DNA of 64,000 nucleotides, from NCBI GenBank assembly GCA_013373105.1, contig JABXIJ010000003.1, positions 10,452-74,451 of the forward strand, given 5' to 3'. The notes under the pieces are model-generated. The model did no database searches and was not told the origin of the DNA. It saw only the letters and a list, made by a program, of their open reading frames with translations. Shown piece after piece: positions 1 to 64,000 of this stretch. Source of the DNA: Flavobacteriaceae bacterium. GTDB lineage: Bacteria; Bacteroidota; Bacteroidia; Flavobacteriales; Flavobacteriaceae. Position 1 is the first letter of the stretch; the number at the start of each line of letters is the position of its first letter. The translations under genes and the position numbers were made by a program.

Positions 1-870
1 CTTCCAGATACAGAAGAAGCTATAATTACAGATACAAACAAAGTTATTTATACTTTAAACTCACTTTGTATTGAAATGGATAATCGTTATGATTTATTAA
101 AATCAGCAATGGTTAGAAACATTAAAGAATACAATGCTAAGTTCAAAAAACGTAAATTAAATCCAAATGATGGTCATCAATTTTTACCTTATATAGTATT
201 GGTTATTGATGAATTTGCTGATTTAATAATGACTGCAGGCAAAGAAGTTGAAACTCCAATAGCTAGGTTAGCTCAGTTAGCTAGAGCAATAGGAATTCAT
301 TTAATAGTAGCTACACAAAGACCTTCTGTTAATGTAATTACAGGAATTATAAAAGCTAATTTTCCAAGTAGAATTGCTTTTAGAGTAACCTCAAAAATTG
401 ATTCTAGAACTATTTTAGATGCTCCTGGAGCTGATCAATTAATTGGACGTGGAGACATGCTTTATTCAGGTGGAAACGATATTACAAGGATACAATGCGC
501 TTTTGTAGACACACCAGAAGTTGAGAAAATAACAGACTATATAGGTTCGCAAAAAGCATACTCAGAAGCATATCAACTGCCAGAGTTTGTAGGTGAAGAG
601 GGTGGCACAAATATTGATATTGATATTGATATTGCTGATAGAGATAAGTTATTTAGGGAAGCTGCAGAAGTAATTGTTACCGCTCAGCAAGGGTCTGCTT
701 CACTCCTACAACGAAAATTAAAATTAGGATACAATAGAGCAGGAAGGTTAATAGATCAACTAGAAGCTGCTGGAATTGTAGGGCCTTTTGAAGGTAGTAA
801 AGCAAGACAAGTTTTAGTACCAGATTTAGTTGCTTTAGATCAATTATTAGAAAATGAAATGAATGGTTAA
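1..870 (+). CDS. ftsK: DNA translocase FtsK/SpoIIIE, C-terminal portion (5' end outside the window)
   Basis: Frame 1 is open from base 1, so the Met listed at 76 is internal. The translation shows motor-domain blocks VLVIDEFADLIM and IHLIVATQRPS. It also shows the C-terminal winged-helix gamma domain SASLLQRKLKLGYNRAGRLIDQLE. Confidence 0.9.
   Translation, partial: LPDTEEAIITDTNKVIYTLNSLCIEMDNRYDLLKSAMVRNIKEYNAKFKKRKLNPNDGHQFLPYIVLVIDEFADLIMTAGKEVETPIARLAQLARAIGIHLIVATQRPSVNVITGIIKANFPSRIAFRVTSKIDSRTILDAPGADQLIGRGDMLYSGGNDITRIQCAFVDTPEVEKITDYIGSQKAYSEAYQLPEFVGEEGGTNIDIDIDIADRDKLFREAAEVIVTAQQGSASLLQRKLKLGYNRAGRLIDQLEAAGIVGPFEGSKARQVLVPDLVALDQLLENEMNG
611..634 (+). repeat. Perfect hexanucleotide microsatellite (ATATTG)x4 inside ftsK, encoding the DIDIDIDI linker
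   Basis: Read directly: atattg atattg atattg atattg at 611-634. It lies between the motor domain and the gamma domain. Confidence 0.9.
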
Positions 871-871
871 G

Positions 872-1522
872 ATGAAAAAAATTACAATTTTAATAGTATT
901 ATTTCTTGCAAGTACAATCAGTTTTTCACAAAATTCTGATGAAGCAAAATCAATGTTAGATGAAGTATCTTCTAAAATGGGATCTTACAAAAACATGAAA
1001 ATAAGATTTAGCCAAACTTTAAGTAACGAAGAAGCTGGAATTAAAGAAGGAGATGAACCTCCTATAAATGGAAACATACACTTAGCAGGTGAAAAATATA
1101 ATTTAGAGTATTTAGGAAACACCTTCATTTACGATGGTAAAAAACTATATGTAATTAATAACGAAGAAAGAGAAATTTCAATTACAGATGATGATTTAGA
1201 TGGAGATGATGGCTTTATTTACCCTTCTAAATTATTAACCTTTTATAAAGAAGGTTATAATTTTGAAATGGGTAAAATTATAAATATGAACGGTAGAAAA
1301 ATTCAGTTTGTTACTTTAAACCCTATAGATAGCAATTCAGATATTGTAAAAGTAGAGCTTGGTATAGATGCTAAAACAAAACACATTTACAAATTAATTC
1401 AAACAGGTTCTAATGGTGCAAGAACTATTTTTACCATAAATGAATTTAAAAGTGATTTACCTTTAAGTGATAGTATTTTTAAATTCGATAAAACAAAATA
1501 CAAAGGTTTTATTATAGACTAA
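872..1522 (+). CDS. lolA: LolA-like outer-membrane lipoprotein carrier family protein (secreted)
   Basis: The N-terminal signal peptide MKKITILIVLFLASTISFSQ starts at the ATG at 872; the ATG at 863 would overlap the ftsK stop. Its size (~216 aa) and position directly after ftsK match the conserved ftsK-lolA arrangement in Bacteroidota. The family call is from memory of that synteny, not from a diagnostic motif. Confidence 0.55.
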   Translation: MKKITILIVLFLASTISFSQNSDEAKSMLDEVSSKMGSYKNMKIRFSQTLSNEEAGIKEGDEPPINGNIHLAGEKYNLEYLGNTFIYDGKKLYVINNEEREISITDDDLDGDDGFIYPSKLLTFYKEGYNFEMGKIINMNGRKIQFVTLNPIDSNSDIVKVELGIDAKTKHIYKLIQTGSNGARTIFTINEFKSDLPLSDSIFKFDKTKYKGFIID

Positions 1523-1586
1523 TTAAACTTCCAATTAACAGAAAATTAGCAGCATACTAAGGTATTAGATGCTATTTTTGTGCTTT

Positions 1587-3035
1587 ATGAAAATTTTAGA
1601 TAAGTACATTTTAAAAAGTTTCTTTAAACCTTTTCTTGCTACACTTCTTATAGTGTTGTTTGTTTTGGTAATGCAAATGCTTTGGCAAGCTTTTGAGAAT
1701 ATAGCTGGTAAAGGTATTAGTATATTATTTATTCTAAAATATTTGTATTACACCACATTAATAATGCTACCTCAGGCATTACCAATTGCTGTACTTTTAT
1801 CATCGATAATGGCTTTAGGAAACTTTGGAGAAAACTATGAGTTTGCTGCAGCTAAATCTGCAGGAGTATCTTTACAAAGGTTGGTTATGCCTTTGGCAAT
1901 TGTAGCTGTTCTGTTTAGTGTTTTGAACTTTTTCTTATACAATAATGTATATCCATATGCAATATTAAATCAATCGAACTTATACTTAAATATTAAAAAG
2001 AAAAAACCTGCACTTGCATTAGTTGAAGGTAGCTTTAATTCAGATTTACCTGGTTATCAAATTAAATTTGATGAAAAATATGGTGAAGAAAAAAACCTAT
2101 TAAAAAATGTTTTAATCTACGATTTAACAGGAAATAGAGGAAATCAAAAAGTAATAACAGCTGAAAAAGGAAAGATTGTAACTGAAGAAGGTAGTAGATA
2201 TATGACATTTATTTTAAATAATGGAAATTACTACGAAGAGCATGTTAAAAAAGCCAGAACTTTAGAAAAAAGAAAAAAAATGGCTGCTTCAAGTGCAGTT
2301 TTTGACGAGTATGAATTTAATATAGATATCTCCTCAATAATTGGTGATGACTTAGATACCAACAAGGTTACTAATCATTTTAGAATGCTAACCATTAAAC
2401 AATTGAAAGATACAGTACCAGACTTAAAATCTAGATATGATGAAGTTTTAAAAAATAGATCTAAAAATATTTTTGCTAGTTCATTTGCAAAAGAGTTATA
2501 TAAATATCCAGATTCTTTAAAAACAGAAAATATAGAAGCAGATATTTTAAATAATTTTGAAGTCAAAGAAAAAATAACAATTTTAAATGCAGCTCTTAAT
2601 AAAACCACAAGAGCCCTAAATACCATTAAAAATAATAGTAAAAACGTTAAATACAGAAGAAAAACACTGAATTTGTATGACACTGAATACTATAATAGAG
2701 TTGCTTTTTCCTTATCATGCTTAATTTTATTTTTTATAGGTGCACCTTTAGGCTCTATTATTAGAAAAGGAGGTTTTGGTTTACCAATGATTTTAGCAAT
2801 ATCTGTTTATGTATTGTATTTTTTTACAAATACATTTGGTAGAAACTTAGCTGAAGAAAGTACAATAACAGCATTTTTAGGCTCTTGGATATCATTCTTC
2901 CTAATGGCACCAGTAGCAATATTACTTACTATAAGAGCAACAAAAGATAAAGGAATATTTGATGTAGACTCCTTTTTACAACCCATCACAAAAATTATAA
3001 AGAAGGTTAATCCTTTTAAAAAGAAACCATTATGA
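1587..3035 (+). CDS. LptF/LptG (YjgP/YjgQ) family LPS export permease
   Basis: It starts with MKILDKYILKSF, the typical N-terminus of this family. It has three N-terminal TM helices, a large periplasmic insert and three C-terminal TM helices. I prefer the ATG at 1587 over the ATG at 1569. Confidence 0.8.
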   Translation: MKILDKYILKSFFKPFLATLLIVLFVLVMQMLWQAFENIAGKGISILFILKYLYYTTLIMLPQALPIAVLLSSIMALGNFGENYEFAAAKSAGVSLQRLVMPLAIVAVLFSVLNFFLYNNVYPYAILNQSNLYLNIKKKKPALALVEGSFNSDLPGYQIKFDEKYGEEKNLLKNVLIYDLTGNRGNQKVITAEKGKIVTEEGSRYMTFILNNGNYYEEHVKKARTLEKRKKMAASSAVFDEYEFNIDISSIIGDDLDTNKVTNHFRMLTIKQLKDTVPDLKSRYDEVLKNRSKNIFASSFAKELYKYPDSLKTENIEADILNNFEVKEKITILNAALNKTTRALNTIKNNSKNVKYRRKTLNLYDTEYYNRVAFSLSCLILFFIGAPLGSIIRKGGFGLPMILAISVYVLYFFTNTFGRNLAEESTITAFLGSWISFFLMAPVAILLTIRATKDKGIFDVDSFLQPITKIIKKVNPFKKKPL

Positions 3036-4177
3036 TGACTCAAAGTACAAATAAAAAAAGTCAATTAAACACTATTGATGAAGCCATTAACGACATTAGA
3101 AATGGTAAAGTAATTATTGTGGTTGATGATGAAAATAGAGAAAATGAAGGTGACTTTCTAGCAGCTGCTGAAAAAGTAACTCCAGAGATGATAAACTTCA
3201 TGGCAACACATGGTAGAGGATTAATTTGTACACCACTTACAGAAAATAGATGTAAAGAATTGCAATTAGGCATGATGGTTAACAACAATACAGATCCTAT
3301 GGAAACAGCCTTTACAGTATCTGTAGACTTAAGAGGAAAAGGAGTTACAACAGGCATTTCAGCTTCAGATAGAGCTTTAACTATAAAATCTTTAATTAAT
3401 CCAGAAACTAAACCTCAGGATTTAGCTAGACCTGGTCATATTTTTCCTTTAAAAGCTAAAGAAGGTGGTGTTTTACGTAGAACAGGTCATACTGAAGCTG
3501 CTATTGATTTTGCACGTTTAGCAGGCCTACAACCTGCAGGAGTTATCGTAGAAATTATGAATGAAGATGGTACTATGGCACGTTTACCTCAACTACTTGA
3601 AGTTGCAAAAAAATTTGATATTAAAATTGTTTCTATTGAAGATTTAGTGGCTTACAGAATGGAACATGATTCTTTAATTGAGAAGAAAGAAGATTTTAAT
3701 ATCGAAACTCGTTTTGGAACTTTTAGATTAAGAGCTTATGAGCAAACTACTAATAATCAAATACACTTAGCGCTAACTAAAGGTAATTGGACCTCTAATG
3801 AACCTGTACTAACTAGAGTAAATTCAACCTTAGTAAACAACGATATCTTAGGAACACTTACCAATAATGTTGATAAAAAATTAGACCAAATGTTTCAAGT
3901 TATAAACGATGCTGGTAAAGGAGCTATTTTATTTATTAATCAACAAAACCAATCTAAAAATCTTTTAACAAGACTTGGTATTTTAAAAGAAAACCAAAAA
4001 AATGGAGAATTAAAAGCACCAGCAATTGCCATGGATCAAAGAGATTTTGGAATTGGAGCTCAAATTTTACATGATATAAATATTAGTAAAATAAAGCTAG
4101 TTTCTAATTCAACACAAACCAAGAGAGTTGGTATGATTGGTTATGGTTTAGAAATTGTAGATTACGTTAATTATTAA
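3032..4177 (+). CDS. ribBA: Bifunctional 3,4-dihydroxy-2-butanone-4-phosphate synthase / GTP cyclohydrolase II-like protein
   Basis: The DHBP synthase blocks are present: VVDDENRENEGDFLAAAE, GLICTPL, RRTGHTEAAIDFARLAG, VIVEIMNEDGTMAR. They are followed by a GCH-II-like C-terminal domain. The start overlaps the upstream stop codon (ATGA). Confidence 0.9.
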   Translation: MMTQSTNKKSQLNTIDEAINDIRNGKVIIVVDDENRENEGDFLAAAEKVTPEMINFMATHGRGLICTPLTENRCKELQLGMMVNNNTDPMETAFTVSVDLRGKGVTTGISASDRALTIKSLINPETKPQDLARPGHIFPLKAKEGGVLRRTGHTEAAIDFARLAGLQPAGVIVEIMNEDGTMARLPQLLEVAKKFDIKIVSIEDLVAYRMEHDSLIEKKEDFNIETRFGTFRLRAYEQTTNNQIHLALTKGNWTSNEPVLTRVNSTLVNNDILGTLTNNVDKKLDQMFQVINDAGKGAILFINQQNQSKNLLTRLGILKENQKNGELKAPAIAMDQRDFGIGAQILHDINISKIKLVSNSTQTKRVGMIGYGLEIVDYVNY

Positions 4178-4874
4178 TTTTCACTAAAGTATTTGTTGCT
4201 AATTCTTTAGGATTTTCATTTTGTTTAAAAAGGCGAGCTGTATATTCTCCTTTTAAATAAATAGCGTCACCTAAAACTTCAAGCCAGCTGCCTTCTCGCA
4301 AACCTAATACAGGTGTATCATTAAAAACATGATATTCTTTAATTCTAGTCTCTCTACTTTCGCCCATATGAGTTGAACCCTTAATTGGATCTAAATAATG
4401 CGCATTTATATTAAATGGTATTAAGCCCATAGTTGTAAAACTTGGTGGATAAACGATTGGCATATCATTAGTATTCATCATAGTTTTACCACAAATATTA
4501 CTTCCAGCACTGGTTCCTAAATATGGAATTCCATTTTCAATAGTAGTTTTCAAAGTTTCTAAAACATTATTCTCATACAACTTATTAACCAATTCAAAAG
4601 TATTTCCACCTCCTGTAAAAATCGCTTCAGCATTTTCAATTGCTAATCTTGCATTATCAAATTCATGAATTCCTTTAACTTTTATTTTTATTTCTGCAAA
4701 AGATTTGGAAACATTAGCTGTATATTCATCATAAGAAATACCTCCAGGTCTTGCATAAGGAATAAATAAAACTGTATTTACATTATTAAAAAAAGTTTGT
4801 AATGTAGGTAATAAATAAGCTAATGGTTTACTACCATAAACAGTGGATGTACTAGCAATAATCATTTTTTTCAT
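4167..4874 (-). CDS. pepE: Dipeptidase E (peptidase family S51)
   Basis: S51 blocks IFTGGGNTF and the nucleophile-elbow-like GTSAGSNICG are present, and the size is about 235 aa. I prefer the start MKKMIIAST at 4874 over the 8-codon extension at 4898. Confidence 0.8.
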   Translation of the reverse strand: MKKMIIASTSTVYGSKPLAYLLPTLQTFFNNVNTVLFIPYARPGGISYDEYTANVSKSFAEIKIKVKGIHEFDNARLAIENAEAIFTGGGNTFELVNKLYENNVLETLKTTIENGIPYLGTSAGSNICGKTMMNTNDMPIVYPPSFTTMGLIPFNINAHYLDPIKGSTHMGESRETRIKEYHVFNDTPVLGLREGSWLEVLGDAIYLKGEYTARLFKQNENPKELATNTLVKINN

Positions 4875-4964
4875 ACTACAAAAATATAGTTTTAACATAA
4901 GTTTAGAACAGAATTTTTCTATGAAAATCGAAGAATAGCATTAAATTGCATTATATTATAGATT

Positions 4965-5774
4965 ATGATTAAAAAACTATCACTTTTATTACTTATTTTT
5001 TTTACAACAATTGCTTTTTCACAAAAAAGAAATAAACTAATTCTGGGGTCAATAAAAGATTCTTTAGGAATAGTAAAAAATGCAAATGTTATTAATTTAA
5101 AAACGAAACAAGGTACTTTTTCTAGCGATAATGGCTTGTTTAGAATATTTGTTTCTGAAGGAGATTCACTCAGAGTTTCTTCAGTACAACATGACATAAA
5201 GAAAATTATAATTACAGAAGAATTAATTGATAGAGGTGAATTAGAAATAGTTTTAAAATTAAAAACCTACACTTTAGACGAATTTGAGTTTAAACGTAAT
5301 TTCTTGCAAGGAAGACTTGGCATTGACATTAAAGATGTGCCAAAAGATAAAAGAGATTCTTTGTTAAGAAAAGTTATGGATTTTTCTGATATTAATTTCA
5401 AAGCAACAGACAATTCATTAGATGAAATTGATAAAGTAAGACCGCCAATTGTAAATACCATGCAAGGAGCAATGTCTATGGCAGGTGCAGGTGCTAAAAT
5501 TGGTATTCCTTTTAAATATTCAGAACGTTTATGGGCTTTAAGAAAGAAACTAGAGCAAAAGAAACAATTTCCATATAAAATTTTGTCGGAGTTAGGTGAT
5601 CAATTCTTCTTTGAAGAATTAAAAATACCTATAGAAAATTACTTTCATTTTTTAGAGTATTGTAATCCTTTAGGTATAGAAGACATGCACAAAGATGGTC
5701 GAATTTTAGAAATCATAAAAATTCTAAAAAAAGAAAGTAAAAGTTATTTAAAAATTATAGAAGAAAATAAATAG
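4965..5774 (+). CDS. Secreted hypothetical protein with an N-terminal carboxypeptidase-regulatory-like domain
   Basis: It has a signal peptide (MIKKLSLLLLIFFTTIAFSQ). This is followed by ILGSIKDSLGIVKNANVINLKTKQGTFSSDNGLFRI, typical of CarboxypepD_reg-like beta-sandwiches. The long ORF has Flavobacteria-like codon usage. Confidence 0.6.
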   Translation: MIKKLSLLLLIFFTTIAFSQKRNKLILGSIKDSLGIVKNANVINLKTKQGTFSSDNGLFRIFVSEGDSLRVSSVQHDIKKIIITEELIDRGELEIVLKLKTYTLDEFEFKRNFLQGRLGIDIKDVPKDKRDSLLRKVMDFSDINFKATDNSLDEIDKVRPPIVNTMQGAMSMAGAGAKIGIPFKYSERLWALRKKLEQKKQFPYKILSELGDQFFFEELKIPIENYFHFLEYCNPLGIEDMHKDGRILEIIKILKKESKSYLKIIEENK

Positions 5775-5798
5775 ATTCTATATTTGTTAACACAACTC

Positions 5799-6296
5799 AT
5801 GAAATTAAAAAAAACATTTTTAATATTACTTTTAATTCCCCTACTCTCTTTTAAAGTTCACAAATTTTATTTGAGCTTGACTCAAATTAATTACAAAAAA
5901 GAAGCTAAATCTTTACAGATTATTACCAATGTTTTTATGGATGACATTGAGCTAGCTTTAAATAAAGATTATAATATAGATTTACAGTTAACCACAAAAA
6001 AAGAGCTTAAAAATAACGATGTATATTTCGAAAAATATTTAAAAGATAAACTTGAATTTAAAGTTGATGGAAATATAAAACCATTCAATTATTTAGGTAA
6101 AGAATATGAAGCTGATTTAGTACTTTTTTATATAGAAATACCTAATATAGCTTCAGTAAAAAAATTAGAAGTTTCTAATAAAATATTAATAAGGCATTTT
6201 CCTGATCAAAAAAACTTAGTAAAAACTAAGATTAATAATATTAATAAAAGTATTATTTTAAACAAAAATGAAACCTCAGGAACGTTTAATCACTAA
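5799..6296 (+). CDS. Hypothetical secreted protein (DUF6702-like, usually found next to M1 peptidases)
   Basis: The ATG at 5799 gives MKLKKTFLILLLIPLLSF...HKFYLSLTQINY. The DUF family name is recalled from memory and not verified. The gene lies immediately upstream of the M1 peptidase gene. Confidence 0.55.
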   Translation: MKLKKTFLILLLIPLLSFKVHKFYLSLTQINYKKEAKSLQIITNVFMDDIELALNKDYNIDLQLTTKKELKNNDVYFEKYLKDKLEFKVDGNIKPFNYLGKEYEADLVLFYIEIPNIASVKKLEVSNKILIRHFPDQKNLVKTKINNINKSIILNKNETSGTFNH

Positions 6297-6318
6297 TTTA
6301 ATAACTAAATTCACAATA

Positions 6319-8427
6319 ATGAAAAAAACTCTAGTACTGCTATTTTCAGTTTGTTTGGTTAGTTTTTCATTTGCACAAGCAAAAAAAGGACATACTAATC
6401 AAAATAAATTTAAGCAATTAAAAGAAGAATTACCTACACCAAACTTGCAGAGAACTGCTTCTGGTGCACCAGGTAAGTTGTATACTCAGCAAAAAGTTGA
6501 TTATGAAATAAATATCACTTTAGATGATGAGAAAAGAAGAATTACTGGTAATGAAACTATTACTTACCATAACAACTCTTCAGATGAATTAACATATTTA
6601 TGGGTTCAATTAGACCAAAATATGAGAGCTAAAGATTCTAAAACTCCAGATATTACACCTTCTAATGTACCAAATAGAATGAGTAAAGGAAGGTTTGAAA
6701 GATCTTTCCCAAAAGAACAATTTGATGGTGGTTTTAATATAACAAGCGTAACTAATAAAGATGGTAGTGATTTATCGCATACAATAAATCAAACAATGAT
6801 GCGCATCAATTTAGCTAAACCTCTAGCTTCTGGTGAAACATTTAAATTTAATATTTCTTGGTGGTATAATATTAATAATCATAGAACTCAAGGTGGTAGA
6901 TCTGGTTATGAATATTTTGAAGAAAATGATAATGCTAATTATGTAATTGCACAATTTTACCCTAGAATGTGTGCTTATGATAATATAGAAGGTTGGCAAA
7001 ATGATCAATTTTGGGGACGTTCTGAATTCGCATTAGAATTTGGAGATTTTACTGTTAATATTACTGTACCAGAAGATCATATGTTAGGTGCTACAGGTAA
7101 ATTGCAAAACCCAAAAGAAGTTTTATCGAAAACAGAATTAAAAAGATGGGAAGAAGCTCAAAATACTTTTGATAAGCCTGTAGTAATTAGAACACAAAAA
7201 GAAGCTGAAAAGATTGAAAAATCGAAAGCTAAACGTACAAAAACTTGGAAATTCTTTGCAGAAAATGTAAGAGATTATGCATTTGCAACATCTCGTAAAT
7301 TTATTTGGGATGCAATGGCTGTTAACATAAATGGTAGAACTGTTATGGCACATTCTTTATACTCTAAAGAAGCAAATCCTTTATATGGAGATCATTCTAC
7401 AAGAGCAGTTGCACAAACTTTAATTACATATTCTAAATACACTTTCGATTATCCTTATCATAAAGCAATTGGTGTAGATGGGCAAATGGGAATGGAATAT
7501 CCTATGATATGTTTTAACCCAGGAAGACCAGATTTACCAGATGGTGGTTATTCAGACAGAATGAAATACAGAATGGTAAAAGTAACTGTTCATGAAGTTG
7601 GTCATAACTGGTTCCCAATGATTGTAAACTCAGATGAAAGACAATGGACTTGGATGGATGAAGGACTAAACTCTTATTTAGAAATGTTAGCAGAGTGGGA
7701 ATATGATCCTAACTTTCCAATTACAAGAGGTTTACCTAAAAACATCGTAAGATATATGAGTGGAGATCAATCTAGAATTGCACCAATTATGTCTAAAGGT
7801 GAAAATGTATATAGTTTTGGAAACAATGCATATGGTAAGCCAGCAACTGCATTACATATCTTAAGAAACACAATAATGGGTAAAGAATTATTTGATCATG
7901 CTTTTAAAACTTATGCACAAAGATGGATGTTTAAAAGACCTAGCCCTGCAGATTTCTTTAGAACAATGGAAGATGCTTCTGGTGTAGATTTAGATTGGTT
8001 TTGGAGAGGTTGGTTCTATACTACAGATGTTGTTGATATAGGAATTAAAGGTGTTAAAAAATTCTCTACAAAAGAAAATGGCAACGCAGTAGACTTTATT
8101 GAAGATACTACAGAAGGCTTAGGTTTTGGTGAAAAACAAGAAATGTATCATTACGAAATTACATACAACAAACCAGGTGGTTTAGTAATGCCTATCATTG
8201 TTGAATTCACTTACAAAGATGGTACAAAAGAAAGAAAACAATATCCAGCTGAAATATGGAGATATAATGACGATGAAGTTACCAAAGTTTTTTCTAGCTC
8301 TAAACAAATTGAAAGTATACAATTAGACCCAGACTTAGAAACTGCAGATGTAGACACTTCTAACAATAGTTTTCCAAAAGAGAATGCTAATAAGTTCGAT
8401 AAATTTAAAAAGAAAATTAAAGGCTAA
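6319..8427 (+). CDS. M1 family zinc metallopeptidase (secreted), paralog 1
   Basis: The gluzincin signature HEVGH-X18-E is present (VHEVGHNWFPMIVNSDERQWTWMDEG). The GMEYP variant replaces the GxMEN exopeptidase motif. The signal peptide MKKTLVLLFSVCLVSFSFAQA starts at the ATG at 6319. Confidence 0.9.
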   Translation: MKKTLVLLFSVCLVSFSFAQAKKGHTNQNKFKQLKEELPTPNLQRTASGAPGKLYTQQKVDYEINITLDDEKRRITGNETITYHNNSSDELTYLWVQLDQNMRAKDSKTPDITPSNVPNRMSKGRFERSFPKEQFDGGFNITSVTNKDGSDLSHTINQTMMRINLAKPLASGETFKFNISWWYNINNHRTQGGRSGYEYFEENDNANYVIAQFYPRMCAYDNIEGWQNDQFWGRSEFALEFGDFTVNITVPEDHMLGATGKLQNPKEVLSKTELKRWEEAQNTFDKPVVIRTQKEAEKIEKSKAKRTKTWKFFAENVRDYAFATSRKFIWDAMAVNINGRTVMAHSLYSKEANPLYGDHSTRAVAQTLITYSKYTFDYPYHKAIGVDGQMGMEYPMICFNPGRPDLPDGGYSDRMKYRMVKVTVHEVGHNWFPMIVNSDERQWTWMDEGLNSYLEMLAEWEYDPNFPITRGLPKNIVRYMSGDQSRIAPIMSKGENVYSFGNNAYGKPATALHILRNTIMGKELFDHAFKTYAQRWMFKRPSPADFFRTMEDASGVDLDWFWRGWFYTTDVVDIGIKGVKKFSTKENGNAVDFIEDTTEGLGFGEKQEMYHYEITYNKPGGLVMPIIVEFTYKDGTKERKQYPAEIWRYNDDEVTKVFSSSKQIESIQLDPDLETADVDTSNNSFPKENANKFDKFKKKIKG

Positions 8428-8450
8428 AAGCCATTACAATAATTAAGAAT

Positions 8451-8485
8451 AAAAGCAGTATGAATTTCATACTGCTTTTTTTTTA
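8451..8485 (+). terminator. Rho-independent terminator after M1 paralog 1
   Basis: The stem gcagtatga / tcatactgc (8455-8475) is followed by a run of 9 T. Confidence 0.7.
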
Positions 8486-8578
8486 TTTTAAAGCCTTGTT
8501 AAAGTTAAAGAAATGTATAACAAATTCAATGTAATTAACTATTTTTAAGCACTTTTAAAAAAAATAAAATCAAAACTT

Positions 8579-10786
8579 ATGAGAAAAATAGCTTTAGTAG
8601 TGCTTTCTTTATTTGTAATTTCTTCTACAACTTTTGCTCAGCAAGAGAAAAAAGAGGAAAAAAAGAAAGTTCAACAAGGTCATACAGACCAAAACAAGTT
8701 TAGACAACTAAAAGATGTTTTGGCAACTCCAAACGACCAAAGAACTGCTTCTGGTGCTCCAGGTCATCAGTATACACAACAAAAAGTAGACTATGTTATG
8801 GACATTCGTTTAGAAGAGTCTACAAACAAAATTTATGGTGATGAAACCATTACTTACCACAATAATTCTAAAGATGTATTAGAATATTTATGGGTTCAAT
8901 TAGATCAAAACATGAGAGCAGATGATTCTAAAACTCCTTTAGCAAACTCTCAGGGAGCTAGTCCATTTATATCTACAAAAGACTTTAAATCTACCTACAT
9001 GAAAGAAGGTAAAGGTTTTGGTTTTAATATTGAAAAAGTAGAAACAAATGGTAAACCTTTATCACACTTTATCAACAGAACAATGATGCGTATAAACTTA
9101 CCTGAGCCATTAAAACCAGGTGATACATTTAAGTTTAGAATAAAGTGGAATTACAAGGTAAACAACTCTGTTAAAGATGGAGGACGTTCTGGTTTCGAAG
9201 ATTTTCCCGATGGAAACAACAACTATACAATTGCTCAGTTTTTTCCAAGATTAGCAGTTTATGATAATGTTGAAGGATGGCAAAATATGCAATTTTGGGG
9301 TCGTTCTGAATTTGCTTTAGAATTTGGTGATTACGATGTTAAAATTACTGTTCCTGCAGATCACATAATGGAAGCAACAGGTGAGTTACAAAATGCTAAA
9401 GATGTACTAACAAAAGAACAACGTAAGCGTTATGAGCAAGCAATGAAATCTTTTAAAGATCCTGTAATTATTGTTACTCAAAAAGAGGCAGAGAAAAATG
9501 AAAAAGGAAGAAGTAACAAAACCAAAACATGGCACTATAAAGCAGAAATGGTTCGTGATTTTGCATTTGCAACTTCTAGAAAATACATTTGGGATGCAAT
9601 GGCTGTTAACATAAATGGTAAAACAATTATGGCTACTTCATTATATCCAAAAGAAGGAAATCCATTATGGGAAGAGCATTCTACAAGAGTTGTTGCTAAT
9701 ACTTTGGAAGAATATTCTAAATTAACTTTCGATTATCCTTATCCTAAAGCGGTTTCTGTTCATGCTAAAAATCAAGGAATGGAATATCCAATGATTTGCT
9801 TTAACTACGGTCGTCCAAATCCAGATGGAACTTATTCAGATAGAACAAAATATGGAATGATTGGTGTAATTACTCATGAAGTAGGTCATAACTTCTTCCC
9901 TATGATTGTTAACTCTGATGAAAGACAATGGACTTGGATGGATGAAGGTTTAAACTCTTTTGTTGAAGTATTAGCTGAATTAGACTACGATAAAAACCAT
10001 CCTGTAAGTGGAATTCCTAAAAACATAGTACGTTATATGTCTGGAGATCAATCTAACTTATCTCCTATTATGTCTCAAGGTGACTATGTAAAGCAATTTG
10101 GACCAAATGCTTACACTAAACCAGCTGCTGGTTTATACATGTTACGTCAAACAATTATGGGACCTGAGTTATTTGATCATGCATTTAGAACTTATTCTAA
10201 AAGATGGATGTTTAAACACCCAACACCAGAAGACTTTTTTAGATCTATGGAAGATGCTTCAGGTATGGATTTAGATTGGTTTTGGAGAGGTTGGTTCTAT
10301 ACAACAGATGCAACTGATATAGGTATTAAAAGTGTAAAACCTTTGTATTTAACAGACAAGCCAAGTGATAGAGTTAAGCAGCTAAAACAACAATACAAGC
10401 AGTATTTTGATAACTTAGGAGACTTAGTTTATATAACTGATAAGAAAGAAGATGCAAATCCTAAAGCTATGAACAAATATGTTGATGGCAAAGAAGTGCC
10501 TTCTTACATCTATCAAGTTGAATTTGAGAAACCAGGAGGTTTAGTTATGCCAATTATTGTAGAATTAACATATGCTGATGGTACTACTGAAAGACAAACT
10601 TTTCCTGCTCAAATTTGGAGATACAACGATAATAGCGTGAGTAGAGTATTCGCTTCTACTCAAGAAATTAAGTCAATTAAAATTGACCCTGATTTAGAAA
10701 CAGCAGATATTGATACTTCTAACAACTCTTGGCCTAAGAAAGAAGCTGATAAATTTGATAAGTTTAAAGAAAAAGTAAAAGGTTAA
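8579..10786 (+). CDS. M1 family zinc metallopeptidase (secreted), paralog 2
   Basis: It has THEVGHNFFPMIVNSDERQWTWMDEG (HEXXH-X18-E) and GMEYP. It is collinear with the upstream paralog and has a signal peptide MRKIALVVLSLFVISSTTFAQ. Confidence 0.9.
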   Translation: MRKIALVVLSLFVISSTTFAQQEKKEEKKKVQQGHTDQNKFRQLKDVLATPNDQRTASGAPGHQYTQQKVDYVMDIRLEESTNKIYGDETITYHNNSKDVLEYLWVQLDQNMRADDSKTPLANSQGASPFISTKDFKSTYMKEGKGFGFNIEKVETNGKPLSHFINRTMMRINLPEPLKPGDTFKFRIKWNYKVNNSVKDGGRSGFEDFPDGNNNYTIAQFFPRLAVYDNVEGWQNMQFWGRSEFALEFGDYDVKITVPADHIMEATGELQNAKDVLTKEQRKRYEQAMKSFKDPVIIVTQKEAEKNEKGRSNKTKTWHYKAEMVRDFAFATSRKYIWDAMAVNINGKTIMATSLYPKEGNPLWEEHSTRVVANTLEEYSKLTFDYPYPKAVSVHAKNQGMEYPMICFNYGRPNPDGTYSDRTKYGMIGVITHEVGHNFFPMIVNSDERQWTWMDEGLNSFVEVLAELDYDKNHPVSGIPKNIVRYMSGDQSNLSPIMSQGDYVKQFGPNAYTKPAAGLYMLRQTIMGPELFDHAFRTYSKRWMFKHPTPEDFFRSMEDASGMDLDWFWRGWFYTTDATDIGIKSVKPLYLTDKPSDRVKQLKQQYKQYFDNLGDLVYITDKKEDANPKAMNKYVDGKEVPSYIYQVEFEKPGGLVMPIIVELTYADGTTERQTFPAQIWRYNDNSVSRVFASTQEIKSIKIDPDLETADIDTSNNSWPKKEADKFDKFKEKVKG

Positions 10787-10802
10787 TCTAACCTTTTAGA
10801 AT

Positions 10803-10835
10803 AAAAAAAACCTCGCCAATAGCGAGGTTTTTTTT
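10803..10835. terminator. Bidirectional rho-independent terminator between convergent genes
   Basis: The sequence is A8-cctcgc-caata-gcgagg-T8: a GC-rich stem flanked by an A-run and a T-run. Confidence 0.8.
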
Positions 10836-10850
10836 ATTTACGTTAAACTG

Positions 10851-11666
10851 TTAACTCCAAAACTCACGTTTTTTATTAAGTTCTTCTTCTTCTTTTAAAT
10901 ACTCCTCTGCTTCATCAGGAGATAGTACCTTTAAAAAAGATGGATGTTGTTCAATTGCATATTCTATCTTTTTTACAATTTCTTCAATAGATTCATTCTC
11001 ATAATCAATCTCTAAAGGGTTTTTAATTACCATAGATTGTAAAACATTTTTTCGCTTTATGTTTAAACCTTTTTTATCGAAAGAACGTCTAAAACCATCA
11101 ATAACAATAGGTACTACTACTGGTTTATAAGTTTTTATAATATGTGCTGTTCCTCTTCTAATTGGCTTAAATGGTGTGGTTGTTCCTTGTGGAAATGTAA
11201 TTACCCAACCATCGTTTATAGCTTTACCTATATTAGTAATATCAGAATTTTTTACCTGTCTATTTACATTTTGACCAGCTGCTCTCCAAGTTCTTTCAAT
11301 AGATACAGAACCTGTATAAGCAAATATTTTTGGTAATAAACCAGAACGCATGGTTTCACCAGCAGCTACATAATAAACATTTAATTTAGGGTTCCAAATG
11401 TATCCTATATTTTTAATATTATCATCTCTCCCTTTTAATGCTGCATTAAAAACGTGAAGCATAGCTGCTACATCTGCAAAATAAGTTTGATGATTTGAAA
11501 TAAACAAAACGTTATTTTCTGGCAGTTCTCTTATTATTTCTGAACCTTCAATTTGAAGGTTATTGAATTTTCTATAACGTCCATGAGATATGATTCCTAA
11601 AATACGAATCAACCATTTTTTTATAAATAAATAATGTCCAAAAGGATTCCTTTTAAAAAAGGGCAT
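10851..11666 (-). CDS. Lysophospholipid (1-acyl-sn-glycerol-3-phosphate) acyltransferase family protein
   Basis: Acyltransferase block I-like NHQTYFAD and block III-like ITFPQGTT are present. The size is about 270 aa. Confidence 0.7.
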   Translation of the reverse strand: MPFFKRNPFGHYLFIKKWLIRILGIISHGRYRKFNNLQIEGSEIIRELPENNVLFISNHQTYFADVAAMLHVFNAALKGRDDNIKNIGYIWNPKLNVYYVAAGETMRSGLLPKIFAYTGSVSIERTWRAAGQNVNRQVKNSDITNIGKAINDGWVITFPQGTTTPFKPIRRGTAHIIKTYKPVVVPIVIDGFRRSFDKKGLNIKRKNVLQSMVIKNPLEIDYENESIEEIVKKIEYAIEQHPSFLKVLSPDEAEEYLKEEEELNKKREFWS

Positions 11667-11716
11667 TTAATAAGGTTTTACTTGGTTATGTTACAAAATT
11701 ACAAACAAATACGGAA

Positions 11717-12346
11717 CTAATCTTTTAAAAGCTCCTTAATTTCAGACAACATCATACCTGTTGCACCCCATATAATATGATTATTTATTTTAAAACAGGG
11801 CACATCTATATTCTTCATATATGAAGTTGTTAAATTAATGGTAGTTACATTTCTATCGTCTAACAAATCTCTAACAGATACTTCTATCGTCTTTTCTACT
11901 TCATAATTTAATTGAAAGTTAGGTTTGGTTGATGTAAAACCGATAAAAGGAGTTGCTAAAAAATTACTTGGAGGTATAAAAACATCTGTAAGTTCTCTAA
12001 TTATTTCTACTGTTGATGGCTCTACACCAACTTCTTCAAATGATTCTCTTAATGCAGTTTCTTGTAAACTTGAATCTGATCGTTCAATTTTCCCACCAGG
12101 AAAACTTATTTGTGCTGCATGTGTTCCCTTATAATTTGCTCTTTGCGTTAGTAAAAAGCTTGCCTCAAAATCACTATTAGGATATACTAAAGCCAAAACT
12201 GCAGCTCTTTTAGGTTTTTGAGCTTCTATTTTATTTTTACTATACCTTTTCCTTAACTCAGGAGCTAATTTAAATTGTGCCTCTAAACCTCCTAATTTTT
12301 TAGACTTTAATAGCTCAATTTTTTTAGTAAAATTTGTAAATTTCAA
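11717..12346 (-). CDS. Nudix hydrolase, CoA pyrophosphatase-like
   Basis: The Nudix box is present: GGKIERSDSSLQETALRESFEEVGV. The overall length and layout resemble NudL-type CoA pyrophosphatases. Confidence 0.75.
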   Translation of the reverse strand: MKFTNFTKKIELLKSKKLGGLEAQFKLAPELRKRYSKNKIEAQKPKRAAVLALVYPNSDFEASFLLTQRANYKGTHAAQISFPGGKIERSDSSLQETALRESFEEVGVEPSTVEIIRELTDVFIPPSNFLATPFIGFTSTKPNFQLNYEVEKTIEVSVRDLLDDRNVTTINLTTSYMKNIDVPCFKINNHIIWGATGMMLSEIKELLKD

Positions 12347-12429
12347 TAGATATTGTTTTTATTTCTCTATTTTTAAAAGACTAAAAGTAATGAATTCTTT
12401 CTTGAATAGAATTTTAGTTTTTAATAAAA

Positions 12430-12705
12430 ATGAAGCATAAATACAAAAGATTATTACTAAGCATACTACTAGATTTAATTGGTTTAATACCATTAATAGA
12501 CATTATTTGGGCACCAATTTCTGGATATATAATGACACAACTTTACAAAGGAACTAAAGGAAAAGTTGCAGGTGTAATAAGCTTTATCGAGGAAATAATT
12601 CCCTTTTCAGACTTCATTCCTACTTTTACCATCATGTGGTTTTACACCAATTTTGTAGATAATAAGAATATAAAGGAACAGTCTTCTAAATCTTTAGACG
12701 CTTAG
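12430..12705 (+). CDS. Small hypothetical membrane protein
   Basis: A 91-aa ORF with two hydrophobic segments. There are no recognisable motifs. Confidence 0.45.
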   Translation: MKHKYKRLLLSILLDLIGLIPLIDIIWAPISGYIMTQLYKGTKGKVAGVISFIEEIIPFSDFIPTFTIMWFYTNFVDNKNIKEQSSKSLDA

Positions 12706-13010
12706 CTTTTTTTAAATAAAAAGCCAAGACCAAGTCTCGATAAAAACTTTTTTTCGAACTCCCAAAAAAAATTAAACTGACCAAAAAGCCAACCAACTAT
12801 TGGCAAAGTTAATTGGTAAATTGGAAATATTAACAAAATTCTTAAAGGCCAATAAATCCATGGATTTAAAGTATCTATTGTTATACCAAAAAAAGTACAA
12901 ACAGGTTTAGCTACCCAAGCAGAAAAAGAACCATTAATAGCAAACACAATTAAAATAGCAAGTATAGCCCAATTGCTTTTAATACCCCATTTTTGTTTGA
13001 GCTTCTCCAT
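12702..13010 (-). CDS. Small hypothetical membrane protein
   Basis: A 102-aa ORF with 3 predicted TM segments. Its start overlaps the stop codon of lgt, consistent with co-transcription and translational coupling. Confidence 0.55.
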   Translation of the reverse strand: MEKLKQKWGIKSNWAILAILIVFAINGSFSAWVAKPVCTFFGITIDTLNPWIYWPLRILLIFPIYQLTLPIVGWLFGQFNFFWEFEKKFLSRLGLGFLFKKS

Positions 13011-13876
13011 TATGCAGTAGTGTCTTCTTTATTTGTTTTTCTAAACATTAACCAAACACCAATTAAAACTAGAGGTATACTTAAAACCTGACCTGTGTTA
13101 AGCGAATTAAATACCCAATCTTCTCTACCATTTACTTGTGGCTCTTTTAAGAATTCAATAAAAAACCGTAGAGACCATAGAACTACCATAAAGAGACCAA
13201 ATAAAAACCCAACTTGATTTTTCTTATTGGTTTTCCAATACAAATACCACATTACAAAAAACAGTATTAAATAACTAAATGCTTCATACAATTGAGTTGG
13301 ATGCCTTGCAAATGTTTCTCCATTAGCTTTAAATATTACACCAAAATTAGAACCTGTTGGTTTACCATAAATTTCTGAATTAAAAAAGTTTCCAAAACGA
13401 ATGAAAAAGCCAGCTAAAGTTACCATTATTGCTAATCTATCTAAAATAAACAACCAAGGTTTTTGCAAATGTTTTTTTGCATAAAAATACATTGATAATG
13501 GAATTGCAATAGCTGCTCCATGGCTAGCAAAACCAGTAAATCCTGTAAACTTCCAACCGTCAATTAAACCAAAAAGGGCAGATTCTCCTTCAGCCTTTTT
13601 AAAAGGTAAAAATATTTCTAATAAGTGATTTTGATAATAATCCCAACTATAAAAAAATACATCTCCTAAACGCATTCCTATGAGCATAGAAATAAATACA
13701 TACATAAAAATTGTATCTAATTTTTCTAAAGGTATTTTATCTTCTATATAAATCTTTTTCATTAGGTGCAGACCTAATAAAAAAGCAGCTACAAACATTA
13801 AGCTATACCATCTAATGGTAAAAAAACCAAGATTTATTCCTAATGCAGGATCCCATTCTATTGCTAAAAAACTCAT
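13010..13876 (-). CDS. lgt: Prolipoprotein diacylglyceryl transferase
   Basis: It is a polytopic membrane protein with the Lgt blocks FTIRWYSLMFV, GFASHGA and HPTQLYEA. It sits in the conserved yidD-lgt neighbourhood. Confidence 0.9.
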   Translation of the reverse strand: MSFLAIEWDPALGINLGFFTIRWYSLMFVAAFLLGLHLMKKIYIEDKIPLEKLDTIFMYVFISMLIGMRLGDVFFYSWDYYQNHLLEIFLPFKKAEGESALFGLIDGWKFTGFTGFASHGAAIAIPLSMYFYAKKHLQKPWLFILDRLAIMVTLAGFFIRFGNFFNSEIYGKPTGSNFGVIFKANGETFARHPTQLYEAFSYLILFFVMWYLYWKTNKKNQVGFLFGLFMVVLWSLRFFIEFLKEPQVNGREDWVFNSLNTGQVLSIPLVLIGVWLMFRKTNKEDTTA

Positions 13877-13878
13877 AA

Positions 13879-14121
13879 TTATTTTTTCTTTAAAATTTTA
13901 TCTGGTACAGGGTCATAACCTGAACCTCCCCAAGGATGACAACTAAATATTCGTTTTAACGATAACCAACCTCCTTGTATTAAACCATGCTTTTGTAATG
14001 CTTCTATTGTATAATGCGAACAAGTTGGGCTATACCTACATGTTGAAGGAGTAAATGGTGAAATTGCTGTTTGATAAAAACGAACCATTAATATAAATGG
14101 ATATGTTAGAAGTTTCTTCAA
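13879..14121 (-). CDS. yidD: Membrane protein insertion efficiency factor YidD
   Basis: An 80-aa protein with the characteristic YQ..ISP....CR(Y)SPTCSHY....HG and [12 protein letters not shown]. Confidence 0.9.
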
Positions 14122-14122
14122 T

Positions 14123-15601
14123 TTAGTTTATTGAGTAAGTTGTTCCTTCTCTACCATCTTTTAATTGGATACCTAAAGCTAATAACTCATCTCTTATTTT
14201 ATCTGATAAAGCCCAGTCTTTATTTTCTCTAGCTTCTTTTCTCATTTGAATTAACATCTCAACCACACCAGTTAATTTATCTGAATTAGAACTTTCAGTT
14301 TCATTTTTTAATCCTAAAACATCAAAAACAAAAGCATTTATTGTTGAAATAAATTCAGCTAAGTCTAATTCATTTAATGAAGCTTTGCCCTCTTTTAATT
14401 GGTTAATAATTTTTACAGCATCAAATAAATGGGCAATTAAAATTGGTGAATTAAAATCGTCATTCATTGCTGCATAACAATTATTTTTCCACTCAATAAT
14501 ATCTACAGTAGATATTTTTTCTGCTTTAATTGACTTAAGTGAATTTACAGCTTCCATAAGTTTATTAAAGCCTTTTTCACTTGCTAATAAGCCATCATCT
14601 GTTAAATCTAAAATACTTCTGTAAGAAGATTGTGCTGTAAAAAAGCGAATTACACTTGGTGAATAAGCTTTACTAAAAAATTTATTTTCACCTGATAATA
14701 ATTCATGAGGATTAACTGTATTACCAGTTGATTTAGACATACGCTGACCATTTAAATGCAACATATTAGAATGCATCCAGTAGTTTACTGGTGATGTGCC
14801 TTTGGCAGCTTCACATTGTGCAATTTCACATTCGTGATGTGGGAATTTTAAATCCATTCCTCCACCATGAATATCAAAATTATCACCTAAATATTTCGTA
14901 CTCATTGCAGTACATTCTAGGTGCCAGCCAGGAAAACCTTCTCCCCATGGTGAAGGCCAACGCATAATGTGTTGATCTTCTGCTTTTTTCCATAAAGCAA
15001 AATCTTGAGGGTTTTTCTTATCTGATTGACCATCTAGAGTACGTGTGTTATGTATTAAATCATCTAATTGTCTGTTACTTAAAACTCCATAATTTTTTGT
15101 TTCATTGTACTTATGTACATCAAAATAAACAGATCTATTAGATTCGTAAGCAAGACCATTATCTATAATCATTTGCACAAGTTCTATTTGTTCTATTATG
15201 TGACCTGTTGCAGTTGGCTCTATACTTGGTGGTAAAAAATTGAAGGTTTCTAAAACTTTATGAAAATCTACGGTATAACGTTGTACAACTTCCATAGGTT
15301 CAATTTGCTCTAGTCTTGCTTTTTTAGATATTTTATCTTCACCTACATCTGCATCGTTTTCTAGATGACCTGCATCTGTAATGTTGCGAACATAACGAAC
15401 TTTATAGCCTAAATGCAACAAATATCTATATGCCATGTCAAAAAACATAAATGTTCTAACATTACCAAGATGAACGTTACTGTATACAGTTGGCCCACAA
15501 ACATACATACCAACATGACCTTCTGTTATGGGTTTAAAAATCTCTTTTTGCTTAGTAAGAGAGTTGTATATTTTAAGTTGATTTTCTTTGTATAGTTCCA
15601 T
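14123..15601 (-). CDS. cysS: Cysteine--tRNA ligase
   Basis: Class I signatures are present: [12 protein letters not shown] (HIGH-type) and RMSKSTGN (KMSKS). The zinc/cysteine-binding region is GWHLECTAM. Confidence 0.95.
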
Positions 15602-15695
15602 TAAAAAAGTGACTATTAATAGCGGATAAAGATAGGCACTTTATGAAGAATATAGAAATGGAATTTGTTAGAAGTTTTGTAAAAATAAAATGGAT

Positions 15696-17045
15696 TTATT
15701 TTATAACAATACTACTGTAACTTCCGTTGACTTTTACAACGTTATTTGTGTTTTTATTTTCTGAAGTTCTTTTGTTATCTAATTTAACTCTATTAACATC
15801 ATAAACATATTTTGCAGGAGTATTTCCAAAGGTTAAAACTGCATTAGAGTTTCTTAGACTAAGCAAAAATTCACCAAAATTTTCTTTGAAGCTTTCTACT
15901 ACTAAAGTCCCAAATTTATCGAAAAGACTAACTTTTTCATTAATTTTTACAATCCTTACATCAGAATAATTATTTCGTAAAGTGGTATTCGTAACTGATG
16001 CAATTGTTGCATCAGTTACGTTGTTTAAAAATAATGTACACGCATTTAAATCATTTATAGATACAGGTGCGTAGTTAATATTTAAATTACCTCCTTGTAA
16101 ATTATTTGCATTAAATGTACCATACTGAACATTACCATAAGCAACAGTGTTTGGTAATTTAACTTTACAATGACGAGTGTTTAAATCAAAAGTAGCACTT
16201 TTAGGTACTTTTATTTCTAGACGTTTTTTAATCTTTACTTTTTTACCATTTATAGTAAAGTCGTTTTTACCAGCTTCAAATTCAATTTTCATCTTTTCCA
16301 TCTTCTTTTTAGCTTTTGCTAATTGAGCTCTAATTTTTTCTTTATCGATTTTAGCCTCTTTTTTAGACTTTTCTATGGCTTTTCTAATTTTATCTTTAGC
16401 TTCTTTAAGCTTTACAACTGCCATCTCTTTTTTAAGTTTCATTTTTTCTTTTAGCTCTTTGTACTTTTTAGTCTTTTTAAAAGCCTCCCACTCTTTTTTA
16501 TTGTTGATTTCTATATCATTTTCATCATCTTTCCAATGAAATTTATAGTTACCATTCTTTTCTACCATTTTATCTATATCTTCTAGTTCAGAAAACATTT
16601 CATCAAAATCAAAATCAAAATTGAAATCCATTTCAGGGATTACAATTGCGTCTATATTAGAAAAATCAATTTCTGGAATTTTAATATCAAAGTCCATGTT
16701 ATTTAAGAAAACAAAGTCGTTCTTAAGGTTAAAAATATTACTACCTGAAGCTTTAATTTGTACTTTTTTAGCGTTTCCTAAGGCTTCAAAATTCCATTTT
16801 TTAAAATATTTTTCAGCTTCTTCTTTTGTAACACCTTCAATTTCTACAAAAGCTTCTACTTGCACTTCGTTTTTATTCCAAGTGCTTACATTTATTTCTG
16901 TATTAGAAGCATTAATTTCAACTTCAACATCTTTATTTGTTTTAAAGTTCTCTTTAAACTTTTTATCAAATTTTTGAGCATATGATGTAGTAATACACCC
17001 AAATACTACTAGTGTTATTATGGATTTAAATAATCTGTATTTCAT
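15696..17045 (-). CDS. Secreted hypothetical protein, DUF4097/putative-adhesin-like with a Lys/Glu-rich coiled-coil insert
   Basis: It has a signal peptide. The N- and C-terminal parts are beta-strand-rich (EINVSTWNKNEVQVEAFVEI...) and flank a KEKxK-rich segment. It overlaps the upstream anti-sigma-like gene by 20 nt. Confidence 0.5.
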   Translation of the reverse strand: MKYRLFKSIITLVVFGCITTSYAQKFDKKFKENFKTNKDVEVEINASNTEINVSTWNKNEVQVEAFVEIEGVTKEEAEKYFKKWNFEALGNAKKVQIKASGSNIFNLKNDFVFLNNMDFDIKIPEIDFSNIDAIVIPEMDFNFDFDFDEMFSELEDIDKMVEKNGNYKFHWKDDENDIEINNKKEWEAFKKTKKYKELKEKMKLKKEMAVVKLKEAKDKIRKAIEKSKKEAKIDKEKIRAQLAKAKKKMEKMKIEFEAGKNDFTINGKKVKIKKRLEIKVPKSATFDLNTRHCKVKLPNTVAYGNVQYGTFNANNLQGGNLNINYAPVSINDLNACTLFLNNVTDATIASVTNTTLRNNYSDVRIVKINEKVSLFDKFGTLVVESFKENFGEFLLSLRNSNAVLTFGNTPAKYVYDVNRVKLDNKRTSENKNTNNVVKVNGSYSSIVIK

Positions 17046-17592
17046 TTTGTTTTGTGTTTAAATTTTTGAGTTGTTTTAATTGTTTTTTCAAACGTTGCAA
17101 CAGCTGTAAGCGTAATTGTAAATTACTTATTAATGCATCTATAGTGTCGTCATTAACTCCTTTTATATTGAGCTCTTTAGTTAATGATTTGTACTCTTTG
17201 GTTAACTCGGCAATTTTTAAAAGATAGCCATCTACCATTTCTTTATTTTCATCATTCAATTCTAACTGACTAATCTCTAAATTTATGCTATTGGTGTAAT
17301 AAGTTTCTATAGTATTAAACTCTGGTGAAATATTGCCTAATGTAATTTGCTTTGATGTTGATAATACTTTATTATCTAGAGGATTCTCTTTTAGAGGGTA
17401 AAACTGAATTCCAATACTCAACAATAAAACTATAGAAGCAGCAATAGACAACCATCTAAAAGTATTTGGTTTAGATTTTTGTTTATGCAACTCTTCTTGC
17501 AACAATTGTTGAAACTTAGTTGCATGTAGTTTAGATAATTTAACATTTTCTCCTTTATAACCTTTCATCATTTCTTTAATATCCTTCTGCAT
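17026..17592 (-). CDS. Putative anti-sigma factor (single-pass membrane protein)
   Basis: It overlaps the ECF sigma gene by 17 nt. It has one TM helix (WLSIAASIVLLLSIGIQF) after a short cytoplasmic N-terminus. The call rests on position and topology. Confidence 0.5.
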   Translation of the reverse strand: MQKDIKEMMKGYKGENVKLSKLHATKFQQLLQEELHKQKSKPNTFRWLSIAASIVLLLSIGIQFYPLKENPLDNKVLSTSKQITLGNISPEFNTIETYYTNSINLEISQLELNDENKEMVDGYLLKIAELTKEYKSLTKELNIKGVNDDTIDALISNLQLRLQLLQRLKKQLKQLKNLNTKQNEIQII

Positions 17593-18130
17593 AACTTGTA
17601 TTTTTAAGTTGTTCTTTTAAAAGTTTTTTACCTCTTAACAAATGTGTTCTCGAAGTGTTTTCGGTAATGTTTAATATTTGTGAAATTTCTGCATGATCAT
17701 AACCTTCTAACAAATACAAACTTAATACCAACCTATACTTCTCTTTTAATGCATTTATTTTATTTACAATTCCATCTACAGAAATATCAGTTTCAACTTT
17801 CCAGTCATCATCTATTTTTGTAGTAACTTCTTCATTAATTGCAACTAATTCTAGTTTATTCTTTTTAAGTTGATCAATACTATGATTTATTACTATTCTT
17901 TTTAACCAAGCACCAACAGGCACTTCATTTTTATATGATTTTATATTTTTAAAAGCTTTAATAAAAGACTCTTGCATAATATCTTCTGCCAAACATTTAT
18001 CTTTTACATATCTGTAGGAAATTAAAAACATGGCCTGACTATACAAATTATACAATTGCATTTGCGCTTTTGCATTGTTTTCTTTGCATAAATCAATGAT
18101 ATTTTGATGTATCTGCTTGGTTGGTTTCAT
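17576..18130 (-). CDS. RNA polymerase ECF-type sigma-70 factor
   Basis: Region 2 (AEDIMQESFIKAF..., WLKRIVINHSID) and the region 4 HTH (GYDHAEISQILNITENTSRTHLLRGKKLL) are present. The size is 184 aa. Confidence 0.9.
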   Translation of the reverse strand: MKPTKQIHQNIIDLCKENNAKAQMQLYNLYSQAMFLISYRYVKDKCLAEDIMQESFIKAFKNIKSYKNEVPVGAWLKRIVINHSIDQLKKNKLELVAINEEVTTKIDDDWKVETDISVDGIVNKINALKEKYRLVLSLYLLEGYDHAEISQILNITENTSRTHLLRGKKLLKEQLKNTSYAEGY

Positions 18131-18220
18131 AAACTTTTCTACACTATAGACGATACATTTTTAGCTGTGTTGCAAAATGAGTGAATTTTTATTTTTAAAT
18201 TTACATAAATACCTTTAAGA

Positions 18221-19288
18221 ATGTCTAAAAAAACTTTTGCTTTACATGAAAAAGAGGGTGTTTCACAACCAGAAACTACCAATAAAATAAGTGCAGAAAT
18301 CATAAAAAAAAACAGAGCTAAACAAAATTCTATTGATGAATTCATTGCTAAAATTCTAAAAGGAAATATTACTTTCTTAAGTAAAGCTATAACTTTAGTA
18401 GAAAGTACAAATTCAAATCATCAAGAAAAAGCTAACAAAATTTTAGAAGCTTGTATGCCATTTGCAAACAATTCTATAAGAATTGGAATTACTGGTGTAC
18501 CTGGTGTTGGAAAAAGTACTTTTATAGAAGCTTTTGGCAAGTATTTAACTGGTCTAGGTAAAAAGGTTGCTGTCTTAGCTGTAGACCCAAGTAGCTCAAT
18601 AAATAAAGGTTCAATTTTAGGCGATAAAACCAGAATGGAACAGTTGGTGACTGATAAAAATGCTTTTATTAGACCTTCACCTTCAGGTACTTCTTTAGGT
18701 GGAGTTGCTCAAAAAACTAGAGAGAGTATTATTCTCTGTGAAGCTGCTGGTTTCGATACAATTTTAATTGAAACAGTTGGTGTAGGCCAATCTGAAACTT
18801 TAGTACATTCTATGGTAGACTTCTTTCTATTACTTAAACTTGCAGGTGCGGGTGATGAATTGCAAGGTATTAAAAGAGGAATTATAGAAATGTCAGATGC
18901 TATAGTAATTAATAAAGCTGATGGCGACAATGTAAAAGATGCTAAACTAGCAAAAGTTGAATTTAATAGAGCATTACATTTATATCCATTAAAAGAGAGT
19001 AACTGGCAACCAAAAGTACTTACTTCTAGTGCTATAAATAATATTGGCATAGATGGTATTTATAATATGGTTCAAGATTACATAAAGCTAACAAAAGAGA
19101 ATCACTATTTTTTTGAGAAGAGAAAAAACCAAAATAAATATTGGTTACTTTCTACAATAGAACAACAGTTAAAATCTAGGTTCTATGATAATCCAGAAGT
19201 AAAAAAAGCCCTAGAAAAAGAAATGTTGCAGTTAGACAATTCTAAAACAACACCTTTTAACGCAGCTAAAAGATTATTAAAACTATAA
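18221..19288 (+). CDS. meaB: Methylmalonyl-CoA mutase-associated G3E-family GTPase MeaB/ArgK
   Basis: It has the P-loop GITGVPGVGKST, ETVGVGQSE, and NKADG (NKxD). Confidence 0.85.
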   Translation: MSKKTFALHEKEGVSQPETTNKISAEIIKKNRAKQNSIDEFIAKILKGNITFLSKAITLVESTNSNHQEKANKILEACMPFANNSIRIGITGVPGVGKSTFIEAFGKYLTGLGKKVAVLAVDPSSSINKGSILGDKTRMEQLVTDKNAFIRPSPSGTSLGGVAQKTRESIILCEAAGFDTILIETVGVGQSETLVHSMVDFFLLLKLAGAGDELQGIKRGIIEMSDAIVINKADGDNVKDAKLAKVEFNRALHLYPLKESNWQPKVLTSSAINNIGIDGIYNMVQDYIKLTKENHYFFEKRKNQNKYWLLSTIEQQLKSRFYDNPEVKKALEKEMLQLDNSKTTPFNAAKRLLKL

Positions 19289-19298
19289 AATTAATACA

Positions 19299-20003
19299 AT
19301 GAAAAAAATATTTCTAGTTTTAGCTTTAGTACTTGCAAATAATATCATGTTCTCACAGAAAATTAATGGTGCTTGGGAAACAAAAGTTAAAAATAATAAA
19401 GGTATCATTATTAAAACTATAATAACATTTGTAGACGGTTTCTATGTAATTACAAATTTTACTGAAACAAATGGTGAGTTTATAAATACATCAGGTGGTT
19501 CTTGGATCGTACAAAACAACCAATTAAAGAGCCTAATAGAGTTTGATTATGTGCACCCTAAAAATGTAGGCACAACTTATTCAATGAAAATTACTATAAA
19601 CGAAAACATATTAAAACTTAATGACATAGAATATACCAGAATCGATAATGGAACACCAGGAAAATTAAATGGTGCATGGTTAATGTCTGGCAGAAAAAGA
19701 AATGGAGAAATTCAAAGTAGAGATACTTCTAGACCAAGAAAAACAATGAAAATACTCTCTGGAAGTCGTTTTCAATGGATTGCCTATAATACAGAAACCA
19801 AACAATTTATGGGAACTGGGGGTGGAACTTATTCAACTGTTAATGGTAAATACACAGAAAATATAGAGTTCTTTTCTAAAGACAAAACTAGAGTTGGTAT
19901 GAGCTTAGTATTCAATTATGAATTGGTTGATGGTAATTGGCATCATTCAGGGAAATCTAGCAAAGGAGCTCCTATTTACGAAATTTGGAGTATAAGAAAA
20001 TAG
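19299..20003 (+). CDS. Secreted hypothetical protein with two internally similar halves
   Basis: After the signal peptide there are two related segments. They begin INGAWETK... and LNGAWLMSG..., and each contains GG(S/T)(W/Y). The ORF is 234 aa and lies 10 nt after meaB. Confidence 0.55.
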   Translation: MKKIFLVLALVLANNIMFSQKINGAWETKVKNNKGIIIKTIITFVDGFYVITNFTETNGEFINTSGGSWIVQNNQLKSLIEFDYVHPKNVGTTYSMKITINENILKLNDIEYTRIDNGTPGKLNGAWLMSGRKRNGEIQSRDTSRPRKTMKILSGSRFQWIAYNTETKQFMGTGGGTYSTVNGKYTENIEFFSKDKTRVGMSLVFNYELVDGNWHHSGKSSKGAPIYEIWSIRK

Positions 20004-20017
20004 ATTAATACTTAATT

Positions 20018-20051
20018 AAAAAAAAACGCTAAGAAATCTTAGCGTTTTTTT
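20018..20051. terminator. Bidirectional rho-independent terminator
   Basis: The sequence is A9-cgctaag-aaat-cttagcg-T7, between convergent genes. Confidence 0.8.
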
Positions 20052-20067
20052 ATTCTTTAAATAATCA

Positions 20068-20673
20068 TTATAAAGTTTTAATAGAACAACCTATTGCTTT
20101 TGTATTGGTAACAGATGGTTTTTTTCCTGCCAATAATTCATCAACTACATTCTCTACATACTTTTCTTTTACAGATTTTGGATCTCTAGAACTATCATCT
20201 ATTGCACCTATATATTGAACTTTCATATCATTTTTTGTAACAATAAATACATGTGGAGTTCTAGAAGCACCAAATTTTGGATATACTTTTTGTCCTTCAT
20301 CAAGTAAGTAAGGAAAATTGAACTCTTTTTCCTCAGCTCTTACCTTCATTTTATCTAAACTATCTCCAGGTTGTGCTGCTGGATCATTAGGATTGATTGC
20401 TATAACAGGGAATCCTTTATCTTCATATTTATCATTTAATGCTATAATTCTGTCTTCATTAGCAACAGAATATGGGCAGGTATTACATGTAAAAATGATA
20501 ATGAATCCTTTAGCATCATCATAGTCAGATAAAGATATTTTATCTCCATCTGTGCTAGTTAATTTAAAGTCTTCTATAGTATCTCCTACTTTGTATCCAT
20601 CTACAGGTATTGTTGTAAAAGCAGCAGTAAGAAGTACTAATGCAATTACAATGATTGATTTAATTATTTTCAT
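20068..20673 (-). CDS. Thioredoxin-fold (redoxin/AhpC-TSA-like) protein, secreted
   Basis: It has a signal peptide, a CxxC-like centre FTCNTCPYS, and the conserved downstream RTPHVFI block. Confidence 0.75.
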   Translation of the reverse strand: MKIIKSIIVIALVLLTAAFTTIPVDGYKVGDTIEDFKLTSTDGDKISLSDYDDAKGFIIIFTCNTCPYSVANEDRIIALNDKYEDKGFPVIAINPNDPAAQPGDSLDKMKVRAEEKEFNFPYLLDEGQKVYPKFGASRTPHVFIVTKNDMKVQYIGAIDDSSRDPKSVKEKYVENVVDELLAGKKPSVTNTKAIGCSIKTL

Positions 20674-20676
20674 AAT

Positions 20677-21198
20677 TTAAAGGTTTAAAAATGTTTTAAG
20701 TTCAGTTTCTAGGGTTTTATAATCAAAAGATTGTTCGTAAAATTTACGTTTTTTGGTATTGTAAATTAGAGTTGCAGGTAAAGCTCCACTCCAAGTAGAA
20801 TCTATGGCATTAATCCATATATTTTCATTTGGATCATCTAAAAGCAAGACTTCAGATTTAATATTTCTTTTATTAATAAATGGAATTAATTTTTTTTCAA
20901 CTTGCTTTGGAAAATCTAAACTCACCAATAATACCTCTACATTTTCTGCTGCATATTCCTTACCAATCTTTTCGAAATATGGCAATTCTTTTACACAAGG
21001 TGCACACCAAGTTGCCCAAAAATTTACAACATGAGTTTTAGAATCATTCTTAATTAAATAAGGCTTTAATTCGTTATAGTTTAACGATTTAACTGAGTTT
21101 ATGTTATTTGCTTTTTTAGTAGTGTTTTCAACTTTATCATTCTTTTTACATGATAAAAACAGAATTGAAAATACAAATACAATAGATATTTTTTTCAC
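20677..21198 (-). CDS. TlpA-like thiol:disulfide oxidoreductase lipoprotein
   Basis: It has a lipobox (LFLSC) and the thioredoxin active site WATWCAPC. Confidence 0.85.
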   Translation of the reverse strand: MKKISIVFVFSILFLSCKKNDKVENTTKKANNINSVKSLNYNELKPYLIKNDSKTHVVNFWATWCAPCVKELPYFEKIGKEYAAENVEVLLVSLDFPKQVEKKLIPFINKRNIKSEVLLLDDPNENIWINAIDSTWSGALPATLIYNTKKRKFYEQSFDYKTLETELKTFLNL

Positions 21199-21302
21199 CG
21201 TGCTTAAAATTACTCAAAATAAAAATTGAATAATTTTTTTTAACGCAATCTTAACTAAAAAAGATTAGCTACTCTCTTCTTAAAATCCTAAATATTAAAA
21301 TA

Positions 21303-22085
21303 TTAGTCAAAAATATCGTTTAATACTTTTGCTAAACGAATACCTCCTTTTTGTAATTGTTCTCTTACAATTGGAAAATATAAATATGAATACCTATAAC
21401 TTAATTTTTCACCTGATTTAGCAGAATTGTAAACTTTTTGGGTAATTTTTCTAGTGTCATACATCCAATCTATAACACTTCCTTGCTGAAGTTCTTTAAT
21501 TTCTTCTTTAGATAATTCTTTAGCATTATTTGCTAATTCTAAATAACTCATGTTCCAACTTTCAATCATTTTTGTATCCCAAACACTATGTAAGTTTGTA
21601 CCTTCGTTAAACCATCTAAGCTGTATATCATTTCCACCTTTATCTTCTGCCCTACCAATGTGCAATGGTTGATGTAAATCTCCCATTAAATGCACTAACA
21701 TTTTTAAATAAAATACTTTATCTTCTGTGGAACTATTTTCATCTTTTAAGGTTTTTATGCAAAAGTTAATACCATAAATAATGTCTCCATTTTCATTTCT
21801 TTCTTTTGGATCATATTCACCTGCAATTGGAAAATTAACGTAATGCCAAGGACTAAACTTTCTATATTCTCTATCTGATTTAATTTCATCAGCATATGTA
21901 GATACAAATGCTAAACTCTCTCCTTTTAAAAGTTTATTAATTTTTCTCTTTGTTTTTCTAGAGAGATGATTTTCTGCTATTTTACCTGTTACTCTATGTC
22001 CATTTTGACCCCAAAAATCTACTTCTTCATGCGTTGGACTTGCGAATAATAAAAAAGGAATGATTAGTAATAATTTAAATTTCAT
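21303..22085 (-). CDS. S1/P1-family zinc nuclease (secreted)
   Basis: The mature N-terminus is WGQNGH (Trp zinc ligand). HLMGDLHQPLH, GGN and HSVWD blocks are present. Confidence 0.85.
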   Translation of the reverse strand: MKFKLLLIIPFLLFASPTHEEVDFWGQNGHRVTGKIAENHLSRKTKRKINKLLKGESLAFVSTYADEIKSDREYRKFSPWHYVNFPIAGEYDPKERNENGDIIYGINFCIKTLKDENSSTEDKVFYLKMLVHLMGDLHQPLHIGRAEDKGGNDIQLRWFNEGTNLHSVWDTKMIESWNMSYLELANNAKELSKEEIKELQQGSVIDWMYDTRKITQKVYNSAKSGEKLSYRYSYLYFPIVREQLQKGGIRLAKVLNDIFD

Positions 22086-22131
22086 AAAATATTTGTTCTA
22101 TTACCACAAAAGTAAAAAATAAAAACATGTA

Positions 22132-22139
22132 TAAATTTG
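22132..22139 (+). promoter_or_regulatory. Candidate Bacteroidota -7 promoter box (TAnnTTTG)
   Basis: TAAATTTG lies 62 nt upstream of the SPFH gene start. No well-spaced -33 TTG was seen, so this is weak. Confidence 0.3.
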
Positions 22140-22200
22140 GAAATTTAATTTTTTTTAATATCTTTATGATATCATTTTAATATTATATTAATTTAACATT

Positions 22201-23061
22201 ATGGAGGAAGAGAAAATTATTAAACCAGCGAATGGTTATTTAATGCTAGTCGTGGTTTTAGTGCTTTTAATTGGTAGTATAACTTTTGCTATTCAACAAG
22301 AAAACGCTTGGTATGTAATTATTACTGTAATTAGTTTTATTGGTTTGTTTGGTTTTATTCTGGTAAACCCTAACACATCAAAAGTTATTTTACTTTTTGG
22401 AAAGTACATTGGCACAATTAAGAAAAATGGTTTGTATTGGGCTAACCCTTTTTACACTAAAAAGAAGATTTCTTTAAGAGCTAGTAACTTTGACAGTGAA
22501 CGTTTAAAGGTTAACGACAAACTTGGTAACCCAGTTATGATTTCAACCATTTTAGTATGGAGAGTTACCAACACTTACAAGGCTGCTTTTGATGTTGATA
22601 ATTACGAAAATTTTGTTCGAGTTCAAACTGATGCTGCAGTTAGAAAATTAGCAAGCATGTATCCTTATGATAATTTTGCTGATGAAGGCCATGATGAAGA
22701 TATTACTTTACGTTCAAGTGTTAATGAAGTTTCTGAAACTTTAGAAAAAGAACTAGAAGAGCGTTTAGCAATTGCAGGAATAGAAGTTTTAGAAGCTAGA
22801 ATTGGTTATTTAGCTTATGCGCAAGAAATTGCTTCTGCAATGCTAAAAAGACAACAAGCTACAGCTATTGTTGCAGCAAGACATAAAATAGTTGAAGGCG
22901 CTGTTAGTATGGTAGAAATGGCTTTAGAAGAATTAAATAAAAAAGAAATTGTTGAACTAGATGAAGAGCGTAAAGCTGCAATGGTAAGTAACTTAATGGT
23001 TATTCTTTGTGGTGATAAAGAAGCTTCACCAGTAGTAAATGCAGGAACATTAAATCATTAA
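22201..23061 (+). CDS. SPFH/band-7 domain membrane protein
   Basis: Two N-terminal TM helices are followed by an SPFH core (LKVNDKLGNPVMISTILVWRV...). An Ala/Glu-rich coiled-coil tail follows. Confidence 0.8.
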   Translation: MEEEKIIKPANGYLMLVVVLVLLIGSITFAIQQENAWYVIITVISFIGLFGFILVNPNTSKVILLFGKYIGTIKKNGLYWANPFYTKKKISLRASNFDSERLKVNDKLGNPVMISTILVWRVTNTYKAAFDVDNYENFVRVQTDAAVRKLASMYPYDNFADEGHDEDITLRSSVNEVSETLEKELEERLAIAGIEVLEARIGYLAYAQEIASAMLKRQQATAIVAARHKIVEGAVSMVEMALEELNKKEIVELDEERKAAMVSNLMVILCGDKEASPVVNAGTLNH

Positions 23062-23064
23062 TTT

Positions 23065-23226
23065 ATGAAAGAATACAGAGTAATTCAACCTAAAAAGTTA
23101 GGTTTTAGACATAGGTATGCAAATTTCGAAGATATTTTAAATCAACATGCTAGAGAAGGCTGGAGAGTTGTAGATATTTCTCAATCATGGACTTATGTAG
23201 TTTTTGAAAGAGATAAAAACAGGTAA
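23065..23226 (+). CDS. Small DUF4177-like protein (53 aa), absent from the supplied ORF track
   Basis: I translated it by hand: MKEYRVIQPKKLGFRHRYANFEDILNQHAREGWRVVDISQSWTYVVFERDKNR*. It starts 4 nt after the SPFH stop. The pattern (YK/YRV...EGWRVV...VFER) matches my memory of DUF4177. Confidence 0.5.
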   Translation: MKEYRVIQPKKLGFRHRYANFEDILNQHAREGWRVVDISQSWTYVVFERDKNR

Positions 23227-23245
23227 CATTAATTTCTAATTGAAA

Positions 23246-23752
23246 ATGAAAGTTTTTAAAGAAGAACAACGATTTGCACAAACTTGGCTAATTTTAATTT
23301 TAACATTTAGCAACTTATTAATAGTTGGTATTATGTTAAATGAATTTACTAAAGAAAATAGTAGTCTAAATATTGAAACACTTATAATCACTATTAGTTT
23401 AATATTATTGTTTACAACTCCTATATTCTTCTTTAAACTAATTACAAAGATTGATGAAAAGGGTATTCATTATCAGTTTTTTCCTTTACAATGGAAACTA
23501 AAATTAATTCAATGGAATGAAATTAACAGTGCCTATGTTAGAAATTACGATCCAATTGGTGAGTATGGAGGATGGGGTTTAAAAGGAGGAGCACTTTGGA
23601 GAAAGAGTAAAGGAAAAGCTATTAATGTATCTGGTGATATTGGTATTCAATTAGAACTTAAAAATGGAAAAAAGTTATTAATAGGTACACAGTTAAAGAC
23701 TGATGCAGAAAATGTTTTAAAAACCTATAAACAAAAATTAAATTATGAGTAG
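23246..23752 (+). CDS. Hypothetical membrane protein (2 TM plus a possible PH-like C-terminal domain)
   Basis: The ATG is at 23246 (the listed start at 23240 is TTG). Two hydrophobic helices are followed by a soluble ~90-aa domain. It overlaps the next gene by 8 nt. Confidence 0.55.
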   Translation: MKVFKEEQRFAQTWLILILTFSNLLIVGIMLNEFTKENSSLNIETLIITISLILLFTTPIFFFKLITKIDEKGIHYQFFPLQWKLKLIQWNEINSAYVRNYDPIGEYGGWGLKGGALWRKSKGKAINVSGDIGIQLELKNGKKLLIGTQLKTDAENVLKTYKQKLNYE

Positions 23753-24188
23753 TTTAGAAAAAAACATCATTTTAGGAATTAGCCTAATAATCACGCTATT
23801 TGCATGGGGTTTTGTTGGAGTAAATTACTCAAATTTACCAGAAGAAGTTGTAGCTCATATGGATTTACAAGGCAATGTAAATAGGTATGATTCAAAGATT
23901 ATACTTTGGTTTCTTCTTAGCATTTTTACAATATTAATGGTACTTTTTTTCAGATTGACAAAAAATGTAAATCAAAAACAATACTCAGGAAATAATGTTG
24001 CTAAATCTGTTTTTGTTTGGTTAGTTGCCTATTTAAGTATTGTACTTTTTGGTCTTTGTAAATTAATTATAAATAAAACATTAATACCAGAGTATAATAC
24101 AAATACTTTTTTTATAATATTTTTAGGTTTAACTTTTCTACTAGTGTTATACTCCAGTACAACTTCAATTAAAAATTCTAGAAAATGA
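23745..24188 (+). CDS. DUF1648-like membrane protein
   Basis: The N-terminal TM is followed by NLPEEVVAHMDLQGNVNRYDSK. This resembles the DUF1648/SdpI N-terminal signature. There are 4 TM segments. Confidence 0.55.
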   Translation: MSSLEKNIILGISLIITLFAWGFVGVNYSNLPEEVVAHMDLQGNVNRYDSKIILWFLLSIFTILMVLFFRLTKNVNQKQYSGNNVAKSVFVWLVAYLSIVLFGLCKLIINKTLIPEYNTNTFFIIFLGLTFLLVLYSSTTSIKNSRK

Positions 24189-25117
24189 TGTACTTTTTTT
24201 CTTACATAACAATTTTCTTTTTTAGTTCAATTTTGTCTTTAACACAGATAAAAAAAGAAGAAATTACAATTGAGAATGGCTCAATTCAACTTCCAGGTAC
24301 TTTAACTTATACAGAAGATAATTCACCTTTAATTATATGGGTTCATGGATCTGGAAATATCGACAGAAATGGCAATCAAAAACCTATGGTAAATGCCAAT
24401 TATATAGAACAGTTTAGAGTTGAAATCAATAAAAAAGGAATAGCTTTTTTTAGTTATGATAAACGAACTTCTAATTCAGCTAACATGAAAATTATTCAAA
24501 AAGAAGGTATCGTTTTTAATGATTTTGTAAATGATGTAAAAAAAGTGATTCAGCATTTTAAAAAAGACAATCGTTTTTCTGAAATAATTTTAATTGGCCA
24601 CAGTCAAGGATCACTGATTGCTATGTTAGCTGCAGAAAATGTAAACAAATATATTTCTTTGGCAGGAGCTGGAGAAACTATTGATAAAACACTTATAAGG
24701 CAGGTTTCTAAACAAAGTGTAGCTTATGGTAAAATTATAGAAACACATATTAAAGAATTAAAAGAAACAGGAGAAATCAAGAAAGTGAATCCTAATCTTT
24801 TATCATTATTTGCAAAACCTAATCAACCTTTTATGGCTTCTTGGATGAAAGTAAATCCTATAGAAGAAATAAAAAAATTAAGTATTCCTGTTTTAATAAT
24901 AAATGGCGATAAAGACATTCAAGTTCGTGTAGAAGATGCTAATAATCTACATGATGCAAAACCAGATGCAACGTTTATTATTGTAAAAAACATGAATCAT
25001 GTTTTAAAAGATATAGAAAAAGATGAAGATAATATTAAATCTTATATGACTCCAGATTTTAAAATATCTGAAGAACTAGTAGAAGTAATTTCAAAATTTA
25101 TAAAAACTAAAGTATAA
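24185..25117 (+). CDS. Alpha/beta-fold hydrolase
   Basis: It has the nucleophile elbow GHSQGS, an oxyanion-region HGSG, and late D/H candidates (NGDKD, NHV). It overlaps the upstream gene (ATGA). Confidence 0.8.
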   Translation: MMYFFSYITIFFFSSILSLTQIKKEEITIENGSIQLPGTLTYTEDNSPLIIWVHGSGNIDRNGNQKPMVNANYIEQFRVEINKKGIAFFSYDKRTSNSANMKIIQKEGIVFNDFVNDVKKVIQHFKKDNRFSEIILIGHSQGSLIAMLAAENVNKYISLAGAGETIDKTLIRQVSKQSVAYGKIIETHIKELKETGEIKKVNPNLLSLFAKPNQPFMASWMKVNPIEEIKKLSIPVLIINGDKDIQVRVEDANNLHDAKPDATFIIVKNMNHVLKDIEKDEDNIKSYMTPDFKISEELVEVISKFIKTKV

Positions 25118-25135
25118 AGGCAAAAGAAAAATAAA

Positions 25136-25300
25136 ATGTCAAAAAAGAAAGCATTTGCATTACGAATAAATGAAGATATGATGAAAGCAATTGAAAAATG
25201 GGCTGCAGATGAATTTCGTTCTACAAACGGACAAATAGAATGGATGTTAATGCAGCAATTAAAAGAATCAGACAGATCTCCTAAAAAGAAAGAATTCTAA
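25136..25300 (+). CDS. Small ribbon-helix-helix (Arc/MetJ-like) protein candidate (54 aa), absent from the supplied ORF track
   Basis: I translated it by hand: MSKKKAFALRINEDMMKAIEKWAADEFRSTNGQIEWMLMQQLKESDRSPKKKEF*. A basic N-terminal beta-strand (KKAFALRI) plus two short helices is the RHH pattern. Confidence 0.45.
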   Translation: MSKKKAFALRINEDMMKAIEKWAADEFRSTNGQIEWMLMQQLKESDRSPKKKEF

Positions 25301-25402
25301 TACCCTATAATATACATAAGAAAAAAGAACGCTTAATTTTTATTGAGCGTTTTCTATTTTGTATCTTGTTGTCTTAAATTCAAAGAATTCAAACTTACAC
25401 AA

Positions 25403-28400
25403 ATGAAAAAATTTTTAACACTACTTTTATTAAGTGCTTCTAGCCTACTCTTTTCTCAAGAGTTTACTATGGATATGGTAAAAAATATGAAGCCAAGAAA
25501 CATTGGTCCAGGTGGAATGTCTGGACGTGTAACTGCTATTGATGTAGTAGAATCGAATCCAGATATTATGTATGTAGGTACAGCCTCTGGAGGTATTTGG
25601 AAATCTACTTCTGGTGGTATAAAATGGGAACCAATTTTCGATAAAGAAGCAACTGCTTCAATTGGTGCCATAGACATTCAACAATCTAATCCAAGTGTTA
25701 TTTGGGCAGGAACTGGAGAAGGAAACCCAAGAAACAGCTTAAATGGAGGATATGGAATCTATAAATCTTTAGATGCTGGAAGAACATGGAAACTAATGGG
25801 TCTTGAAAACACAAGACATATTCATAGAGTAATTGTTCATCCAACAAATCCTGATGTTGTTTATGTTGGCGCTATTGGATCTCCTTGGGGAGAACACAAA
25901 GAACGAGGTGTTTACAAAACTACAGATGGTGGTAAAACTTGGAAACAAATATTATTTAACAATAATAAAACAGGAACCGCAGATTTAATTATGGATCCAT
26001 CAAATCCAAATAAGTTAATTGCGGCAATGTGGGAACACAAACGTGATCCTTGGTTTTTTAAATCAGGTGGTGAAGGTAGTGGTCTATACATTACTCATGA
26101 TGGAGGAGAAAACTGGAAGAAAATAACAGATAAAGAAGGTTTTCCAAAAGGTGAATTAGGTAGAATTGGTGTAGCAATTGCACCAAGTAACACAGATGTA
26201 ATTTATGCATTAGTAGAAGCTAAAAAAAATGCTTTATACAAAAGTGAAGATGGTGGTTTTACTTGGAAAATGATTAACAACAAACCAGGCATTGGAAACA
26301 GACCATTTTATTATTCAGAAATTTATGTAGACCCTCAAAACGAAAACAGATTATACACAGTTTTTACTTATGTAAATGTTTCTGAAGATGGAGGAAAATC
26401 TTTTAAAGAATTAATGCCAGCTTATGGAGTAAGCAATGGTGTTCATCCAGATCATCATGCTTGGTGGATTCATCCAAAAGATGGTTCATTTATGGTTGAT
26501 GGAAATGATGGAGGACTAAACATTACAAGAGATAGAGGCAAATCTTGGAGGTTTATTGGCAATATACCTGTAGCCCAATTTTATCATATTGCAGTAGATA
26601 ACGAATATCCTTATAATGTATATGGAGGAATGCAAGATAATGGCTCTTGGAGAGGACCTGCTTATGTTTGGAAAGCTCAAGGAATAAGAAACTCATATTG
26701 GCAAGAAATTAGTTTTGGTGATGGTTTTGACGTTGTTCCAGATAGAGATGATTCACGTTATGGATGGTCTATGAGTCAACAAGGAAATGTTGTTAGATAC
26801 GATTATATAACTGGTAATAATTATGGGGTAAGACCTACTCACCCAGATCCTAAAGTAGAATTACGTTTCAACTGGAATGCTGCAATAAATATCGATCCTT
26901 TTGACAATTCTACATTATATTTTGGTAGCCAATTTGTTCATAAATCAACAGACAAAGGACTAACTTGGAAAGTAATTTCGCCAGATTTAACAACTAACGA
27001 CCCAGAAAAGCAAAAACAAAGTGAAAGTGGTGGTTTAACTATGGATGCTACAGGTGCAGAAAACCATACTACCATATTAGTTATTGAACCTTCACCAATT
27101 GAAAAAGATATGCTTTGGGCAGCAACAGACGATGGTCAAGTACACTATACAACTGATGGTGGAGAGAATTGGACAAATGTTGCAAATAATATTAAAGGAT
27201 TACCTGCAAATAGTTGGATTACACAAATAAAGGCATCTAACAAAAATAAAGGTGAAGCTCTTTTAGTAGCAAACGACTATAGAAGATTTAACTATACACC
27301 TTATGCATATAGAACTACAAATTATGGTAAGTCTTGGGAACGTATTGTAGATGAAAATGATGTTATAAGTTATGCGCTTTGTATTATTGAAGACCCTGAA
27401 AACAAAAACTTACTATTTTTAGGAACAGATGATGGTTTATACATTTCAATTGATGCTGGAAATAAATGGACAAAATGGACATCTGGTTTCCCAACAGTAT
27501 CTGTAAAAGATTTAGTAATTCATCCAAGAGAACACGATTTAGTAATTGGCACTTTTGGTAGAGCAGCTTGGGTTTTAGATGATATTAGACCCCTAAGAGC
27601 AATTGCTAATGGAGGTGTGCTAGAAAAGAAAATGGAATTATTTTCTCCACCAACAGCATATCAAGCAGCATATCAACAACCAACTGGAAGTAGATTTGGA
27701 GCAGATGCAATTTATCATGGAGAAAATAGAAATGGAGGAGGAATTTTAACCTATTACATTAATAAGCCTGAAGAGAAAAAAGATAAAAACTCTTCAAAGA
27801 AAGGTAAAAAAGATGATAAAAAATCAGCTGTAAAATACGATTCTATTAAAATTGAAATATTTGATGGAAATAGACAAATTAGGACTTTAAAATTTAAAGC
27901 ACCTAAAGAAAATGGTATCCACAAAACAACTTGGTACTTAAGAGAAAAAGGGGTTAATAGACCTTCAAGAAGAATTAGAAACTCTAATTTTGAACCAGGC
28001 GGAGTTACTGTTAAGCCTGGTACTTATAGAGTTAAAATGACTTTTGGCGATGTTACTTCTGAACAGAATATTAAGGTAGAATTCGATCCTAGACTTACTA
28101 TTTCAGAAGCTGCAATAAATCAGCAATACAATGCTTCAAAAATGCTTGAAAAGCATCAAGAAAAAATGGCTGAAATAGTAAAACAGTTAGTAGAAAGTCA
28201 AAATACAGCTAATTCAATAAAGGCGGATTTAGCTAAAGAAGACAAAAAGAAATATAAAGAAGAAATTAAAGCTTCAACTGAAATTGCTAAAAAAATTGAA
28301 GATTTAATTGCTGTTTTTTTAGGTAAAATTGATAGAAGACAAGGTATTACTAGAAATCCTGAAGTAACAGTTTCTCAAAGATTTAGCCAAGCATCTAGGT

Positions 28401-28591
28401 ATGTAAACTCTAGGTTTGGCGAACAAACTGCAACAGAAACACAGTTAATTAATCAGTTTAAAGAAGCCTTTGATAAAGCTATATCAGATACAAATGCTTT
28501 CTTTAATAACGATTGGATTAAATACAAAGAGAAAGTAGAACCTATTAAAATATCTCCTTTTAAAACAACAAAAATATTTTCAAAAGAATAA
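25403..28591 (+). CDS. Large secreted BNR/Asp-box repeat protein (sortilin/VPS10- or GH74-like double propeller)
   Basis: The signal peptide starts at the ATG at 25403. There are eleven Asp-box-like motifs: SLDAGRTW, TTDGGKTW, THDGGENW, SEDGGFTW, SEDGGKSF, TRDRGKSW, STDKGLTW, TTDGGENW, TTNYGKSW, SIDAGNKW and STSGGIKW. Confidence 0.8.
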   Translation: MKKFLTLLLLSASSLLFSQEFTMDMVKNMKPRNIGPGGMSGRVTAIDVVESNPDIMYVGTASGGIWKSTSGGIKWEPIFDKEATASIGAIDIQQSNPSVIWAGTGEGNPRNSLNGGYGIYKSLDAGRTWKLMGLENTRHIHRVIVHPTNPDVVYVGAIGSPWGEHKERGVYKTTDGGKTWKQILFNNNKTGTADLIMDPSNPNKLIAAMWEHKRDPWFFKSGGEGSGLYITHDGGENWKKITDKEGFPKGELGRIGVAIAPSNTDVIYALVEAKKNALYKSEDGGFTWKMINNKPGIGNRPFYYSEIYVDPQNENRLYTVFTYVNVSEDGGKSFKELMPAYGVSNGVHPDHHAWWIHPKDGSFMVDGNDGGLNITRDRGKSWRFIGNIPVAQFYHIAVDNEYPYNVYGGMQDNGSWRGPAYVWKAQGIRNSYWQEISFGDGFDVVPDRDDSRYGWSMSQQGNVVRYDYITGNNYGVRPTHPDPKVELRFNWNAAINIDPFDNSTLYFGSQFVHKSTDKGLTWKVISPDLTTNDPEKQKQSESGGLTMDATGAENHTTILVIEPSPIEKDMLWAATDDGQVHYTTDGGENWTNVANNIKGLPANSWITQIKASNKNKGEALLVANDYRRFNYTPYAYRTTNYGKSWERIVDENDVISYALCIIEDPENKNLLFLGTDDGLYISIDAGNKWTKWTSGFPTVSVKDLVIHPREHDLVIGTFGRAAWVLDDIRPLRAIANGGVLEKKMELFSPPTAYQAAYQQPTGSRFGADAIYHGENRNGGGILTYYINKPEEKKDKNSSKKGKKDDKKSAVKYDSIKIEIFDGNRQIRTLKFKAPKENGIHKTTWYLREKGVNRPSRRIRNSNFEPGGVTVKPGTYRVKMTFGDVTSEQNIKVEFDPRLTISEAAINQQYNASKMLEKHQEKMAEIVKQLVESQNTANSIKADLAKEDKKKYKEEIKASTEIAKKIEDLIAVFLGKIDRRQGITRNPEVTVSQRFSQASRYVNSRFGEQTATETQLINQFKEAFDKAISDTNAFFNNDWIKYKEKVEPIKISPFKTTKIFSKE

Positions 28592-28613
28592 GAAAATATA
28601 AAAACTAATATAA

Positions 28614-28646
28614 TTGTGCTTGACTTTATTTTAAAGTCAAGCACAA
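28614..28646 (+). terminator. Strong hairpin (terminator-like) after the BNR gene
   Basis: The 13-14 bp perfect stem ttgtgcttgacttt / aaagtcaagcacaa has a 5-nt loop. The following sequence is T-rich but has no clean T-run. Confidence 0.55.
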
Positions 28647-28681
28647 TATTTATACAACTTTTCGATTATAGAATTTTAAGT

Positions 28682-29362
28682 GTGATTATAAAAAAAATAT
28701 TACTCTTCTTTGTATTTGTTATTTTTTTATCAAATTGTATTTCTGGTCAGAGTAATAAAGAATTAGGGAATTGGTTTATGTATAATGGTAAACATAAAAT
28801 ATCTAAAAAATGGAGTATTGAAACTATGGCTCATTTTAGATATTATGAATTCGCTAAAAACTTTCAGCAAGAAATTTACAGAGTAGCTACAAATTATACA
28901 ATAAACAAAAAACTAAATGCATCAATAGGTTATAGCTATGTTAATACTGATTTTTTATTTGGTGAGCCAGCATCTATAACTTATGAAAACAGGTTGTATG
29001 AAGATATTAATTACACTCATTTTTCATCGAAATTAAAATTTAGACATCGCATTCGTTTTGAGCATCGTTTGATAAGAACAAACCTTACAAATAATGATAG
29101 TCATTGGTTTCGTTATGACCTAAATTTGAGCTATCCAATAGCTAAAAATCTAGCAGTTTATGCTTTTAACGAATTGTTTTTAAATTTAGATAGAAGAAAA
29201 CGTTTTGTTCAAAATTGGACGGGTTTTGGACTATTACAAACATTAAATAAATCAATAAAATTTAATATTGGATATTTACATATTAAATTACCAATTGAAA
29301 TTCAAAACAGATTGCTTTTAGGCATAATATTAAACACTAATCATACATTAACCAACAAATAA
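28682..29362 (+). CDS. DUF2490-like protein (probable small outer-membrane beta-barrel)
   Basis: The listed GTG at 28616 lies inside the terminator hairpin. The GTG at 28682 gives a signal peptide (M)IIKKILLFFVFVIFLSNCISGQ. The rest is an alternating beta-strand pattern rich in aromatic residues. The start is uncertain. Confidence 0.55.
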   Translation: MIIKKILLFFVFVIFLSNCISGQSNKELGNWFMYNGKHKISKKWSIETMAHFRYYEFAKNFQQEIYRVATNYTINKKLNASIGYSYVNTDFLFGEPASITYENRLYEDINYTHFSSKLKFRHRIRFEHRLIRTNLTNNDSHWFRYDLNLSYPIAKNLAVYAFNELFLNLDRRKRFVQNWTGFGLLQTLNKSIKFNIGYLHIKLPIEIQNRLLLGIILNTNHTLTNK

Positions 29363-29364
29363 GT

Positions 29365-30669
29365 ATGGAACCAATTATAACAAATGATGCAATAGTATTT
29401 GGAATTCTAATGATTTCTTTAGGATTTGTTTTTTATACAGAAAGTAAGACTTCTGGTTTTTGGCATAAGTTTTACAAAATTGTACCAGGTCTATTTATGG
29501 CATATTTTGTACCAGCTATTTTTACTACAACAGGAATTATAGCTCCTGAATGGAAAACAGAAAATTCTCTCGGAGAACTAATAAAACATGAATCGCAACT
29601 ATATTATGTTTCGAGCCGATTTCTATTACCAGCAGCCTTAGTTTTAATGACATTAAGTATAGATTTAAAAGCTATTTTTAATTTAGGATCTAAAGCTTTA
29701 ATAATGTTTTTTACAGGTACAGTAGGAATTATAATTGGTGGACCAATTGCTATTTTATTAATTTCTTTAGTATCACCTGAAACTATTGGTGGGTCTGGTT
29801 TTGACGCTGTATGGAGAGGTCTATCAACCTTAGCTGGAAGTTGGATTGGTGGTGGAGCAAACCAAACTGCTATGCTAGAAATCTATCAATACAACCCTTC
29901 TAAATATGGAGGTATGGTAATTGTTGATATTGTTGTAGCAAATATTTGGATGGCTATTTTATTAATTGGAATTGGTAGAAAAGATAAAATTGATAAATGG
30001 CTCAAAGCAGACAATTCTGCTATAGAAGATTTAAAAAATAAAGTAATAAACTTCACCAAGAAAGTACAGAAGAATCCTTCTTTAACAGATTATATGATTA
30101 TGCTTGCCATAGCATTTGGTACAGTTGGTTTTGGGCATTTTGCATCTAAATTTATAAGTAGTTTTTTTGCAGATTTAGTAGCGTCTATAAATTCACAAGC
30201 TTGGAGAAATATTTTTTCTTTTTTAGACTCAAGTTTCTTTTGGTTAATTAGTATTTCTACTCTTGTTGCTATAGTTTTATCTTACACAAAAGCAAGAAAC
30301 TTCGAAGGTGCTGGGGCTAGTAAATTAGGTAGTATTTTTATATACATTTTAGTAGCTACTATTGGTATGAAAATGGATTTAAATCAAGTATTTGAAAACC
30401 CAGGGCTAATGGTAGTAGGTTTAGTTTGGATGACAATTCATGCTGGACTTTTAATTATTGTTGCTAAAATTATTAAAGCTCCATACTTCTTCTTAGCTGT
30501 AGGAAGTCAAGCTAATGTTGGTGGTGCTGCTTCTGCGCCTGTGGTTGCACAAGCTTTTCATCCATCACTTGCCACAGTTGGTGTTTTATTAGCAGTTTTT
30601 GGTTATGCAATTGGAACAATTGGTGCAATTGCTTGTACAATTTTAATGGAATTAGCTGCCACATTATAA
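29365..30669 (+). CDS. DUF819-like polytopic membrane protein (putative transporter)
   Basis: A 434-aa protein with at least 10 hydrophobic helices in two halves. It starts 2 nt after the upstream gene. The family name is recalled from memory. Confidence 0.6.
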   Translation: MEPIITNDAIVFGILMISLGFVFYTESKTSGFWHKFYKIVPGLFMAYFVPAIFTTTGIIAPEWKTENSLGELIKHESQLYYVSSRFLLPAALVLMTLSIDLKAIFNLGSKALIMFFTGTVGIIIGGPIAILLISLVSPETIGGSGFDAVWRGLSTLAGSWIGGGANQTAMLEIYQYNPSKYGGMVIVDIVVANIWMAILLIGIGRKDKIDKWLKADNSAIEDLKNKVINFTKKVQKNPSLTDYMIMLAIAFGTVGFGHFASKFISSFFADLVASINSQAWRNIFSFLDSSFFWLISISTLVAIVLSYTKARNFEGAGASKLGSIFIYILVATIGMKMDLNQVFENPGLMVVGLVWMTIHAGLLIIVAKIIKAPYFFLAVGSQANVGGAASAPVVAQAFHPSLATVGVLLAVFGYAIGTIGAIACTILMELAATL

Positions 30670-30709
30670 AAATTTCTAAGATATTTGTAGCCTAAAATTT
30701 TATTGAATA

Positions 30710-31414
30710 ATGAAAAAAGTTTTTCTACTTATAATTACATCTTTAGTAATACTCTCTTGCAATTCTGAAAGAGCAACAAACATGATTGTTAAAGGAGAAA
30801 TAAAAGGCCTTAAAAAAGGAGTTTTATACTTACAAAAAATGAAAGATACACTTTTAGTAAGTGTAGATTCTGTTGCATTAAATGGCTCTAATTCTTTTGA
30901 ATTAAAAGATTATGTTGAGTCTCCAGTATTATATTATTTAACTTTCGATGCAAATAATGCTGAGAAAAGTATTTTGTTTTTTGGTGAAGAAGGTATCATT
31001 ACCATTAAAGATAATGTCGAAAATTTTGGTTTAAATCCTGAAATTAACGGTTCTAAAAATCAGTTGGTTTTAGACAAGTATATGTTAATGAGTAGAAAGT
31101 TTCAAGAACAAAACTTAGACTTATTAAAACAAGAATTTGATGCCAAAAAAGCAAAAGATAATGATTTAATGAAAAAAATAGCTGAAGATTATAAAAGGTT
31201 AGTAAGAAGAAGAGTTTTGTATACTGCAAACTTCGCTATTACGAATGCAGATACTGAAGTAGCTCCTTATTTAGCTTTAACTGAGTTATATGATGCTAGT
31301 ATTCCTCTTTTAGATACTGTAAATAATGCACTTAGTGATCGAATTAAAAACTCAACGTATGGCAAACGCTATCAACAGTTTTTAGACACTATTAAAAAGA
31401 AAGAAAAAAAGTAA
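30710..31414 (+). CDS. DUF4369-domain lipoprotein
   Basis: It has a lipobox (VILSC). It is followed by IVKGEIKGLKKGVLYLQK..., typical of the DUF4369 N-terminal domain. No thioredoxin domain follows. Confidence 0.55.
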   Translation: MKKVFLLIITSLVILSCNSERATNMIVKGEIKGLKKGVLYLQKMKDTLLVSVDSVALNGSNSFELKDYVESPVLYYLTFDANNAEKSILFFGEEGIITIKDNVENFGLNPEINGSKNQLVLDKYMLMSRKFQEQNLDLLKQEFDAKKAKDNDLMKKIAEDYKRLVRRRVLYTANFAITNADTEVAPYLALTELYDASIPLLDTVNNALSDRIKNSTYGKRYQQFLDTIKKKEKK

Positions 31415-31428
31415 CTAGAATATTAAAC

Positions 31429-31463
31429 AAAAAAAAACCGAGCTAAATCAGCTCGGTTTTTTT
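31429..31463. terminator. Bidirectional rho-independent terminator at the PUL boundary
   Basis: The sequence is A9-ccgagct-aaatc-agctcgg-T7, between convergent genes. Confidence 0.8.
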
Positions 31464-31482
31464 ACATATAATATGTTTTTAG

Positions 31483-33387
31483 TTACTGCTTAATAAATTT
31501 AGCAGTACCTACTTTATCATTAACATTATATTTTACTAAGTAAACTCCAGAAGCTAAACTACTAATACTAATAGACTCACTTGTTTTATTAATATTAACA
31601 CTCATAACTCTTTTACCTAAAACATTATAAATTTCAGCTTTCTCAATAGTTTCTTTTGCTGAAATGTTTAAGATATTGTTTGCTGGATTAGGATACATTG
31701 AGAATCCTAAAAGAGCATTGTTATCTACACTAGCCGTTGAAGCTTTATAGAAGTATATATTATCGAAATATACAAGTCCTAAATTTGAAGAAATTATATA
31801 TTGTCCAATTGACTCTCTATCTAACTTACCACCACCAGCAATAGTAAAATCTGATAATGGAATATCATAAGAAATCCAAGTTCCTGGATTAGGATTTGGT
31901 AGACTTGGGTTTGAAGCGTTTGTTGTTGAAAATTCAATAGCATTAGTCTCTCCTGCTTCTACATTCGCATGATTAGAAAGTTTATGATTTAAACTCTTAT
32001 CTAAAGTTGCTGTCTCTGTCCAAATATCAATATGGAAGTGAGTAAAATTCGTTAAATCTAACCTATTTGATGTAAAACTAACACCTAAAAAATTACCAAT
32101 ATTTACTTTTTTAATATTATTCTGAGCAATTGTTACATCTGAAATATCAGCAGAATCCCAACTTGTACCCCATTCATCAATGGTAACATTAGTGTAGGCA
32201 TCACTAAATAAAGAAATAACATCTGATGCATTTCTAGTTGGTGGAGTTGGTGGTGCATCTGTTGGTGCTGGATCTGCTGGAGGTGCAGTTAATAAACCTT
32301 TAAGATTTTTTATATAAAAAACTCTACCATCAGGTGCTCCAAATGTATTATTAGTAGTATCCCAATTAACATGAAGCGCAAAATCAGAGTAAATACCATT
32401 AGCTGGAACTTTACCATCCAAGCTTTTATCAAAGGTTAAGATTAGAGTTTCCCAACCTGTCCCAGTATGATCTACAGAGGTAACTGAATCAGGAGCACCT
32501 GACACACCACCTTGTGCTTTTGGTGCAATTGTTATTGGTGTTGTTGAGTAAACATCTAATTGCATTGTCAATTGTGTAGCAGCCGTCAATTGGTATGAAT
32601 TTTGTAAAACTACATTTATACCTTGCCAAACTTCAGCACCACTATTAGTTATTTTTATAACTTGATCAGATCCACCATCAGGATCAGCATCATATGCTGC
32701 TGCTGCACCTCCAAAGGTTCCTTCTAATCCAGTACCATTGAAAGATTCTAATAAATCGTAAGTTGGTGTTGGATTGCTTGTTGCTGGATTACTAACAACC
32801 ACACTCCCTAAATTTCCTTCTTCTGCAGGATCAGCTATTAAACCAGTTACTGAAAAACCATATTGTATAATATGACCTGCAGGTAACTCACTTGCTGAAG
32901 CGGTTACTGTAAATCCACTGTTTACGTCTGCTGAAGTTATTTCAACTCTCTTATTTGTTACAGTAGCATAATTGTTACTTGGATCTAAAGCCTTAATAAA
33001 AGCTTCTACTTTATAACCTGAGTTAATTGATACGGCATCAACATTACCGGAAAATGTTAAATCACTACCAGCTAAGCTAGAGTCTTCAACAAAACCACTT
33101 ACTTCAACATTTTTATTAGGAGTATTAGCTGCACTAAACCAACCTGCATTCCAACTACTAGCATTTTCAGCCCAAATTGCAAAATTAGGTTGTAAAGTTA
33201 ATTCATTAGAATTAAAAGTTGCTTTGTTTTTGCTAAAGTCGTATTCAAATCCGAATGCATAAGAATTATCGGCAACATTGAAAGCTGCAACATAGGATTT
33301 CCATGTCTTAGAGGCATCTAAAGTGACACTATTTTGTGCTGTAAAAACTCCAGAAAAGAGTAATAATAATAATGTAATTTTTTTCAT
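31483..33387 (-). CDS. T9SS-secreted multimodular putative glycan-binding protein (no catalytic motif seen)
   Basis: It has a signal peptide. The C-terminal ~80 aa match the Por/T9SS sorting domain pattern (MYPNPANNILNIS...IYNVLGKRV...SGVYLVKY...KFIKQ). A Pro/Thr linker (APPADPAPTDAPPTPP) precedes the shared module P-TRNASDVISLFSDAYTN...FDNIYFYK (31744-32241). Confidence 0.75.
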   Translation of the reverse strand: MKKITLLLLLFSGVFTAQNSVTLDASKTWKSYVAAFNVADNSYAFGFEYDFSKNKATFNSNELTLQPNFAIWAENASSWNAGWFSAANTPNKNVEVSGFVEDSSLAGSDLTFSGNVDAVSINSGYKVEAFIKALDPSNNYATVTNKRVEITSADVNSGFTVTASASELPAGHIIQYGFSVTGLIADPAEEGNLGSVVVSNPATSNPTPTYDLLESFNGTGLEGTFGGAAAAYDADPDGGSDQVIKITNSGAEVWQGINVVLQNSYQLTAATQLTMQLDVYSTTPITIAPKAQGGVSGAPDSVTSVDHTGTGWETLILTFDKSLDGKVPANGIYSDFALHVNWDTTNNTFGAPDGRVFYIKNLKGLLTAPPADPAPTDAPPTPPTRNASDVISLFSDAYTNVTIDEWGTSWDSADISDVTIAQNNIKKVNIGNFLGVSFTSNRLDLTNFTHFHIDIWTETATLDKSLNHKLSNHANVEAGETNAIEFSTTNASNPSLPNPNPGTWISYDIPLSDFTIAGGGKLDRESIGQYIISSNLGLVYFDNIYFYKASTASVDNNALLGFSMYPNPANNILNISAKETIEKAEIYNVLGKRVMSVNINKTSESISISSLASGVYLVKYNVNDKVGTAKFIKQ

Positions 33388-33458
33388 AATTTAATATATT
33401 TAAGTATTTAAGTATTTAATGATATAATATTACGACATTAATAAAACAAAATGCAAAA

Positions 33459-33472
33459 TTTTACCACTACAA
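33459..33472 (-). promoter_or_regulatory. Candidate operator: exact copy of the 14-mer TTGTAGTGGTAAAA (gene-sense orientation)
   Basis: The plus strand reads ttttaccactacaa. This is the exact reverse complement of 50011-50024. It lies 72-85 nt upstream of the ATG at 33387. Confidence 0.35.
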
Positions 33473-33637
33473 TACATATACAAGTTAAAATTTAACATTT
33501 TCACACAAGATATTAAATTGGATTATGAAATTATTAATTAACTAATAATCAGTAACTTATTTTAAAAAAACTAAAATTTATCACTTATACAGTATAAAAT
33601 TTTGCCCTATACATTTATTAATATTGCAAGTCTTTTT

Positions 33638-34555
33638 TTAAAATTTCAAATTTTCGTTTTTATCCCATAAACCCCAATAAGCTCCTACGTCACCTTCTGC
33701 TCCTACCTTCCAAGATTCATCAAATGAAGAGAAATAAAACACTTCTATTTCATCTTTAGCAGACCAAGCTTGAGTATTAATAAAATACTTCATTGCATTT
33801 TCGACAGATGAATGTGCCCCTCCTAAACTACTACCTTGACTTGGCCAACCTGTTTCTGTAATAATCACTTTTTTACCATTTGCAGCATGTGAAGCTTGGC
33901 TAAACATTTGCTGCATATGAGCCAATGAGTGTTCTAAGCTACAACCCTCCCAATAAGGGTAACAGTTTGCTAAAATTATATCGCAAGAATTGGTAATCGC
34001 TGGTCTATGAGAAAACTCGTAATAAGCGTCTACATAACCTACAGGAATTCCAGTACCTTTTAATACTTCTTTAACTCTCCAGATATAGTCTATTAATTGT
34101 TGTTCTGTTAAATCTTTACGATACATCACCTCATTACCAACTGCTGCTATATCTACACAACCTTCTTTTGCAAGTTGAATTAGTCCTGCAATCTCTTCTT
34201 CATTTTTTTCCATATCATCACCAAGCCAAGCTCCTACAAGATTTTTCATACCATGTTTTTTAGCGATTCGTGGTATATTTTCATTACCCTCTATACAAGA
34301 AAATGAACGAATCCAACTTGTGTAAGGTTTCAATATTTTTACACGTCTTTCAACTTGTTCTATAGTAATTGTATCACCTGGCTCTTGACCATCTTCGTAC
34401 ATACTAAAACATATTCCATGCATTCCTGCTTTTAATGTTTTATTCCAAAGGTTTCTCAAATCTTCTTCCGAGGTGTATTTGTCAAAATTTACACCAGAAC
34501 TTTCACCTATTTGTAAGTTCTTAACTAAAAACTCACGTCCTTCTCTATATGACAT
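33638..34555 (-). CDS. GH17 family beta-1,3-glucanase/transglycosylase without a signal peptide
   Basis: The GH17 catalytic blocks are present: AVGNEVMY (acid/base Glu) and ITETGWPSQG (nucleophile Glu). The N-terminus MSYREGREFLVKNLQ is hydrophilic. The upstream gene ends only 18 nt away. Confidence 0.8.
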   Translation of the reverse strand: MSYREGREFLVKNLQIGESSGVNFDKYTSEEDLRNLWNKTLKAGMHGICFSMYEDGQEPGDTITIEQVERRVKILKPYTSWIRSFSCIEGNENIPRIAKKHGMKNLVGAWLGDDMEKNEEEIAGLIQLAKEGCVDIAAVGNEVMYRKDLTEQQLIDYIWRVKEVLKGTGIPVGYVDAYYEFSHRPAITNSCDIILANCYPYWEGCSLEHSLAHMQQMFSQASHAANGKKVIITETGWPSQGSSLGGAHSSVENAMKYFINTQAWSAKDEIEVFYFSSFDESWKVGAEGDVGAYWGLWDKNENLKF

Positions 34556-34573
34556 TTTATATTAATTTTTATT

Positions 34574-36139
34574 TTATAATACTCCTCTACGCTCTATTAA
34601 TTTTTCTTTTATTTCTCTTGCTCTATTTTCACTTAAACTATAATTCCACATTACCCAAACTGCTAATGCTGCTGTTACAGATGGCACTAAAATATCTGCA
34701 ATTCTTAAGTTATTCATAGTTTCAACAGTTTGCTCTGTTACATTTGGATCAAAACCTACAATACTTAAAACAACACCTCCTAAAACCAAAGCTATTGATT
34801 GTCCTATTTTAACCATTAGCCAATAAATTGCTCCAAAGCTTCCTTCTTTACGAGGCATTCCATTTTCTAATTCATCTAAATCACAGACATCTGCAGTCAT
34901 ACTCATCATTAAAGTGAATAATCCTCCCATACCAAAAGCAAATAAAGGAATAGGTACAAATATTAACCATGGAACTTCTGTACCAGGCTCTATTGTAAAC
35001 CAAGACATTCCTACACTTTCTAAAGCTGGATTTAAAACCTCGAAAATTGAGCTTACTCCAGAACTTAAACTTTGTCCTAATGATGTTTGATTAAATTGAC
35101 TATTTAATTCTTTGTCAAATCCCCACCATTTTAGTACATAACCAATAATAGATAGAATTGTAGATATAATAAATGCTTTTCTTTTTCCAAATTTGCTTGC
35201 CATTCTAGAAATAATTGGTATTACAATAAATGCAGTTATAATTGCATTAATAGTATTAAACCAAGCGGGCCAAGTTCCTGCCAATTCATAACTACCACTA
35301 TACATATAAAACACAATAATAAAAACTCCAAAAGCAGCTACTAATTGAAATCCATTAAACACTAAAAAAGTAGCTCCACATAAGCGCATAAATGGTCTGT
35401 TTTTAGATACTTGCTTAATTCCATCTAACAGTTCTTTCATATTTTTTGCAAGTGATTTTAATGAAAGTTCTTTCCTGTTTTCCATGTTAGCAGAATCAAT
35501 TCCTTTACAGAATAATGCAGGTAAAATTCCAAAAACTATACATAATGCACCAACTATTAAAGCCATAGTTCTAACACCTTCTGTTTGTGTATTAAATGTG
35601 TTCGTATCAGGAATAATTACATACAACCAAGGAACTATCATCCAAGCTATTTGCCCCATTGTATTAGAAAACGCCATTAATCGTGTTCTTTCATTATAAT
35701 CTGATGTCATTTCATAACCTAAACCAACTAATGGTGTAGCAAACATTGTATTACCTATTAAAAACAGCAGTTGTAACACCATAACATGCCATATTATATA
35801 AGTTTGAGATGCATTATCATCTAATTGCCACATCAAGAAAAATAATACACCACTTATTATAGCTCCAATAAAAATATATGGTCTTCTTCTACCCCATTTA
35901 GATTTTGTATTATCAGAAATAAAGCCCATAATTGGGTCTGTTATTGAGTCAAAAATTCTTGGTAAACCACCCAACAATCCTGCCCACAATGGATCTACAC
36001 CCCATGCAGTTAATAAAAAGAATTGGATGAAAACCCCAAGAGTTCCTGGTAATATATTTAGGATAAAATGACCTGCACCAAAAGCTGATTTCTGACCAAT
36101 AGGTACTTTACCTCTAGATAATTTTGCTTGATTTGACAT
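34574..36139 (-). CDS. GPH/MFS-type sugar:cation symporter
   Basis: It has about 12 TM helices and the early motif GFISDNTKSKWGRRRPYI, typical of the glycoside-pentoside-hexuronide family. It is embedded among the glucanase genes. Confidence 0.85.
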   Translation of the reverse strand: MSNQAKLSRGKVPIGQKSAFGAGHFILNILPGTLGVFIQFFLLTAWGVDPLWAGLLGGLPRIFDSITDPIMGFISDNTKSKWGRRRPYIFIGAIISGVLFFLMWQLDDNASQTYIIWHVMVLQLLFLIGNTMFATPLVGLGYEMTSDYNERTRLMAFSNTMGQIAWMIVPWLYVIIPDTNTFNTQTEGVRTMALIVGALCIVFGILPALFCKGIDSANMENRKELSLKSLAKNMKELLDGIKQVSKNRPFMRLCGATFLVFNGFQLVAAFGVFIIVFYMYSGSYELAGTWPAWFNTINAIITAFIVIPIISRMASKFGKRKAFIISTILSIIGYVLKWWGFDKELNSQFNQTSLGQSLSSGVSSIFEVLNPALESVGMSWFTIEPGTEVPWLIFVPIPLFAFGMGGLFTLMMSMTADVCDLDELENGMPRKEGSFGAIYWLMVKIGQSIALVLGGVVLSIVGFDPNVTEQTVETMNNLRIADILVPSVTAALAVWVMWNYSLSENRAREIKEKLIERRGVL

Positions 36140-36158
36140 AAGTATAATTTTTAGTTTT

Positions 36159-37643
36159 TTATAGTTTTATAGTTTGAATTGACTCTTTTTGAACAGCAAT
36201 AACAACTGACTTATCAACTAAAACAAGTTCAATTGTTTTTGGTTTGTTTGTTTGATTAAAAACAACAACTGCTATAGAACCATCTATATTTTTTGCAGCA
36301 GTAATCATTAATTCTTTATCTGTATTTTGCACTTCAATTACCTTAGCTTCTGGTCTAATAAATCTACTAAAATGAGCTAAAGTGTAATAAATTGGCGTAA
36401 AGTAAACTTCGTCTTTTTCTTCATCTACAATAACAGGAGCTACACACCAGTTTTTAAACCAATTTGGGCCTCCTTGTTTATTTAAAACCATATTCCAGTC
36501 TATCCAACCATCTACCCAATTGTTTAGACATCCAATAATATCTCTTGCATATCTAAAAACAGGTGAATATTTAGGATGTAAATGTTTATCTTTTTCAGGT
36601 GCCCAATCCCAACCCCAGTCTGTGGCTTCTTTATTCCAATACCACTCATCATCTTTCCACTTAGGTACTTCTGCATCTACACAAGCTTCAGATTGAATTA
36701 AATATTTATTTGGTGCTTTTTCATGAGCATATTGTAATTCTTCTGGAAAATAATGAAATGTACTTGCATACCAGTGAATTGCTGTACCATCGAAAAATTT
36801 AGTTGTTTCTTCGTTTTTAAACTGAGCGTCTACCCATTCTTTTAAATGCTCTCTGTTTTGATCATAACCTAAAATTTTAACGCTTGGATAATCTGCTCTT
36901 AATTTTGGCCCTAAATGATGTTGAACGAAATTGGTCATTTCCTCTGGAGTGTAATGCATACTTTCCCAGTTACTATCATTTCCTAGTGGTTCATTTTCTA
37001 CAGTTACTCCCCAAATATCTATACCCTGCTTTTTGTAAGCTGCTATATATTTTGAGAAAAACAAAGCCCATGTGTCGTAATATTCTGGTAAAAGTTTTCC
37101 ACCTGTCCAATTATTATTGTCTTTCATCCATGGTGAAGCTGTCCAAGGTGATGATAAAATTTTAAAACCATCTTTTGATACTTTCATTGCATCTTTAATC
37201 ATTGGAATTATATCATCTTTATCTTCTTCAATAGTAAAGTGTTTTAGCTCCTTATCGTCAACAATGGGTGCATAAGAATACTGATCTAAAGAAAAGTCAC
37301 AAGAATTCATATGAGTTCTAGTTAGTGAATATTTAGCACCAGTTTCACCAAAATATGCTTCTATAATTTTTGCTCTATTTGCTTTACTTAGTTTATTTAA
37401 TAAATAAGCAGAAGCTTCTGTAAATGATCCTCCAAAGCCAGTTATGGTTTGTCTCTCATTTTTAGGGTTTAGAACAACTTTTGTTATTTCAGATGTATTT
37501 TCTTTACCTGAAAAGTTATTTAGTTTAGTTAATTTATTACCAGCCTTAGAAGTTTCATACACTTCTACAGTTAGTGTTTTTTCTTGCATATTGCAACTCA
37601 CAATCATAATACAACTAATAAATAGTAAAACTCTTTTAATCAT
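36159..37643 (-). CDS. GH30 family glycosidase (beta-1,6-glucanase/glucosidase type), lipoprotein
   Basis: It has a lipobox (IVSC). It shows the GH30 acid/base block GVTVENEP and the nucleophile block IQSEAC. The overall layout is glucosylceramidase-like. Confidence 0.85.
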   Translation of the reverse strand: MIKRVLLFISCIMIVSCNMQEKTLTVEVYETSKAGNKLTKLNNFSGKENTSEITKVVLNPKNERQTITGFGGSFTEASAYLLNKLSKANRAKIIEAYFGETGAKYSLTRTHMNSCDFSLDQYSYAPIVDDKELKHFTIEEDKDDIIPMIKDAMKVSKDGFKILSSPWTASPWMKDNNNWTGGKLLPEYYDTWALFFSKYIAAYKKQGIDIWGVTVENEPLGNDSNWESMHYTPEEMTNFVQHHLGPKLRADYPSVKILGYDQNREHLKEWVDAQFKNEETTKFFDGTAIHWYASTFHYFPEELQYAHEKAPNKYLIQSEACVDAEVPKWKDDEWYWNKEATDWGWDWAPEKDKHLHPKYSPVFRYARDIIGCLNNWVDGWIDWNMVLNKQGGPNWFKNWCVAPVIVDEEKDEVYFTPIYYTLAHFSRFIRPEAKVIEVQNTDKELMITAAKNIDGSIAVVVFNQTNKPKTIELVLVDKSVVIAVQKESIQTIKL

Positions 37644-37644
37644 T

Positions 37645-38928
37645 TTATTTTGGGTAATCTGTATTTGGCTCCATTACCGTTTTTAATAATGCATCTTTAT
37701 CTCCATTAAAAGATTTAGTTATTTTCTTCCCATTTCTTTCTAATCCATCAAAAATTCCTTGATCAACTAAATTCCAAATTGGATATTTTGCTTCTCCTTT
37801 TAAATTAATTAATCCAAAATGATTTTCAGAACCATTAGGATTAGCTGCATCTTTCCACTGCTCATCGAAAGCTTCGAAATAAAAACATGATACCCCTTCA
37901 GCATTTGTCCATTCTCTCATATGTTTATAATACAATCCTTGCTTATATTCATCTGACGCTCTAGAACCATCTTTACCATAATGTCCATCTGAAATTGAAG
38001 CCCAACCTGTTTCTCCAATATGAACTGTTTTTGTTGAATCAATAGTCTTAACATAATCAACTACTTTATGGTAAAGCTGTTTGGCATTATCTGCTGCACG
38101 TAACATAGCTTTATCAGCTTTTTCAACAACTGATAAATCTTTTTCCTCTTCTGGCACTTTCCAAAAAGCAGACACATAATGCGAGTAATGATAAGGATAG
38201 GTGTGCATTGACACATAGTCTACAGATTTAATTAAGTCTTCCAAATCTTTAACTTTGTAGCTTGCATCACCACCACCCCAAGATGAAAAATCATCTGAAC
38301 TTGTAATCCATAAATCTTTTGAAAGTTCACCACTTTTCTTTAAATCTTGTAAGTGATTTACCCACTTTAAAATTACATTTGGCCTAACAAAATAACTTGT
38401 AGCCCATGTAACCATTGCCTCATTACCAACAGCTATTATTTTAACAATATCTGGGTATTGTTTGGCCAAAGCCACTGCTCTAGCAATTTCACCTTCGTTA
38501 TTTGGGCTTTCTATTTCATGATTAGGAGCTTTATCTGTCCAAGCATTTAAGCAATCTATCCAAGCCCCAAGCATAACATACATTTCAAAACTTGAATCTT
38601 CTTTTTTTAATTCGCTAATTGCTTTTAAAACATTAGAAGCATGTGGTAATTTAGGTTGCACATTGTAAGTTCTTAAAATGCGAATACCCATTGCATGCAT
38701 TATTTTTAAATCTTCTTTAAGTTGATTAATTGTAGGTTGAATTTCTCTTGTGTTTTCTCTGTAACCACCATAAGAAATTGCCAAGTATTTTGGGTTTCCC
38801 AAAATATCTGCTGCAGTTAAGTCTTTTTTAGTTTTCAATACGTCGTCCTCTTTTTGTTCATTTTTTACACAGGATATCATAGAAATTAAGAACACTAATA
38901 TTAGAATAGATTGTAATTTATTTTTCAT
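37645..38928 (-). CDS. GH17 family endo-beta-1,3-glucanase, lipoprotein
   Basis: It has a lipobox (MISC), plus AVGNEAMV (acid/base) and IGETGWAS (nucleophile). Confidence 0.8.
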   Translation of the reverse strand: MKNKLQSILILVFLISMISCVKNEQKEDDVLKTKKDLTAADILGNPKYLAISYGGYRENTREIQPTINQLKEDLKIMHAMGIRILRTYNVQPKLPHASNVLKAISELKKEDSSFEMYVMLGAWIDCLNAWTDKAPNHEIESPNNEGEIARAVALAKQYPDIVKIIAVGNEAMVTWATSYFVRPNVILKWVNHLQDLKKSGELSKDLWITSSDDFSSWGGGDASYKVKDLEDLIKSVDYVSMHTYPYHYSHYVSAFWKVPEEEKDLSVVEKADKAMLRAADNAKQLYHKVVDYVKTIDSTKTVHIGETGWASISDGHYGKDGSRASDEYKQGLYYKHMREWTNAEGVSCFYFEAFDEQWKDAANPNGSENHFGLINLKGEAKYPIWNLVDQGIFDGLERNGKKITKSFNGDKDALLKTVMEPNTDYPK

Positions 38929-38989
38929 TGTTATTCTCGTTTTATGATTAATCCTGTAATTAATTTTGCTTAAAAGCTAATTTTGTTCT

Positions 38990-40789
38990 TTAATATTGTA
39001 ATCCATAACCAAATTCGTAAAGTGGTTTTATACTATTATCCCAAAAATTTGGTCCATACTTACCCTTATAATCTTCTAAAGATTTTGGCCAAGAATGTGG
39101 TAATTTTCCTTTAAAATTGTATTCTCCAAATAATACTTCAGCAACACCATCTCCTTCAGAACCTGGTAACCAAGCTGCAACAAAAGCATCTGAAGCATTA
39201 ATTTCATCAGTAACTACTAATGGTCGACCAGATATTAATACAACTAATGTTTTAATTCCTTTTCTTGTATACTTTCTAATATAATTTTTATGTTCTATTG
39301 TTAACTCTAAAGTAAGTTTGTTGGATTCATGCCCTATGTCTCCAAAAAACTCTGCATAAGGTTGTTCACCTACAACTACTATTGCTAAATCTGCATCTAA
39401 ATGATCTCCTTCAGCTTCTTTATCATAAACAACTTTAGCCTTTGTTTGTTTTTTTATACCGTCTAAAATGGTGGTTGCCCCTTTATAGTTTTCTTCTGTT
39501 CCTTGCCAATTTACAGTCCAACCTCCAGATTGCAAACCAGAACTATTAGCATGCTCTCCTACTACAACAATTTTTTTTATGTTTTTTGATATTGGTAAAA
39601 CACTTTTATTTTTTAACAAAACAAGTGATTCTCTAACAGCTTGTTTGGCAATTTCTCTATGTGAAGTAATTCCAATTTTTTTGACTAATGATGAATCTGG
39701 AAAAGGGTTTTGAAAAAGTCCTAATCTGAATTTTTGACGTAAAATCCTGCGAACTGCATCATCTATTCTCGATAATGGAATTTTATTTGACTCTACACCT
39801 TCTTTAACTCCTTGTTGAAAATCGTCTAAATCTCCATCAACTGCCATTACCATATCTACACCAGCATTTATAATATCAATACCTCCAAAACGTGAATATG
39901 CTTTCCAATCAGAAACTAGTATTCCATCGAAATTCATCCCAACTTTTAACGTATCTGTTAGTAATGCTTTGTGAGCATGCATAGAAATACCAGTAACAGT
40001 ATTAAAAGACGCCATTACAGCTCCAACTTTTTCTTTAACAGCTACTTTGTAAGGCGGTAATAACAATCCTTGTAACTGTTCTGTTGAAAGTGATGTTTCT
40101 CCACCTTCTACTCCAAAATTTGTAGCTCCATCACCAACATAATGCTTAGCTGTTGCCATAACTGTAGAAGAGTCTTCTAAGTTGCCTTGATGCCCTCTTA
40201 CAGAGGCTTTAGTTAAAGATTCTGTAATTTTAGTGCTTTCTGAAAATGATTCGTAAACTCTCCCCCATTTTTCATTAAATGGAATTGCTATACATGGTGA
40301 GAAAACCCAATTAAATCCTGTAGCTTGACTTTCTAAAGCCGTAATTTTTGCAATTTTTTCTACAAGGTCAGGATTATTTGCTGCTCCTAAACCAATATTA
40401 TGAGGAAAAATTGTTGCCCCTTCAAAGGTGTTTTGACCATGAACAGCATCTACACCAAAAAGTAAAGGAATACCTAACCTAGTTGATAATGCTTTCTTTT
40501 GAAGTTTTACAAATTTTGCTTGCCATTCTTCAGCAATTTCACCTGGTAAAGGACCTTGAGTGTGAATAATAGAACCAATAAATTTTTCTGAAATAGATTC
40601 TTCTGCTGATTCTTCAAAATGTCTAATTTGAGACATTTGACCAATTTTTTCTTCTAAAGTCATTAACTTTAAAAGAGAGTCTATTTTTTGTTCTAATTGA
40701 GCATCTTTACTCATTACTTCTTTTTTTGAACAGTTTAATAGTAGTATTAAAAAACAACAAAGCACATATTTTAAATTGCCGTTAATCAT
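38990..40789 (-). CDS. GH3 family beta-glucosidase
   Basis: The GH3 blocks are present: GVDAVHG, KHYVGDG, and GILVSDW containing the nucleophile Asp. It has a signal/lipobox (LLLNC). Confidence 0.9.
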   Translation of the reverse strand: MINGNLKYVLCCFLILLLNCSKKEVMSKDAQLEQKIDSLLKLMTLEEKIGQMSQIRHFEESAEESISEKFIGSIIHTQGPLPGEIAEEWQAKFVKLQKKALSTRLGIPLLFGVDAVHGQNTFEGATIFPHNIGLGAANNPDLVEKIAKITALESQATGFNWVFSPCIAIPFNEKWGRVYESFSESTKITESLTKASVRGHQGNLEDSSTVMATAKHYVGDGATNFGVEGGETSLSTEQLQGLLLPPYKVAVKEKVGAVMASFNTVTGISMHAHKALLTDTLKVGMNFDGILVSDWKAYSRFGGIDIINAGVDMVMAVDGDLDDFQQGVKEGVESNKIPLSRIDDAVRRILRQKFRLGLFQNPFPDSSLVKKIGITSHREIAKQAVRESLVLLKNKSVLPISKNIKKIVVVGEHANSSGLQSGGWTVNWQGTEENYKGATTILDGIKKQTKAKVVYDKEAEGDHLDADLAIVVVGEQPYAEFFGDIGHESNKLTLELTIEHKNYIRKYTRKGIKTLVVLISGRPLVVTDEINASDAFVAAWLPGSEGDGVAEVLFGEYNFKGKLPHSWPKSLEDYKGKYGPNFWDNSIKPLYEFGYGLQY

Positions 40790-40793
40790 TTAA

Positions 40794-43700
40794 TTATTTT
40801 AAAATAGATACTATTAAATAGCTTACTTTATTTGTTCTATTAAAAATTTCTGTACTTATAGTTTTACTTAAGACTAAGCCTTCAACACTTTGACTTTCAG
40901 AATCATTGAAAATAACATCTATACTTTCTTTATTAGATATTTTATAAATTACGGGAACTTGACAATACGTAAAACACATTTGGTTTTTTTGAATATGTAA
41001 TTGCTTATGATTTCCAGAAACACTTATATAATCAAATACCTCATCAGAGTCTAAAAACTCATTCTTTTTTAATAATCTTGGTTTAAAGGTTATTTTACCA
41101 TCAAAAACAAAAACACCAAGTTCTCCTATTCTACTTAAAATATCTTCTTTTACTTGACCTGTCATACCTGGTTGTTGTGCTCCTTTTGTTGCTGGTGTAT
41201 GTGAATAAGCATCAGTTGGAAAAGCACCATAAAGTTCTGGTGATTTATGCACTCCAATACCAGCATTTATTTCATAATAATGATCAAGTAATTTCCCTAT
41301 TACCACATCACTTTCTTTAGTATTTATAGCTAACAAGCAGTTTTCTTGAACAGCTAAAAGTAATTTTGAAACCATATGCCAATAAATAGAACCTAATCCT
41401 TCATAACCGAAAAAAGTTCCAGAACGTCCAGTAAATGATTTGTGATCAAATATTTCTTCAAAAACCTCAAGAATATATTTTTTCTCTTTTTTTACCAAAC
41501 TTGTATAGTCTTCAGGTAAACTTTCTAGCGCAGTTTTTACACTATTAGCATTATTGAAATTACCATTAAAATGATAGTTCCCTAGAATGTCTTTTTCAAC
41601 AATTGTTTGATTATCATCTTTAATCAATGTTTTAATTAAATTTGATTGTTCAATTTTAGATTTTTCAATATTATTTTTAGCTGTAAATCTTGGTAAGTTT
41701 TTATTAGGATATAATATATAACTATATTGATCTGGTCTAAACAAAGCACTAGCTTTTAATCCGTCTAATAAATCTAAAGCCTCTTGTGGAGACAAATAAC
41801 CTGAACTTAAAGCAGCAACTTGGCCTTCTAACATTTCAGGTAAATACGAAATTGATACTTCTTTTTCGTTCTCAAGCGTCATTAAATTATACGCATGATA
41901 CATATTATCTTTTCGCTTATTTGCTCTAATACTATGATCTAAATATTGCTTAGTCAGCTCAAAAAACTGTATTAGTTCAGCTTTAGAAACTGACGCTTTT
42001 TTAGCTGAAAATCCTTTTTTATAAATAGTGTTTCTATATTCACTAGCAGGAATTCCTACACCATCTAATATGGTTTTTCTTTCTTCATTAGAAACACTTT
42101 TAGATAATATTGTTGCATTTTCATCTAATACTTCAAGAATACTAGTAAACATTTTTGCAACTTCTATTGAAATTTCAACGCTATCAGTATTTGAGTTTTC
42201 AACTACATTTTCAAAAAAGTTTATAAACCTTCTTAAATAATATAATGTAACCATAGAGACACCATTACCAACTAAAGCGTTGTTAGCATCATTCCATTCT
42301 GGGCGTTGAGTATTTAACCAAATACCACCTTCTGGAATAAAGTTTGATACTTTTGCTAAAACTGTAACTAATAATTTCTCTATTAAATTAACCTTATATA
42401 TTGTATTACTTTGATCTCTTAACAAAGCACCATCTGCACCTAATTCTTCTCTTCTTTGCTCTATAATTTCTTGCAATTTATGGTCGAAATCAATTGTATC
42501 TTTTGAGTTTTTTAATATATCTTCATAAGGCTTAATTATATATGGCACATTTGCATAAACAAAAATTTGTTCAGTAAATAACTCATTCAATTTAGCTGGA
42601 TAATAATTTTCTATAAACTCTAAGAATTTTAGTAGATAAATTATTTGATGATCTCCCCAATAACCAATGTAAGACCAAGGGTCATTTTCTTCGATAACTT
42701 CCCAATCGAAACCACCTTTAGTAACTCTGTAAGGATTATATCCTTCAAATGTTGTTGCATTTAAAAACTTATGAATCATACTCTCAATAAACTGAGGATA
42801 TGAATGTGCAAGTGCTTCCCAGTTTTGAAAAATATCACGCCAGTTACCTTCGTAATCTAAAATTTTAGAGCCATCAATCTCACTTTTTGTATTTATAGAA
42901 AACTTATTCCATGGTCTACTTGGGTCTCCATGTCTTCTACTAAACTTTAATGGAAGATACTCTAAACATAAACGTTTAAAATCTGAATTTGAATCTTTTT
43001 CAGCCAACTCTTTAATAAACGATAAGGAAAATTCTTTAGGTAAATTGGCTAGATCAGTTTTTTTAAGTTGATACAACTTCTTATTAGCATTTGCTAAATA
43101 TGTTGTAAAATCATCTTTTTCAATTTTGTAATTGTCATCAAATATTCCACCTCTCATTATATTGAAAAGTGTATTAGAAAAATGACGTATATTTACTAAA
43201 GGATCATCAGATAGTTGTAAACCATCTGAAGCAGCTGCTAATTTTATAAGTTTGTTGGTACCTTCATCTATTGATTGTTGAAGTAGTGCTGTTAAATTCG
43301 ATTCATTTTTAATCAATTCAGAGATACTAACAACATCTGAAACAGACTGATTAACATTAGCAATCTGTATCCAAGATTCTGTACTATTTTCTTCTAAACT
43401 AATTGTTGCAGAAGTAAGGTAAGCACCTTTTTCTGCTTTTACATCAACCTCTTGCGTTAAAGCATTACCATTTCTGAAAGCATCTAATTGAGAAGAGGAC
43501 AATAAGTAGGTTGGGTTGTCTAAACCTAAAGACCAAACAATATTAGCTTTTAAAGCTTCACTTGGTTCTGCTTTATCAACGATTATGGCACTTAGTGCAT
43601 AAATACCTAAACCAACTTCTTCTTCTAATTCACACTTTTTATAAGCATCTACAAGGTTACTTCTGATGCCTTGTAAATCTGCACCAACTCCATAAGGTAA

Positions 43701-44237
43701 AATGTTTTGCATACCATCTAAAACATCAATTTCTAAAGCTTTTGATGAATTATTGGTAAGTCTTGCCTTTCTAACAAAACCATAAGCATCACTTGAGTTC
43801 CATTCGTATTGAAATGAAAGGTTTAAATCATAATTTATTTCCTCAAAAATGATTTTATTTCCATAGATATTTTTGTAAATATTTCTTTTTGTTTGATAAA
43901 TACCTGCTTGTCTTTCCGAAAAAGGTTCCCAAAGTTTAGTAACTGAACCATCTTTAAATCTAAATATGGTTTTACTACCTGTTGTTTCAGCTAACTGAGT
44001 AATTTTATCATCTGTATAATAAGGAAATAAAGAAAAGTCTGCATTTTTTCTACCAGCAGTTAAACCACCATTGCTTGAAATAAACATCCAATGATTAGAG
44101 TCTGAAACTATAGTCATAAAAAAAGGTCTCATTCTATGACTGTTAGCTATTTTATAAAAAGTTTCACCTTCTATATTTACTAAACTTCCAGCTACTTTAT
44201 CTTTAGAAATTTCTTTTTGAATAATTGAATTGTTCAT
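40794..44237 (-). CDS. Large cytoplasmic protein, candidate GH149-like beta-1,3-glucan phosphorylase (the ORF is certain; the family call is tentative)
   Basis: It is 1147 aa with no signal peptide. GNWRDIFQNWE (residues 464-474) and RPEWNDANNAL (residues 645-655) resemble the RDxxQ and (D)WND catalytic-Asp blocks of GH94-type (alpha/alpha)6 phosphorylases as I remember them. The gene context is GH3/GH17/GH30/MFS. Confidence 0.45.
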   Translation of the reverse strand: MNNSIIQKEISKDKVAGSLVNIEGETFYKIANSHRMRPFFMTIVSDSNHWMFISSNGGLTAGRKNADFSLFPYYTDDKITQLAETTGSKTIFRFKDGSVTKLWEPFSERQAGIYQTKRNIYKNIYGNKIIFEEINYDLNLSFQYEWNSSDAYGFVRKARLTNNSSKALEIDVLDGMQNILPYGVGADLQGIRSNLVDAYKKCELEEEVGLGIYALSAIIVDKAEPSEALKANIVWSLGLDNPTYLLSSSQLDAFRNGNALTQEVDVKAEKGAYLTSATISLEENSTESWIQIANVNQSVSDVVSISELIKNESNLTALLQQSIDEGTNKLIKLAAASDGLQLSDDPLVNIRHFSNTLFNIMRGGIFDDNYKIEKDDFTTYLANANKKLYQLKKTDLANLPKEFSLSFIKELAEKDSNSDFKRLCLEYLPLKFSRRHGDPSRPWNKFSINTKSEIDGSKILDYEGNWRDIFQNWEALAHSYPQFIESMIHKFLNATTFEGYNPYRVTKGGFDWEVIEENDPWSYIGYWGDHQIIYLLKFLEFIENYYPAKLNELFTEQIFVYANVPYIIKPYEDILKNSKDTIDFDHKLQEIIEQRREELGADGALLRDQSNTIYKVNLIEKLLVTVLAKVSNFIPEGGIWLNTQRPEWNDANNALVGNGVSMVTLYYLRRFINFFENVVENSNTDSVEISIEVAKMFTSILEVLDENATILSKSVSNEERKTILDGVGIPASEYRNTIYKKGFSAKKASVSKAELIQFFELTKQYLDHSIRANKRKDNMYHAYNLMTLENEKEVSISYLPEMLEGQVAALSSGYLSPQEALDLLDGLKASALFRPDQYSYILYPNKNLPRFTAKNNIEKSKIEQSNLIKTLIKDDNQTIVEKDILGNYHFNGNFNNANSVKTALESLPEDYTSLVKKEKKYILEVFEEIFDHKSFTGRSGTFFGYEGLGSIYWHMVSKLLLAVQENCLLAINTKESDVVIGKLLDHYYEINAGIGVHKSPELYGAFPTDAYSHTPATKGAQQPGMTGQVKEDILSRIGELGVFVFDGKITFKPRLLKKNEFLDSDEVFDYISVSGNHKQLHIQKNQMCFTYCQVPVIYKISNKESIDVIFNDSESQSVEGLVLSKTISTEIFNRTNKVSYLIVSILK

Positions 44238-44311
44238 GTATTTAAATTGGTTATTTTTTTGAGAGGATTTGTTTTTCGATCTAAGATTTATTAAAAAATG
44301 ATGAAATTTTA

Positions 44312-44348
44312 GAAAAAAAAAGATGATGACAGCTAAGCTATCATCATC
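44312..44348 (-). terminator. Rho-independent terminator after GH16
   Basis: The stem gatgatgacagc / gctatcatcatc (one mismatch) is followed on the minus strand by a T10 run (A-run 44312-44321 on plus). Confidence 0.7.
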
Positions 44349-44362
44349 GTAAATAAATTTTA

Positions 44363-45193
44363 TTAATTAAAAACTCTAATGTAATCAATCTCCATTGTTT
44401 GTGGGAAAACTGTTTCAACATTTGGGCTACCCGCAAATGAACCTCCAACAGCTACGTTTAAAATAATATAGAATTCTCTATCGTTAAACACCCAATTTGT
44501 ACCATCTGGTAAATCATCTGGAGTTATTTGATTATAAAGAACATCGTCTACATAATAATTAATATAGTTTGGTCCCCATTCTATACCATAAATATGGAAT
44601 TGAGTATCTAATCTTGCATTTAAATCATAACTTTTAGTAACAGCATTACCTGCAGAGTAACCTGGACCATGAATTGAACCATGGGTTATAGTAGGTTCAT
44701 CACCTCTATTTTCCATGATGTCAATTTCACCAATATTTGGCCAACTTACAGAACCATTTTCATCATCACCTAACATCCAAAAAGCAGGCCATAGGCCTTT
44801 ACCCCATGGTAATTTTATTCGAGCTTCAAAACGACCATATTTTTGTTGAAATAAACCTTTGGTTAAAATTCTTGCAGATGTATAACCTGCACCCATATAG
44901 TTTTCTTTTATTGCTGTAATTTTTAACACGCCATTTTCTACCTTCACATTTTCTGGTCTTGCTGTATAGTACTGTAATTCATTATTTCCCCAACCAGGAA
45001 TTCCTTGAGCAGTACCATCACCGATTTCATAAACCCATCTGTTTATGTCTGGTGCACCAGAATTATCAAAATCATCGCTCCAAACTAAATTATTAAGTGA
45101 AGTCACCGTTTGTGTTTCTGAGTTTTCACAACTAGATAATACTGCTAATACTAACGCAACAAAACCTAGCCTATTTATTTTATTAAGCTTCAT
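44363..45193 (-). CDS. GH16 family endo-beta-1,3-glucanase (laminarinase), lipoprotein
   Basis: It has a lipobox (LSSC), the canonical GH16 catalytic motif E-I-D-I-M-E (GEIDIMENRG), and WPAFWMLG. Confidence 0.9.
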   Translation of the reverse strand: MKLNKINRLGFVALVLAVLSSCENSETQTVTSLNNLVWSDDFDNSGAPDINRWVYEIGDGTAQGIPGWGNNELQYYTARPENVKVENGVLKITAIKENYMGAGYTSARILTKGLFQQKYGRFEARIKLPWGKGLWPAFWMLGDDENGSVSWPNIGEIDIMENRGDEPTITHGSIHGPGYSAGNAVTKSYDLNARLDTQFHIYGIEWGPNYINYYVDDVLYNQITPDDLPDGTNWVFNDREFYIILNVAVGGSFAGSPNVETVFPQTMEIDYIRVFN

Positions 45194-45204
45194 TTTTTTG
45201 TTTT

Positions 45205-46620
45205 TTATTTATAGAAATAGATATTATCTAAATAGAAGTTTGTAAGTGATGAAAAATTAATATTTTCAAAAATGAGTATGCCAACATTACTTTTATTTGT
45301 TAAACCATTCAATGAAAATTCAATAGTCATCCAAGAGTCTGCAACAATACTTGGTGTTTTTCTAACAAATAATTGGTGTCTTGTATCATCTGTGCCACCA
45401 TTTACTCCATCAGGACCAAAATCTACTACGGTTACTAAAAAATCGAAATTAGACGGAACTCCATTAGGTATATACATATTAAAATGTAAATTCGGTAGCG
45501 AAGTTATGTCAATTGTAGGATTTGAAAATTGAATTCCTACGAAGTTAAAGTTCGTATAATTTAAAAAATTATCTCCGTTTACACTAAAATCTGCTGATTC
45601 AGTGGTTTGATAAGGTTGCCAATATCCATTATAGAAATCTACAGTAGTATTTGTATAATAATCACTAAAAATTGAAATAACATCACTAGCATTTCGTGTA
45701 GGTGTTGGTGGTAATGAAAAAGAACCGATAGAATTAATATTCAAGGATCCTTTCACATCTTCTCCTCCTAAAGTTGCTGAAACTACTGCAGTTCCTGCAG
45801 AAAGTATTTCTACAACTCCTAAATCATTTACTGAAGCCACTGATGGATTTGATGAAGAAAAAGTAAAATATTTAGGTGCTGCTGCAATTGTTACATCTCT
45901 ACCATTACCTAAATTAAATGTTTGATTTAAATCAGTAATATCTATATTAACCCCAATAAATGTATTTACAGAAACGTCATTACCATTTAAAATTGATGGT
46001 CTTGGTTGAGCAATAGTTCCCAGCTTTTCGAACTTTAATTCGTCGATCCAAAATGTATATCCTAAACCATTTGTTGCTTGTGTACCTGCTGAATATCTAA
46101 ATAAACCTCTTTCTTGAATTAATTTAGAGGCATCTGGAATTGGAATGATAACTTTTTGCCAATTAGTACCAACACTAACATTTGATAATGTAGTTATATA
46201 CTCATTATTAATAAAATCTTCTCCAAAACCCAGCTCCCCTATTACGACTCCTTGTGATGCTTTAATCCAAAATGTTAAGGCATCGTAATTGGTTAAATCT
46301 CTACCTGCTCCCTCCACTCTAAAAATTGCTCCTGCGTAGGTTCCTTCTGGGTCAGTTGCATTTGGTACATCAAAACGCATTGATGAACTACTTTCGTATC
46401 CTTCACTATCATCTACAGACCAAGCTGTTGCTTTAGAGCCACGATAAGGAAAGTAGAAATCGCTACCCATTCCTACAGGACTGTCTGTAAATATTTCTGC
46501 TGTAGAAGCAAAACTAGCTAAAACAGCATCATCACTTATATCTCTTTCACACCCTAAAAACACAAGCGCAAGAAGTAAAGTTAAGATTGTTTGATTTTTT
46601 ATTTTTTCTAAACTCTTCAT
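45205..46620 (-). CDS. Surface glycan-binding-type lipoprotein (CBM-like N-domain, Big_2 Ig-like domain, shared C-terminal module)
   Basis: It has a lipobox (FLGC) and a Big_2-like segment FTFSSSNPSVASVNDLGVVEILSAGTAVVSATLGG. The C-terminal module PTRNASDVISIFSDYYTN...YLDNIYFYK spans 45208-45702. No catalytic motif was seen. Confidence 0.65.
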   Translation of the reverse strand: MKSLEKIKNQTILTLLLALVFLGCERDISDDAVLASFASTAEIFTDSPVGMGSDFYFPYRGSKATAWSVDDSEGYESSSSMRFDVPNATDPEGTYAGAIFRVEGAGRDLTNYDALTFWIKASQGVVIGELGFGEDFINNEYITTLSNVSVGTNWQKVIIPIPDASKLIQERGLFRYSAGTQATNGLGYTFWIDELKFEKLGTIAQPRPSILNGNDVSVNTFIGVNIDITDLNQTFNLGNGRDVTIAAAPKYFTFSSSNPSVASVNDLGVVEILSAGTAVVSATLGGEDVKGSLNINSIGSFSLPPTPTRNASDVISIFSDYYTNTTVDFYNGYWQPYQTTESADFSVNGDNFLNYTNFNFVGIQFSNPTIDITSLPNLHFNMYIPNGVPSNFDFLVTVVDFGPDGVNGGTDDTRHQLFVRKTPSIVADSWMTIEFSLNGLTNKSNVGILIFENINFSSLTNFYLDNIYFYK

Positions 46621-46632
46621 AATCTCTATCTA

Positions 46633-49600
46633 TTATTTTCCAATATTTATATGAATATATGTTCTTATTTCCCACTCAGAACCATTAGGAAATCCTACAG
46701 GACTTATAGTAGGCTGAGTTGCAAATGCAGTTGAAGTAGCATTTGGTGAATATCTTGGAGAAAATTCATTTAAAGATCTCCAAGTTCCTCTAATTCCAAC
46801 TTTAGTATCTGGCAGTATAAACCAATCTGGTTTACCAATTGTAGTTGAAAAGTCTAACATCATTTGTAATGGAAAAGTTAAGTTGAAATCTCTGTGGTAA
46901 TCAAAAGGTCCCCAATCATTAACTTTAAACATTCCCATAATTTTAAATTTCTTGTAAATCATTCTTAGGTCTGCACCAAATCTTGTGATAGTTCTTTGAC
47001 TATCACCATTTGCTTGGCCTGTACCATAATACATATTAGCAATTATACCTAAGTTTTTATTTGCTTTTGAAACAATTCTAGAATTTACTTCCCATAAATC
47101 TTGTGCTGGAGCAGATTCTGCAAATCTAAAGAAAGAACGATCTGCTAAGAAACCAATAGCAGCATCCTGTGTAGTTGGTAAATGACGATATACAAAGCCA
47201 AGATTAAATGCAAACTTAGCATCTTCTGCTCTATCATTATCCCATTGATACATATAAGTTGCAGGAGTTGGATCGAATGTAAATAAAATTTCACCTGCTG
47301 TCATTTCTCGGTTTCCACCTCTTACAACAAAAGGATCGTCAACAAAGTTTCTTAATCTACCTGGTGCAGCAACACCATTTGGCATGGCATCTACTAAGGG
47401 CTTTTGCCACATAAAGTTTGGTGCTAACTGAAATTTACCTCCAAAATTATAAGCTATACCAGATAAGAAGTTTGATACGTTTCCACTTCCACTATCTTTT
47501 AATTTCCAACCTGTGAAAGTAAGTGTTTGATCTGCTCCTCCATTTGCAACTAAACCTCTAACAGAGCCTTGTGCATACAAGTTAAATCCTCCATTAGTAT
47601 AAGTTACTTTTGCTTTAGCACCCCAGTTATCACTTGCTTTAATTCTATCTACTACAACTTGACCTGCATCATTAACATCTTGATAAGCACTACCATTTAA
47701 TGGTCTACCAGCCCAAATTGCACCTACTGTTAAACCAATTTTATCTCCTTTTTTCTCAAAAGCTACTGTAGCTCTTTCAGTAGGAATTGCTGGTATAACA
47801 CCTGTTCTAGCTTGATTTGGATCTAAAACACGATTACCATTAGCATCAAAACCACCACCAGCAACAATATCTTTATGATAAATAGCTGCAAAATCAAAAC
47901 CTAATAGTTTCGTTTGGTATTTTAACAATACTGCAGGGTTGGCACCCCACCAAAGTTGTGGACCAAAGGCTGCTTTTAAACCATCTAATGAACCTTTACC
48001 ATCTACTTCAATTCCTAGAATTTCACCATTATAAATATCTAAGTTTGGTCCATAATTAGCTTCTGGATATAACCCAAAAAAGTCACCTTCATAACCCCAA
48101 TGATAATGTCCTGTTCTGTAGAAACCTCTTAAATTAAAATCTTTAGCATTCCATTCAAAAGAAGCATTATAAATTCTTAATCTATTATTATCTATTAATG
48201 TTGAAGAACCATTAGGTGTATTAACCTGAATAGGTCTACCAATATTTTCATAAAAAATATCATCTATTGGATTACTTGCTACATTTCCTAAAATATTAAA
48301 ATTAACCTCGGCTTTCATATTTTCTGATGGTTTACCTTGAACACCAATAAAATAAGACTGCATATGATCAAAACCTTGTCTGTCAGGAAATGCTAAACTT
48401 GTACCATCTGAATTTACTGGAGTTGTAGTTAATGAACCACCTGTATTAAATGTAGTAAATTGTGCTTGTAAATTGCTTATACTTAGCTTTTGGTTTCCAC
48501 CTATTACAGCTTTATCTCCTCTAGCTCTTAGTACAGCATCCATTAAGTTTATTTTTTCGAAATGATTTTCAAAATCCTGATATGTACTTGTAAACGGATT
48601 AAATTGATGTGCCTCTTTTAAAGCATAATATGATGCTCTTGGATATAAAGTGTATAAACCTCTAACATCTGTTGGTCCTTTTGCAGCAATTCCAAACCAC
48701 TCTTCGTTCATGTTTTTATCTCCTGGTTTTGCCTGATCTCTACTGTAACCATTACTTGGCCAAGAAGCTTCACTATCGTGAATACTTGCATTTTTTCTTT
48801 CGTCGAAACCAGATTTAAACCAACCATCACTAGACTGAAAAGTAAATCCTCCTAAAGAGTTTTGAGCTTTTCCTAGACCATAAGCGTTTTCGTAAATTTC
48901 TTTCCAGTTATTTATCATATAGTACGCTTGGGTATATTGATCTTCTTTGTTATCTCTTGCATTAAACGCATCAGCTCCAAACTCTGTAAATAAAATAGGT
49001 TTACCATACTCTTTACTTACTCTATCAAAAGCATCTACAAAAGATTCTCCACGATACATATTTGTTCCATAAATATCTATGTCTTTACATTCTTCTGCAA
49101 CTATGTCTAAATAAAGTAAATCTCCATTACAAATACCTATAGGATGTTGTACACCATTTTTTTTCATTGCTAAAGCAGCATCATTAAACAATTTATACAT
49201 TGCTTTTGCTTCTGCTCTTTTTGCTTGATCTTGATCATTAATTACAATTCCTTCATCTGTTTCAGCTCCTTCCCAAGTTAAATGATAGTTATTTTCATTA
49301 CCTAACATAAAAAGAAGTAAGCCTGGTGTATCTTTATACATTTTGGCCATTTTAACAGATTCCTCTATTAAGTGCTTTCTTACTTTTTCTGTAGCATATT
49401 TAGTATTAGGGTACCATACACCGTCTAAGGTTAAACCATATGCACCAAACTGATGGTTAATCATTGTATAAATACCAAATTTTTCATAGATATAGGTAAT
49501 CCATTTTGGTGGCATACCTATATATGTTCTTATTGCATTTACACCCATATTTTGCCATAGCACCATTTCTTCATCTAAACCTGCTTTTATAATATCGTCT

Positions 49601-49806
49601 GGTTTATCCCAAAAATTAGCATCTAATACATTAAAACCAATTGGTACATAATCCCAATTGATTCCATTTACCACAAAGTCTTTTCCATCAACTACTAATT
49701 TCATTCCTTTTGCATCAGAAACAACAGTTACATTGTTGACTTTTGATTGTGCAAAAAAGTTAAGAGTTAACAAGAAAAACAGTAATCTTAATACATTGTT
49801 CTTCAT
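46633..49806 (-). CDS. Clan GH-A (beta/alpha)8 glycosidase-like domain fused to a ~620-aa beta-barrel-like C-terminal domain
   Basis: It has a signal peptide. LGNENN (E171) and ILFTEFG (E275) lie about 104 aa apart, like the acid/base and nucleophile Glu of clan GH-A. Residues ~440-1057 are Gly/Asn/aromatic-rich with many alternating strands (KAKVTYTNGGFNLYAQGSV, LSGIAYNFGGKFQLAPNFMW, ADLRMIYKKFKIMGMFKV). Confidence 0.55.
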   Translation of the reverse strand: MKNNVLRLLFFLLTLNFFAQSKVNNVTVVSDAKGMKLVVDGKDFVVNGINWDYVPIGFNVLDANFWDKPDDIIKAGLDEEMVLWQNMGVNAIRTYIGMPPKWITYIYEKFGIYTMINHQFGAYGLTLDGVWYPNTKYATEKVRKHLIEESVKMAKMYKDTPGLLLFMLGNENNYHLTWEGAETDEGIVINDQDQAKRAEAKAMYKLFNDAALAMKKNGVQHPIGICNGDLLYLDIVAEECKDIDIYGTNMYRGESFVDAFDRVSKEYGKPILFTEFGADAFNARDNKEDQYTQAYYMINNWKEIYENAYGLGKAQNSLGGFTFQSSDGWFKSGFDERKNASIHDSEASWPSNGYSRDQAKPGDKNMNEEWFGIAAKGPTDVRGLYTLYPRASYYALKEAHQFNPFTSTYQDFENHFEKINLMDAVLRARGDKAVIGGNQKLSISNLQAQFTTFNTGGSLTTTPVNSDGTSLAFPDRQGFDHMQSYFIGVQGKPSENMKAEVNFNILGNVASNPIDDIFYENIGRPIQVNTPNGSSTLIDNNRLRIYNASFEWNAKDFNLRGFYRTGHYHWGYEGDFFGLYPEANYGPNLDIYNGEILGIEVDGKGSLDGLKAAFGPQLWWGANPAVLLKYQTKLLGFDFAAIYHKDIVAGGGFDANGNRVLDPNQARTGVIPAIPTERATVAFEKKGDKIGLTVGAIWAGRPLNGSAYQDVNDAGQVVVDRIKASDNWGAKAKVTYTNGGFNLYAQGSVRGLVANGGADQTLTFTGWKLKDSGSGNVSNFLSGIAYNFGGKFQLAPNFMWQKPLVDAMPNGVAAPGRLRNFVDDPFVVRGGNREMTAGEILFTFDPTPATYMYQWDNDRAEDAKFAFNLGFVYRHLPTTQDAAIGFLADRSFFRFAESAPAQDLWEVNSRIVSKANKNLGIIANMYYGTGQANGDSQRTITRFGADLRMIYKKFKIMGMFKVNDWGPFDYHRDFNLTFPLQMMLDFSTTIGKPDWFILPDTKVGIRGTWRSLNEFSPRYSPNATSTAFATQPTISPVGFPNGSEWEIRTYIHINIGK

Positions 49807-49998
49807 AATTTGTTTTTTTGATTTGATGACAATACTTATTACTGTATTATCAAATAAACTATTTGAATTTTAATTATTTCTTAAAAATACACCACTTAAA
49901 TTAGGATAATGATAAAAACTACCTGAACAAAAACAATACATTACTTAACACAACTTAATAATGAAAAAAGCTTATTAAATGAGGGTTTTTACAATAAA

Positions 49999-50034
49999 TG
50001 TAGTGGTTAGTTGTAGTGGTAAAATTGTGGTAAA
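49999..50034. promoter_or_regulatory. Three tandem direct repeats: TGTAGTGGTtag / TTGTAGTGGTAAAA / TTGTGGTAAA (candidate operator)
   Basis: Read directly at 49999-50007, 50011-50024 and 50025-50034. They lie between the 50055-50085 terminator and the GH-A fusion gene start at 49806. The middle copy recurs exactly (reverse complement) at 33459-33472, and TTGTGGTAA recurs at 57797-57805. Confidence 0.35.
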
Positions 50035-50036
50035 TT

Positions 50037-50085
50037 AAAAAAACTTCACTTAAGAATAAGAGGTTAGCAATGCTAACCTCTTATT
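50037..50085 (-). terminator. Terminator after the susC-susD-SGBP unit
   Basis: The 14-bp perfect stem aataagaggttagc / gctaacctcttatt (50055-50085) starts 20 nt after the stop of the 304-aa gene. On the minus strand a T7 run follows 11 nt later. Confidence 0.7.
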
Positions 50086-50105
50086 ATATGTAATTTTAAT
50101 TTTTA

Positions 50106-51020
50106 CTATTCAATTTCAATTACAAACCACCAATCAAAATCACCAGCAGCATCTGTAGTTCTTAGTACTAATTCATTTGGTACTGATCTATCAAAAATTT
50201 CGTACTGATAATTCCCTCCAGTATAATATCCTATGAAAGATTTTGCTGATAAATTTATAGTTTCTACTCCTGCAGGAGCTGTTAATGAATAAGTTCCTGT
50301 ATAATCTGCATAAGCATAATTTAGAATATCTGCACCATCAACTGTTCCTGAGGTATTTGGACCTAGTTCGTTAACGATGTGAGGATCTCTTCCAAAAATG
50401 TCTCCATTAGTAACATGAGTAAATGTACCATCTGAACTAAAAGTAAATCTATCATCATACATACCTACTCCATTTTTTTCATCTGGGCCTGCTCCATACC
50501 ATTCTGTTGGTATAGAACCTCCAACTGGACCTAAACCAAAATGACCAGGTTTAGAAGCTTTAATTTTCCAAGTTCTTGAGGTTAATGCAGTTGGGTTTGC
50601 TGGATCAAAACCGTACAATTTTTCTATTAAATCATTTGGTGGTGAGTAAGTAGCTAAAACATCAACTTGAATTGATTTACTAGAGGTAACTCCTGCTGTA
50701 CCTGATGCTACAGCAGTAACAGTATATGTATTTAATCCTAATTTACTAAATATTATGTTTTGCTCTCCTGAGAGTGTAACATATTCTGTACCATCGTAAA
50801 CAAGTTTAAATGAAACTGCATTGTCTGCAGTTACTGTAAATTTAACTTCTCCACTTCCATCACCATTTGGATTATTTGCATCTGCTCCTATTAAATCAGC
50901 AGTAATTTGAATATTTGAAGGTGTAATGATATCTCCAAATGTATATTCTTCTTCTTGACAACTATAAAAAGTAATTGACAAAGAAAATAATACAATTAAT
51001 GTTTTTATATAATTCTTCAT
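50106..51020 (-). CDS. PKD/Ig-like domain surface lipoprotein (SGBP-like)
   Basis: It has a lipobox (FYSC). An Ig/PKD-like domain (VKFTVTADNAVSFKLVYDGTEY...YTVTAVASG) is followed by a ~180-aa C-terminal domain. It occupies the position downstream of susD typical of SusE/F-like binding proteins. Confidence 0.65.
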   Translation of the reverse strand: MKNYIKTLIVLFSLSITFYSCQEEEYTFGDIITPSNIQITADLIGADANNPNGDGSGEVKFTVTADNAVSFKLVYDGTEYVTLSGEQNIIFSKLGLNTYTVTAVASGTAGVTSSKSIQVDVLATYSPPNDLIEKLYGFDPANPTALTSRTWKIKASKPGHFGLGPVGGSIPTEWYGAGPDEKNGVGMYDDRFTFSSDGTFTHVTNGDIFGRDPHIVNELGPNTSGTVDGADILNYAYADYTGTYSLTAPAGVETINLSAKSFIGYYTGGNYQYEIFDRSVPNELVLRTTDAAGDFDWWFVIEIE

Positions 51021-51030
51021 TTTTTAAAGA

Positions 51031-53082
51031 TTAAAATTGTGTAATATCATCTATATATATTGTATAATTTGCAGAACCATCTCCTTGAGTACCATTATCC
51101 ATAATTAATACTAGATTATTAAAATCTACTGATGTACTAATTCCTGCAAAATTAAACGTTAATTCTTCCCAAGCATTTGCTACAGTTGTTGTAGCTGTTA
51201 CTTCTGCAGAAGCAACTGTATTTGGCCAAGGTGTAGCATCTTCAAATTTTAAAAGTAAATTCAATCCTGCTCTTGGTGACCAAACTTTAACTTTTACACT
51301 TGTTCCACCTACAAAAGTAAATGGAGAATTTGTTGTTATTTTAGAACCTGCCCAAGGCTGACCTGCATTTTTTACCATTTTAGCAACTCTTAAAGAAGAG
51401 TTTCCGTTTGTATCTGGATTATTAATTATTGAAATATCTCCACCATCAAAACTAGATAAACCAACTGTTGGCTCTAAATCTAAAACTGGTGAAGTTGAAA
51501 TATCATCTACATAAATTGTATAATCTGCAGAACCATCTCCTTGAGTACCATTATCCATTATAAGTACAAGATTGTTAAAATCTACACTACCATCAATACC
51601 CGTAAAATCAAAGGTTAATTCTTCCCAATCATTGGCAACTGTTGTAGTTGAAGTAATTTCTGCTGAAGCAACTGTATTTGGCCAAGGTGTAGCATCTTCA
51701 AATTTTAAAAGTAAATTTAATCCTGCTCTTGGTGACCAAACTTTTGCTTTTATAACTGGGTTAGAAAGATCAAATTTAGTAGGTACTGTTATTTTAGAAC
51801 CTGCCCATGGTTGACCTGCGTTTTTAACCATTTCAAATACTCTAGAAGAAGTATTTATACCTGAAACATCTGGATTAGCTATCGCTTGTATAGCGCCACC
51901 ATCAAAAGAACTTAAGGTAAAATTATCTTCAAAATTAATTGGAGTTACACCATTAAAAGGCACTGATGGTGATTTGTAAAAATAGAAATTATCGATATAA
52001 ACTACACCTGCTAAACCATCAGAATCAATTAACAATTGTGTAATCTTTTGTTTATTTGCTAGGTTTCCACCATCAAAACCTGTCATATCAATTTCAATAC
52101 TCTGCCAACTACCAGTAACTGTACTACCAAGTGATTCTAAGTCTTCACCACCATCAACAGTATTAACAATTTTTACAAAAAGTTCATTGGTAACTCCATC
52201 TGGTACCCAGTAATCTATATGCATTTTCTCCATTGCAGATAAATCAACTCCTGCCCCATAGTTTGTAACCATACCTAAAAAGTCAAGATTAGTTAGTTTC
52301 CAAACATTATCGTTATTAAGATTAACAGCTTCAAAGTTTGTTGCTGACCAAGTTGTTGGTAACTCATCTAGTGTAACATTTGTATATGCATCACTAAAAA
52401 TTGAAACAACATCTGCTGCATCTCTGCTTGGTGGGGCTGGTGCTGCTTCAGTTGGTTCTAATATTTCAGTAACTTCAAAATCTACCATGTAATCTGTAGT
52501 TGCAATAGCTGCACCTTTTGCAGTTACTTTAACACTGTAAGTTCCAGGATTTGCATATTGATAAGATATAGTGTTACCAATATTTCCTGTAACTACTGGT
52601 TGTGTTACACCTGTTTCACCTGAATCAAATTCAAAAATTGCTGCAAAATCTGCATTTGCTGTAATGTTAACTTGTTTAGAAATAGCTGCATCATTTTCTA
52701 TGGTAACCACTAAATTTTGAGGAGCATTGAATGAAACCACTAACTGTTGTGATTCTTCTACTCTATCTCCTTTTAAATTTATAGCTACAACAGTTACATT
52801 GTATGTGCCTTCTGCATAGGTGTGCGTAACACTATCTCCTAAACCAACTTTAGCTGGCTCTGGAGTTGTATCTCCAAAAATGACTTCGAAGCTAACAGCG
52901 CCATCTGCATTTGGTGTAATTGTAACAACACCTGTATTATCTTGAGTAATGTCGTAAGTTGCTGAAATATTACTTGGTGGAGCAATAGTATCTACAAACG
53001 ATAAATCTCTGAGTTCTTCATCACATGCCATTAAAATGAACAGTGCAAAGAAATATTTATAAAATTTATTAATGTTTTTCAT
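51031..53082 (-). CDS. Multimodular surface glycan-binding lipoprotein: two PKD/Ig-like domains, the shared module, and two tandem CBM-like repeats
   Basis: The ATG at 53082 gives MKNINKFYKYFFALFILMAC (lipobox). There are two PKD-like domains (GVVTITPNADGAVSFEVIFGD; YSVKVTAKG). The shared module PSRDAADVVSIFSDAYTN...IDNFYFYK spans 51973-52434. Two 152-aa repeats follow. Confidence 0.75.
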   Translation of the reverse strand: MKNINKFYKYFFALFILMACDEELRDLSFVDTIAPPSNISATYDITQDNTGVVTITPNADGAVSFEVIFGDTTPEPAKVGLGDSVTHTYAEGTYNVTVVAINLKGDRVEESQQLVVSFNAPQNLVVTIENDAAISKQVNITANADFAAIFEFDSGETGVTQPVVTGNIGNTISYQYANPGTYSVKVTAKGAAIATTDYMVDFEVTEILEPTEAAPAPPSRDAADVVSIFSDAYTNVTLDELPTTWSATNFEAVNLNNDNVWKLTNLDFLGMVTNYGAGVDLSAMEKMHIDYWVPDGVTNELFVKIVNTVDGGEDLESLGSTVTGSWQSIEIDMTGFDGGNLANKQKITQLLIDSDGLAGVVYIDNFYFYKSPSVPFNGVTPINFEDNFTLSSFDGGAIQAIANPDVSGINTSSRVFEMVKNAGQPWAGSKITVPTKFDLSNPVIKAKVWSPRAGLNLLLKFEDATPWPNTVASAEITSTTTVANDWEELTFDFTGIDGSVDFNNLVLIMDNGTQGDGSADYTIYVDDISTSPVLDLEPTVGLSSFDGGDISIINNPDTNGNSSLRVAKMVKNAGQPWAGSKITTNSPFTFVGGTSVKVKVWSPRAGLNLLLKFEDATPWPNTVASAEVTATTTVANAWEELTFNFAGISTSVDFNNLVLIMDNGTQGDGSANYTIYIDDITQF
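51034..51936 (-). repeat. Intragenic tandem duplication, period 456 bp (152 codons), two copies
   Basis: Copy 51034-51480 is collinear with copy 51496-51936. A 79-bp tract with one mismatch starts at 51209 and at 51665 (gaagcaactgtatttggccaaggtgtagcatcttcaaattttaaaagtaaatt...). There is a further identical 33-mer tgcagaaccatctccttgagtaccattatccat. Confidence 0.9.
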
Positions 53083-53093
53083 TGTTTTAGTTT

Positions 53094-54575
53094 TTAATAA
53101 CCTGGGTTTTGTGGCCAACGATTTCCAGCTAAAGAGATTTCGATTTCTGGTATTGGAAACAATTCGTGTTTACCAGCTACAAAACCATTAATTTCTTGAA
53201 CTGCTCTACCTGTTCTTACTAAGTCAAAAAACCTATGTCCTTCACCTACTAATTCTACCCTTCTTTCATCTAAAATATTATCGTAAAGGGTATTTCCTGT
53301 TGCAGAAATATTATTACTAGTATTACCAAATGCTCTCTCTCTTACTCTATTTAAATAAGCTTGAGCTTTAGTATCATCTGGAGTTGAGCTTCTATTAAAA
53401 GCTTCAGCTGCCATTAATAAGACATCTGCAAAACGTATTGCTCTATAGTTATTTGGGTTAGTTAAATTTCTATCTCCTTGAGCAGCATTACTTCTTGTTC
53501 TAGGAATATACTTTCTATTAAAATAACCTGTATGTTCATAACCAGTACCATATGTTGCACCTGTTTGGTTAGCCCAAGCTACAATATCTAAAATAGCAAC
53601 ATCTTTACGTAAATCTCCTGGCTGAAATGCATCTACAACTTCTTGCACAGGTACATTAAAACTAAATCCTGATGAATACTCTGGTCCTGAATAAGCTCTA
53701 ACCCCATTAAAACCAACTGCAACATTACCCTCACTACACTGTAAACATCCAAAACCCGCACCTTGTCCTTCAAAATATTGAACTTCAAAAACAGACTCTA
53801 TATTATTTTCGCCTGCTTCTTCAAAAATCGATGCATAATTTTGAACTAAATCATAAGGCCCATTTTGAATTAGGTTTTCTAAAACTGAAGCTGCTTCATC
53901 AAATTTATTTTGATATAAATATGCTTTTCCTAACAATGCTTGAGCAGCTCCTTTTGTAACTCTACCAGGAGTAGATTGCACATAAGGCAAAATACTAGCT
54001 GCATAAGTTAAATCTGCTTCAATCTGTGCATAAACATCTGCTTTTGGTGTTCTATCTATATTAAATTGTTCACCAAACTGAATTCTTTTATCTACTTCTA
54101 AAGGTACATCTCCAAACCACTTAACTAATTCAAAATAGTAATAAGCTCTGAGGAAAGTTGCCTGTGCAAGAATTTGATCTTTTCCTGAAAAATCAATTTT
54201 ATCTTTAAACTCAAGAATGTAATTTGCTCTATTTACACCAGCATACATCCAACTCCAAATATCTCTTAATTGTTGATTTAATGGAGTGTGTCTCATATCA
54301 TCAACTTCTTGAATTCCTAAAACATCTGTTGCACTTTCACCTCCTGCTAAAGTATTGTCTGATGCAATTTCACCTAGCATTACATTTAGATAAGTTGATT
54401 GCAACATATCGTAAGCACCAATTAATGCATCTTCGTAATCTTGAGGTGTATTAAAAAAGTCTTCTGAATTGTCTGAAGTAGGTTTTACCTCAACAAAATC
54501 ATCGCTACATGAGTAATTAAATCCGATAAAAAGGACTAAACTCAATAAAATTTTTATGTTTATTTTTTTCATCAT
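53094..54575 (-). CDS. susD: SusD/RagB family nutrient-binding outer-membrane lipoprotein
   Basis: It has a lipobox (NYSC) and TPR-like helical SusD blocks (RAYYYFELVKWFGDVPL, GKAYLYQ, RFADVLLMAAEA, ERRVEL.GEGHRFFDLVR). It lies directly downstream of susC. Confidence 0.9.
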   Translation of the reverse strand: MMKKINIKILLSLVLFIGFNYSCSDDFVEVKPTSDNSEDFFNTPQDYEDALIGAYDMLQSTYLNVMLGEIASDNTLAGGESATDVLGIQEVDDMRHTPLNQQLRDIWSWMYAGVNRANYILEFKDKIDFSGKDQILAQATFLRAYYYFELVKWFGDVPLEVDKRIQFGEQFNIDRTPKADVYAQIEADLTYAASILPYVQSTPGRVTKGAAQALLGKAYLYQNKFDEAASVLENLIQNGPYDLVQNYASIFEEAGENNIESVFEVQYFEGQGAGFGCLQCSEGNVAVGFNGVRAYSGPEYSSGFSFNVPVQEVVDAFQPGDLRKDVAILDIVAWANQTGATYGTGYEHTGYFNRKYIPRTRSNAAQGDRNLTNPNNYRAIRFADVLLMAAEAFNRSSTPDDTKAQAYLNRVRERAFGNTSNNISATGNTLYDNILDERRVELVGEGHRFFDLVRTGRAVQEINGFVAGKHELFPIPEIEISLAGNRWPQNPGY

Positions 54576-54582
54576 CTTTAAT

Positions 54583-57500
54583 TTAAAAGTTAACATTCAT
54601 ACCAAATAAAAATGTTTTTGGGTTTGGATAAAACCCTTGATCTATACCACCTCCAATAGACGCGCCATTAGAAGTTGTTGGATCAAATCCTCTATAATTA
54701 GTTAGAGTGAATAAATTTGTAGCAGAGACATAAAATCTTAATTTATCAAATTGTAATTTTTTTAACATTTTTTCACCTAAGCTATACCCTAACTGAACAC
54801 TTTGTAATCTTAAAAAAGAACCATCTTCTACATAAAAATCTGAGAATAAAATGTTTCCTGTAGCTCCAGTTGTTACTCTTGGAAAAGTATTACTTGTTCC
54901 AGGACCTGTCCATCTATCTAAATAGTAAGTTGGTCTGTTAGTTAATGGTAAATTTCTTTCATAGTTTCTTACAATTTCGTTACCAATAGATGCGAATGCA
55001 TAGGCATTAAAATCGAAATTTTTATAGTTAAATGAGAAATTAAAACCCATAGTTACATCTGCAAATGGATCTCCAATATAAGTTCTATCATCACTATTTA
55101 TAACACCATCTCCATTTACGTCTACAAAACGTAAATCTCCTGGTGCAGCATTTGTTTGAGTAGCATGTGAATTAACATCTGCTTGAGTTTGAAAAATTCC
55201 ATCAGTTTTATATCCATAAAAATATCCAATAGGAAAACCAGCTTCCATTCTTGATGGTGGCTCTTGACCAACTCCAAAAGAACCTCCTTCTATAATACCA
55301 GTTTCATTTCCAACAAAAGTTACTTCGTTCTTTATAAATGTAGCATTGTAATTTATATTAAAATTAAAATCTTCATTTACTGCTTTCCTGTATCCAATAG
55401 CAAACTCAAATCCTTCGTTTACAACAGTACCTGCGTTTATAAATGGCACTGATGAACCTGGTGCTGCAACCCCAATTATACCTGAAGTTTGTGCTGCTAC
55501 TAAAAGATCATCTGTAGTTTTTCTAAAGTAATCTGCAGTAATATTAATATCGTTAAATATTTCCATATCAATACCAATATCTAATGGTTTTTGCTGCTCC
55601 CATCTAATTTCAGGGTTTGCAATTGGCCCTATAGCTAAACCTTGTTCAAGTTGATTGTTGAAAACATACTCTGCTTCACCATTTAAAACAGAAACAAATC
55701 TAAATCCACCAATTCTATCATTACCAAGAATACCATAACTTGCTCTTAACTTTAAAAAATTAATTACACTGTTGTCTTTTAAAAAGTCTTCTTCAGAAAT
55801 AACCCAACCTAAAGATGCAGTTGGGAAGAATCCAAATTTATTCTGTGGTCCAAAATTTGTTGAACCATCTCTTCTTAATACTGCTGAGAATAGATACTTA
55901 CCATCATAAGAATATTGCAATCTTGCAAAATATGAAAGTAATCTACTGTCATAAGATAAGCTTGAGCCATTATTATTATTTCTGTAGATAGCCAAACCAT
56001 CTCCATTTAATACTGGGTTACTTATAACTACATCATTTAAACTAGTACCTGTTGCATTACTAGTTAAAATTGTATTAAACCTTCCAACAGTTTTAAAAAC
56101 TGATGTACCTATCATTGCTTTTACGTCATGTACATCATTATAAACTCTTTCATATTTTAAGAAAGCATCAAAAGTATAATCATATCTACTTATCTCATAG
56201 TCTACAAAAGTAGATTGGTCTATATTAAATACACTTCCATTACCAAAGTTTCTTATTCTGTTAAAAGTATTTGCAGTTTCAACTGAATGATTAGCTTGAA
56301 ATCTTGTTTCTGCAGTGAAATAATCGTAAAACTTATAGTTTAAACCATAACTTCCGGAAATTTTATTAACCCAAGTTCTGTTATTAGCATTATCAATTTG
56401 AGTTAATGGGTTTGCTACTTCAATACCTGTACCTGTTGCAGGTGGCAAAGAAAAATCACCATTTGCATTGTATACAGGAGTTGTAGGTGGCATATTCACT
56501 GCATTAAATAATACTGAACCTAAAACATTTTCTGGTAAGTTTTTCTTATTTGTATTTGTGTATATAGTAGATGATGTAAATTTTAAATTTTCGAGTATAT
56601 CTGTATCAAAATTAAACCTAACATTTCTTCTGTTAAAGTTAGATTTTGAACCTCCAACAATACCATCTTGACTTATAGCAGATATACCTAATGAATAGGT
56701 AGATTTTTCTGTACCTTTATTTAAGGTGTAATCTATATTGTATTGAGCTGCATTTTGAAAAACAGAATTCTGCCAATTAGTTCCTTGTCCTAAACCACTT
56801 ACATTTGGAAAAGGCAAAGCATCTCCATTTGCTGCAAAAGCTTCATTTGCTAATAATACATATTCTGTCGCATTTAATAATGGTATTTCTCTTGTAGTTT
56901 GTTGAAAACCTACAGACATATTTAATATTGATTTAAAGTCTGTATTTTTTCTACCACTTTTAGTAGTTACTAAAATAACACCATTTGCAGCACGAACTCC
57001 GTATATACCTGCAGCAGCATCTTTTAGAATATTTATAGACTCAATATCTGAAGGGTTAACAACACTTAGGTCTTCTATAACTCTACCATCTAAGAGAATT
57101 AAAGGTCTACTGTCTCCATTTGTTGAGACACCTCTAATTCTAATGTTTGATCCAGCACCAGGAGAACCAGAATTTTGTGTAATGTTAACACCTGCAACTT
57201 GACCTTGTAAAGCTTGCTCAATACGAGTTGGCTTTAAGTCTTCTATAGTTGCACTACCTACTACAGTAACAGCACCTGTTACTTCTTTCTTAGTTTGTGT
57301 ACCATAACCAATAACAACAATCTCATCTAGAGTTTCTGCTGATTCAGATAATGATACATCAATAGTTGATTGATTAACAACAACTTCTTTGTTCTGATAA
57401 CCTAAATATCGAAAAACTAAAACATCTCCAGTTTTTGCTTTAATGTTGTAAATTCCATCAAAGTCTGTTTCAGTTCCAATAATAGATCCTTTAATAAGAA

Positions 57501-57627
57501 TGCTAACTCCAGGTAATACCTCACCAGTAGTTGCATCTTTAACAACTCCTTTTACATCTATAGTTTGTGCAGCTATATTTGCAACACAAAAAAGAGTGAG
57601 GAGTAATAAGATTAGATTTTTTCTCAT
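54583..57627 (-). CDS. susC: SusC/RagA family TonB-dependent outer-membrane transporter
   Basis: The signal peptide is followed by a CarboxypepD_reg-like domain (VKGVVKDATTGEVLPGVSILIKGS). A plug domain follows (LQGQVAGVNI, IRIRG...PLILLDG). A ~800-aa barrel ends in an aromatic residue (...GMNVNF). Confidence 0.95.
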   Translation of the reverse strand: MRKNLILLLLTLFCVANIAAQTIDVKGVVKDATTGEVLPGVSILIKGSIIGTETDFDGIYNIKAKTGDVLVFRYLGYQNKEVVVNQSTIDVSLSESAETLDEIVVIGYGTQTKKEVTGAVTVVGSATIEDLKPTRIEQALQGQVAGVNITQNSGSPGAGSNIRIRGVSTNGDSRPLILLDGRVIEDLSVVNPSDIESINILKDAAAGIYGVRAANGVILVTTKSGRKNTDFKSILNMSVGFQQTTREIPLLNATEYVLLANEAFAANGDALPFPNVSGLGQGTNWQNSVFQNAAQYNIDYTLNKGTEKSTYSLGISAISQDGIVGGSKSNFNRRNVRFNFDTDILENLKFTSSTIYTNTNKKNLPENVLGSVLFNAVNMPPTTPVYNANGDFSLPPATGTGIEVANPLTQIDNANNRTWVNKISGSYGLNYKFYDYFTAETRFQANHSVETANTFNRIRNFGNGSVFNIDQSTFVDYEISRYDYTFDAFLKYERVYNDVHDVKAMIGTSVFKTVGRFNTILTSNATGTSLNDVVISNPVLNGDGLAIYRNNNNGSSLSYDSRLLSYFARLQYSYDGKYLFSAVLRRDGSTNFGPQNKFGFFPTASLGWVISEEDFLKDNSVINFLKLRASYGILGNDRIGGFRFVSVLNGEAEYVFNNQLEQGLAIGPIANPEIRWEQQKPLDIGIDMEIFNDINITADYFRKTTDDLLVAAQTSGIIGVAAPGSSVPFINAGTVVNEGFEFAIGYRKAVNEDFNFNINYNATFIKNEVTFVGNETGIIEGGSFGVGQEPPSRMEAGFPIGYFYGYKTDGIFQTQADVNSHATQTNAAPGDLRFVDVNGDGVINSDDRTYIGDPFADVTMGFNFSFNYKNFDFNAYAFASIGNEIVRNYERNLPLTNRPTYYLDRWTGPGTSNTFPRVTTGATGNILFSDFYVEDGSFLRLQSVQLGYSLGEKMLKKLQFDKLRFYVSATNLFTLTNYRGFDPTTSNGASIGGGIDQGFYPNPKTFLFGMNVNF

Positions 57628-57649
57628 GAAAAGTCATTTAATTATAGTT

Positions 57650-57679
57650 GTCGTAAAACTATCGCTATTTTTTTACGAC
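57650..57679 (-). other. Hairpin in the putative susC 5' leader
   Basis: The 9-bp stem gtcgtaaaa / ttttacgac has a 12-nt loop. It lies 23-52 nt upstream of the susC ATG at 57627. No T-run follows on the minus strand. Confidence 0.35.
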
Positions 57680-57796
57680 ATTCATAAAAAAACCTCAACA
57701 AAAAATATACATTCATAAAATGCTCAAAAAAACCTAGATATAACAAAGGTTAAGCAAAAGTTAATTTTTTATAAAATTTACATAAATATTAATGTG

Positions 57797-57805
57797 TTGT
57801 GGTAA
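57797..57805. promoter_or_regulatory. TTGTGGTAA motif copy upstream of susC
   Basis: The same 9-mer occurs at 50025-50033. It lies 170-178 nt upstream of the susC ATG, just downstream of the regulator gene stop. Confidence 0.25.
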
Positions 57806-57837
57806 TGTATAGGTTAAAATTAGAGATGTTTGGTAAA

Positions 57838-60636
57838 TTACAAACTCATTATGTAATCTGTTAAATTTGCATTGTGCTCTAATTGCATTTTTTTTCTTAG
57901 TCTATATCGTTTAACCTCAACACTTCTTGTAGATATATTTAATAGTGGTGCAATTTCTTTCGAAGATAAATTAAGTCTTAAATAGGCACATAACCTTAAA
58001 TCATTTGGCGTTAGCTCTGGATGTTTACTCTTTACTTTATCTATAAAGTTCTTATCAGCATTATTAAATGCTTCTTGAAACATTTTCCAATCGTCTGTAT
58101 TGTTTAAATTCTTATCTATAATCCGCACTACTTTTTGAACATTATCTTTTCCTCCTGAAATTAATTCTTCTTTAATTTTATTTAAGAAATCGTTCTTTTT
58201 AATAATACTCATAGTAGAAGTAGCTAACTCTCTGTTTTTGCTATCTATATCATTTCTTAGCCTTTCATTATTTAACTTAATAATTTTTTGTGAGTTTTCT
58301 AGTTCTTTTAATTCCAGTTCTTTTTGTTGACTTTCTAAAAGTTGTTCTTTTTGATTTCTATAATATTTCTTTGTTATATAATGTATTATAAATAAACTTG
58401 AGGCAGCCAATAGTATATATATTATTTGAAAAAAAGAAGATAAGTACCAAGGTTTATTGATGGTAAAACTGTAGGATGCCTCGTTTAAACTTTGTTTATT
58501 ATCTATAAACGCAATAACCTTAAAAGTGTAATCTCCAGAGGGTAAGTTTTCGAATAAGAATGAATTATTATTAGATCTTGGAGACCATTTTTCATTTAAT
58601 CCTTCTAAAATATATGAGTAATGTATTGAAGATGTTTTATTATAGTTAGGCACACCAAATAAAAATTCTATATTGTTTTGTTTGCTTGTAAAATCTGGCG
58701 AATTATTTAAATCTACATTGTTCTTTTTACCATCTATTGTATAATTTAACACCTTATTAATACTAATATAAAAATCATTTTGAGGTTGTATTTTATCTAA
58801 ATCAATGGTAATATAACCATTAGAAGTACCTATTAAATATTTATTGTTTTTAAGTTTTATGATGTTTTCATAACCAGAAGCTCCTTTGTGAATAGAACCT
58901 TTTATAGGTATTATTTTAATTTTTGGTTGATTACTTAATTTACCTGGAATTAAATAGCGTATGTCTTGCTTAGTAAATGACCATAATTTATTTGTTTTAT
59001 TATCATGAATAAGTTTTGCCGATAAAAAATTATTTAAAGGCATAAGTTTGCTGTACGCTTCATTTCTTTTAAAACTATCTGAGTTATTATCATACACGTA
59101 AACACCTTTTTTACAAGCATATAATATAGCATTATTGTATTTTAACAAACTAGAATGTATTCCTTTTTCAACTGAATTATCTTTAACTATTTCTGTTGCT
59201 TTAGTTAAACTATCATTTAGTTTTAACTTAAATACCCCTTTATATTCATGATTTACAAATACTCTATTATCCTCAAGAATTAAAAAATAACGACTAGAGT
59301 TAGAAAAACTTTCTATTTTATTATTAACAAGCCACTTTCCATTTCTTCTGTTAAGAACATACAAACCATCATATGATCCTTGTAATAGCGTGTTTTGATT
59401 TATTTTTTTAACTCCCCAAGTACCAACATTACTTTGAATGTAATTAGCTTTATTATTTTTTATAATGATAGTTCCTGAATCGTGACTACAAAAAAGTTGA
59501 TCATCTATATTTTGTAAATTCCAAACTTGACCTTCTGTATTAGCAATTAAAGTGAAGTCACTAGTACTATTTAATGCCCTATAATACAAACCTTGGTTTG
59601 TGCCTAAATACAAATTATTGTCATAAATAATAGAAGTATAAATCGTACCCCAGACATTATTTTGTCTAGAATATAATTTAAATGGCGATGTTAGATTAAT
59701 TGTATTTATACCATTATCTAAACCTAACCATAGATTATTATCTATATCTTCAAAAACACATAAAACTGTATTGTTACTTAATCCTAAACCTTGTGTAATT
59801 TGGTAATTTAAACTTCCTGATTCGTCTAAATAAATCATACCATCAGAAATTGTGCCTATGGCAAAACCATTATTAGCCAATCGTTTAGCACTATAAATAG
59901 TTTTATTATTCAGTATGTTTGATGCTGGTATATACCAAGGTATTAATCTATTGTCTTCTAAATAGAAAAATCCATTTTTTTGTGTTAAAAAAAGTAATTT
60001 ATTATTCCATTTAAAAATTTCAACAACTTTATTGTTTTTTAAAATTGAATTGTCTGAAATTAATTTAGGCTTACCATTTTCTATTATAAAAATTCCTTTA
60101 TCAATTTCTTGAAAATACACTGAGTTTTCTACTCTAGACAATTTAATCAAGTTTTTCTCAGAACCAATTACCTTAAACTCTTTGCTACTTAAATTGTATA
60201 GGTAGATTCGTTGTAAAGATTTAAACAACATCCAACCATCTAACTCAACAATTTCCCAAATTTGTTCATCTTCAAGCATTTCAATATTATTGGTCTTAAC
60301 AAGAGAGTTATACTCTAATAAACCAAATTCATTTCTTTGCCAGAAACCAAAATCTAAATAAAAACCAGAATAAATTTTATTTTTATAGTAATACACAGAA
60401 CGCATAATTGTTTCATTTGGTGTAGGAAACAATTGCCAGTTAGACCCATTATATTCTAACAATCCTTCGTAGTTTGCTACATAAATAAAATTATTATCTC
60501 CTTGTGTAATAGACCAATTTTGATTTTCTGCACTATAGTCTTCTGTAGAAAACACATTAATAGGAGGAATTTCTTGCGCAAAAAATGTACTAATTGTAAT
60601 TAATAAATAAAAAAAGACTAATAAATACCTATACAT
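57838..60636 (-). CDS. Transmembrane one-component PUL regulator: periplasmic two-component-regulator-propeller repeats, Y_Y_Y domain, TM helix, coiled coil, LuxR-type HTH
   Basis: It has an N-terminal signal/anchor, and about 700 aa of propeller-like repeats (e.g. DNNLWLGLDNGINTI). A YYY-type Ig domain follows (IHYSYILEGLNEKWS...GDYTFKV). There is a TM helix (58375-58440). The 178-aa cytoplasmic tail ends in LTPNDLRLCAYLRLNLSSKEIAPLLNISTRSVEVKRYRLRKKM. No HisKA/HATPase or receiver motifs were seen. Confidence 0.85.
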   Translation of the reverse strand: MYRYLLVFFYLLITISTFFAQEIPPINVFSTEDYSAENQNWSITQGDNNFIYVANYEGLLEYNGSNWQLFPTPNETIMRSVYYYKNKIYSGFYLDFGFWQRNEFGLLEYNSLVKTNNIEMLEDEQIWEIVELDGWMLFKSLQRIYLYNLSSKEFKVIGSEKNLIKLSRVENSVYFQEIDKGIFIIENGKPKLISDNSILKNNKVVEIFKWNNKLLFLTQKNGFFYLEDNRLIPWYIPASNILNNKTIYSAKRLANNGFAIGTISDGMIYLDESGSLNYQITQGLGLSNNTVLCVFEDIDNNLWLGLDNGINTINLTSPFKLYSRQNNVWGTIYTSIIYDNNLYLGTNQGLYYRALNSTSDFTLIANTEGQVWNLQNIDDQLFCSHDSGTIIIKNNKANYIQSNVGTWGVKKINQNTLLQGSYDGLYVLNRRNGKWLVNNKIESFSNSSRYFLILEDNRVFVNHEYKGVFKLKLNDSLTKATEIVKDNSVEKGIHSSLLKYNNAILYACKKGVYVYDNNSDSFKRNEAYSKLMPLNNFLSAKLIHDNKTNKLWSFTKQDIRYLIPGKLSNQPKIKIIPIKGSIHKGASGYENIIKLKNNKYLIGTSNGYITIDLDKIQPQNDFYISINKVLNYTIDGKKNNVDLNNSPDFTSKQNNIEFLFGVPNYNKTSSIHYSYILEGLNEKWSPRSNNNSFLFENLPSGDYTFKVIAFIDNKQSLNEASYSFTINKPWYLSSFFQIIYILLAASSLFIIHYITKKYYRNQKEQLLESQQKELELKELENSQKIIKLNNERLRNDIDSKNRELATSTMSIIKKNDFLNKIKEELISGGKDNVQKVVRIIDKNLNNTDDWKMFQEAFNNADKNFIDKVKSKHPELTPNDLRLCAYLRLNLSSKEIAPLLNISTRSVEVKRYRLRKKMQLEHNANLTDYIMSL

Positions 60637-60838
60637 ATTGTTGTGTTAAAGATGTACTAAAGTATAAAAATTTTAAACAACATTTTAACTTGTATAGGTT
60701 ATTAAATATTATTAGTGAAACTAGTAAAATTTAATGTTTTATAAAATGTGCTTTTATAAAATGTAATTAATTAATATATATTTAAGTTTATTGTAATTTT
60801 TATCTAAATTTGAAGTATAAAATGATTGACGATAATTG

Positions 60839-61018
60839 ATGAAAAATATTGGTGGTAAAAACATCTTTTTATTGGTAATTTGTGGTCTGATAATAATTGT
60901 ATCTGAATACCTTTTTTTAACAGGTGATAAATTACATGCGATATTTATGGGCTTATGGGTACCTACAATATTAGGATTAATGATATACTTTAAGCTTTTT
61001 AGTAATGACAGCAGATGA
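60839..61018 (+). CDS. Possible small two-TM membrane protein (59 aa)
   Basis: MKNIGGKNIFLLVICGLIIIVSEYLFLTGDKLHAIFMGLWVPTILGLMIYFKLFSNDSR contains two clear hydrophobic helices. A second overlapping 35-aa hydrophobic ORF follows at 61005-61112. No homology was recognised. Confidence 0.3.
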   Translation: MKNIGGKNIFLLVICGLIIIVSEYLFLTGDKLHAIFMGLWVPTILGLMIYFKLFSNDSR

Positions 61019-61108
61019 TATAGTTTTCTACTTTTCAATTTTTGTAGGAATCTGTGTTGTTATTTGGGCCTACTTTATGATTTATGAATATAATAGAGCA
61101 GGTAAAAA

Positions 61109-63226
61109 TTAAATTTTTTTCTTCAAACTAATTGCTAAACCTCCTCCTTCAGCAAGTTTAAATTTTAGTTTATCTGAATTTCTTATCAATTTTTTTTCGA
61201 TAATTATGTCTAATGGATTGTTATTCCAATGTGCATTTTTTCCATCTTTATAAATAATGGATTCATAAGTGGTATTATCATCTAAAAAACTAAAATCTAT
61301 GTCTATATCTCGCTTATTTTCATCAGTAATACTGCCAATAAACCAATTCTCTGTTCCTTTTTCTTTTCTAGCAATAGTTACAAAATCACCAACTTCACCA
61401 TTTAAAACTTTAGTCTCTAACCATTCTACACCAACATCTTTAATAAATTGTAAAGGTTTAGGATTTGCCTCATAATGCTCTACTAAATCTGCAGCCATTT
61501 GTATAGGACTATATATAACAACATATAGCGCCAGCTGTTGGGCTAAAGTAGTATTTACCTGATTCTCTTTTTTATATTCATTAAATTTAATATTAAAAAT
61601 ACCAGGAGTAAAATCTATTGGACCAGCTAACATTCTTGTAAATGCAACAATTGGCAAATGTTCAGGAGGATTTCCACCATCTGCAGACCAAGCATTAAAT
61701 TCTTGTCCTCGTAAACCTTCTCTAGAAATTATATTTGGGTATGTTCTTCTTAAACCTGTTGCTTTTATAGGTTCATGTGCATTAACTGCTACTTGATATT
61801 TAGCTGCTTTTATAGCTGCGTTATTGTATTGATTTACCATGTACTGACCATGATGATATTCTCCTTTTGGCAAAATTTTACCTACATAACCAGATTTTAC
61901 AGCATGCATACCATACTTTTTCATTAAAGCATAGGCTTTATCTTGCTGTTTCTCATAAGTTTGAGTTGCAGCTGATGTTTCATGATGCATAATAATTTCA
62001 ACTCCTTTTTCTTTAGCATATGCTGTAACCTCATCTAAATCATAATCTGGATATGGAGTAATAAAATCAAAAACTCCTTCTCTATCCTCAAAACCAATCC
62101 AACGTTCCCAGCCTGTATTCCATCCTTCTACAAGAACACCACCAATATTATTTTTAGCAGAAAAGTCGATAAAACGTTTTACATTTTCAGTTGTTGCTCC
62201 ATGATTACCATGAGCTTTACCTGTGTCTTTCCATTTGCCATTAACCAATTCCATTCCATAATCCCAAGATGATTTACCCAAATGCATTTCCCACCAAACT
62301 CCAGTATATTTCATTGGTTTAAACCAAGAAACATCACCAAGTTTATTAGGTTCATTTAAATTAACTATTAGCTTAGAAGTAATTAAATCTGGTGCATTAT
62401 CAGTAATTTGAATAGTTCTCCATGGCGTATTAAAAGGAACGCTTCTTTTTACTTTATAATCAATATTTCTAGAACCTACTAATTTACTTTTAAAAGATAA
62501 GTTTTCTGTATCAACCTTTAAAGTCATACCAGAATAATCTACTAAAGCTGCTTCGTGAAAACTTAGATGTAAACCATCTTTTCCTATTAAAGTTACAGGT
62601 GTATTTACGGCGTTTTCTGGTATATAAGATTGTGCTAGGTTTGTTTTTGGTATATAAGACTTTGCATTAATTTCTGATAGCTTTGTAGTACTATATAAAT
62701 GCTCGTAAATATCCCAATCTCCAGGAATCCAAAAGGTTTTATAATCTTCAGTTAAATTAAACTCTGTATTTTCTTCTTTAATTAGAACTTCTTTTAAATT
62801 CTCTTGTTTTGGAAATTCAAATCTAAATCCAACACCATCATTAAAAACTCTAAAAACTACATTAACTCTTCGCTTTAAATTGTCTCTTTCTTCTAATTCA
62901 ACTGTAACTTCATTATAATTATTTACTACATTAAGTTGTTCTCCCCAAGGCATTTGCCATGTTTCATTTACCTCTACAGGTTTTTTAACTCTAGCCATAA
63001 ACCCCTCTTTTAAAGCTTTAGCATTTGTTAATTCGAAACCAATAGCTGAAGTATCTATTATTTTTTGCTGTTTGTATTGAATAATATATTTAAAAACACC
63101 TTTATTATCTAATAAAAAGCTTACTGTTATATTTTCATCTGGTGATGATACACCTGATGATTTTACATTACATGAGGAAAACGTAAGCAAACAACAAAAT
63201 AAGAGAGAATAATAAAGTAGTTTCAT
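61109..63226 (-). CDS. GH97 family alpha-glucosidase (SusB-like)
   Basis: It is about 700 aa with a signal/lipobox (TFSSC). It shows GH97-like blocks (FHEAALVDYSGM, GVWWEMH, GGVLVEGWNTGWE, HHETS, AVNAHEP, REGLRGQE). It is adjacent to a GH13 gene. Confidence 0.85.
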   Translation of the reverse strand: MKLLYYSLLFCCLLTFSSCNVKSSGVSSPDENITVSFLLDNKGVFKYIIQYKQQKIIDTSAIGFELTNAKALKEGFMARVKKPVEVNETWQMPWGEQLNVVNNYNEVTVELEERDNLKRRVNVVFRVFNDGVGFRFEFPKQENLKEVLIKEENTEFNLTEDYKTFWIPGDWDIYEHLYSTTKLSEINAKSYIPKTNLAQSYIPENAVNTPVTLIGKDGLHLSFHEAALVDYSGMTLKVDTENLSFKSKLVGSRNIDYKVKRSVPFNTPWRTIQITDNAPDLITSKLIVNLNEPNKLGDVSWFKPMKYTGVWWEMHLGKSSWDYGMELVNGKWKDTGKAHGNHGATTENVKRFIDFSAKNNIGGVLVEGWNTGWERWIGFEDREGVFDFITPYPDYDLDEVTAYAKEKGVEIIMHHETSAATQTYEKQQDKAYALMKKYGMHAVKSGYVGKILPKGEYHHGQYMVNQYNNAAIKAAKYQVAVNAHEPIKATGLRRTYPNIISREGLRGQEFNAWSADGGNPPEHLPIVAFTRMLAGPIDFTPGIFNIKFNEYKKENQVNTTLAQQLALYVVIYSPIQMAADLVEHYEANPKPLQFIKDVGVEWLETKVLNGEVGDFVTIARKEKGTENWFIGSITDENKRDIDIDFSFLDDNTTYESIIYKDGKNAHWNNNPLDIIIEKKLIRNSDKLKFKLAEGGGLAISLKKKI

Positions 63227-63228
63227 TT

Positions 63229-64000
63229 TTAATTTTTTTCTAATAATACAATTGGGAATTTTGAGTTAACAGTTACAAAACCATTAATTACTTCGTATTC
63301 TTGTTTAGAGTAAAAGTCGAAAACTGATTCTCCATTTTTAAACACAGATGATACGTTTAACTTCTTATTTCCAGCAGGCAGATTTATTCCTGCAACAATT
63401 TTATCATCTTTAAAAGTTCTTGATAAAACCAATCCATTTTCATCAGTTATAATGGTATTCTTTCCTGCACCAACTGCCATATGATTTGCTCTAAACTGGC
63501 CTAGTTTTTGCCAATGGCTTAACAACATTTGGGTTTCGTTATTACTAAGTGAATCCCAATTCATAAATGATCGTAAAGTAGCATCACCAACAGAACCTTC
63601 AATAGTTAAATCTCTAGCTATTTCATCTCCATAATAAACCTGTGAAGCTCCTGGAGACAGTAATAATAAGGTACCTGTTTCATAAGGTTTTGCTCTATTT
63701 TTATCAAAAGGAGAGTCATCGTCATGAGAAGTCATATAATTTAAAACACTATAACCTTTTAATTGATTATGTAGAATTGAATCGTACTTAGTAAACAAAT
63801 CTTTTACCTTCTGTTGCTTTGCATTCCACTTGAATTCAAAATTAATTTGGCTAGTAAACATATCATCAAAGTAATTAACTTTTTTGTCTCCAAAATTGAA
63901 TAATTTACCACCACTTATTCCATAATTATAAACTTCACCAACTAAATAAAAATCTGAGTTATCTAAGACTTTGTCAGGATTATTTTTCTTGTATTGTTCA
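63229..64000 (-). CDS. GH13 family alpha-amylase, C-terminal portion (5' end outside the window)
   Basis: The reading frame stays open upstream of the listed Met to the window edge (...FYLVGEVYNYGISGG...). It has the GH13 region III-like LVGEV and region IV-like YMTSHDD, followed by a C-terminal beta-sandwich. Confidence 0.85.
   Translation of the reverse strand, partial: EQYKKNNPDKVLDNSDFYLVGEVYNYGISGGKLFNFGDKKVNYFDDMFTSQINFEFKWNAKQQKVKDLFTKYDSILHNQLKGYSVLNYMTSHDDDSPFDKNRAKPYETGTLLLLSPGASQVYYGDEIARDLTIEGSVGDATLRSFMNWDSLSNNETQMLLSHWQKLGQFRANHMAVGAGKNTIITDENGLVLSRTFKDDKIVAGINLPAGNKKLNVSSVFKNGESVFDFYSKQEYEVINGFVTVNSKFPIVLLEKN

Follow-up and report, generated by a model that had tools for sequence, protein, structure and literature searches.

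A gene on the minus strand of the 64,000-nucleotide window (the whole stretch of flavobacterial DNA that was analysed) very probably encodes a cytoplasmic GH149 beta-1,3-glucan (laminari-oligosaccharide) phosphorylase. The gene spans positions 40794..44237 (1147 codons plus stop), and its product is, on homology, an orthologue of Pro_7066, a metagenomic Bacteroidetes GH149 beta-1,3-oligosaccharide phosphorylase of known structure (PDB 6HQ6, 6HQ8; PMC5827456, PMC6771811). It is an ordinary, intact member of a known family, and it occupies the position usual for such genes in the laminarin-utilisation loci of marine flavobacteria. Earlier publications already cover the family and its structure, the presence of GH149 in Bacteroidota laminarin PULs and the in situ expression of these PULs, and nothing about them is new here; the value of the gene lies in a correct annotation and one further data point, not in discovery. 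Laminarin is among the largest marine organic carbon pools. A phosphorolytic last step in its use would let flavobacteria retain part of the energy of the glycosidic bond, saving one ATP per glucose, and this saving is relevant to growth yield in algal blooms.

Family assignment and cell location

Re-translation of the minus strand reproduced the open reading frame that the earlier note had placed at 40794-44237. The same note had proposed membership of GH149 and marked it as unverified; full-length matches to NF058639 and 6HQ6 now verify it. The curated NCBI equivalog model NF058639.1 (GH149_beta_1_3) scores 1805.4 bits, compared with a cut-off of 1150 bits, aligns protein residues 12-1145 with model positions 2-1133 of 1134, and is the only NCBIfam match at E ≤ 1. 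The protein also matches the Pro_7066 structures with 1606.7 bits and E = 0, residues 13-1146 aligning with residues 36-1170 of the chain. The NCBI annotation model would assign a name to this gene automatically. A Pfam scan returned no family at E ≤ 1, GH94 families included, and GH94 membership was rejected on that ground; Pfam appears to hold no GH149 model, and the assignment was settled by NCBIfam. GH161 membership was likewise rejected, similarity to the GH161 structures 9QQK and 9H8V being weak (E 1e-15 to 4e-15) and confined to three short stretches instead of running the full length. Both GH161 (PapP; PDB 9QQK/9SR2) and GH94 (cellobiose, laminaribiose and cellodextrin phosphorylases) share with the protein the RDxxQ and W-x-D type blocks and the (alpha/alpha)6 inverting phosphorylase mechanism. 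In substrate range they differ from GH149, GH161 being unable to act on laminaribiose and the laminaribiose phosphorylase of GH94 being disaccharide-specific (PMC6771811; PMC6484121).

The N-terminus, MNNSIIQKEISKDKVAG, is hydrophilic, with a mean Kyte-Doolittle value of at most 0.56 in every 15-residue window of the first 60 residues. The open reading frame was called from the first ATG, GTG or TTG after the preceding stop, which leaves no room for an earlier start that would extend the protein by a signal peptide. These two observations uphold the claim that the 1147-aa protein has no signal peptide. Across the whole protein the highest 19-residue hydropathy mean is 1.36, and hence no transmembrane-like segment was found over its full length. 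Similarly, no targeting peptide is predicted for Pro_7066 (PMC5827456).

Domain organization and active site

The alignment to 6HQ6 is collinear and near-gapless over residues 13-1146 and crosses both GH149-specific inserts, Dom 1 and Dom 2, each of which holds a single 2-residue indel. The domain limits given here are those of Pro_7066 transferred through this sequence alignment, and the boundaries are approximate. [quoted passage not shown] Dom 1 corresponds to approximately residues 365-425 (42963-43145, minus strand; Pro_7066 370-428) and Dom 2 to approximately residues 849-933 (41439-41693, minus strand; Pro_7066 852-938). At the level of sequence, the four domains, the two inserts and the RD, WND and His residues are common to both proteins.

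Two motifs had been singled out from the translation, and both lie exactly where they were claimed to lie. GNWRDIFQNWE begins at residue 464 and places D468 at codon 42834-42836 (GAT), while RPEWNDANNAL begins at residue 645 and places D650 at codon 42288-42290 (GAT). The first contains the RD motif R467-D468 (42834..42839, minus strand), which is predicted to recognize the sugar 1-phosphate and aligns with R470/D471 of Pro_7066. The second contains the catalytic loop W648-N649-D650 (42288..42296, minus strand), equivalent to W651/N652/D653, so that D650, the predicted catalytic acid, aligns with the predicted catalytic residue D653. H954 (41376..41378, minus strand), the predicted phosphate-site histidine, is the counterpart of H959 in Pro_7066. 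R467, D468, W648, N649, D650 and H954 are each invariant in 90 of 90 homologues with 58-74% identity, as is every mapped residue of the phosphate site and -1 subsite. That the WND aspartate acts catalytically in GH149 is itself predicted from GH94 and from structure (PMC6771811, PMC6484121), and no mutagenesis of this residue was found in the GH149 literature examined.

Predicted transcription unit

The GH149 gene leads a tightly packed unit. The order 1147-aa protein, GH3, GH17, GH30, GPH-MFS symporter and GH17, read earlier from translations, is agreed by Pfam and NCBIfam, and the successive intergenic gaps are 4, 61, 1, 19 and 18 nt. Its place as leading gene is borne out by an upstream gap of 125 nt that contains, just past the GH16 stop, a terminator-like hairpin of 12 pairs followed by a T9 run (44322..44348, minus strand). 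This hairpin likely marks where a separate or attenuated unit of transcription begins. The final gene of the upstream unit encodes a laminarinase-type GH16 lipoprotein (44363..45193, minus strand; Pfam Glyco_hydro_16) with an N-terminus closing in ...LSSC.

Lying 4 nt 3' of the GH149 gene is a gene for a beta-glucosidase-type GH3 lipoprotein (38990..40789, minus strand; Pfam Glyco_hydro_3 and Glyco_hydro_3_C; lipobox-type ...LLLNC), whose best NCBIfam similarity, under the cut-off, is to an exo-beta-1,3/1,6-glucosidase. It is followed by genes for a 427-aa GH17 lipoprotein (37645..38928, minus strand; Pfam Glyco_hydro_17; N-terminus closing in ...MISC) and a 494-aa GH30 lipoprotein (36159..37643, minus strand; Pfam Glyco_hydro_30 and Glyco_hydro_30C; ...IVSC). 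The latter resembles an endo-1,6-beta-glucanase in NCBIfam, also under the cut-off, and is probably a beta-1,6 debranching enzyme. The lipoprotein-type signals of the GH16, GH3, 427-aa GH17 and GH30 proteins set them apart from the GH149 protein. A 521-aa GPH/MFS_2 cation:sugar symporter (34574..36139, minus strand; Pfam MFS_2, 218 bits; similarity to TIGR00792 gph) is presumed to be the inner-membrane importer. The last gene encodes a second GH17 of 305 aa (33638..34555, minus strand; Pfam Glyco_hydro_17), which has no signal peptide and a hydrophilic N-terminus (MSYREGREFLV) and is presumed to be cytoplasmic.

Conservation of the laminarin locus

The locus has the make-up of a Bacteroidota laminarin PUL, combining a SusC/SusD pair (SusC, 54583-57627; SusD, 53094-54596) with CAZymes for beta-1,3- and beta-1,6-glucan and a regulator with Y_Y_Y and GerE domains (57838-60636). 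Its CAZyme and transport genes encode GH16, GH3, two GH17, GH30 and MFS proteins.

Downstream synteny was counted in those 62 related loci that extend 7 kb or more beyond the GH149 gene. A GH17 of the 427-aa type was present in 58/62, the MFS symporter in 59/62, GH30 in 49/62 and the second GH17 in 54/62, and the core order GH149-GH17-GH30-MFS-GH17 was found in most of them. GH3 follows GH149 directly in only 10 of the 62. On the other side, GH16 lies upstream of GH149 in 50 of 66 related loci. Among 201 sampled genomes from the same family, representing about 200 genera, 75 contain a GH149 protein above the cut-off. In the one genome of the same genus, which is complete, an HMM search found no GH149, and a DNA-level comparison with 19.7 kb of the locus gave no match, although this second search was run without a positive control and its empty result shows little.

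Proposed pathway and alternative roles

We propose that imported laminari-oligosaccharides are phosphorolysed in the cytoplasm to glucose-1-phosphate, a role that is well supported by homology and gene context. The same reading of Bacteroidetes GH149 loci as a phosphorolytic branch has already been published (PMC5827456). To judge from protein families and signal sequences, laminarin would be bound and taken across the outer membrane by SusC/SusD and trimmed in the periplasm by the GH16, GH17, GH30 and GH3 lipoproteins. The GPH symporter would carry the resulting laminari-oligosaccharides over the inner membrane into the cytoplasm. There GH149, with inorganic phosphate, would release glucose units singly as alpha-glucose-1-phosphate and stop only once laminaribiose itself has been cleaved, so that a single free glucose remains of each chain. 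Glucose-1-phosphate would then be converted to glucose-6-phosphate by an enzyme of phosphoglucomutase type whose gene lies outside the locus; the genome contains a 571-aa mutase of the PGM superfamily in addition to GlmM. With this conversion, each phosphorolytic cut saves the ATP of the hexokinase step. The 571-aa protein scores under every NCBIfam equivalog cut-off, and it is assumed to be specific for glucose phosphates.

The GH149 step of this scheme is deduced from orthology to Pro_7066, the activity of that enzyme and the conserved residues. Pro_7066, which is dimeric both in crystals and on gel filtration (PMC6771811), is a beta-1,3-specific phosphorylase with no predicted targeting peptide; it breaks down G3 and G2 to Glc, acting on laminaribiose no less well than on longer chains (PMC5827456; PMC6484121). 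The founding member of the family, EgP1 from Euglena gracilis, catalyses the same reaction; it is eukaryotic, with a possible targeting peptide, 45% identity to Pro_7066 and other chain-length kinetics (PMC5827456).

An extension of the pathway, which we regard as improbable, is that GH149 and the signal-less 305-aa GH17 work as a pair, by analogy with MalP/MalQ of E. coli maltodextrin metabolism. The GH17, as a beta-1,3-transglycosylase or an exo-enzyme, would remodel the oligosaccharides that are imported, some of them perhaps branched, and GH149 would then recover from these the maximum of glucose-1-phosphate. The presence of both genes in 54 of the 62 related loci speaks for such a partnership. 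It is disfavoured by the ability of Pro_7066 to use laminaribiose as readily as longer substrates, which means that Pro_7066 needs no helper, and by FbGH17B, a related domain from Formosa B that was characterised as an exo-glucosidase producing glucose (PMC6246565).

That the enzyme serves chiefly for synthesis in vivo, turning glucose-1-phosphate into beta-1,3-gluco-oligosaccharides in the cytoplasm or into a storage glucan instead of breaking down imported laminarin fragments, is very unlikely. Cytoplasmic phosphate normally favours phosphorolysis, and the gene lies within a SusC/SusD laminarin PUL together with degradative enzymes and an importer, an arrangement kept in most of the 62 loci. 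Laminarin PULs of this kind are, moreover, induced by laminarin and in blooms (PMC6246565; PMC10108472). Synthesis draws its appeal from the reversibility of the reaction, Pro_7066 elongating acceptors from Glc to G6 up to DP 11 in vitro (PMC5827456), from the signal-less GH17 of the same unit, a family with known transglycosylases, and from a paper on Muricauda that speculates on cytoplasmic beta-glucan storage.

One departure from Pro_7066 concerns the surface oligosaccharide-binding site, where four of eight residues are retained (Y841, Y993, E994 and K831, here Y838, Y988, E989 and K828) and the other four differ (E838 to P835, E982 to D977, E990 to D985 and R1062 to K1057), at positions that vary among homologues. 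Because the site is kept only in part, chain-length behaviour may differ from that of Pro_7066. These changes, together with the unlike chain-length kinetics of EgP1 and Pro_7066 at 45% identity (PMC5827456), could point to a substrate other than linear beta-1,3-gluco-oligosaccharides (for example laminari-oligosaccharides with beta-1,6 branches, fragments of mixed linkage, or only chains within a narrow span of lengths), a reading to which we give very little credence given the invariant -1 subsite and phosphate-site residues, an equivalog score far over the cut-off, and GH30 and GH3 enzymes in the same unit that already explain the removal of branches.

Relation to published loci

Laminarin PULs with GH149 are known from marine Flavobacteriia, including those of Formosa A and B, Formosa agariphila KMM3901, Polaribacter, Aurantivirga and Cd. 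Prosiliicoccus and the 'variant 1' laminarin PULs, and their expression in blooms has been reported (PMC6246565; bioRxiv 10.64898/2026.01.10.698779; PMC10108472). They have in common with the present locus a BguR-type regulator, SusC/SusD, a PKD protein, GH16, GH149, GH17, GH30 and MFS. In Formosa B the MFS protein is fused to a GH17 domain (PMC6246565), whereas the two are separate genes here. Although the start codons of the MFS gene and the 3' GH17 gene share a reading frame, two in-frame TAA stops lie at their junction, and the two form one open frame in 0 of 54 homologous loci; the idea that they are a split version of the Formosa B fusion was rejected on these grounds. The closest named locus is that of Polaribacter sp. 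BAL334, which has an identical gene order, GH3 included; proteins of the PUL genes common to both loci are 54-86% identical, and the T9SS protein is 42% identical.

Family assignment of the 1147-residue protein

The minus-strand ORF at 40794-44237 encodes a protein of 1147 residues that matched no family in a Pfam scan. It is, however, covered end to end by NF058639, the curated NCBIfam equivalog for '1,3-beta-D-glucan phosphorylase, GH149 family', which was its sole NCBIfam match and scored 1805 bits versus a cut-off of 1150. In a search of all PDB sequences, residues 13-1146 aligned with 6HQ6/6HQ8 (E = 0, 1607 bits), the structures of the bacterial beta-1,3-oligosaccharide phosphorylase Pro_7066. 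An earlier note, made from the sequence alone, had put the protein forward as a candidate GH149 phosphorylase, and the search for GH149, GH161 or GH94 similarity bears this out with a significant family match. Membership of GH161 was rejected, as GH161 structures aligned only in three short pieces (E 1e-15), and membership of GH94 was rejected, no GH94 domain having been hit in the Pfam scan. The gene product is an unremarkable orthologue of an enzyme whose activity and structure have already been determined, and it is encoded where such genes are normally found.

The same note had described the protein as lacking a signal peptide. The N-terminus is hydrophilic, the highest mean Kyte-Doolittle hydropathy over 19 residues anywhere in the protein is 1.36, and the annotated ATG is the earliest possible start downstream of the preceding stop. 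Hence there is no signal peptide and no room for a hidden one.

Active site and surface site

In Pro_7066, the WND loop is formed by W651, N652 and D653, of which D653 is the predicted catalytic residue, R470 and D471 constitute the RD motif that recognizes the sugar 1-phosphate, and H959 serves phosphate (PMC6771811). In the deposited chain the N-terminus is longer by 19 residues (1175 in total compared with 1156 numbered), and this offset was applied in the mapping. These six residues align with W648/N649/D650, R467/D468 and H954, their identities being verified by script. The two motifs reported previously are present, with GNWRDIFQNWE starting at residue 464 (D468, codon 42834-42836) and RPEWNDANNAL at residue 645 (D650, codon 42288-42290), and the proposal that the Asp of WND is catalytic is supported in that D650 aligns with D653. 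All six residues are invariant in an alignment of 90 sequences (this protein and 89 homologues of 58-74% identity, from 90 fetched loci), in which 245 of 1147 columns are invariant overall. Of the residues that form the surface oligosaccharide-binding site in Pro_7066, some are conserved: Y838, Y988, E989 and K828 are kept here, whereas E838, E982, E990 and R1062 are replaced by P835, D977, D985 and K1057, positions that also vary among the 90 sequences.

Organization of the laminarin locus

The gene belongs to a complete PUL of the laminarin type, which encodes, reading downwards from 60636, a membrane regulator with Y_Y_Y and GerE domains, SusC, SusD, a PKD lipoprotein, further lipoproteins, a 1057-residue protein, GH16 and the GH149 unit. 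[quoted passage not shown] This is the architecture of BguR, a membrane-spanning one-component laminarin regulator (2026 preprint, bioRxiv 10.64898/2026.01.10.698779). The mid-PUL 1057-residue protein (46633-49806, minus strand) has a signal peptide and no Pfam match at E ≤ 0.001; its homologues lie beside GH149 in 37 of 66 related loci. Just past the regulator, a gene of the alpha-glucosidase/alpha-galactosidase family GH97 (61109-63226, minus strand) is probably part of a neighbouring alpha-glucan locus.

Downstream of GH149 are GH3, GH17 (427 residues), GH30, a GPH/MFS_2 symporter and a second GH17 (305 residues), with successive gaps of 4, 61, 1, 19 and 18 nt. A 125-nt gap separates the GH16 stop from the GH149 start and contains a terminator-like hairpin (44348-44322, minus strand; 12 pairs, 5 of them G-C) followed by T9, which is consistent with the earlier claim that GH149 opens a separate, tightly packed unit. 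This strong hairpin and T9 suggest that transcription of the PUL is divided into two or more units, or else that fewer transcripts read through into the GH149 unit. GH16 on the upstream side and, within the unit, GH3, GH30 and the 427-residue GH17 each carry a lipoprotein-type signal that ends in Cys. The second GH17 has no such signal, and we consider it improbable that the phosphorylase is functionally paired with this signal-less enzyme.

Proposed function

Pro_7066 is a beta-1,3-specific, reversible phosphorylase without a targeting peptide, which converts laminaritriose and laminaribiose to glucose and uses acceptors from Glc to G6 with similar efficiency (PMC5827456; PMC6484121). Because of its orthology with Pro_7066, the GH149 protein would be expected to carry out cytoplasmic phosphorolysis of laminari-oligosaccharides to alpha-glucose-1-phosphate and one glucose per chain. 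The substrates of this enzyme would be generated on the periplasmic side by the lipoprotein hydrolases and taken up through the GPH symporter. The genome also encodes a 571-residue PGM-superfamily mutase, distinct from GlmM and below every equivalog cut-off, that could provide a route from Glc-1-P to glycolysis. The sequence data demonstrate the family membership, the active-site residues, the missing export signal and the synteny; from these we infer the transport step, the localisation, the direction of flux and a saving of ATP. The interpretation first given to this gene is supported.

Distribution and synteny

A GH149 phosphorylase in a laminarin PUL is already known. Bacteroidetes GH149 genes occur in PULs or CAZyme clusters with GH3 and/or GH30_1, together with GH17 and/or GH16, from which a role in external beta-1,3-glucan degradation was inferred (PMC5827456). 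Laminarin PULs with GH149 are found in Formosa strains A and B and Formosa agariphila (PMC6246565; bioRxiv 10.64898/2026.01.10.698779) and likewise in Muricauda species, and GH149-containing 'variant 1' laminarin PULs are expressed by Aurantivirga, Polaribacter and Cd. Prosiliicoccus in North Sea bloom metatranscriptomes (PMC10108472).

Within the same family, 75 of 201 genomes (about 200 genera sampled) have GH149 above the model cut-off. The one other genome of the same genus that was searched, complete and on a single contig, gave no GH149 in the HMM search, and 19.7 kb of the locus found no counterpart there at the DNA level in a search run without a positive control, so the laminarin PUL may vary within the genus. 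The nearest of 80 related loci in named genomes are those of Polaribacter (∼73% identity). In the 62 loci that include 7 kb or more of downstream sequence, GH149 is followed by GH17 (58), MFS (59), GH30 (49) and a second GH17 (54), and GH17 directly adjoins GH149 in 50; GH16 is upstream in 50 of 66. GH3 directly after GH149, as found here (38990-40789, minus strand), occurs in only 10 of 62. By these counts, the locus has the usual arrangement of the module plus a GH3 insertion that a minority of loci share.

The distance from the end of the MFS match to the start of the second GH17 is 13-40 nt in the window and its closest relatives, but around half of the related loci (for example L024, L027, L028, L030 and L042) have ∼930-1050 nt there. 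The longer interval has the appearance of an additional gene or domain, possibly the MFS-GH17 fusion known from Formosa B. Two loci from MAGs labelled Burkholderiales and Comamonadaceae (L079 and L085) encode a GH149 protein of 58-59% identity, and the genes around it are arranged as in Bacteroidota: both loci have GH17, GH30, MFS and GH17, to which L079 adds a GH158-barrel-like protein with GH16. Either these MAGs were mis-binned or the module has moved from one phylum to another.

Follow-up and report, generated by a model that had tools for sequence, protein, structure and literature searches.

Laminarin ranks among the largest fluxes of carbon in the ocean, and its uptake by Bacteroidota is at present explained by surface GH16 enzymes together with SusC/SusD. 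SusC and SusD are also encoded in the PUL studied here, which lies in a 64,000-nt stretch of DNA from a Flavobacteriaceae bacterium (contig JABXIJ010000003.1, positions 10,452 to 74,451; hereafter the window). The same PUL contains a gene (46633..49806, minus strand; stop codon 46633-46635) whose product appears to join a glycosidase to a membrane barrel, raising the question of what such a fusion contributes to glucan utilization. The open reading frame, which a sequence-only reading of the window had singled out, starts with ATG and encodes 1057 aa, as described there. The protein has more than 4488 homologues, the best 120 of which are all 1023-1073 aa long and cover 96-100% of the query, and the C-terminal part is conserved to the same degree as the enzyme part, indicating that this is no chance ORF.

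By eye, residues 1-20 (MKNNVLRLLFFLLTLNFFAQ; 49747..49806, minus strand) were read as a putative signal peptide of the signal-peptidase-I type, ending in LNFFAQ/SK and having no lipobox Cys. Only this leader and that of SusC, which looks alike by the same reading, are of this type in the locus, the remaining exported proteins having lipoprotein leaders. The fusion gene is flanked in the window by two lipoprotein genes. On the upstream side, a 299-nt gap separates it from a gene for a 304-aa lipoprotein, and the gap holds a 14-bp terminator-like hairpin 3' of that gene (50055..50085, minus strand; z = -5.7). Downstream, a gene for a 471-aa lipoprotein with a Big_2 match and a weak CBM-like match, probably a surface glycan-binding protein, follows after 12 nt (45205..46620, minus strand), and a GH16 lipoprotein gene after a further 11 nt (44363..45193, minus strand), 3' of which lies another terminator-like hairpin of 12 pairs and a T-run (44322..44348, minus strand). 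Given these gaps and the hairpins at both ends, it is plausible that the fusion gene heads a three-gene unit with the binding-type lipoprotein gene and, as its final gene, the GH16 gene, as had been proposed. A GH149 beta-1,3-oligosaccharide phosphorylase without a signal peptide is encoded at 40794..44237 (minus strand), and GH149 genes are located near the fusion gene in many loci of other phyla too.

According to the AlphaFold2 (AF2) model, Foldseek and profile matches, residues ~25-400 (48607..49734, minus strand) form a clan GH-A (beta/alpha)8 catalytic domain whose nearest relatives are GH158 enzymes. The top Foldseek matches of this domain were 9oro, 9p26 and 9p25 (E 7e-11 to 1e-10), and a cross-phylum profile of the domain matched 9oro at 3e-7 and 6pal at 1.6e-5. 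A Flavobacteriaceae profile reached a GH158 structure at E 0.003, and a single-sequence search with the fusion protein found no GH158 chain in the PDB; the similarity is remote, at ~15% identity in the Foldseek alignment, and at the sequence level it takes a cross-phylum profile to reveal it. The candidate acid/base E171 (49294..49296, minus strand) in LGNENN and the candidate nucleophile E275 (48982..48984, minus strand) in ILFTEFG are positioned exactly as the sequence-only reading gave them, and both, like N170, are unchanged in all of 77 sequences from several phyla. GH158, a guess in that reading, is the closest family by both fold and profile, and the Glu pair, whose alignment with GH-A families had been named as a test, aligns with the catalytic motifs of both solved GH158 enzymes (GNE and TEFG in the fusion), namely GH158(Pro) (PDB 9ORO) and BuGH158 (PDB 6PAL), in which the catalytic residues are N136/E137/E220 (PMC7157763).

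The fusion thus shares with these enzymes a clan GH-A TIM barrel, the N-E acid/base and TE(F/W)G nucleophile motifs and an occurrence in beta-1,3-glucan loci. BuGH158, however, is a ~400-aa lipoprotein that ends in an Ig-like domain of eight strands (PMC7157763), whereas the fusion has a signal-peptidase-I leader and, in place of the Ig-like domain, a 620-aa membrane barrel. No such Ig-like domain is present in the full-length model, where helices spanning residues 391-435 are followed by barrel strands; the helical linker proper, assigned by DSSP on this model, comprises residues 409-435 (48502..48582, minus strand). Together, these data suggest that the N-terminal part is a GH158-like retaining beta-1,3-glucanase whose catalytic machinery is intact.

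The C-terminal part belongs to a family outside Pfam and NCBIfam. Residues 440-1057 had no match in either collection at E <= 0.01, in line with the earlier failure to recognise a glycosidase or CBM motif there, nor any match in a PDB sequence search, and eight members of the barrel family gave nothing relevant against Pfam even at E <= 1. AF2 modelling of the barrel alone yielded ~24 long antiparallel strands with pLDDT 82.9 and pTM 0.84, and all five models agree (pLDDT 81.2-82.9). A Foldseek search of this model against the PDB returned 330 matches at E <= 0.001, and the top 50 are all outer-membrane barrels, including TonB-dependent transporters, LptD and porins; the TM-scores to solved barrels are just 0.3-0.4, which leaves the strand number and the lumen size as provisional estimates. 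The full-length AF2 model is weak (pLDDT 67, pTM 0.48) and gives no placement of the enzyme relative to the barrel. The beta-barrel that the sequence-only reading had suspected is therefore borne out by a confident model and its structural neighbours: the five strand-like peptides quoted there all fall on predicted strands (12-13, 14-15, 17, 20-21 and 22), and the model contains none of the folds named beforehand as refuting it, a soluble sandwich, a solenoid or a CBM array. On the strength of this model, residues 441-1056 (46639..48486, minus strand) are a predicted outer-membrane beta-barrel of ~24 strands.

The arrangement of the strands bears on the orientation of the barrel. Even-numbered strands (2, 4, 8, 10, 12, 14, 18 and 20) lead into turns of 2-3 aa and odd-numbered ones (1, 3, 5, 9, 11, 13, 15, 17 and 23) into loops of 20-36 aa, suggesting that both termini of the barrel are periplasmic. 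Averaged over the family, the two faces of the strands have KD values of +1.03 (hydrophobic) and -1.08 (polar), a difference of 2.16 compared with 1.11 +/- 0.79 in control windows. Conservation is higher on the polar face (entropy 1.56 vs 1.95 for the hydrophobic face), which, together with many invariant charged residues, suggests a functional lumen. A conserved motif, FYRTGHYHWGYEGDFFGLYPE (residues 562-582; 48061..48123, minus strand), occupies the long loop connecting strands 5 and 6, with F562, H569, W570, G574, D575 and E582 invariant across phyla, and a further one, DPTPATYMYQWDNDRAEDA (residues 845-863; 47218..47274, minus strand), lies in an unusually long, presumably periplasmic segment that joins strands 16 and 17. 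The protein ends in YIHINIGK, its last strand being amphipathic. The terminal Lys, a caveat raised from the outset, is indeed there, with K1057 nearly invariant in the aligned Flavobacteriaceae sequences, but is limited to these: most inspected homologues from other phyla have Phe or Tyr as their final residue, like outer-membrane beta-signals, and one (P0126) has Leu.

The architecture had been called unusual, yet it proved to be widespread, with Flavobacteriaceae, Gammaproteobacteria, Cloacimonadota, Desulfuromonadota and others all retaining the fusion, and to be conserved between phyla. A survey of 80 genome loci, as had been suggested for orthologs, found it in 74, the barrel alone in two and a gene cut by the contig end in four. 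All these lineages have two membranes apart from one locus labelled Acidimicrobiia (L027), a label that we suspect reflects mis-binning of a MAG. GH16, GH30, GH17, GH149 and MFS genes neighbour the fusion in the 80 loci, in none of which was a SusC or SusD match found. Plug and TonB-dependent-receptor families were likewise absent from the 25 commonest of the 97 Pfam families in 55 unclassified large neighbouring ORFs, indicating that TonB-dependent receptors near the fusion, of which this census may have overlooked one or two, are at most rare outside Bacteroidota. In other phyla, a gene for a ~210-aa lipoprotein, which matched no Pfam family, comes immediately after the fusion gene in 66 of the 80 loci; no homologue of it was found in the window, in loci L008 and L080, or in L001 and L002, two loci with a stand-alone barrel. 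Such stand-alone barrels make up ~45 clusters and occur in beta-glucan loci with their own signal peptide and no passenger domain, in a gene order of substrate-binding protein (SBP), permeases, ATPases, LacI, barrel and GH16 that denotes an ABC importer. One such ABC-type locus is that of Marinobacterium sp. xm-a-152. In the paper on GH149, clusters of this type are described as having no outer-membrane transporter gene (PMC5827456). The barrel family is a previously unclassified one that is confined to beta-1,3-glucan utilisation loci.

Several known membrane systems resemble the fusion in part. LamB maltoporin, ChiP chitoporin, CymA and KdgM/NanC are substrate-specific sugar channels of 12-18 strands that provide passive outer-membrane uptake of oligosaccharides from a dedicated catabolic locus and feed an inner-membrane importer. 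This is the role that we propose for the barrel, to which they have no sequence relationship; to our knowledge, none of them is covalently fused to a glycosidase. SusC and other TonB-dependent transporters are likewise large outer-membrane barrels from glycan utilisation loci, the SusC of the window has the same type of signal peptide as the fusion, and TonB-dependent transporters gave the best Foldseek E-values for the barrel, with TM-scores of only 0.3-0.4. Membership in this group was rejected because the Pfam scan, which matched SusC, found no Plug in the fusion, and the barrel has ~24 strands rather than 22; the GH domain stands where the plug of such a transporter would be. LptD, whose barrel has 26 strands and which carries a periplasmic domain at its N-terminus and works with the lipoprotein LptE, shares with the fusion the very large size of the barrel and the N-terminal domain, which in the fusion would also be periplasmic. 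There is, however, no sequence relationship, the N-terminal domain is an enzyme, the barrel has no Pfam match and the context is glucan catabolism rather than lipopolysaccharide export, which rules out an LptD family member and leaves a structural likeness only.

Based on these observations, we consider it probable that the barrel is a channel for beta-1,3-gluco-oligosaccharides with a tethered periplasmic GH158-like enzyme. Most likely, the barrel would pass laminarin-derived oligosaccharides across the outer membrane independently of TonB, and the glucanase domain, suspended in the periplasm from the N-terminus of the barrel, would cut the chains leaving the channel. Short products would then enter the cell through the MFS transporter encoded in the locus (in other bacteria, through an ABC importer) and be subjected to phosphorolysis by the cytoplasmic GH149 enzyme. 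A glycan pore separate from SusC had been suggested from the sequence, and this idea is strengthened by the stand-alone barrels in ABC-importer loci and by the low prominence of TonB-dependent receptors outside Bacteroidota. What the analysis establishes is the fold class, the affinity to the enzyme family, the conserved fusion and its association with glucan loci; from these we infer the channel function, the periplasmic position of the enzyme and the substrate.

Some features of the window sit less easily with a channel. Its PUL already has SusC/SusD, which leaves no obvious need for another import route; its protein ends in Lys instead of an aromatic residue; and a plugless 24-strand barrel would leak unless constricted by loops or a partner protein. 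The ~210-aa lipoprotein, which could act as a partner of the barrel in other phyla, is missing from Flavobacteria. BuGH158, for its part, is a predicted cell-surface enzyme (PMC7157763), which would favour surface display of the corresponding domain of the fusion.

Whether the barrel conducts anything at all can be questioned, for a plugged or closed barrel might do no more than fix the glucanase to the periplasmic side of the outer membrane, say near the exit of SusC. That SusC/SusD are already present in the PUL and that long conserved loops could occupy the lumen speak for such an anchor, but the stand-alone barrels have nothing to anchor, and a 620-aa barrel is costly compared with the lipid tail used by every other enzyme of the locus. 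Moreover, outside Bacteroidota, with no SusC/SusD match and no TonB-dependent receptors among the commonest neighbours, the barrel is the only evident outer-membrane component, and a pure anchor therefore seems unlikely to us. Autotransporter-like display, in which the barrel translocates the glucanase and anchors it outside to cut laminarin with GH16, appears quite improbable. The order of N-terminal passenger, helix (421-435) and C-terminal barrel does resemble type V secretion, as in the esterase EstA, the related BuGH158 is predicted at the cell surface (PMC7157763), and Proteobacteria do not have the route by which Bacteroidota export lipoproteins to the surface. Type V autotransporter barrels, however, have 12 or 16 strands (~250-300 aa), which rules out a member of that class given ~24 strands over 616 aa in the fusion, and one helix could not fill the lumen of a 620-aa barrel. 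Unlike autotransporters, this family also has barrels without a passenger in the same kind of locus (~45 clusters); the conserved polar strand face with its many invariant charged residues suggests a functional lumen; and a surface GH16 lipoprotein is already encoded in the locus.

The two remaining readings concern the barrel itself. A pair similar to LptD and LptE, in which a lipoprotein in or on the barrel (the ~210-aa one in other phyla, the 304-aa or 471-aa one in Flavobacteria) completes a complex that binds and passes on glucan chains, would refine the channel model more than compete with it. It is in keeping with the conserved lipoprotein gene directly downstream in 66 of 80 loci, with LptD and LptDE structures among the Foldseek matches and with lipoprotein genes on both sides of the fusion gene in the window. 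The ~210-aa lipoprotein, however, matches no Pfam family and this conserved partner is missing from the window as well as from L001, L002, L008 and L080, and we regard such a pair as very unlikely. It is hardly credible that the barrel is an AF2 artefact, in which a CBM array, a beta-solenoid or some other soluble domain rich in beta-strands has been wrongly closed. The lack of a sequence match to known outer-membrane protein families, the low TM-scores to solved barrels and the non-aromatic C-terminus of the window protein would fit such an artefact, but the barrel-only pTM is 0.84 with five models in agreement, the 50 best structural matches are without exception membrane barrels, and the family occurs in two-membrane lineages, L027 excepted. 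The alternation of turns and loops, the amphipathic strands and the Phe/Tyr ends of homologues are in addition independent of the model.

The channel reading allows a bolder version, which we consider possible but doubtful, in which the fusion is a self-contained TonB-independent importer: a linear beta-1,3-glucan chain would thread the 24-strand channel and be captured at its periplasmic mouth by the GH158-like domain; if this domain is processive and releases laminaribiose, its hydrolysis would ratchet the chain inward, and the laminaribiose would pass via the MFS or ABC importer to cytoplasmic GH149. GH158(Pro) has been reported to be processive and to release laminaribiose (PMC13195107). 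If this version is true, Gram-negative bacteria would have an enzyme-driven second route of polysaccharide uptake beside SusC/SusD, which in the loci of Gammaproteobacteria, Cloacimonadota and Desulfuromonadota would be the sole outer-membrane route.

The fusion family belongs to the common, GH149-containing type of laminarin PUL, and parts of it may have been met before. Automated CAZyme annotation has placed GH158 in laminarin loci of Formosa, Woeseiaceae and Cloacimonadota (bioRxiv 10.64898/2026.01.10.698779; PMC12175321; PMC12590816), and these genes may encode the same fusion. Similarly, a 'GH0' gene in GH149-containing laminarin PULs, which ranks in the top 10% by expression among the genes of a bloom Aurantivirga MAG (PMC10108472), may be the fusion gene. 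The enzyme part carries the database label 'GH2 TIM-barrel protein', and the literature searched yielded neither a mention of the membrane half nor a description of the fusion architecture. If the barrel is a channel, it would provide a second, probably TonB-independent, route across the outer membrane and would supply the outer-membrane component reported missing from proteobacterial ABC-type beta-glucan clusters (PMC5827456), and the covalent coupling of a glycosidase to an outer-membrane pore would represent a new design principle in glycan import.

The target gene (46633-49806, minus strand) encodes a 1057-aa protein, in which a glycosidase domain (residues ~25-400) is followed by a helical linker (409-435) and a predicted outer-membrane barrel (441-1056). 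This ORF, the LGNENN motif with E171 (codon 49294-49296), the ILFTEFG motif with E275 (codon 48982-48984) and all five strand-like peptides quoted in the sequence-only reading were recovered as described there. The leader of the protein, MKNNVLRLLFFLLTLNFFAQ/SK, contains no lipobox Cys upon inspection. An N-terminal segment, VTVVS, was considered as a TonB box and rejected, because it aligns with the first β-strands of the GH158 fold.

Searches of the enzyme half against Pfam returned only a sub-threshold Glyco_hydro_cc match, and a profile of Flavobacteriaceae homologues matched GH2 and GH158 chains in the PDB weakly. A cross-phylum profile (A5, 77 sequences) ranked GH158 first (9oro, 3e-7; 6pal, BuGH158, 1.6e-5), followed by GH2 β-galactosidases, and GH158(Pro) was the top Foldseek match of the full-length model. 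In the profile alignments, the GNE motif of the target is matched by GNE in the two solved GH158 enzymes and its TEFG motif by TEFG or TEWG, which bears out the proposed clan GH-A catalytic Glu pair and fits the suggestion of GH158 as a candidate family. Residues N170, E171 and E275 show no variation between phyla and correspond to N136, E137 and E220 of BuGH158, mutation of which abolishes activity (PMC7157763). Together, the fold ranking, the motif alignment and the invariant residues indicate that the enzyme half is a distant GH158-like clan GH-A enzyme, which is probably catalytically competent. Different from BuGH158, the target lacks the eight-stranded Ig-like domain, its TIM barrel leading through helices 391-435 into the membrane barrel. 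Laminarin loci for which GH158 has been listed include those of Formosa agariphila, Woeseiaceae and Cloacimonadota (bioRxiv 10.64898/2026.01.10.698779; PMC12175321; PMC12590816), and an earlier study listed 'GH149-GH0-GH16_3' (PMC10108472); these GH158 and 'GH0' entries may refer to the gene family of the target.

The C-terminal half is as highly conserved as the enzyme half. Consistent with the sequence-only reading, which saw no glycosidase or CBM motif there, neither Pfam nor NCBIfam gave a match on this region, nothing relevant was found in Pfam for eight family members even at E ≤ 1, and PDB sequence and profile searches gave matches (GH2, GH158) confined to the enzyme part and none on the barrel. 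For the full-length protein, AF2 gave a mediocre model (pLDDT 67, pTM 0.48) that showed a series of long hairpin strands and had LptD and BtuB among its Foldseek matches; with a pTM of only 0.48, the mutual position of the two domains cannot be placed. After the alignment was deepened through a search with a stand-alone homologue as query (A4, 109 sequences), a barrel-only model was obtained with confidence (pLDDT 82.9, pTM 0.84; five models spanning 81.2-82.9). Foldseek returned 330 PDB matches for this model at E ≤ 0.001, the best 50 of which were all outer-membrane barrels, in agreement with the barrel proposed from the sequence. Its neighbours include BtuB, FepA, PfeA, FrpB, ZnuD, PirA, LptD, MOMP, OmpC, OccK and BenF-like porins. 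With TM-scores to solved barrels of only 0.3-0.4, the modelled fold class is clear and a close solved relative is absent.

Three checks independent of Foldseek agree with a membrane barrel. Short periplasmic turns alternating with long external loops are the usual pattern of such barrels, and in the model, which has 24 main strands, even strands lead into turns of 2-3 residues and odd ones into loops of 20-36 residues, a parity that puts both barrel termini on the periplasmic side. In averages over 77 sequences, the hydrophobic side of each strand scores +1.03 KD and its polar side -1.08 KD, a contrast of 2.16 compared to 1.11 ± 0.79 for control windows, and conservation is stronger on the polar side. 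In other phyla, homologues terminate with F or Y after an alternating final strand; the target and its aligned Flavobacteriaceae relatives end in ...INIGK, a caveat on the barrel reading.

In the window, the target lies in a laminarin PUL with all genes on the minus strand, which comprises, in gene order, a Y_Y_Y/LuxR regulator (57838-60636), SusC (54583-57627), SusD (53094-54596), a PKD lipoprotein (51031-53118), a 304-aa lipoprotein (50106-51020), the target, a 471-aa lipoprotein (45205-46620), GH16 (44363-45193), GH149 (40794-44237), GH3 (38990-40789), GH17a (37645-38928), GH30 (36159-37643), an MFS transporter (34574-36139) and GH17b (33638-34555). Assessed by eye, lipoprotein-type leaders are present on SusD, the PKD protein, the 304-aa and 471-aa proteins, GH16, GH3, GH17a and GH30, while GH149 and GH17b have no leader and SusC is the sole other exported protein with the leader type of the target. 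The target is preceded by a 299-nt gap with a 14-bp hairpin (z = -5.7) and followed by gaps of 12 and then 11 nt, and a hairpin with a T-run 3' of GH16 closes the unit. These features make the sub-operon that the target was proposed to head plausible as a unit of three genes, and a scan for sigma-70 promoters was uninformative (32 sites versus 37 expected from shuffles).

The two lipoprotein genes flanking the target probably encode proteins that bind glycans at the cell surface through unclassified modules: the 304-aa protein has no Pfam match, and the 471-aa protein has a Big_2 match and a sub-threshold CBM30-like match. The 1147-aa neighbour, considered as a paralogue with the architecture of the target, was rejected as such; it has no Pfam match, aligns with PDB 6hq6 over residues 13-1146 (E = 0) and is by this homology a GH149 β-1,3-oligosaccharide phosphorylase without signal peptide. 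Many loci of other phyla likewise have a GH149 homologue close to the fusion gene. The 932-aa regulator upstream of SusC has Y_Y_Y and LuxR/GerE domains with an N-terminal hydrophobic segment, resembling the BguR-type laminarin regulator of Formosa agariphila (bioRxiv 10.64898/2026.01.10.698779). GH17b starts 18 nt downstream of the MFS gene; the two are separate genes here, whereas GH17-MFS gene fusions were reported in Formosa and gammaproteobacterial laminarin loci (PMC10108472). Immediately upstream of the PUL, a GH97 (alpha-glucosidase family) gene (61109-63226, minus strand) is probably part of an adjacent alpha-glucan locus, and 250 nt past the last PUL gene lies a 634-aa protein (31483-33387, minus strand) with a type IX secretion C-terminal sorting domain.

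The fusion is conserved across phyla. The best 120 full-length matches (1023-1073 aa, 96-100% query coverage) are from Flavobacteriaceae such as Polaribacter, Kordia, Winogradskyella and Tenacibaculum, and a barrel-alone search found 481 cluster representatives, most with the barrel at ~460-1060 of proteins of ~1000-1100 aa. A genome scan yielded 80 loci from Gammaproteobacteria (Thiotrichales, Leucothrix, Thiomicrorhabdus, Hahella, Woeseiaceae), Mariprofundus, Cloacimonadota, Geomonas and other Desulfuromonadales, Gemmatimonadota, Nitrospinota and Bacteroidia. On the question of whether orthologs keep the fusion, tblastn showed a single ORF to span both the TIM domain and the barrel in 74 of the 80, with the barrel alone in two and a cut by the contig end in four. 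GH16, GH30, GH17, GH149 or an MFS transporter is present in nearly all of them, and the association is exclusively with β-1,3-glucan catabolic genes. SusC/SusD gave no match across the 80 loci, and the Plug/TonB-dependent-receptor family was absent from the 25 commonest of 97 Pfam families among 55 unclassified large neighbour ORFs drawn from 39 long loci, a coverage at which one or two TonB-dependent receptors may be hidden. One representative, P0126 (1351 aa), appears from its sequence to carry, before the enzyme-barrel unit, an additional TIM-like domain that looks degenerate and a linker rich in Pro and Ala.

Thiomicrorhabdus and Mariprofundus are genera of chemolithoautotrophs. Loci of Thiomicrorhabdus sp. 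Milos-T2 and Mariprofundus sp. UBA1536 (L008 and L026) combine the fusion with GH16, GH149, GH30 and MFS, hinting at unexpected beta-glucan use or at turnover of self-made glucan.

Directly downstream of the fusion gene, 66 of the 80 loci have a conserved gene for a ~210-aa lipoprotein (for example L074, 11624-12286; L039, 11915-12571; L040, 11755-12474; L014, 11809-12435) whose common motifs include ELPTD..LYC.D.GV and FYLWATAL and which matched no Pfam family. It was looked for in the window and in loci L001, L002, L008 and L080 and was absent from these. This lipoprotein is a candidate partner for the barrel; a very large barrel adjoining a lipoprotein gene recalls LptD/LptE, as a resemblance only.

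Matches of ~590 aa that seemed to be stand-alone barrels were suspected to be truncated gene calls, and many genome loci do encode the full fusion. As a general explanation this was rejected, since genuine stand-alone genes exist that encode signal peptides of their own (575-620 aa, ~45 clusters). Gammaproteobacterial locus L001 has the order Opp-type ATPases, LacI, GH1, GH16, GH16-CBM4_9, barrel and a type I secretion set, and Marinobacterium sp. xm-a-152 has SBP, two permeases, two ATPases, LacI, barrel and GH16. Loci of this kind are called 'Type I' clusters in the GH149 paper, which remarked on their lack of an outer-membrane transporter (PMC5827456).

The family is abundant in databases under labels such as 'glycosidase' or 'GH2 TIM barrel-domain containing protein', and the GH158 structural paper restricted its family analysis to catalytic domains. 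A literature search, for which most subscription journals were beyond reach, found no paper mentioning the membrane barrel or the fusion, nor a described laminarin porin or GH-barrel fusion. The protein would be a so far undescribed covalent combination of known kinds, a putative outer-membrane channel and a GH158-like enzyme; a prior description is possible.

Modelling shows the fold class of the barrel and alignment the GH158-like catalytic machinery of the fusion. The barrel may be read in several ways. That it is a modelling artefact is unlikely, because independent sequence evidence speaks against it. A barrel serving as an anchor only fails to explain the stand-alone barrels and the loci outside Bacteroidota. 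Autotransporter-like surface display of the enzyme fits in part, the domain order being compatible, but neither the barrel size nor the passenger-less homologues match. We favor a barrel that would act as a channel for laminari-oligosaccharides, because importer loci harbour stand-alone barrels, no other outer-membrane component is evident in loci outside Bacteroidota and the polar face of the strands is conserved.

The turn/loop parity suggests that the enzyme domain would be periplasmic. GH158(Pro), the solved enzyme most closely related to it, acts processively and yields laminaribiose as its main product (PMC13195107). If the enzyme half acts like GH158(Pro), hydrolysis at the periplasmic mouth of the channel could direct chain entry, and its products could pass to the MFS or ABC importer, with GH149 as the next step.
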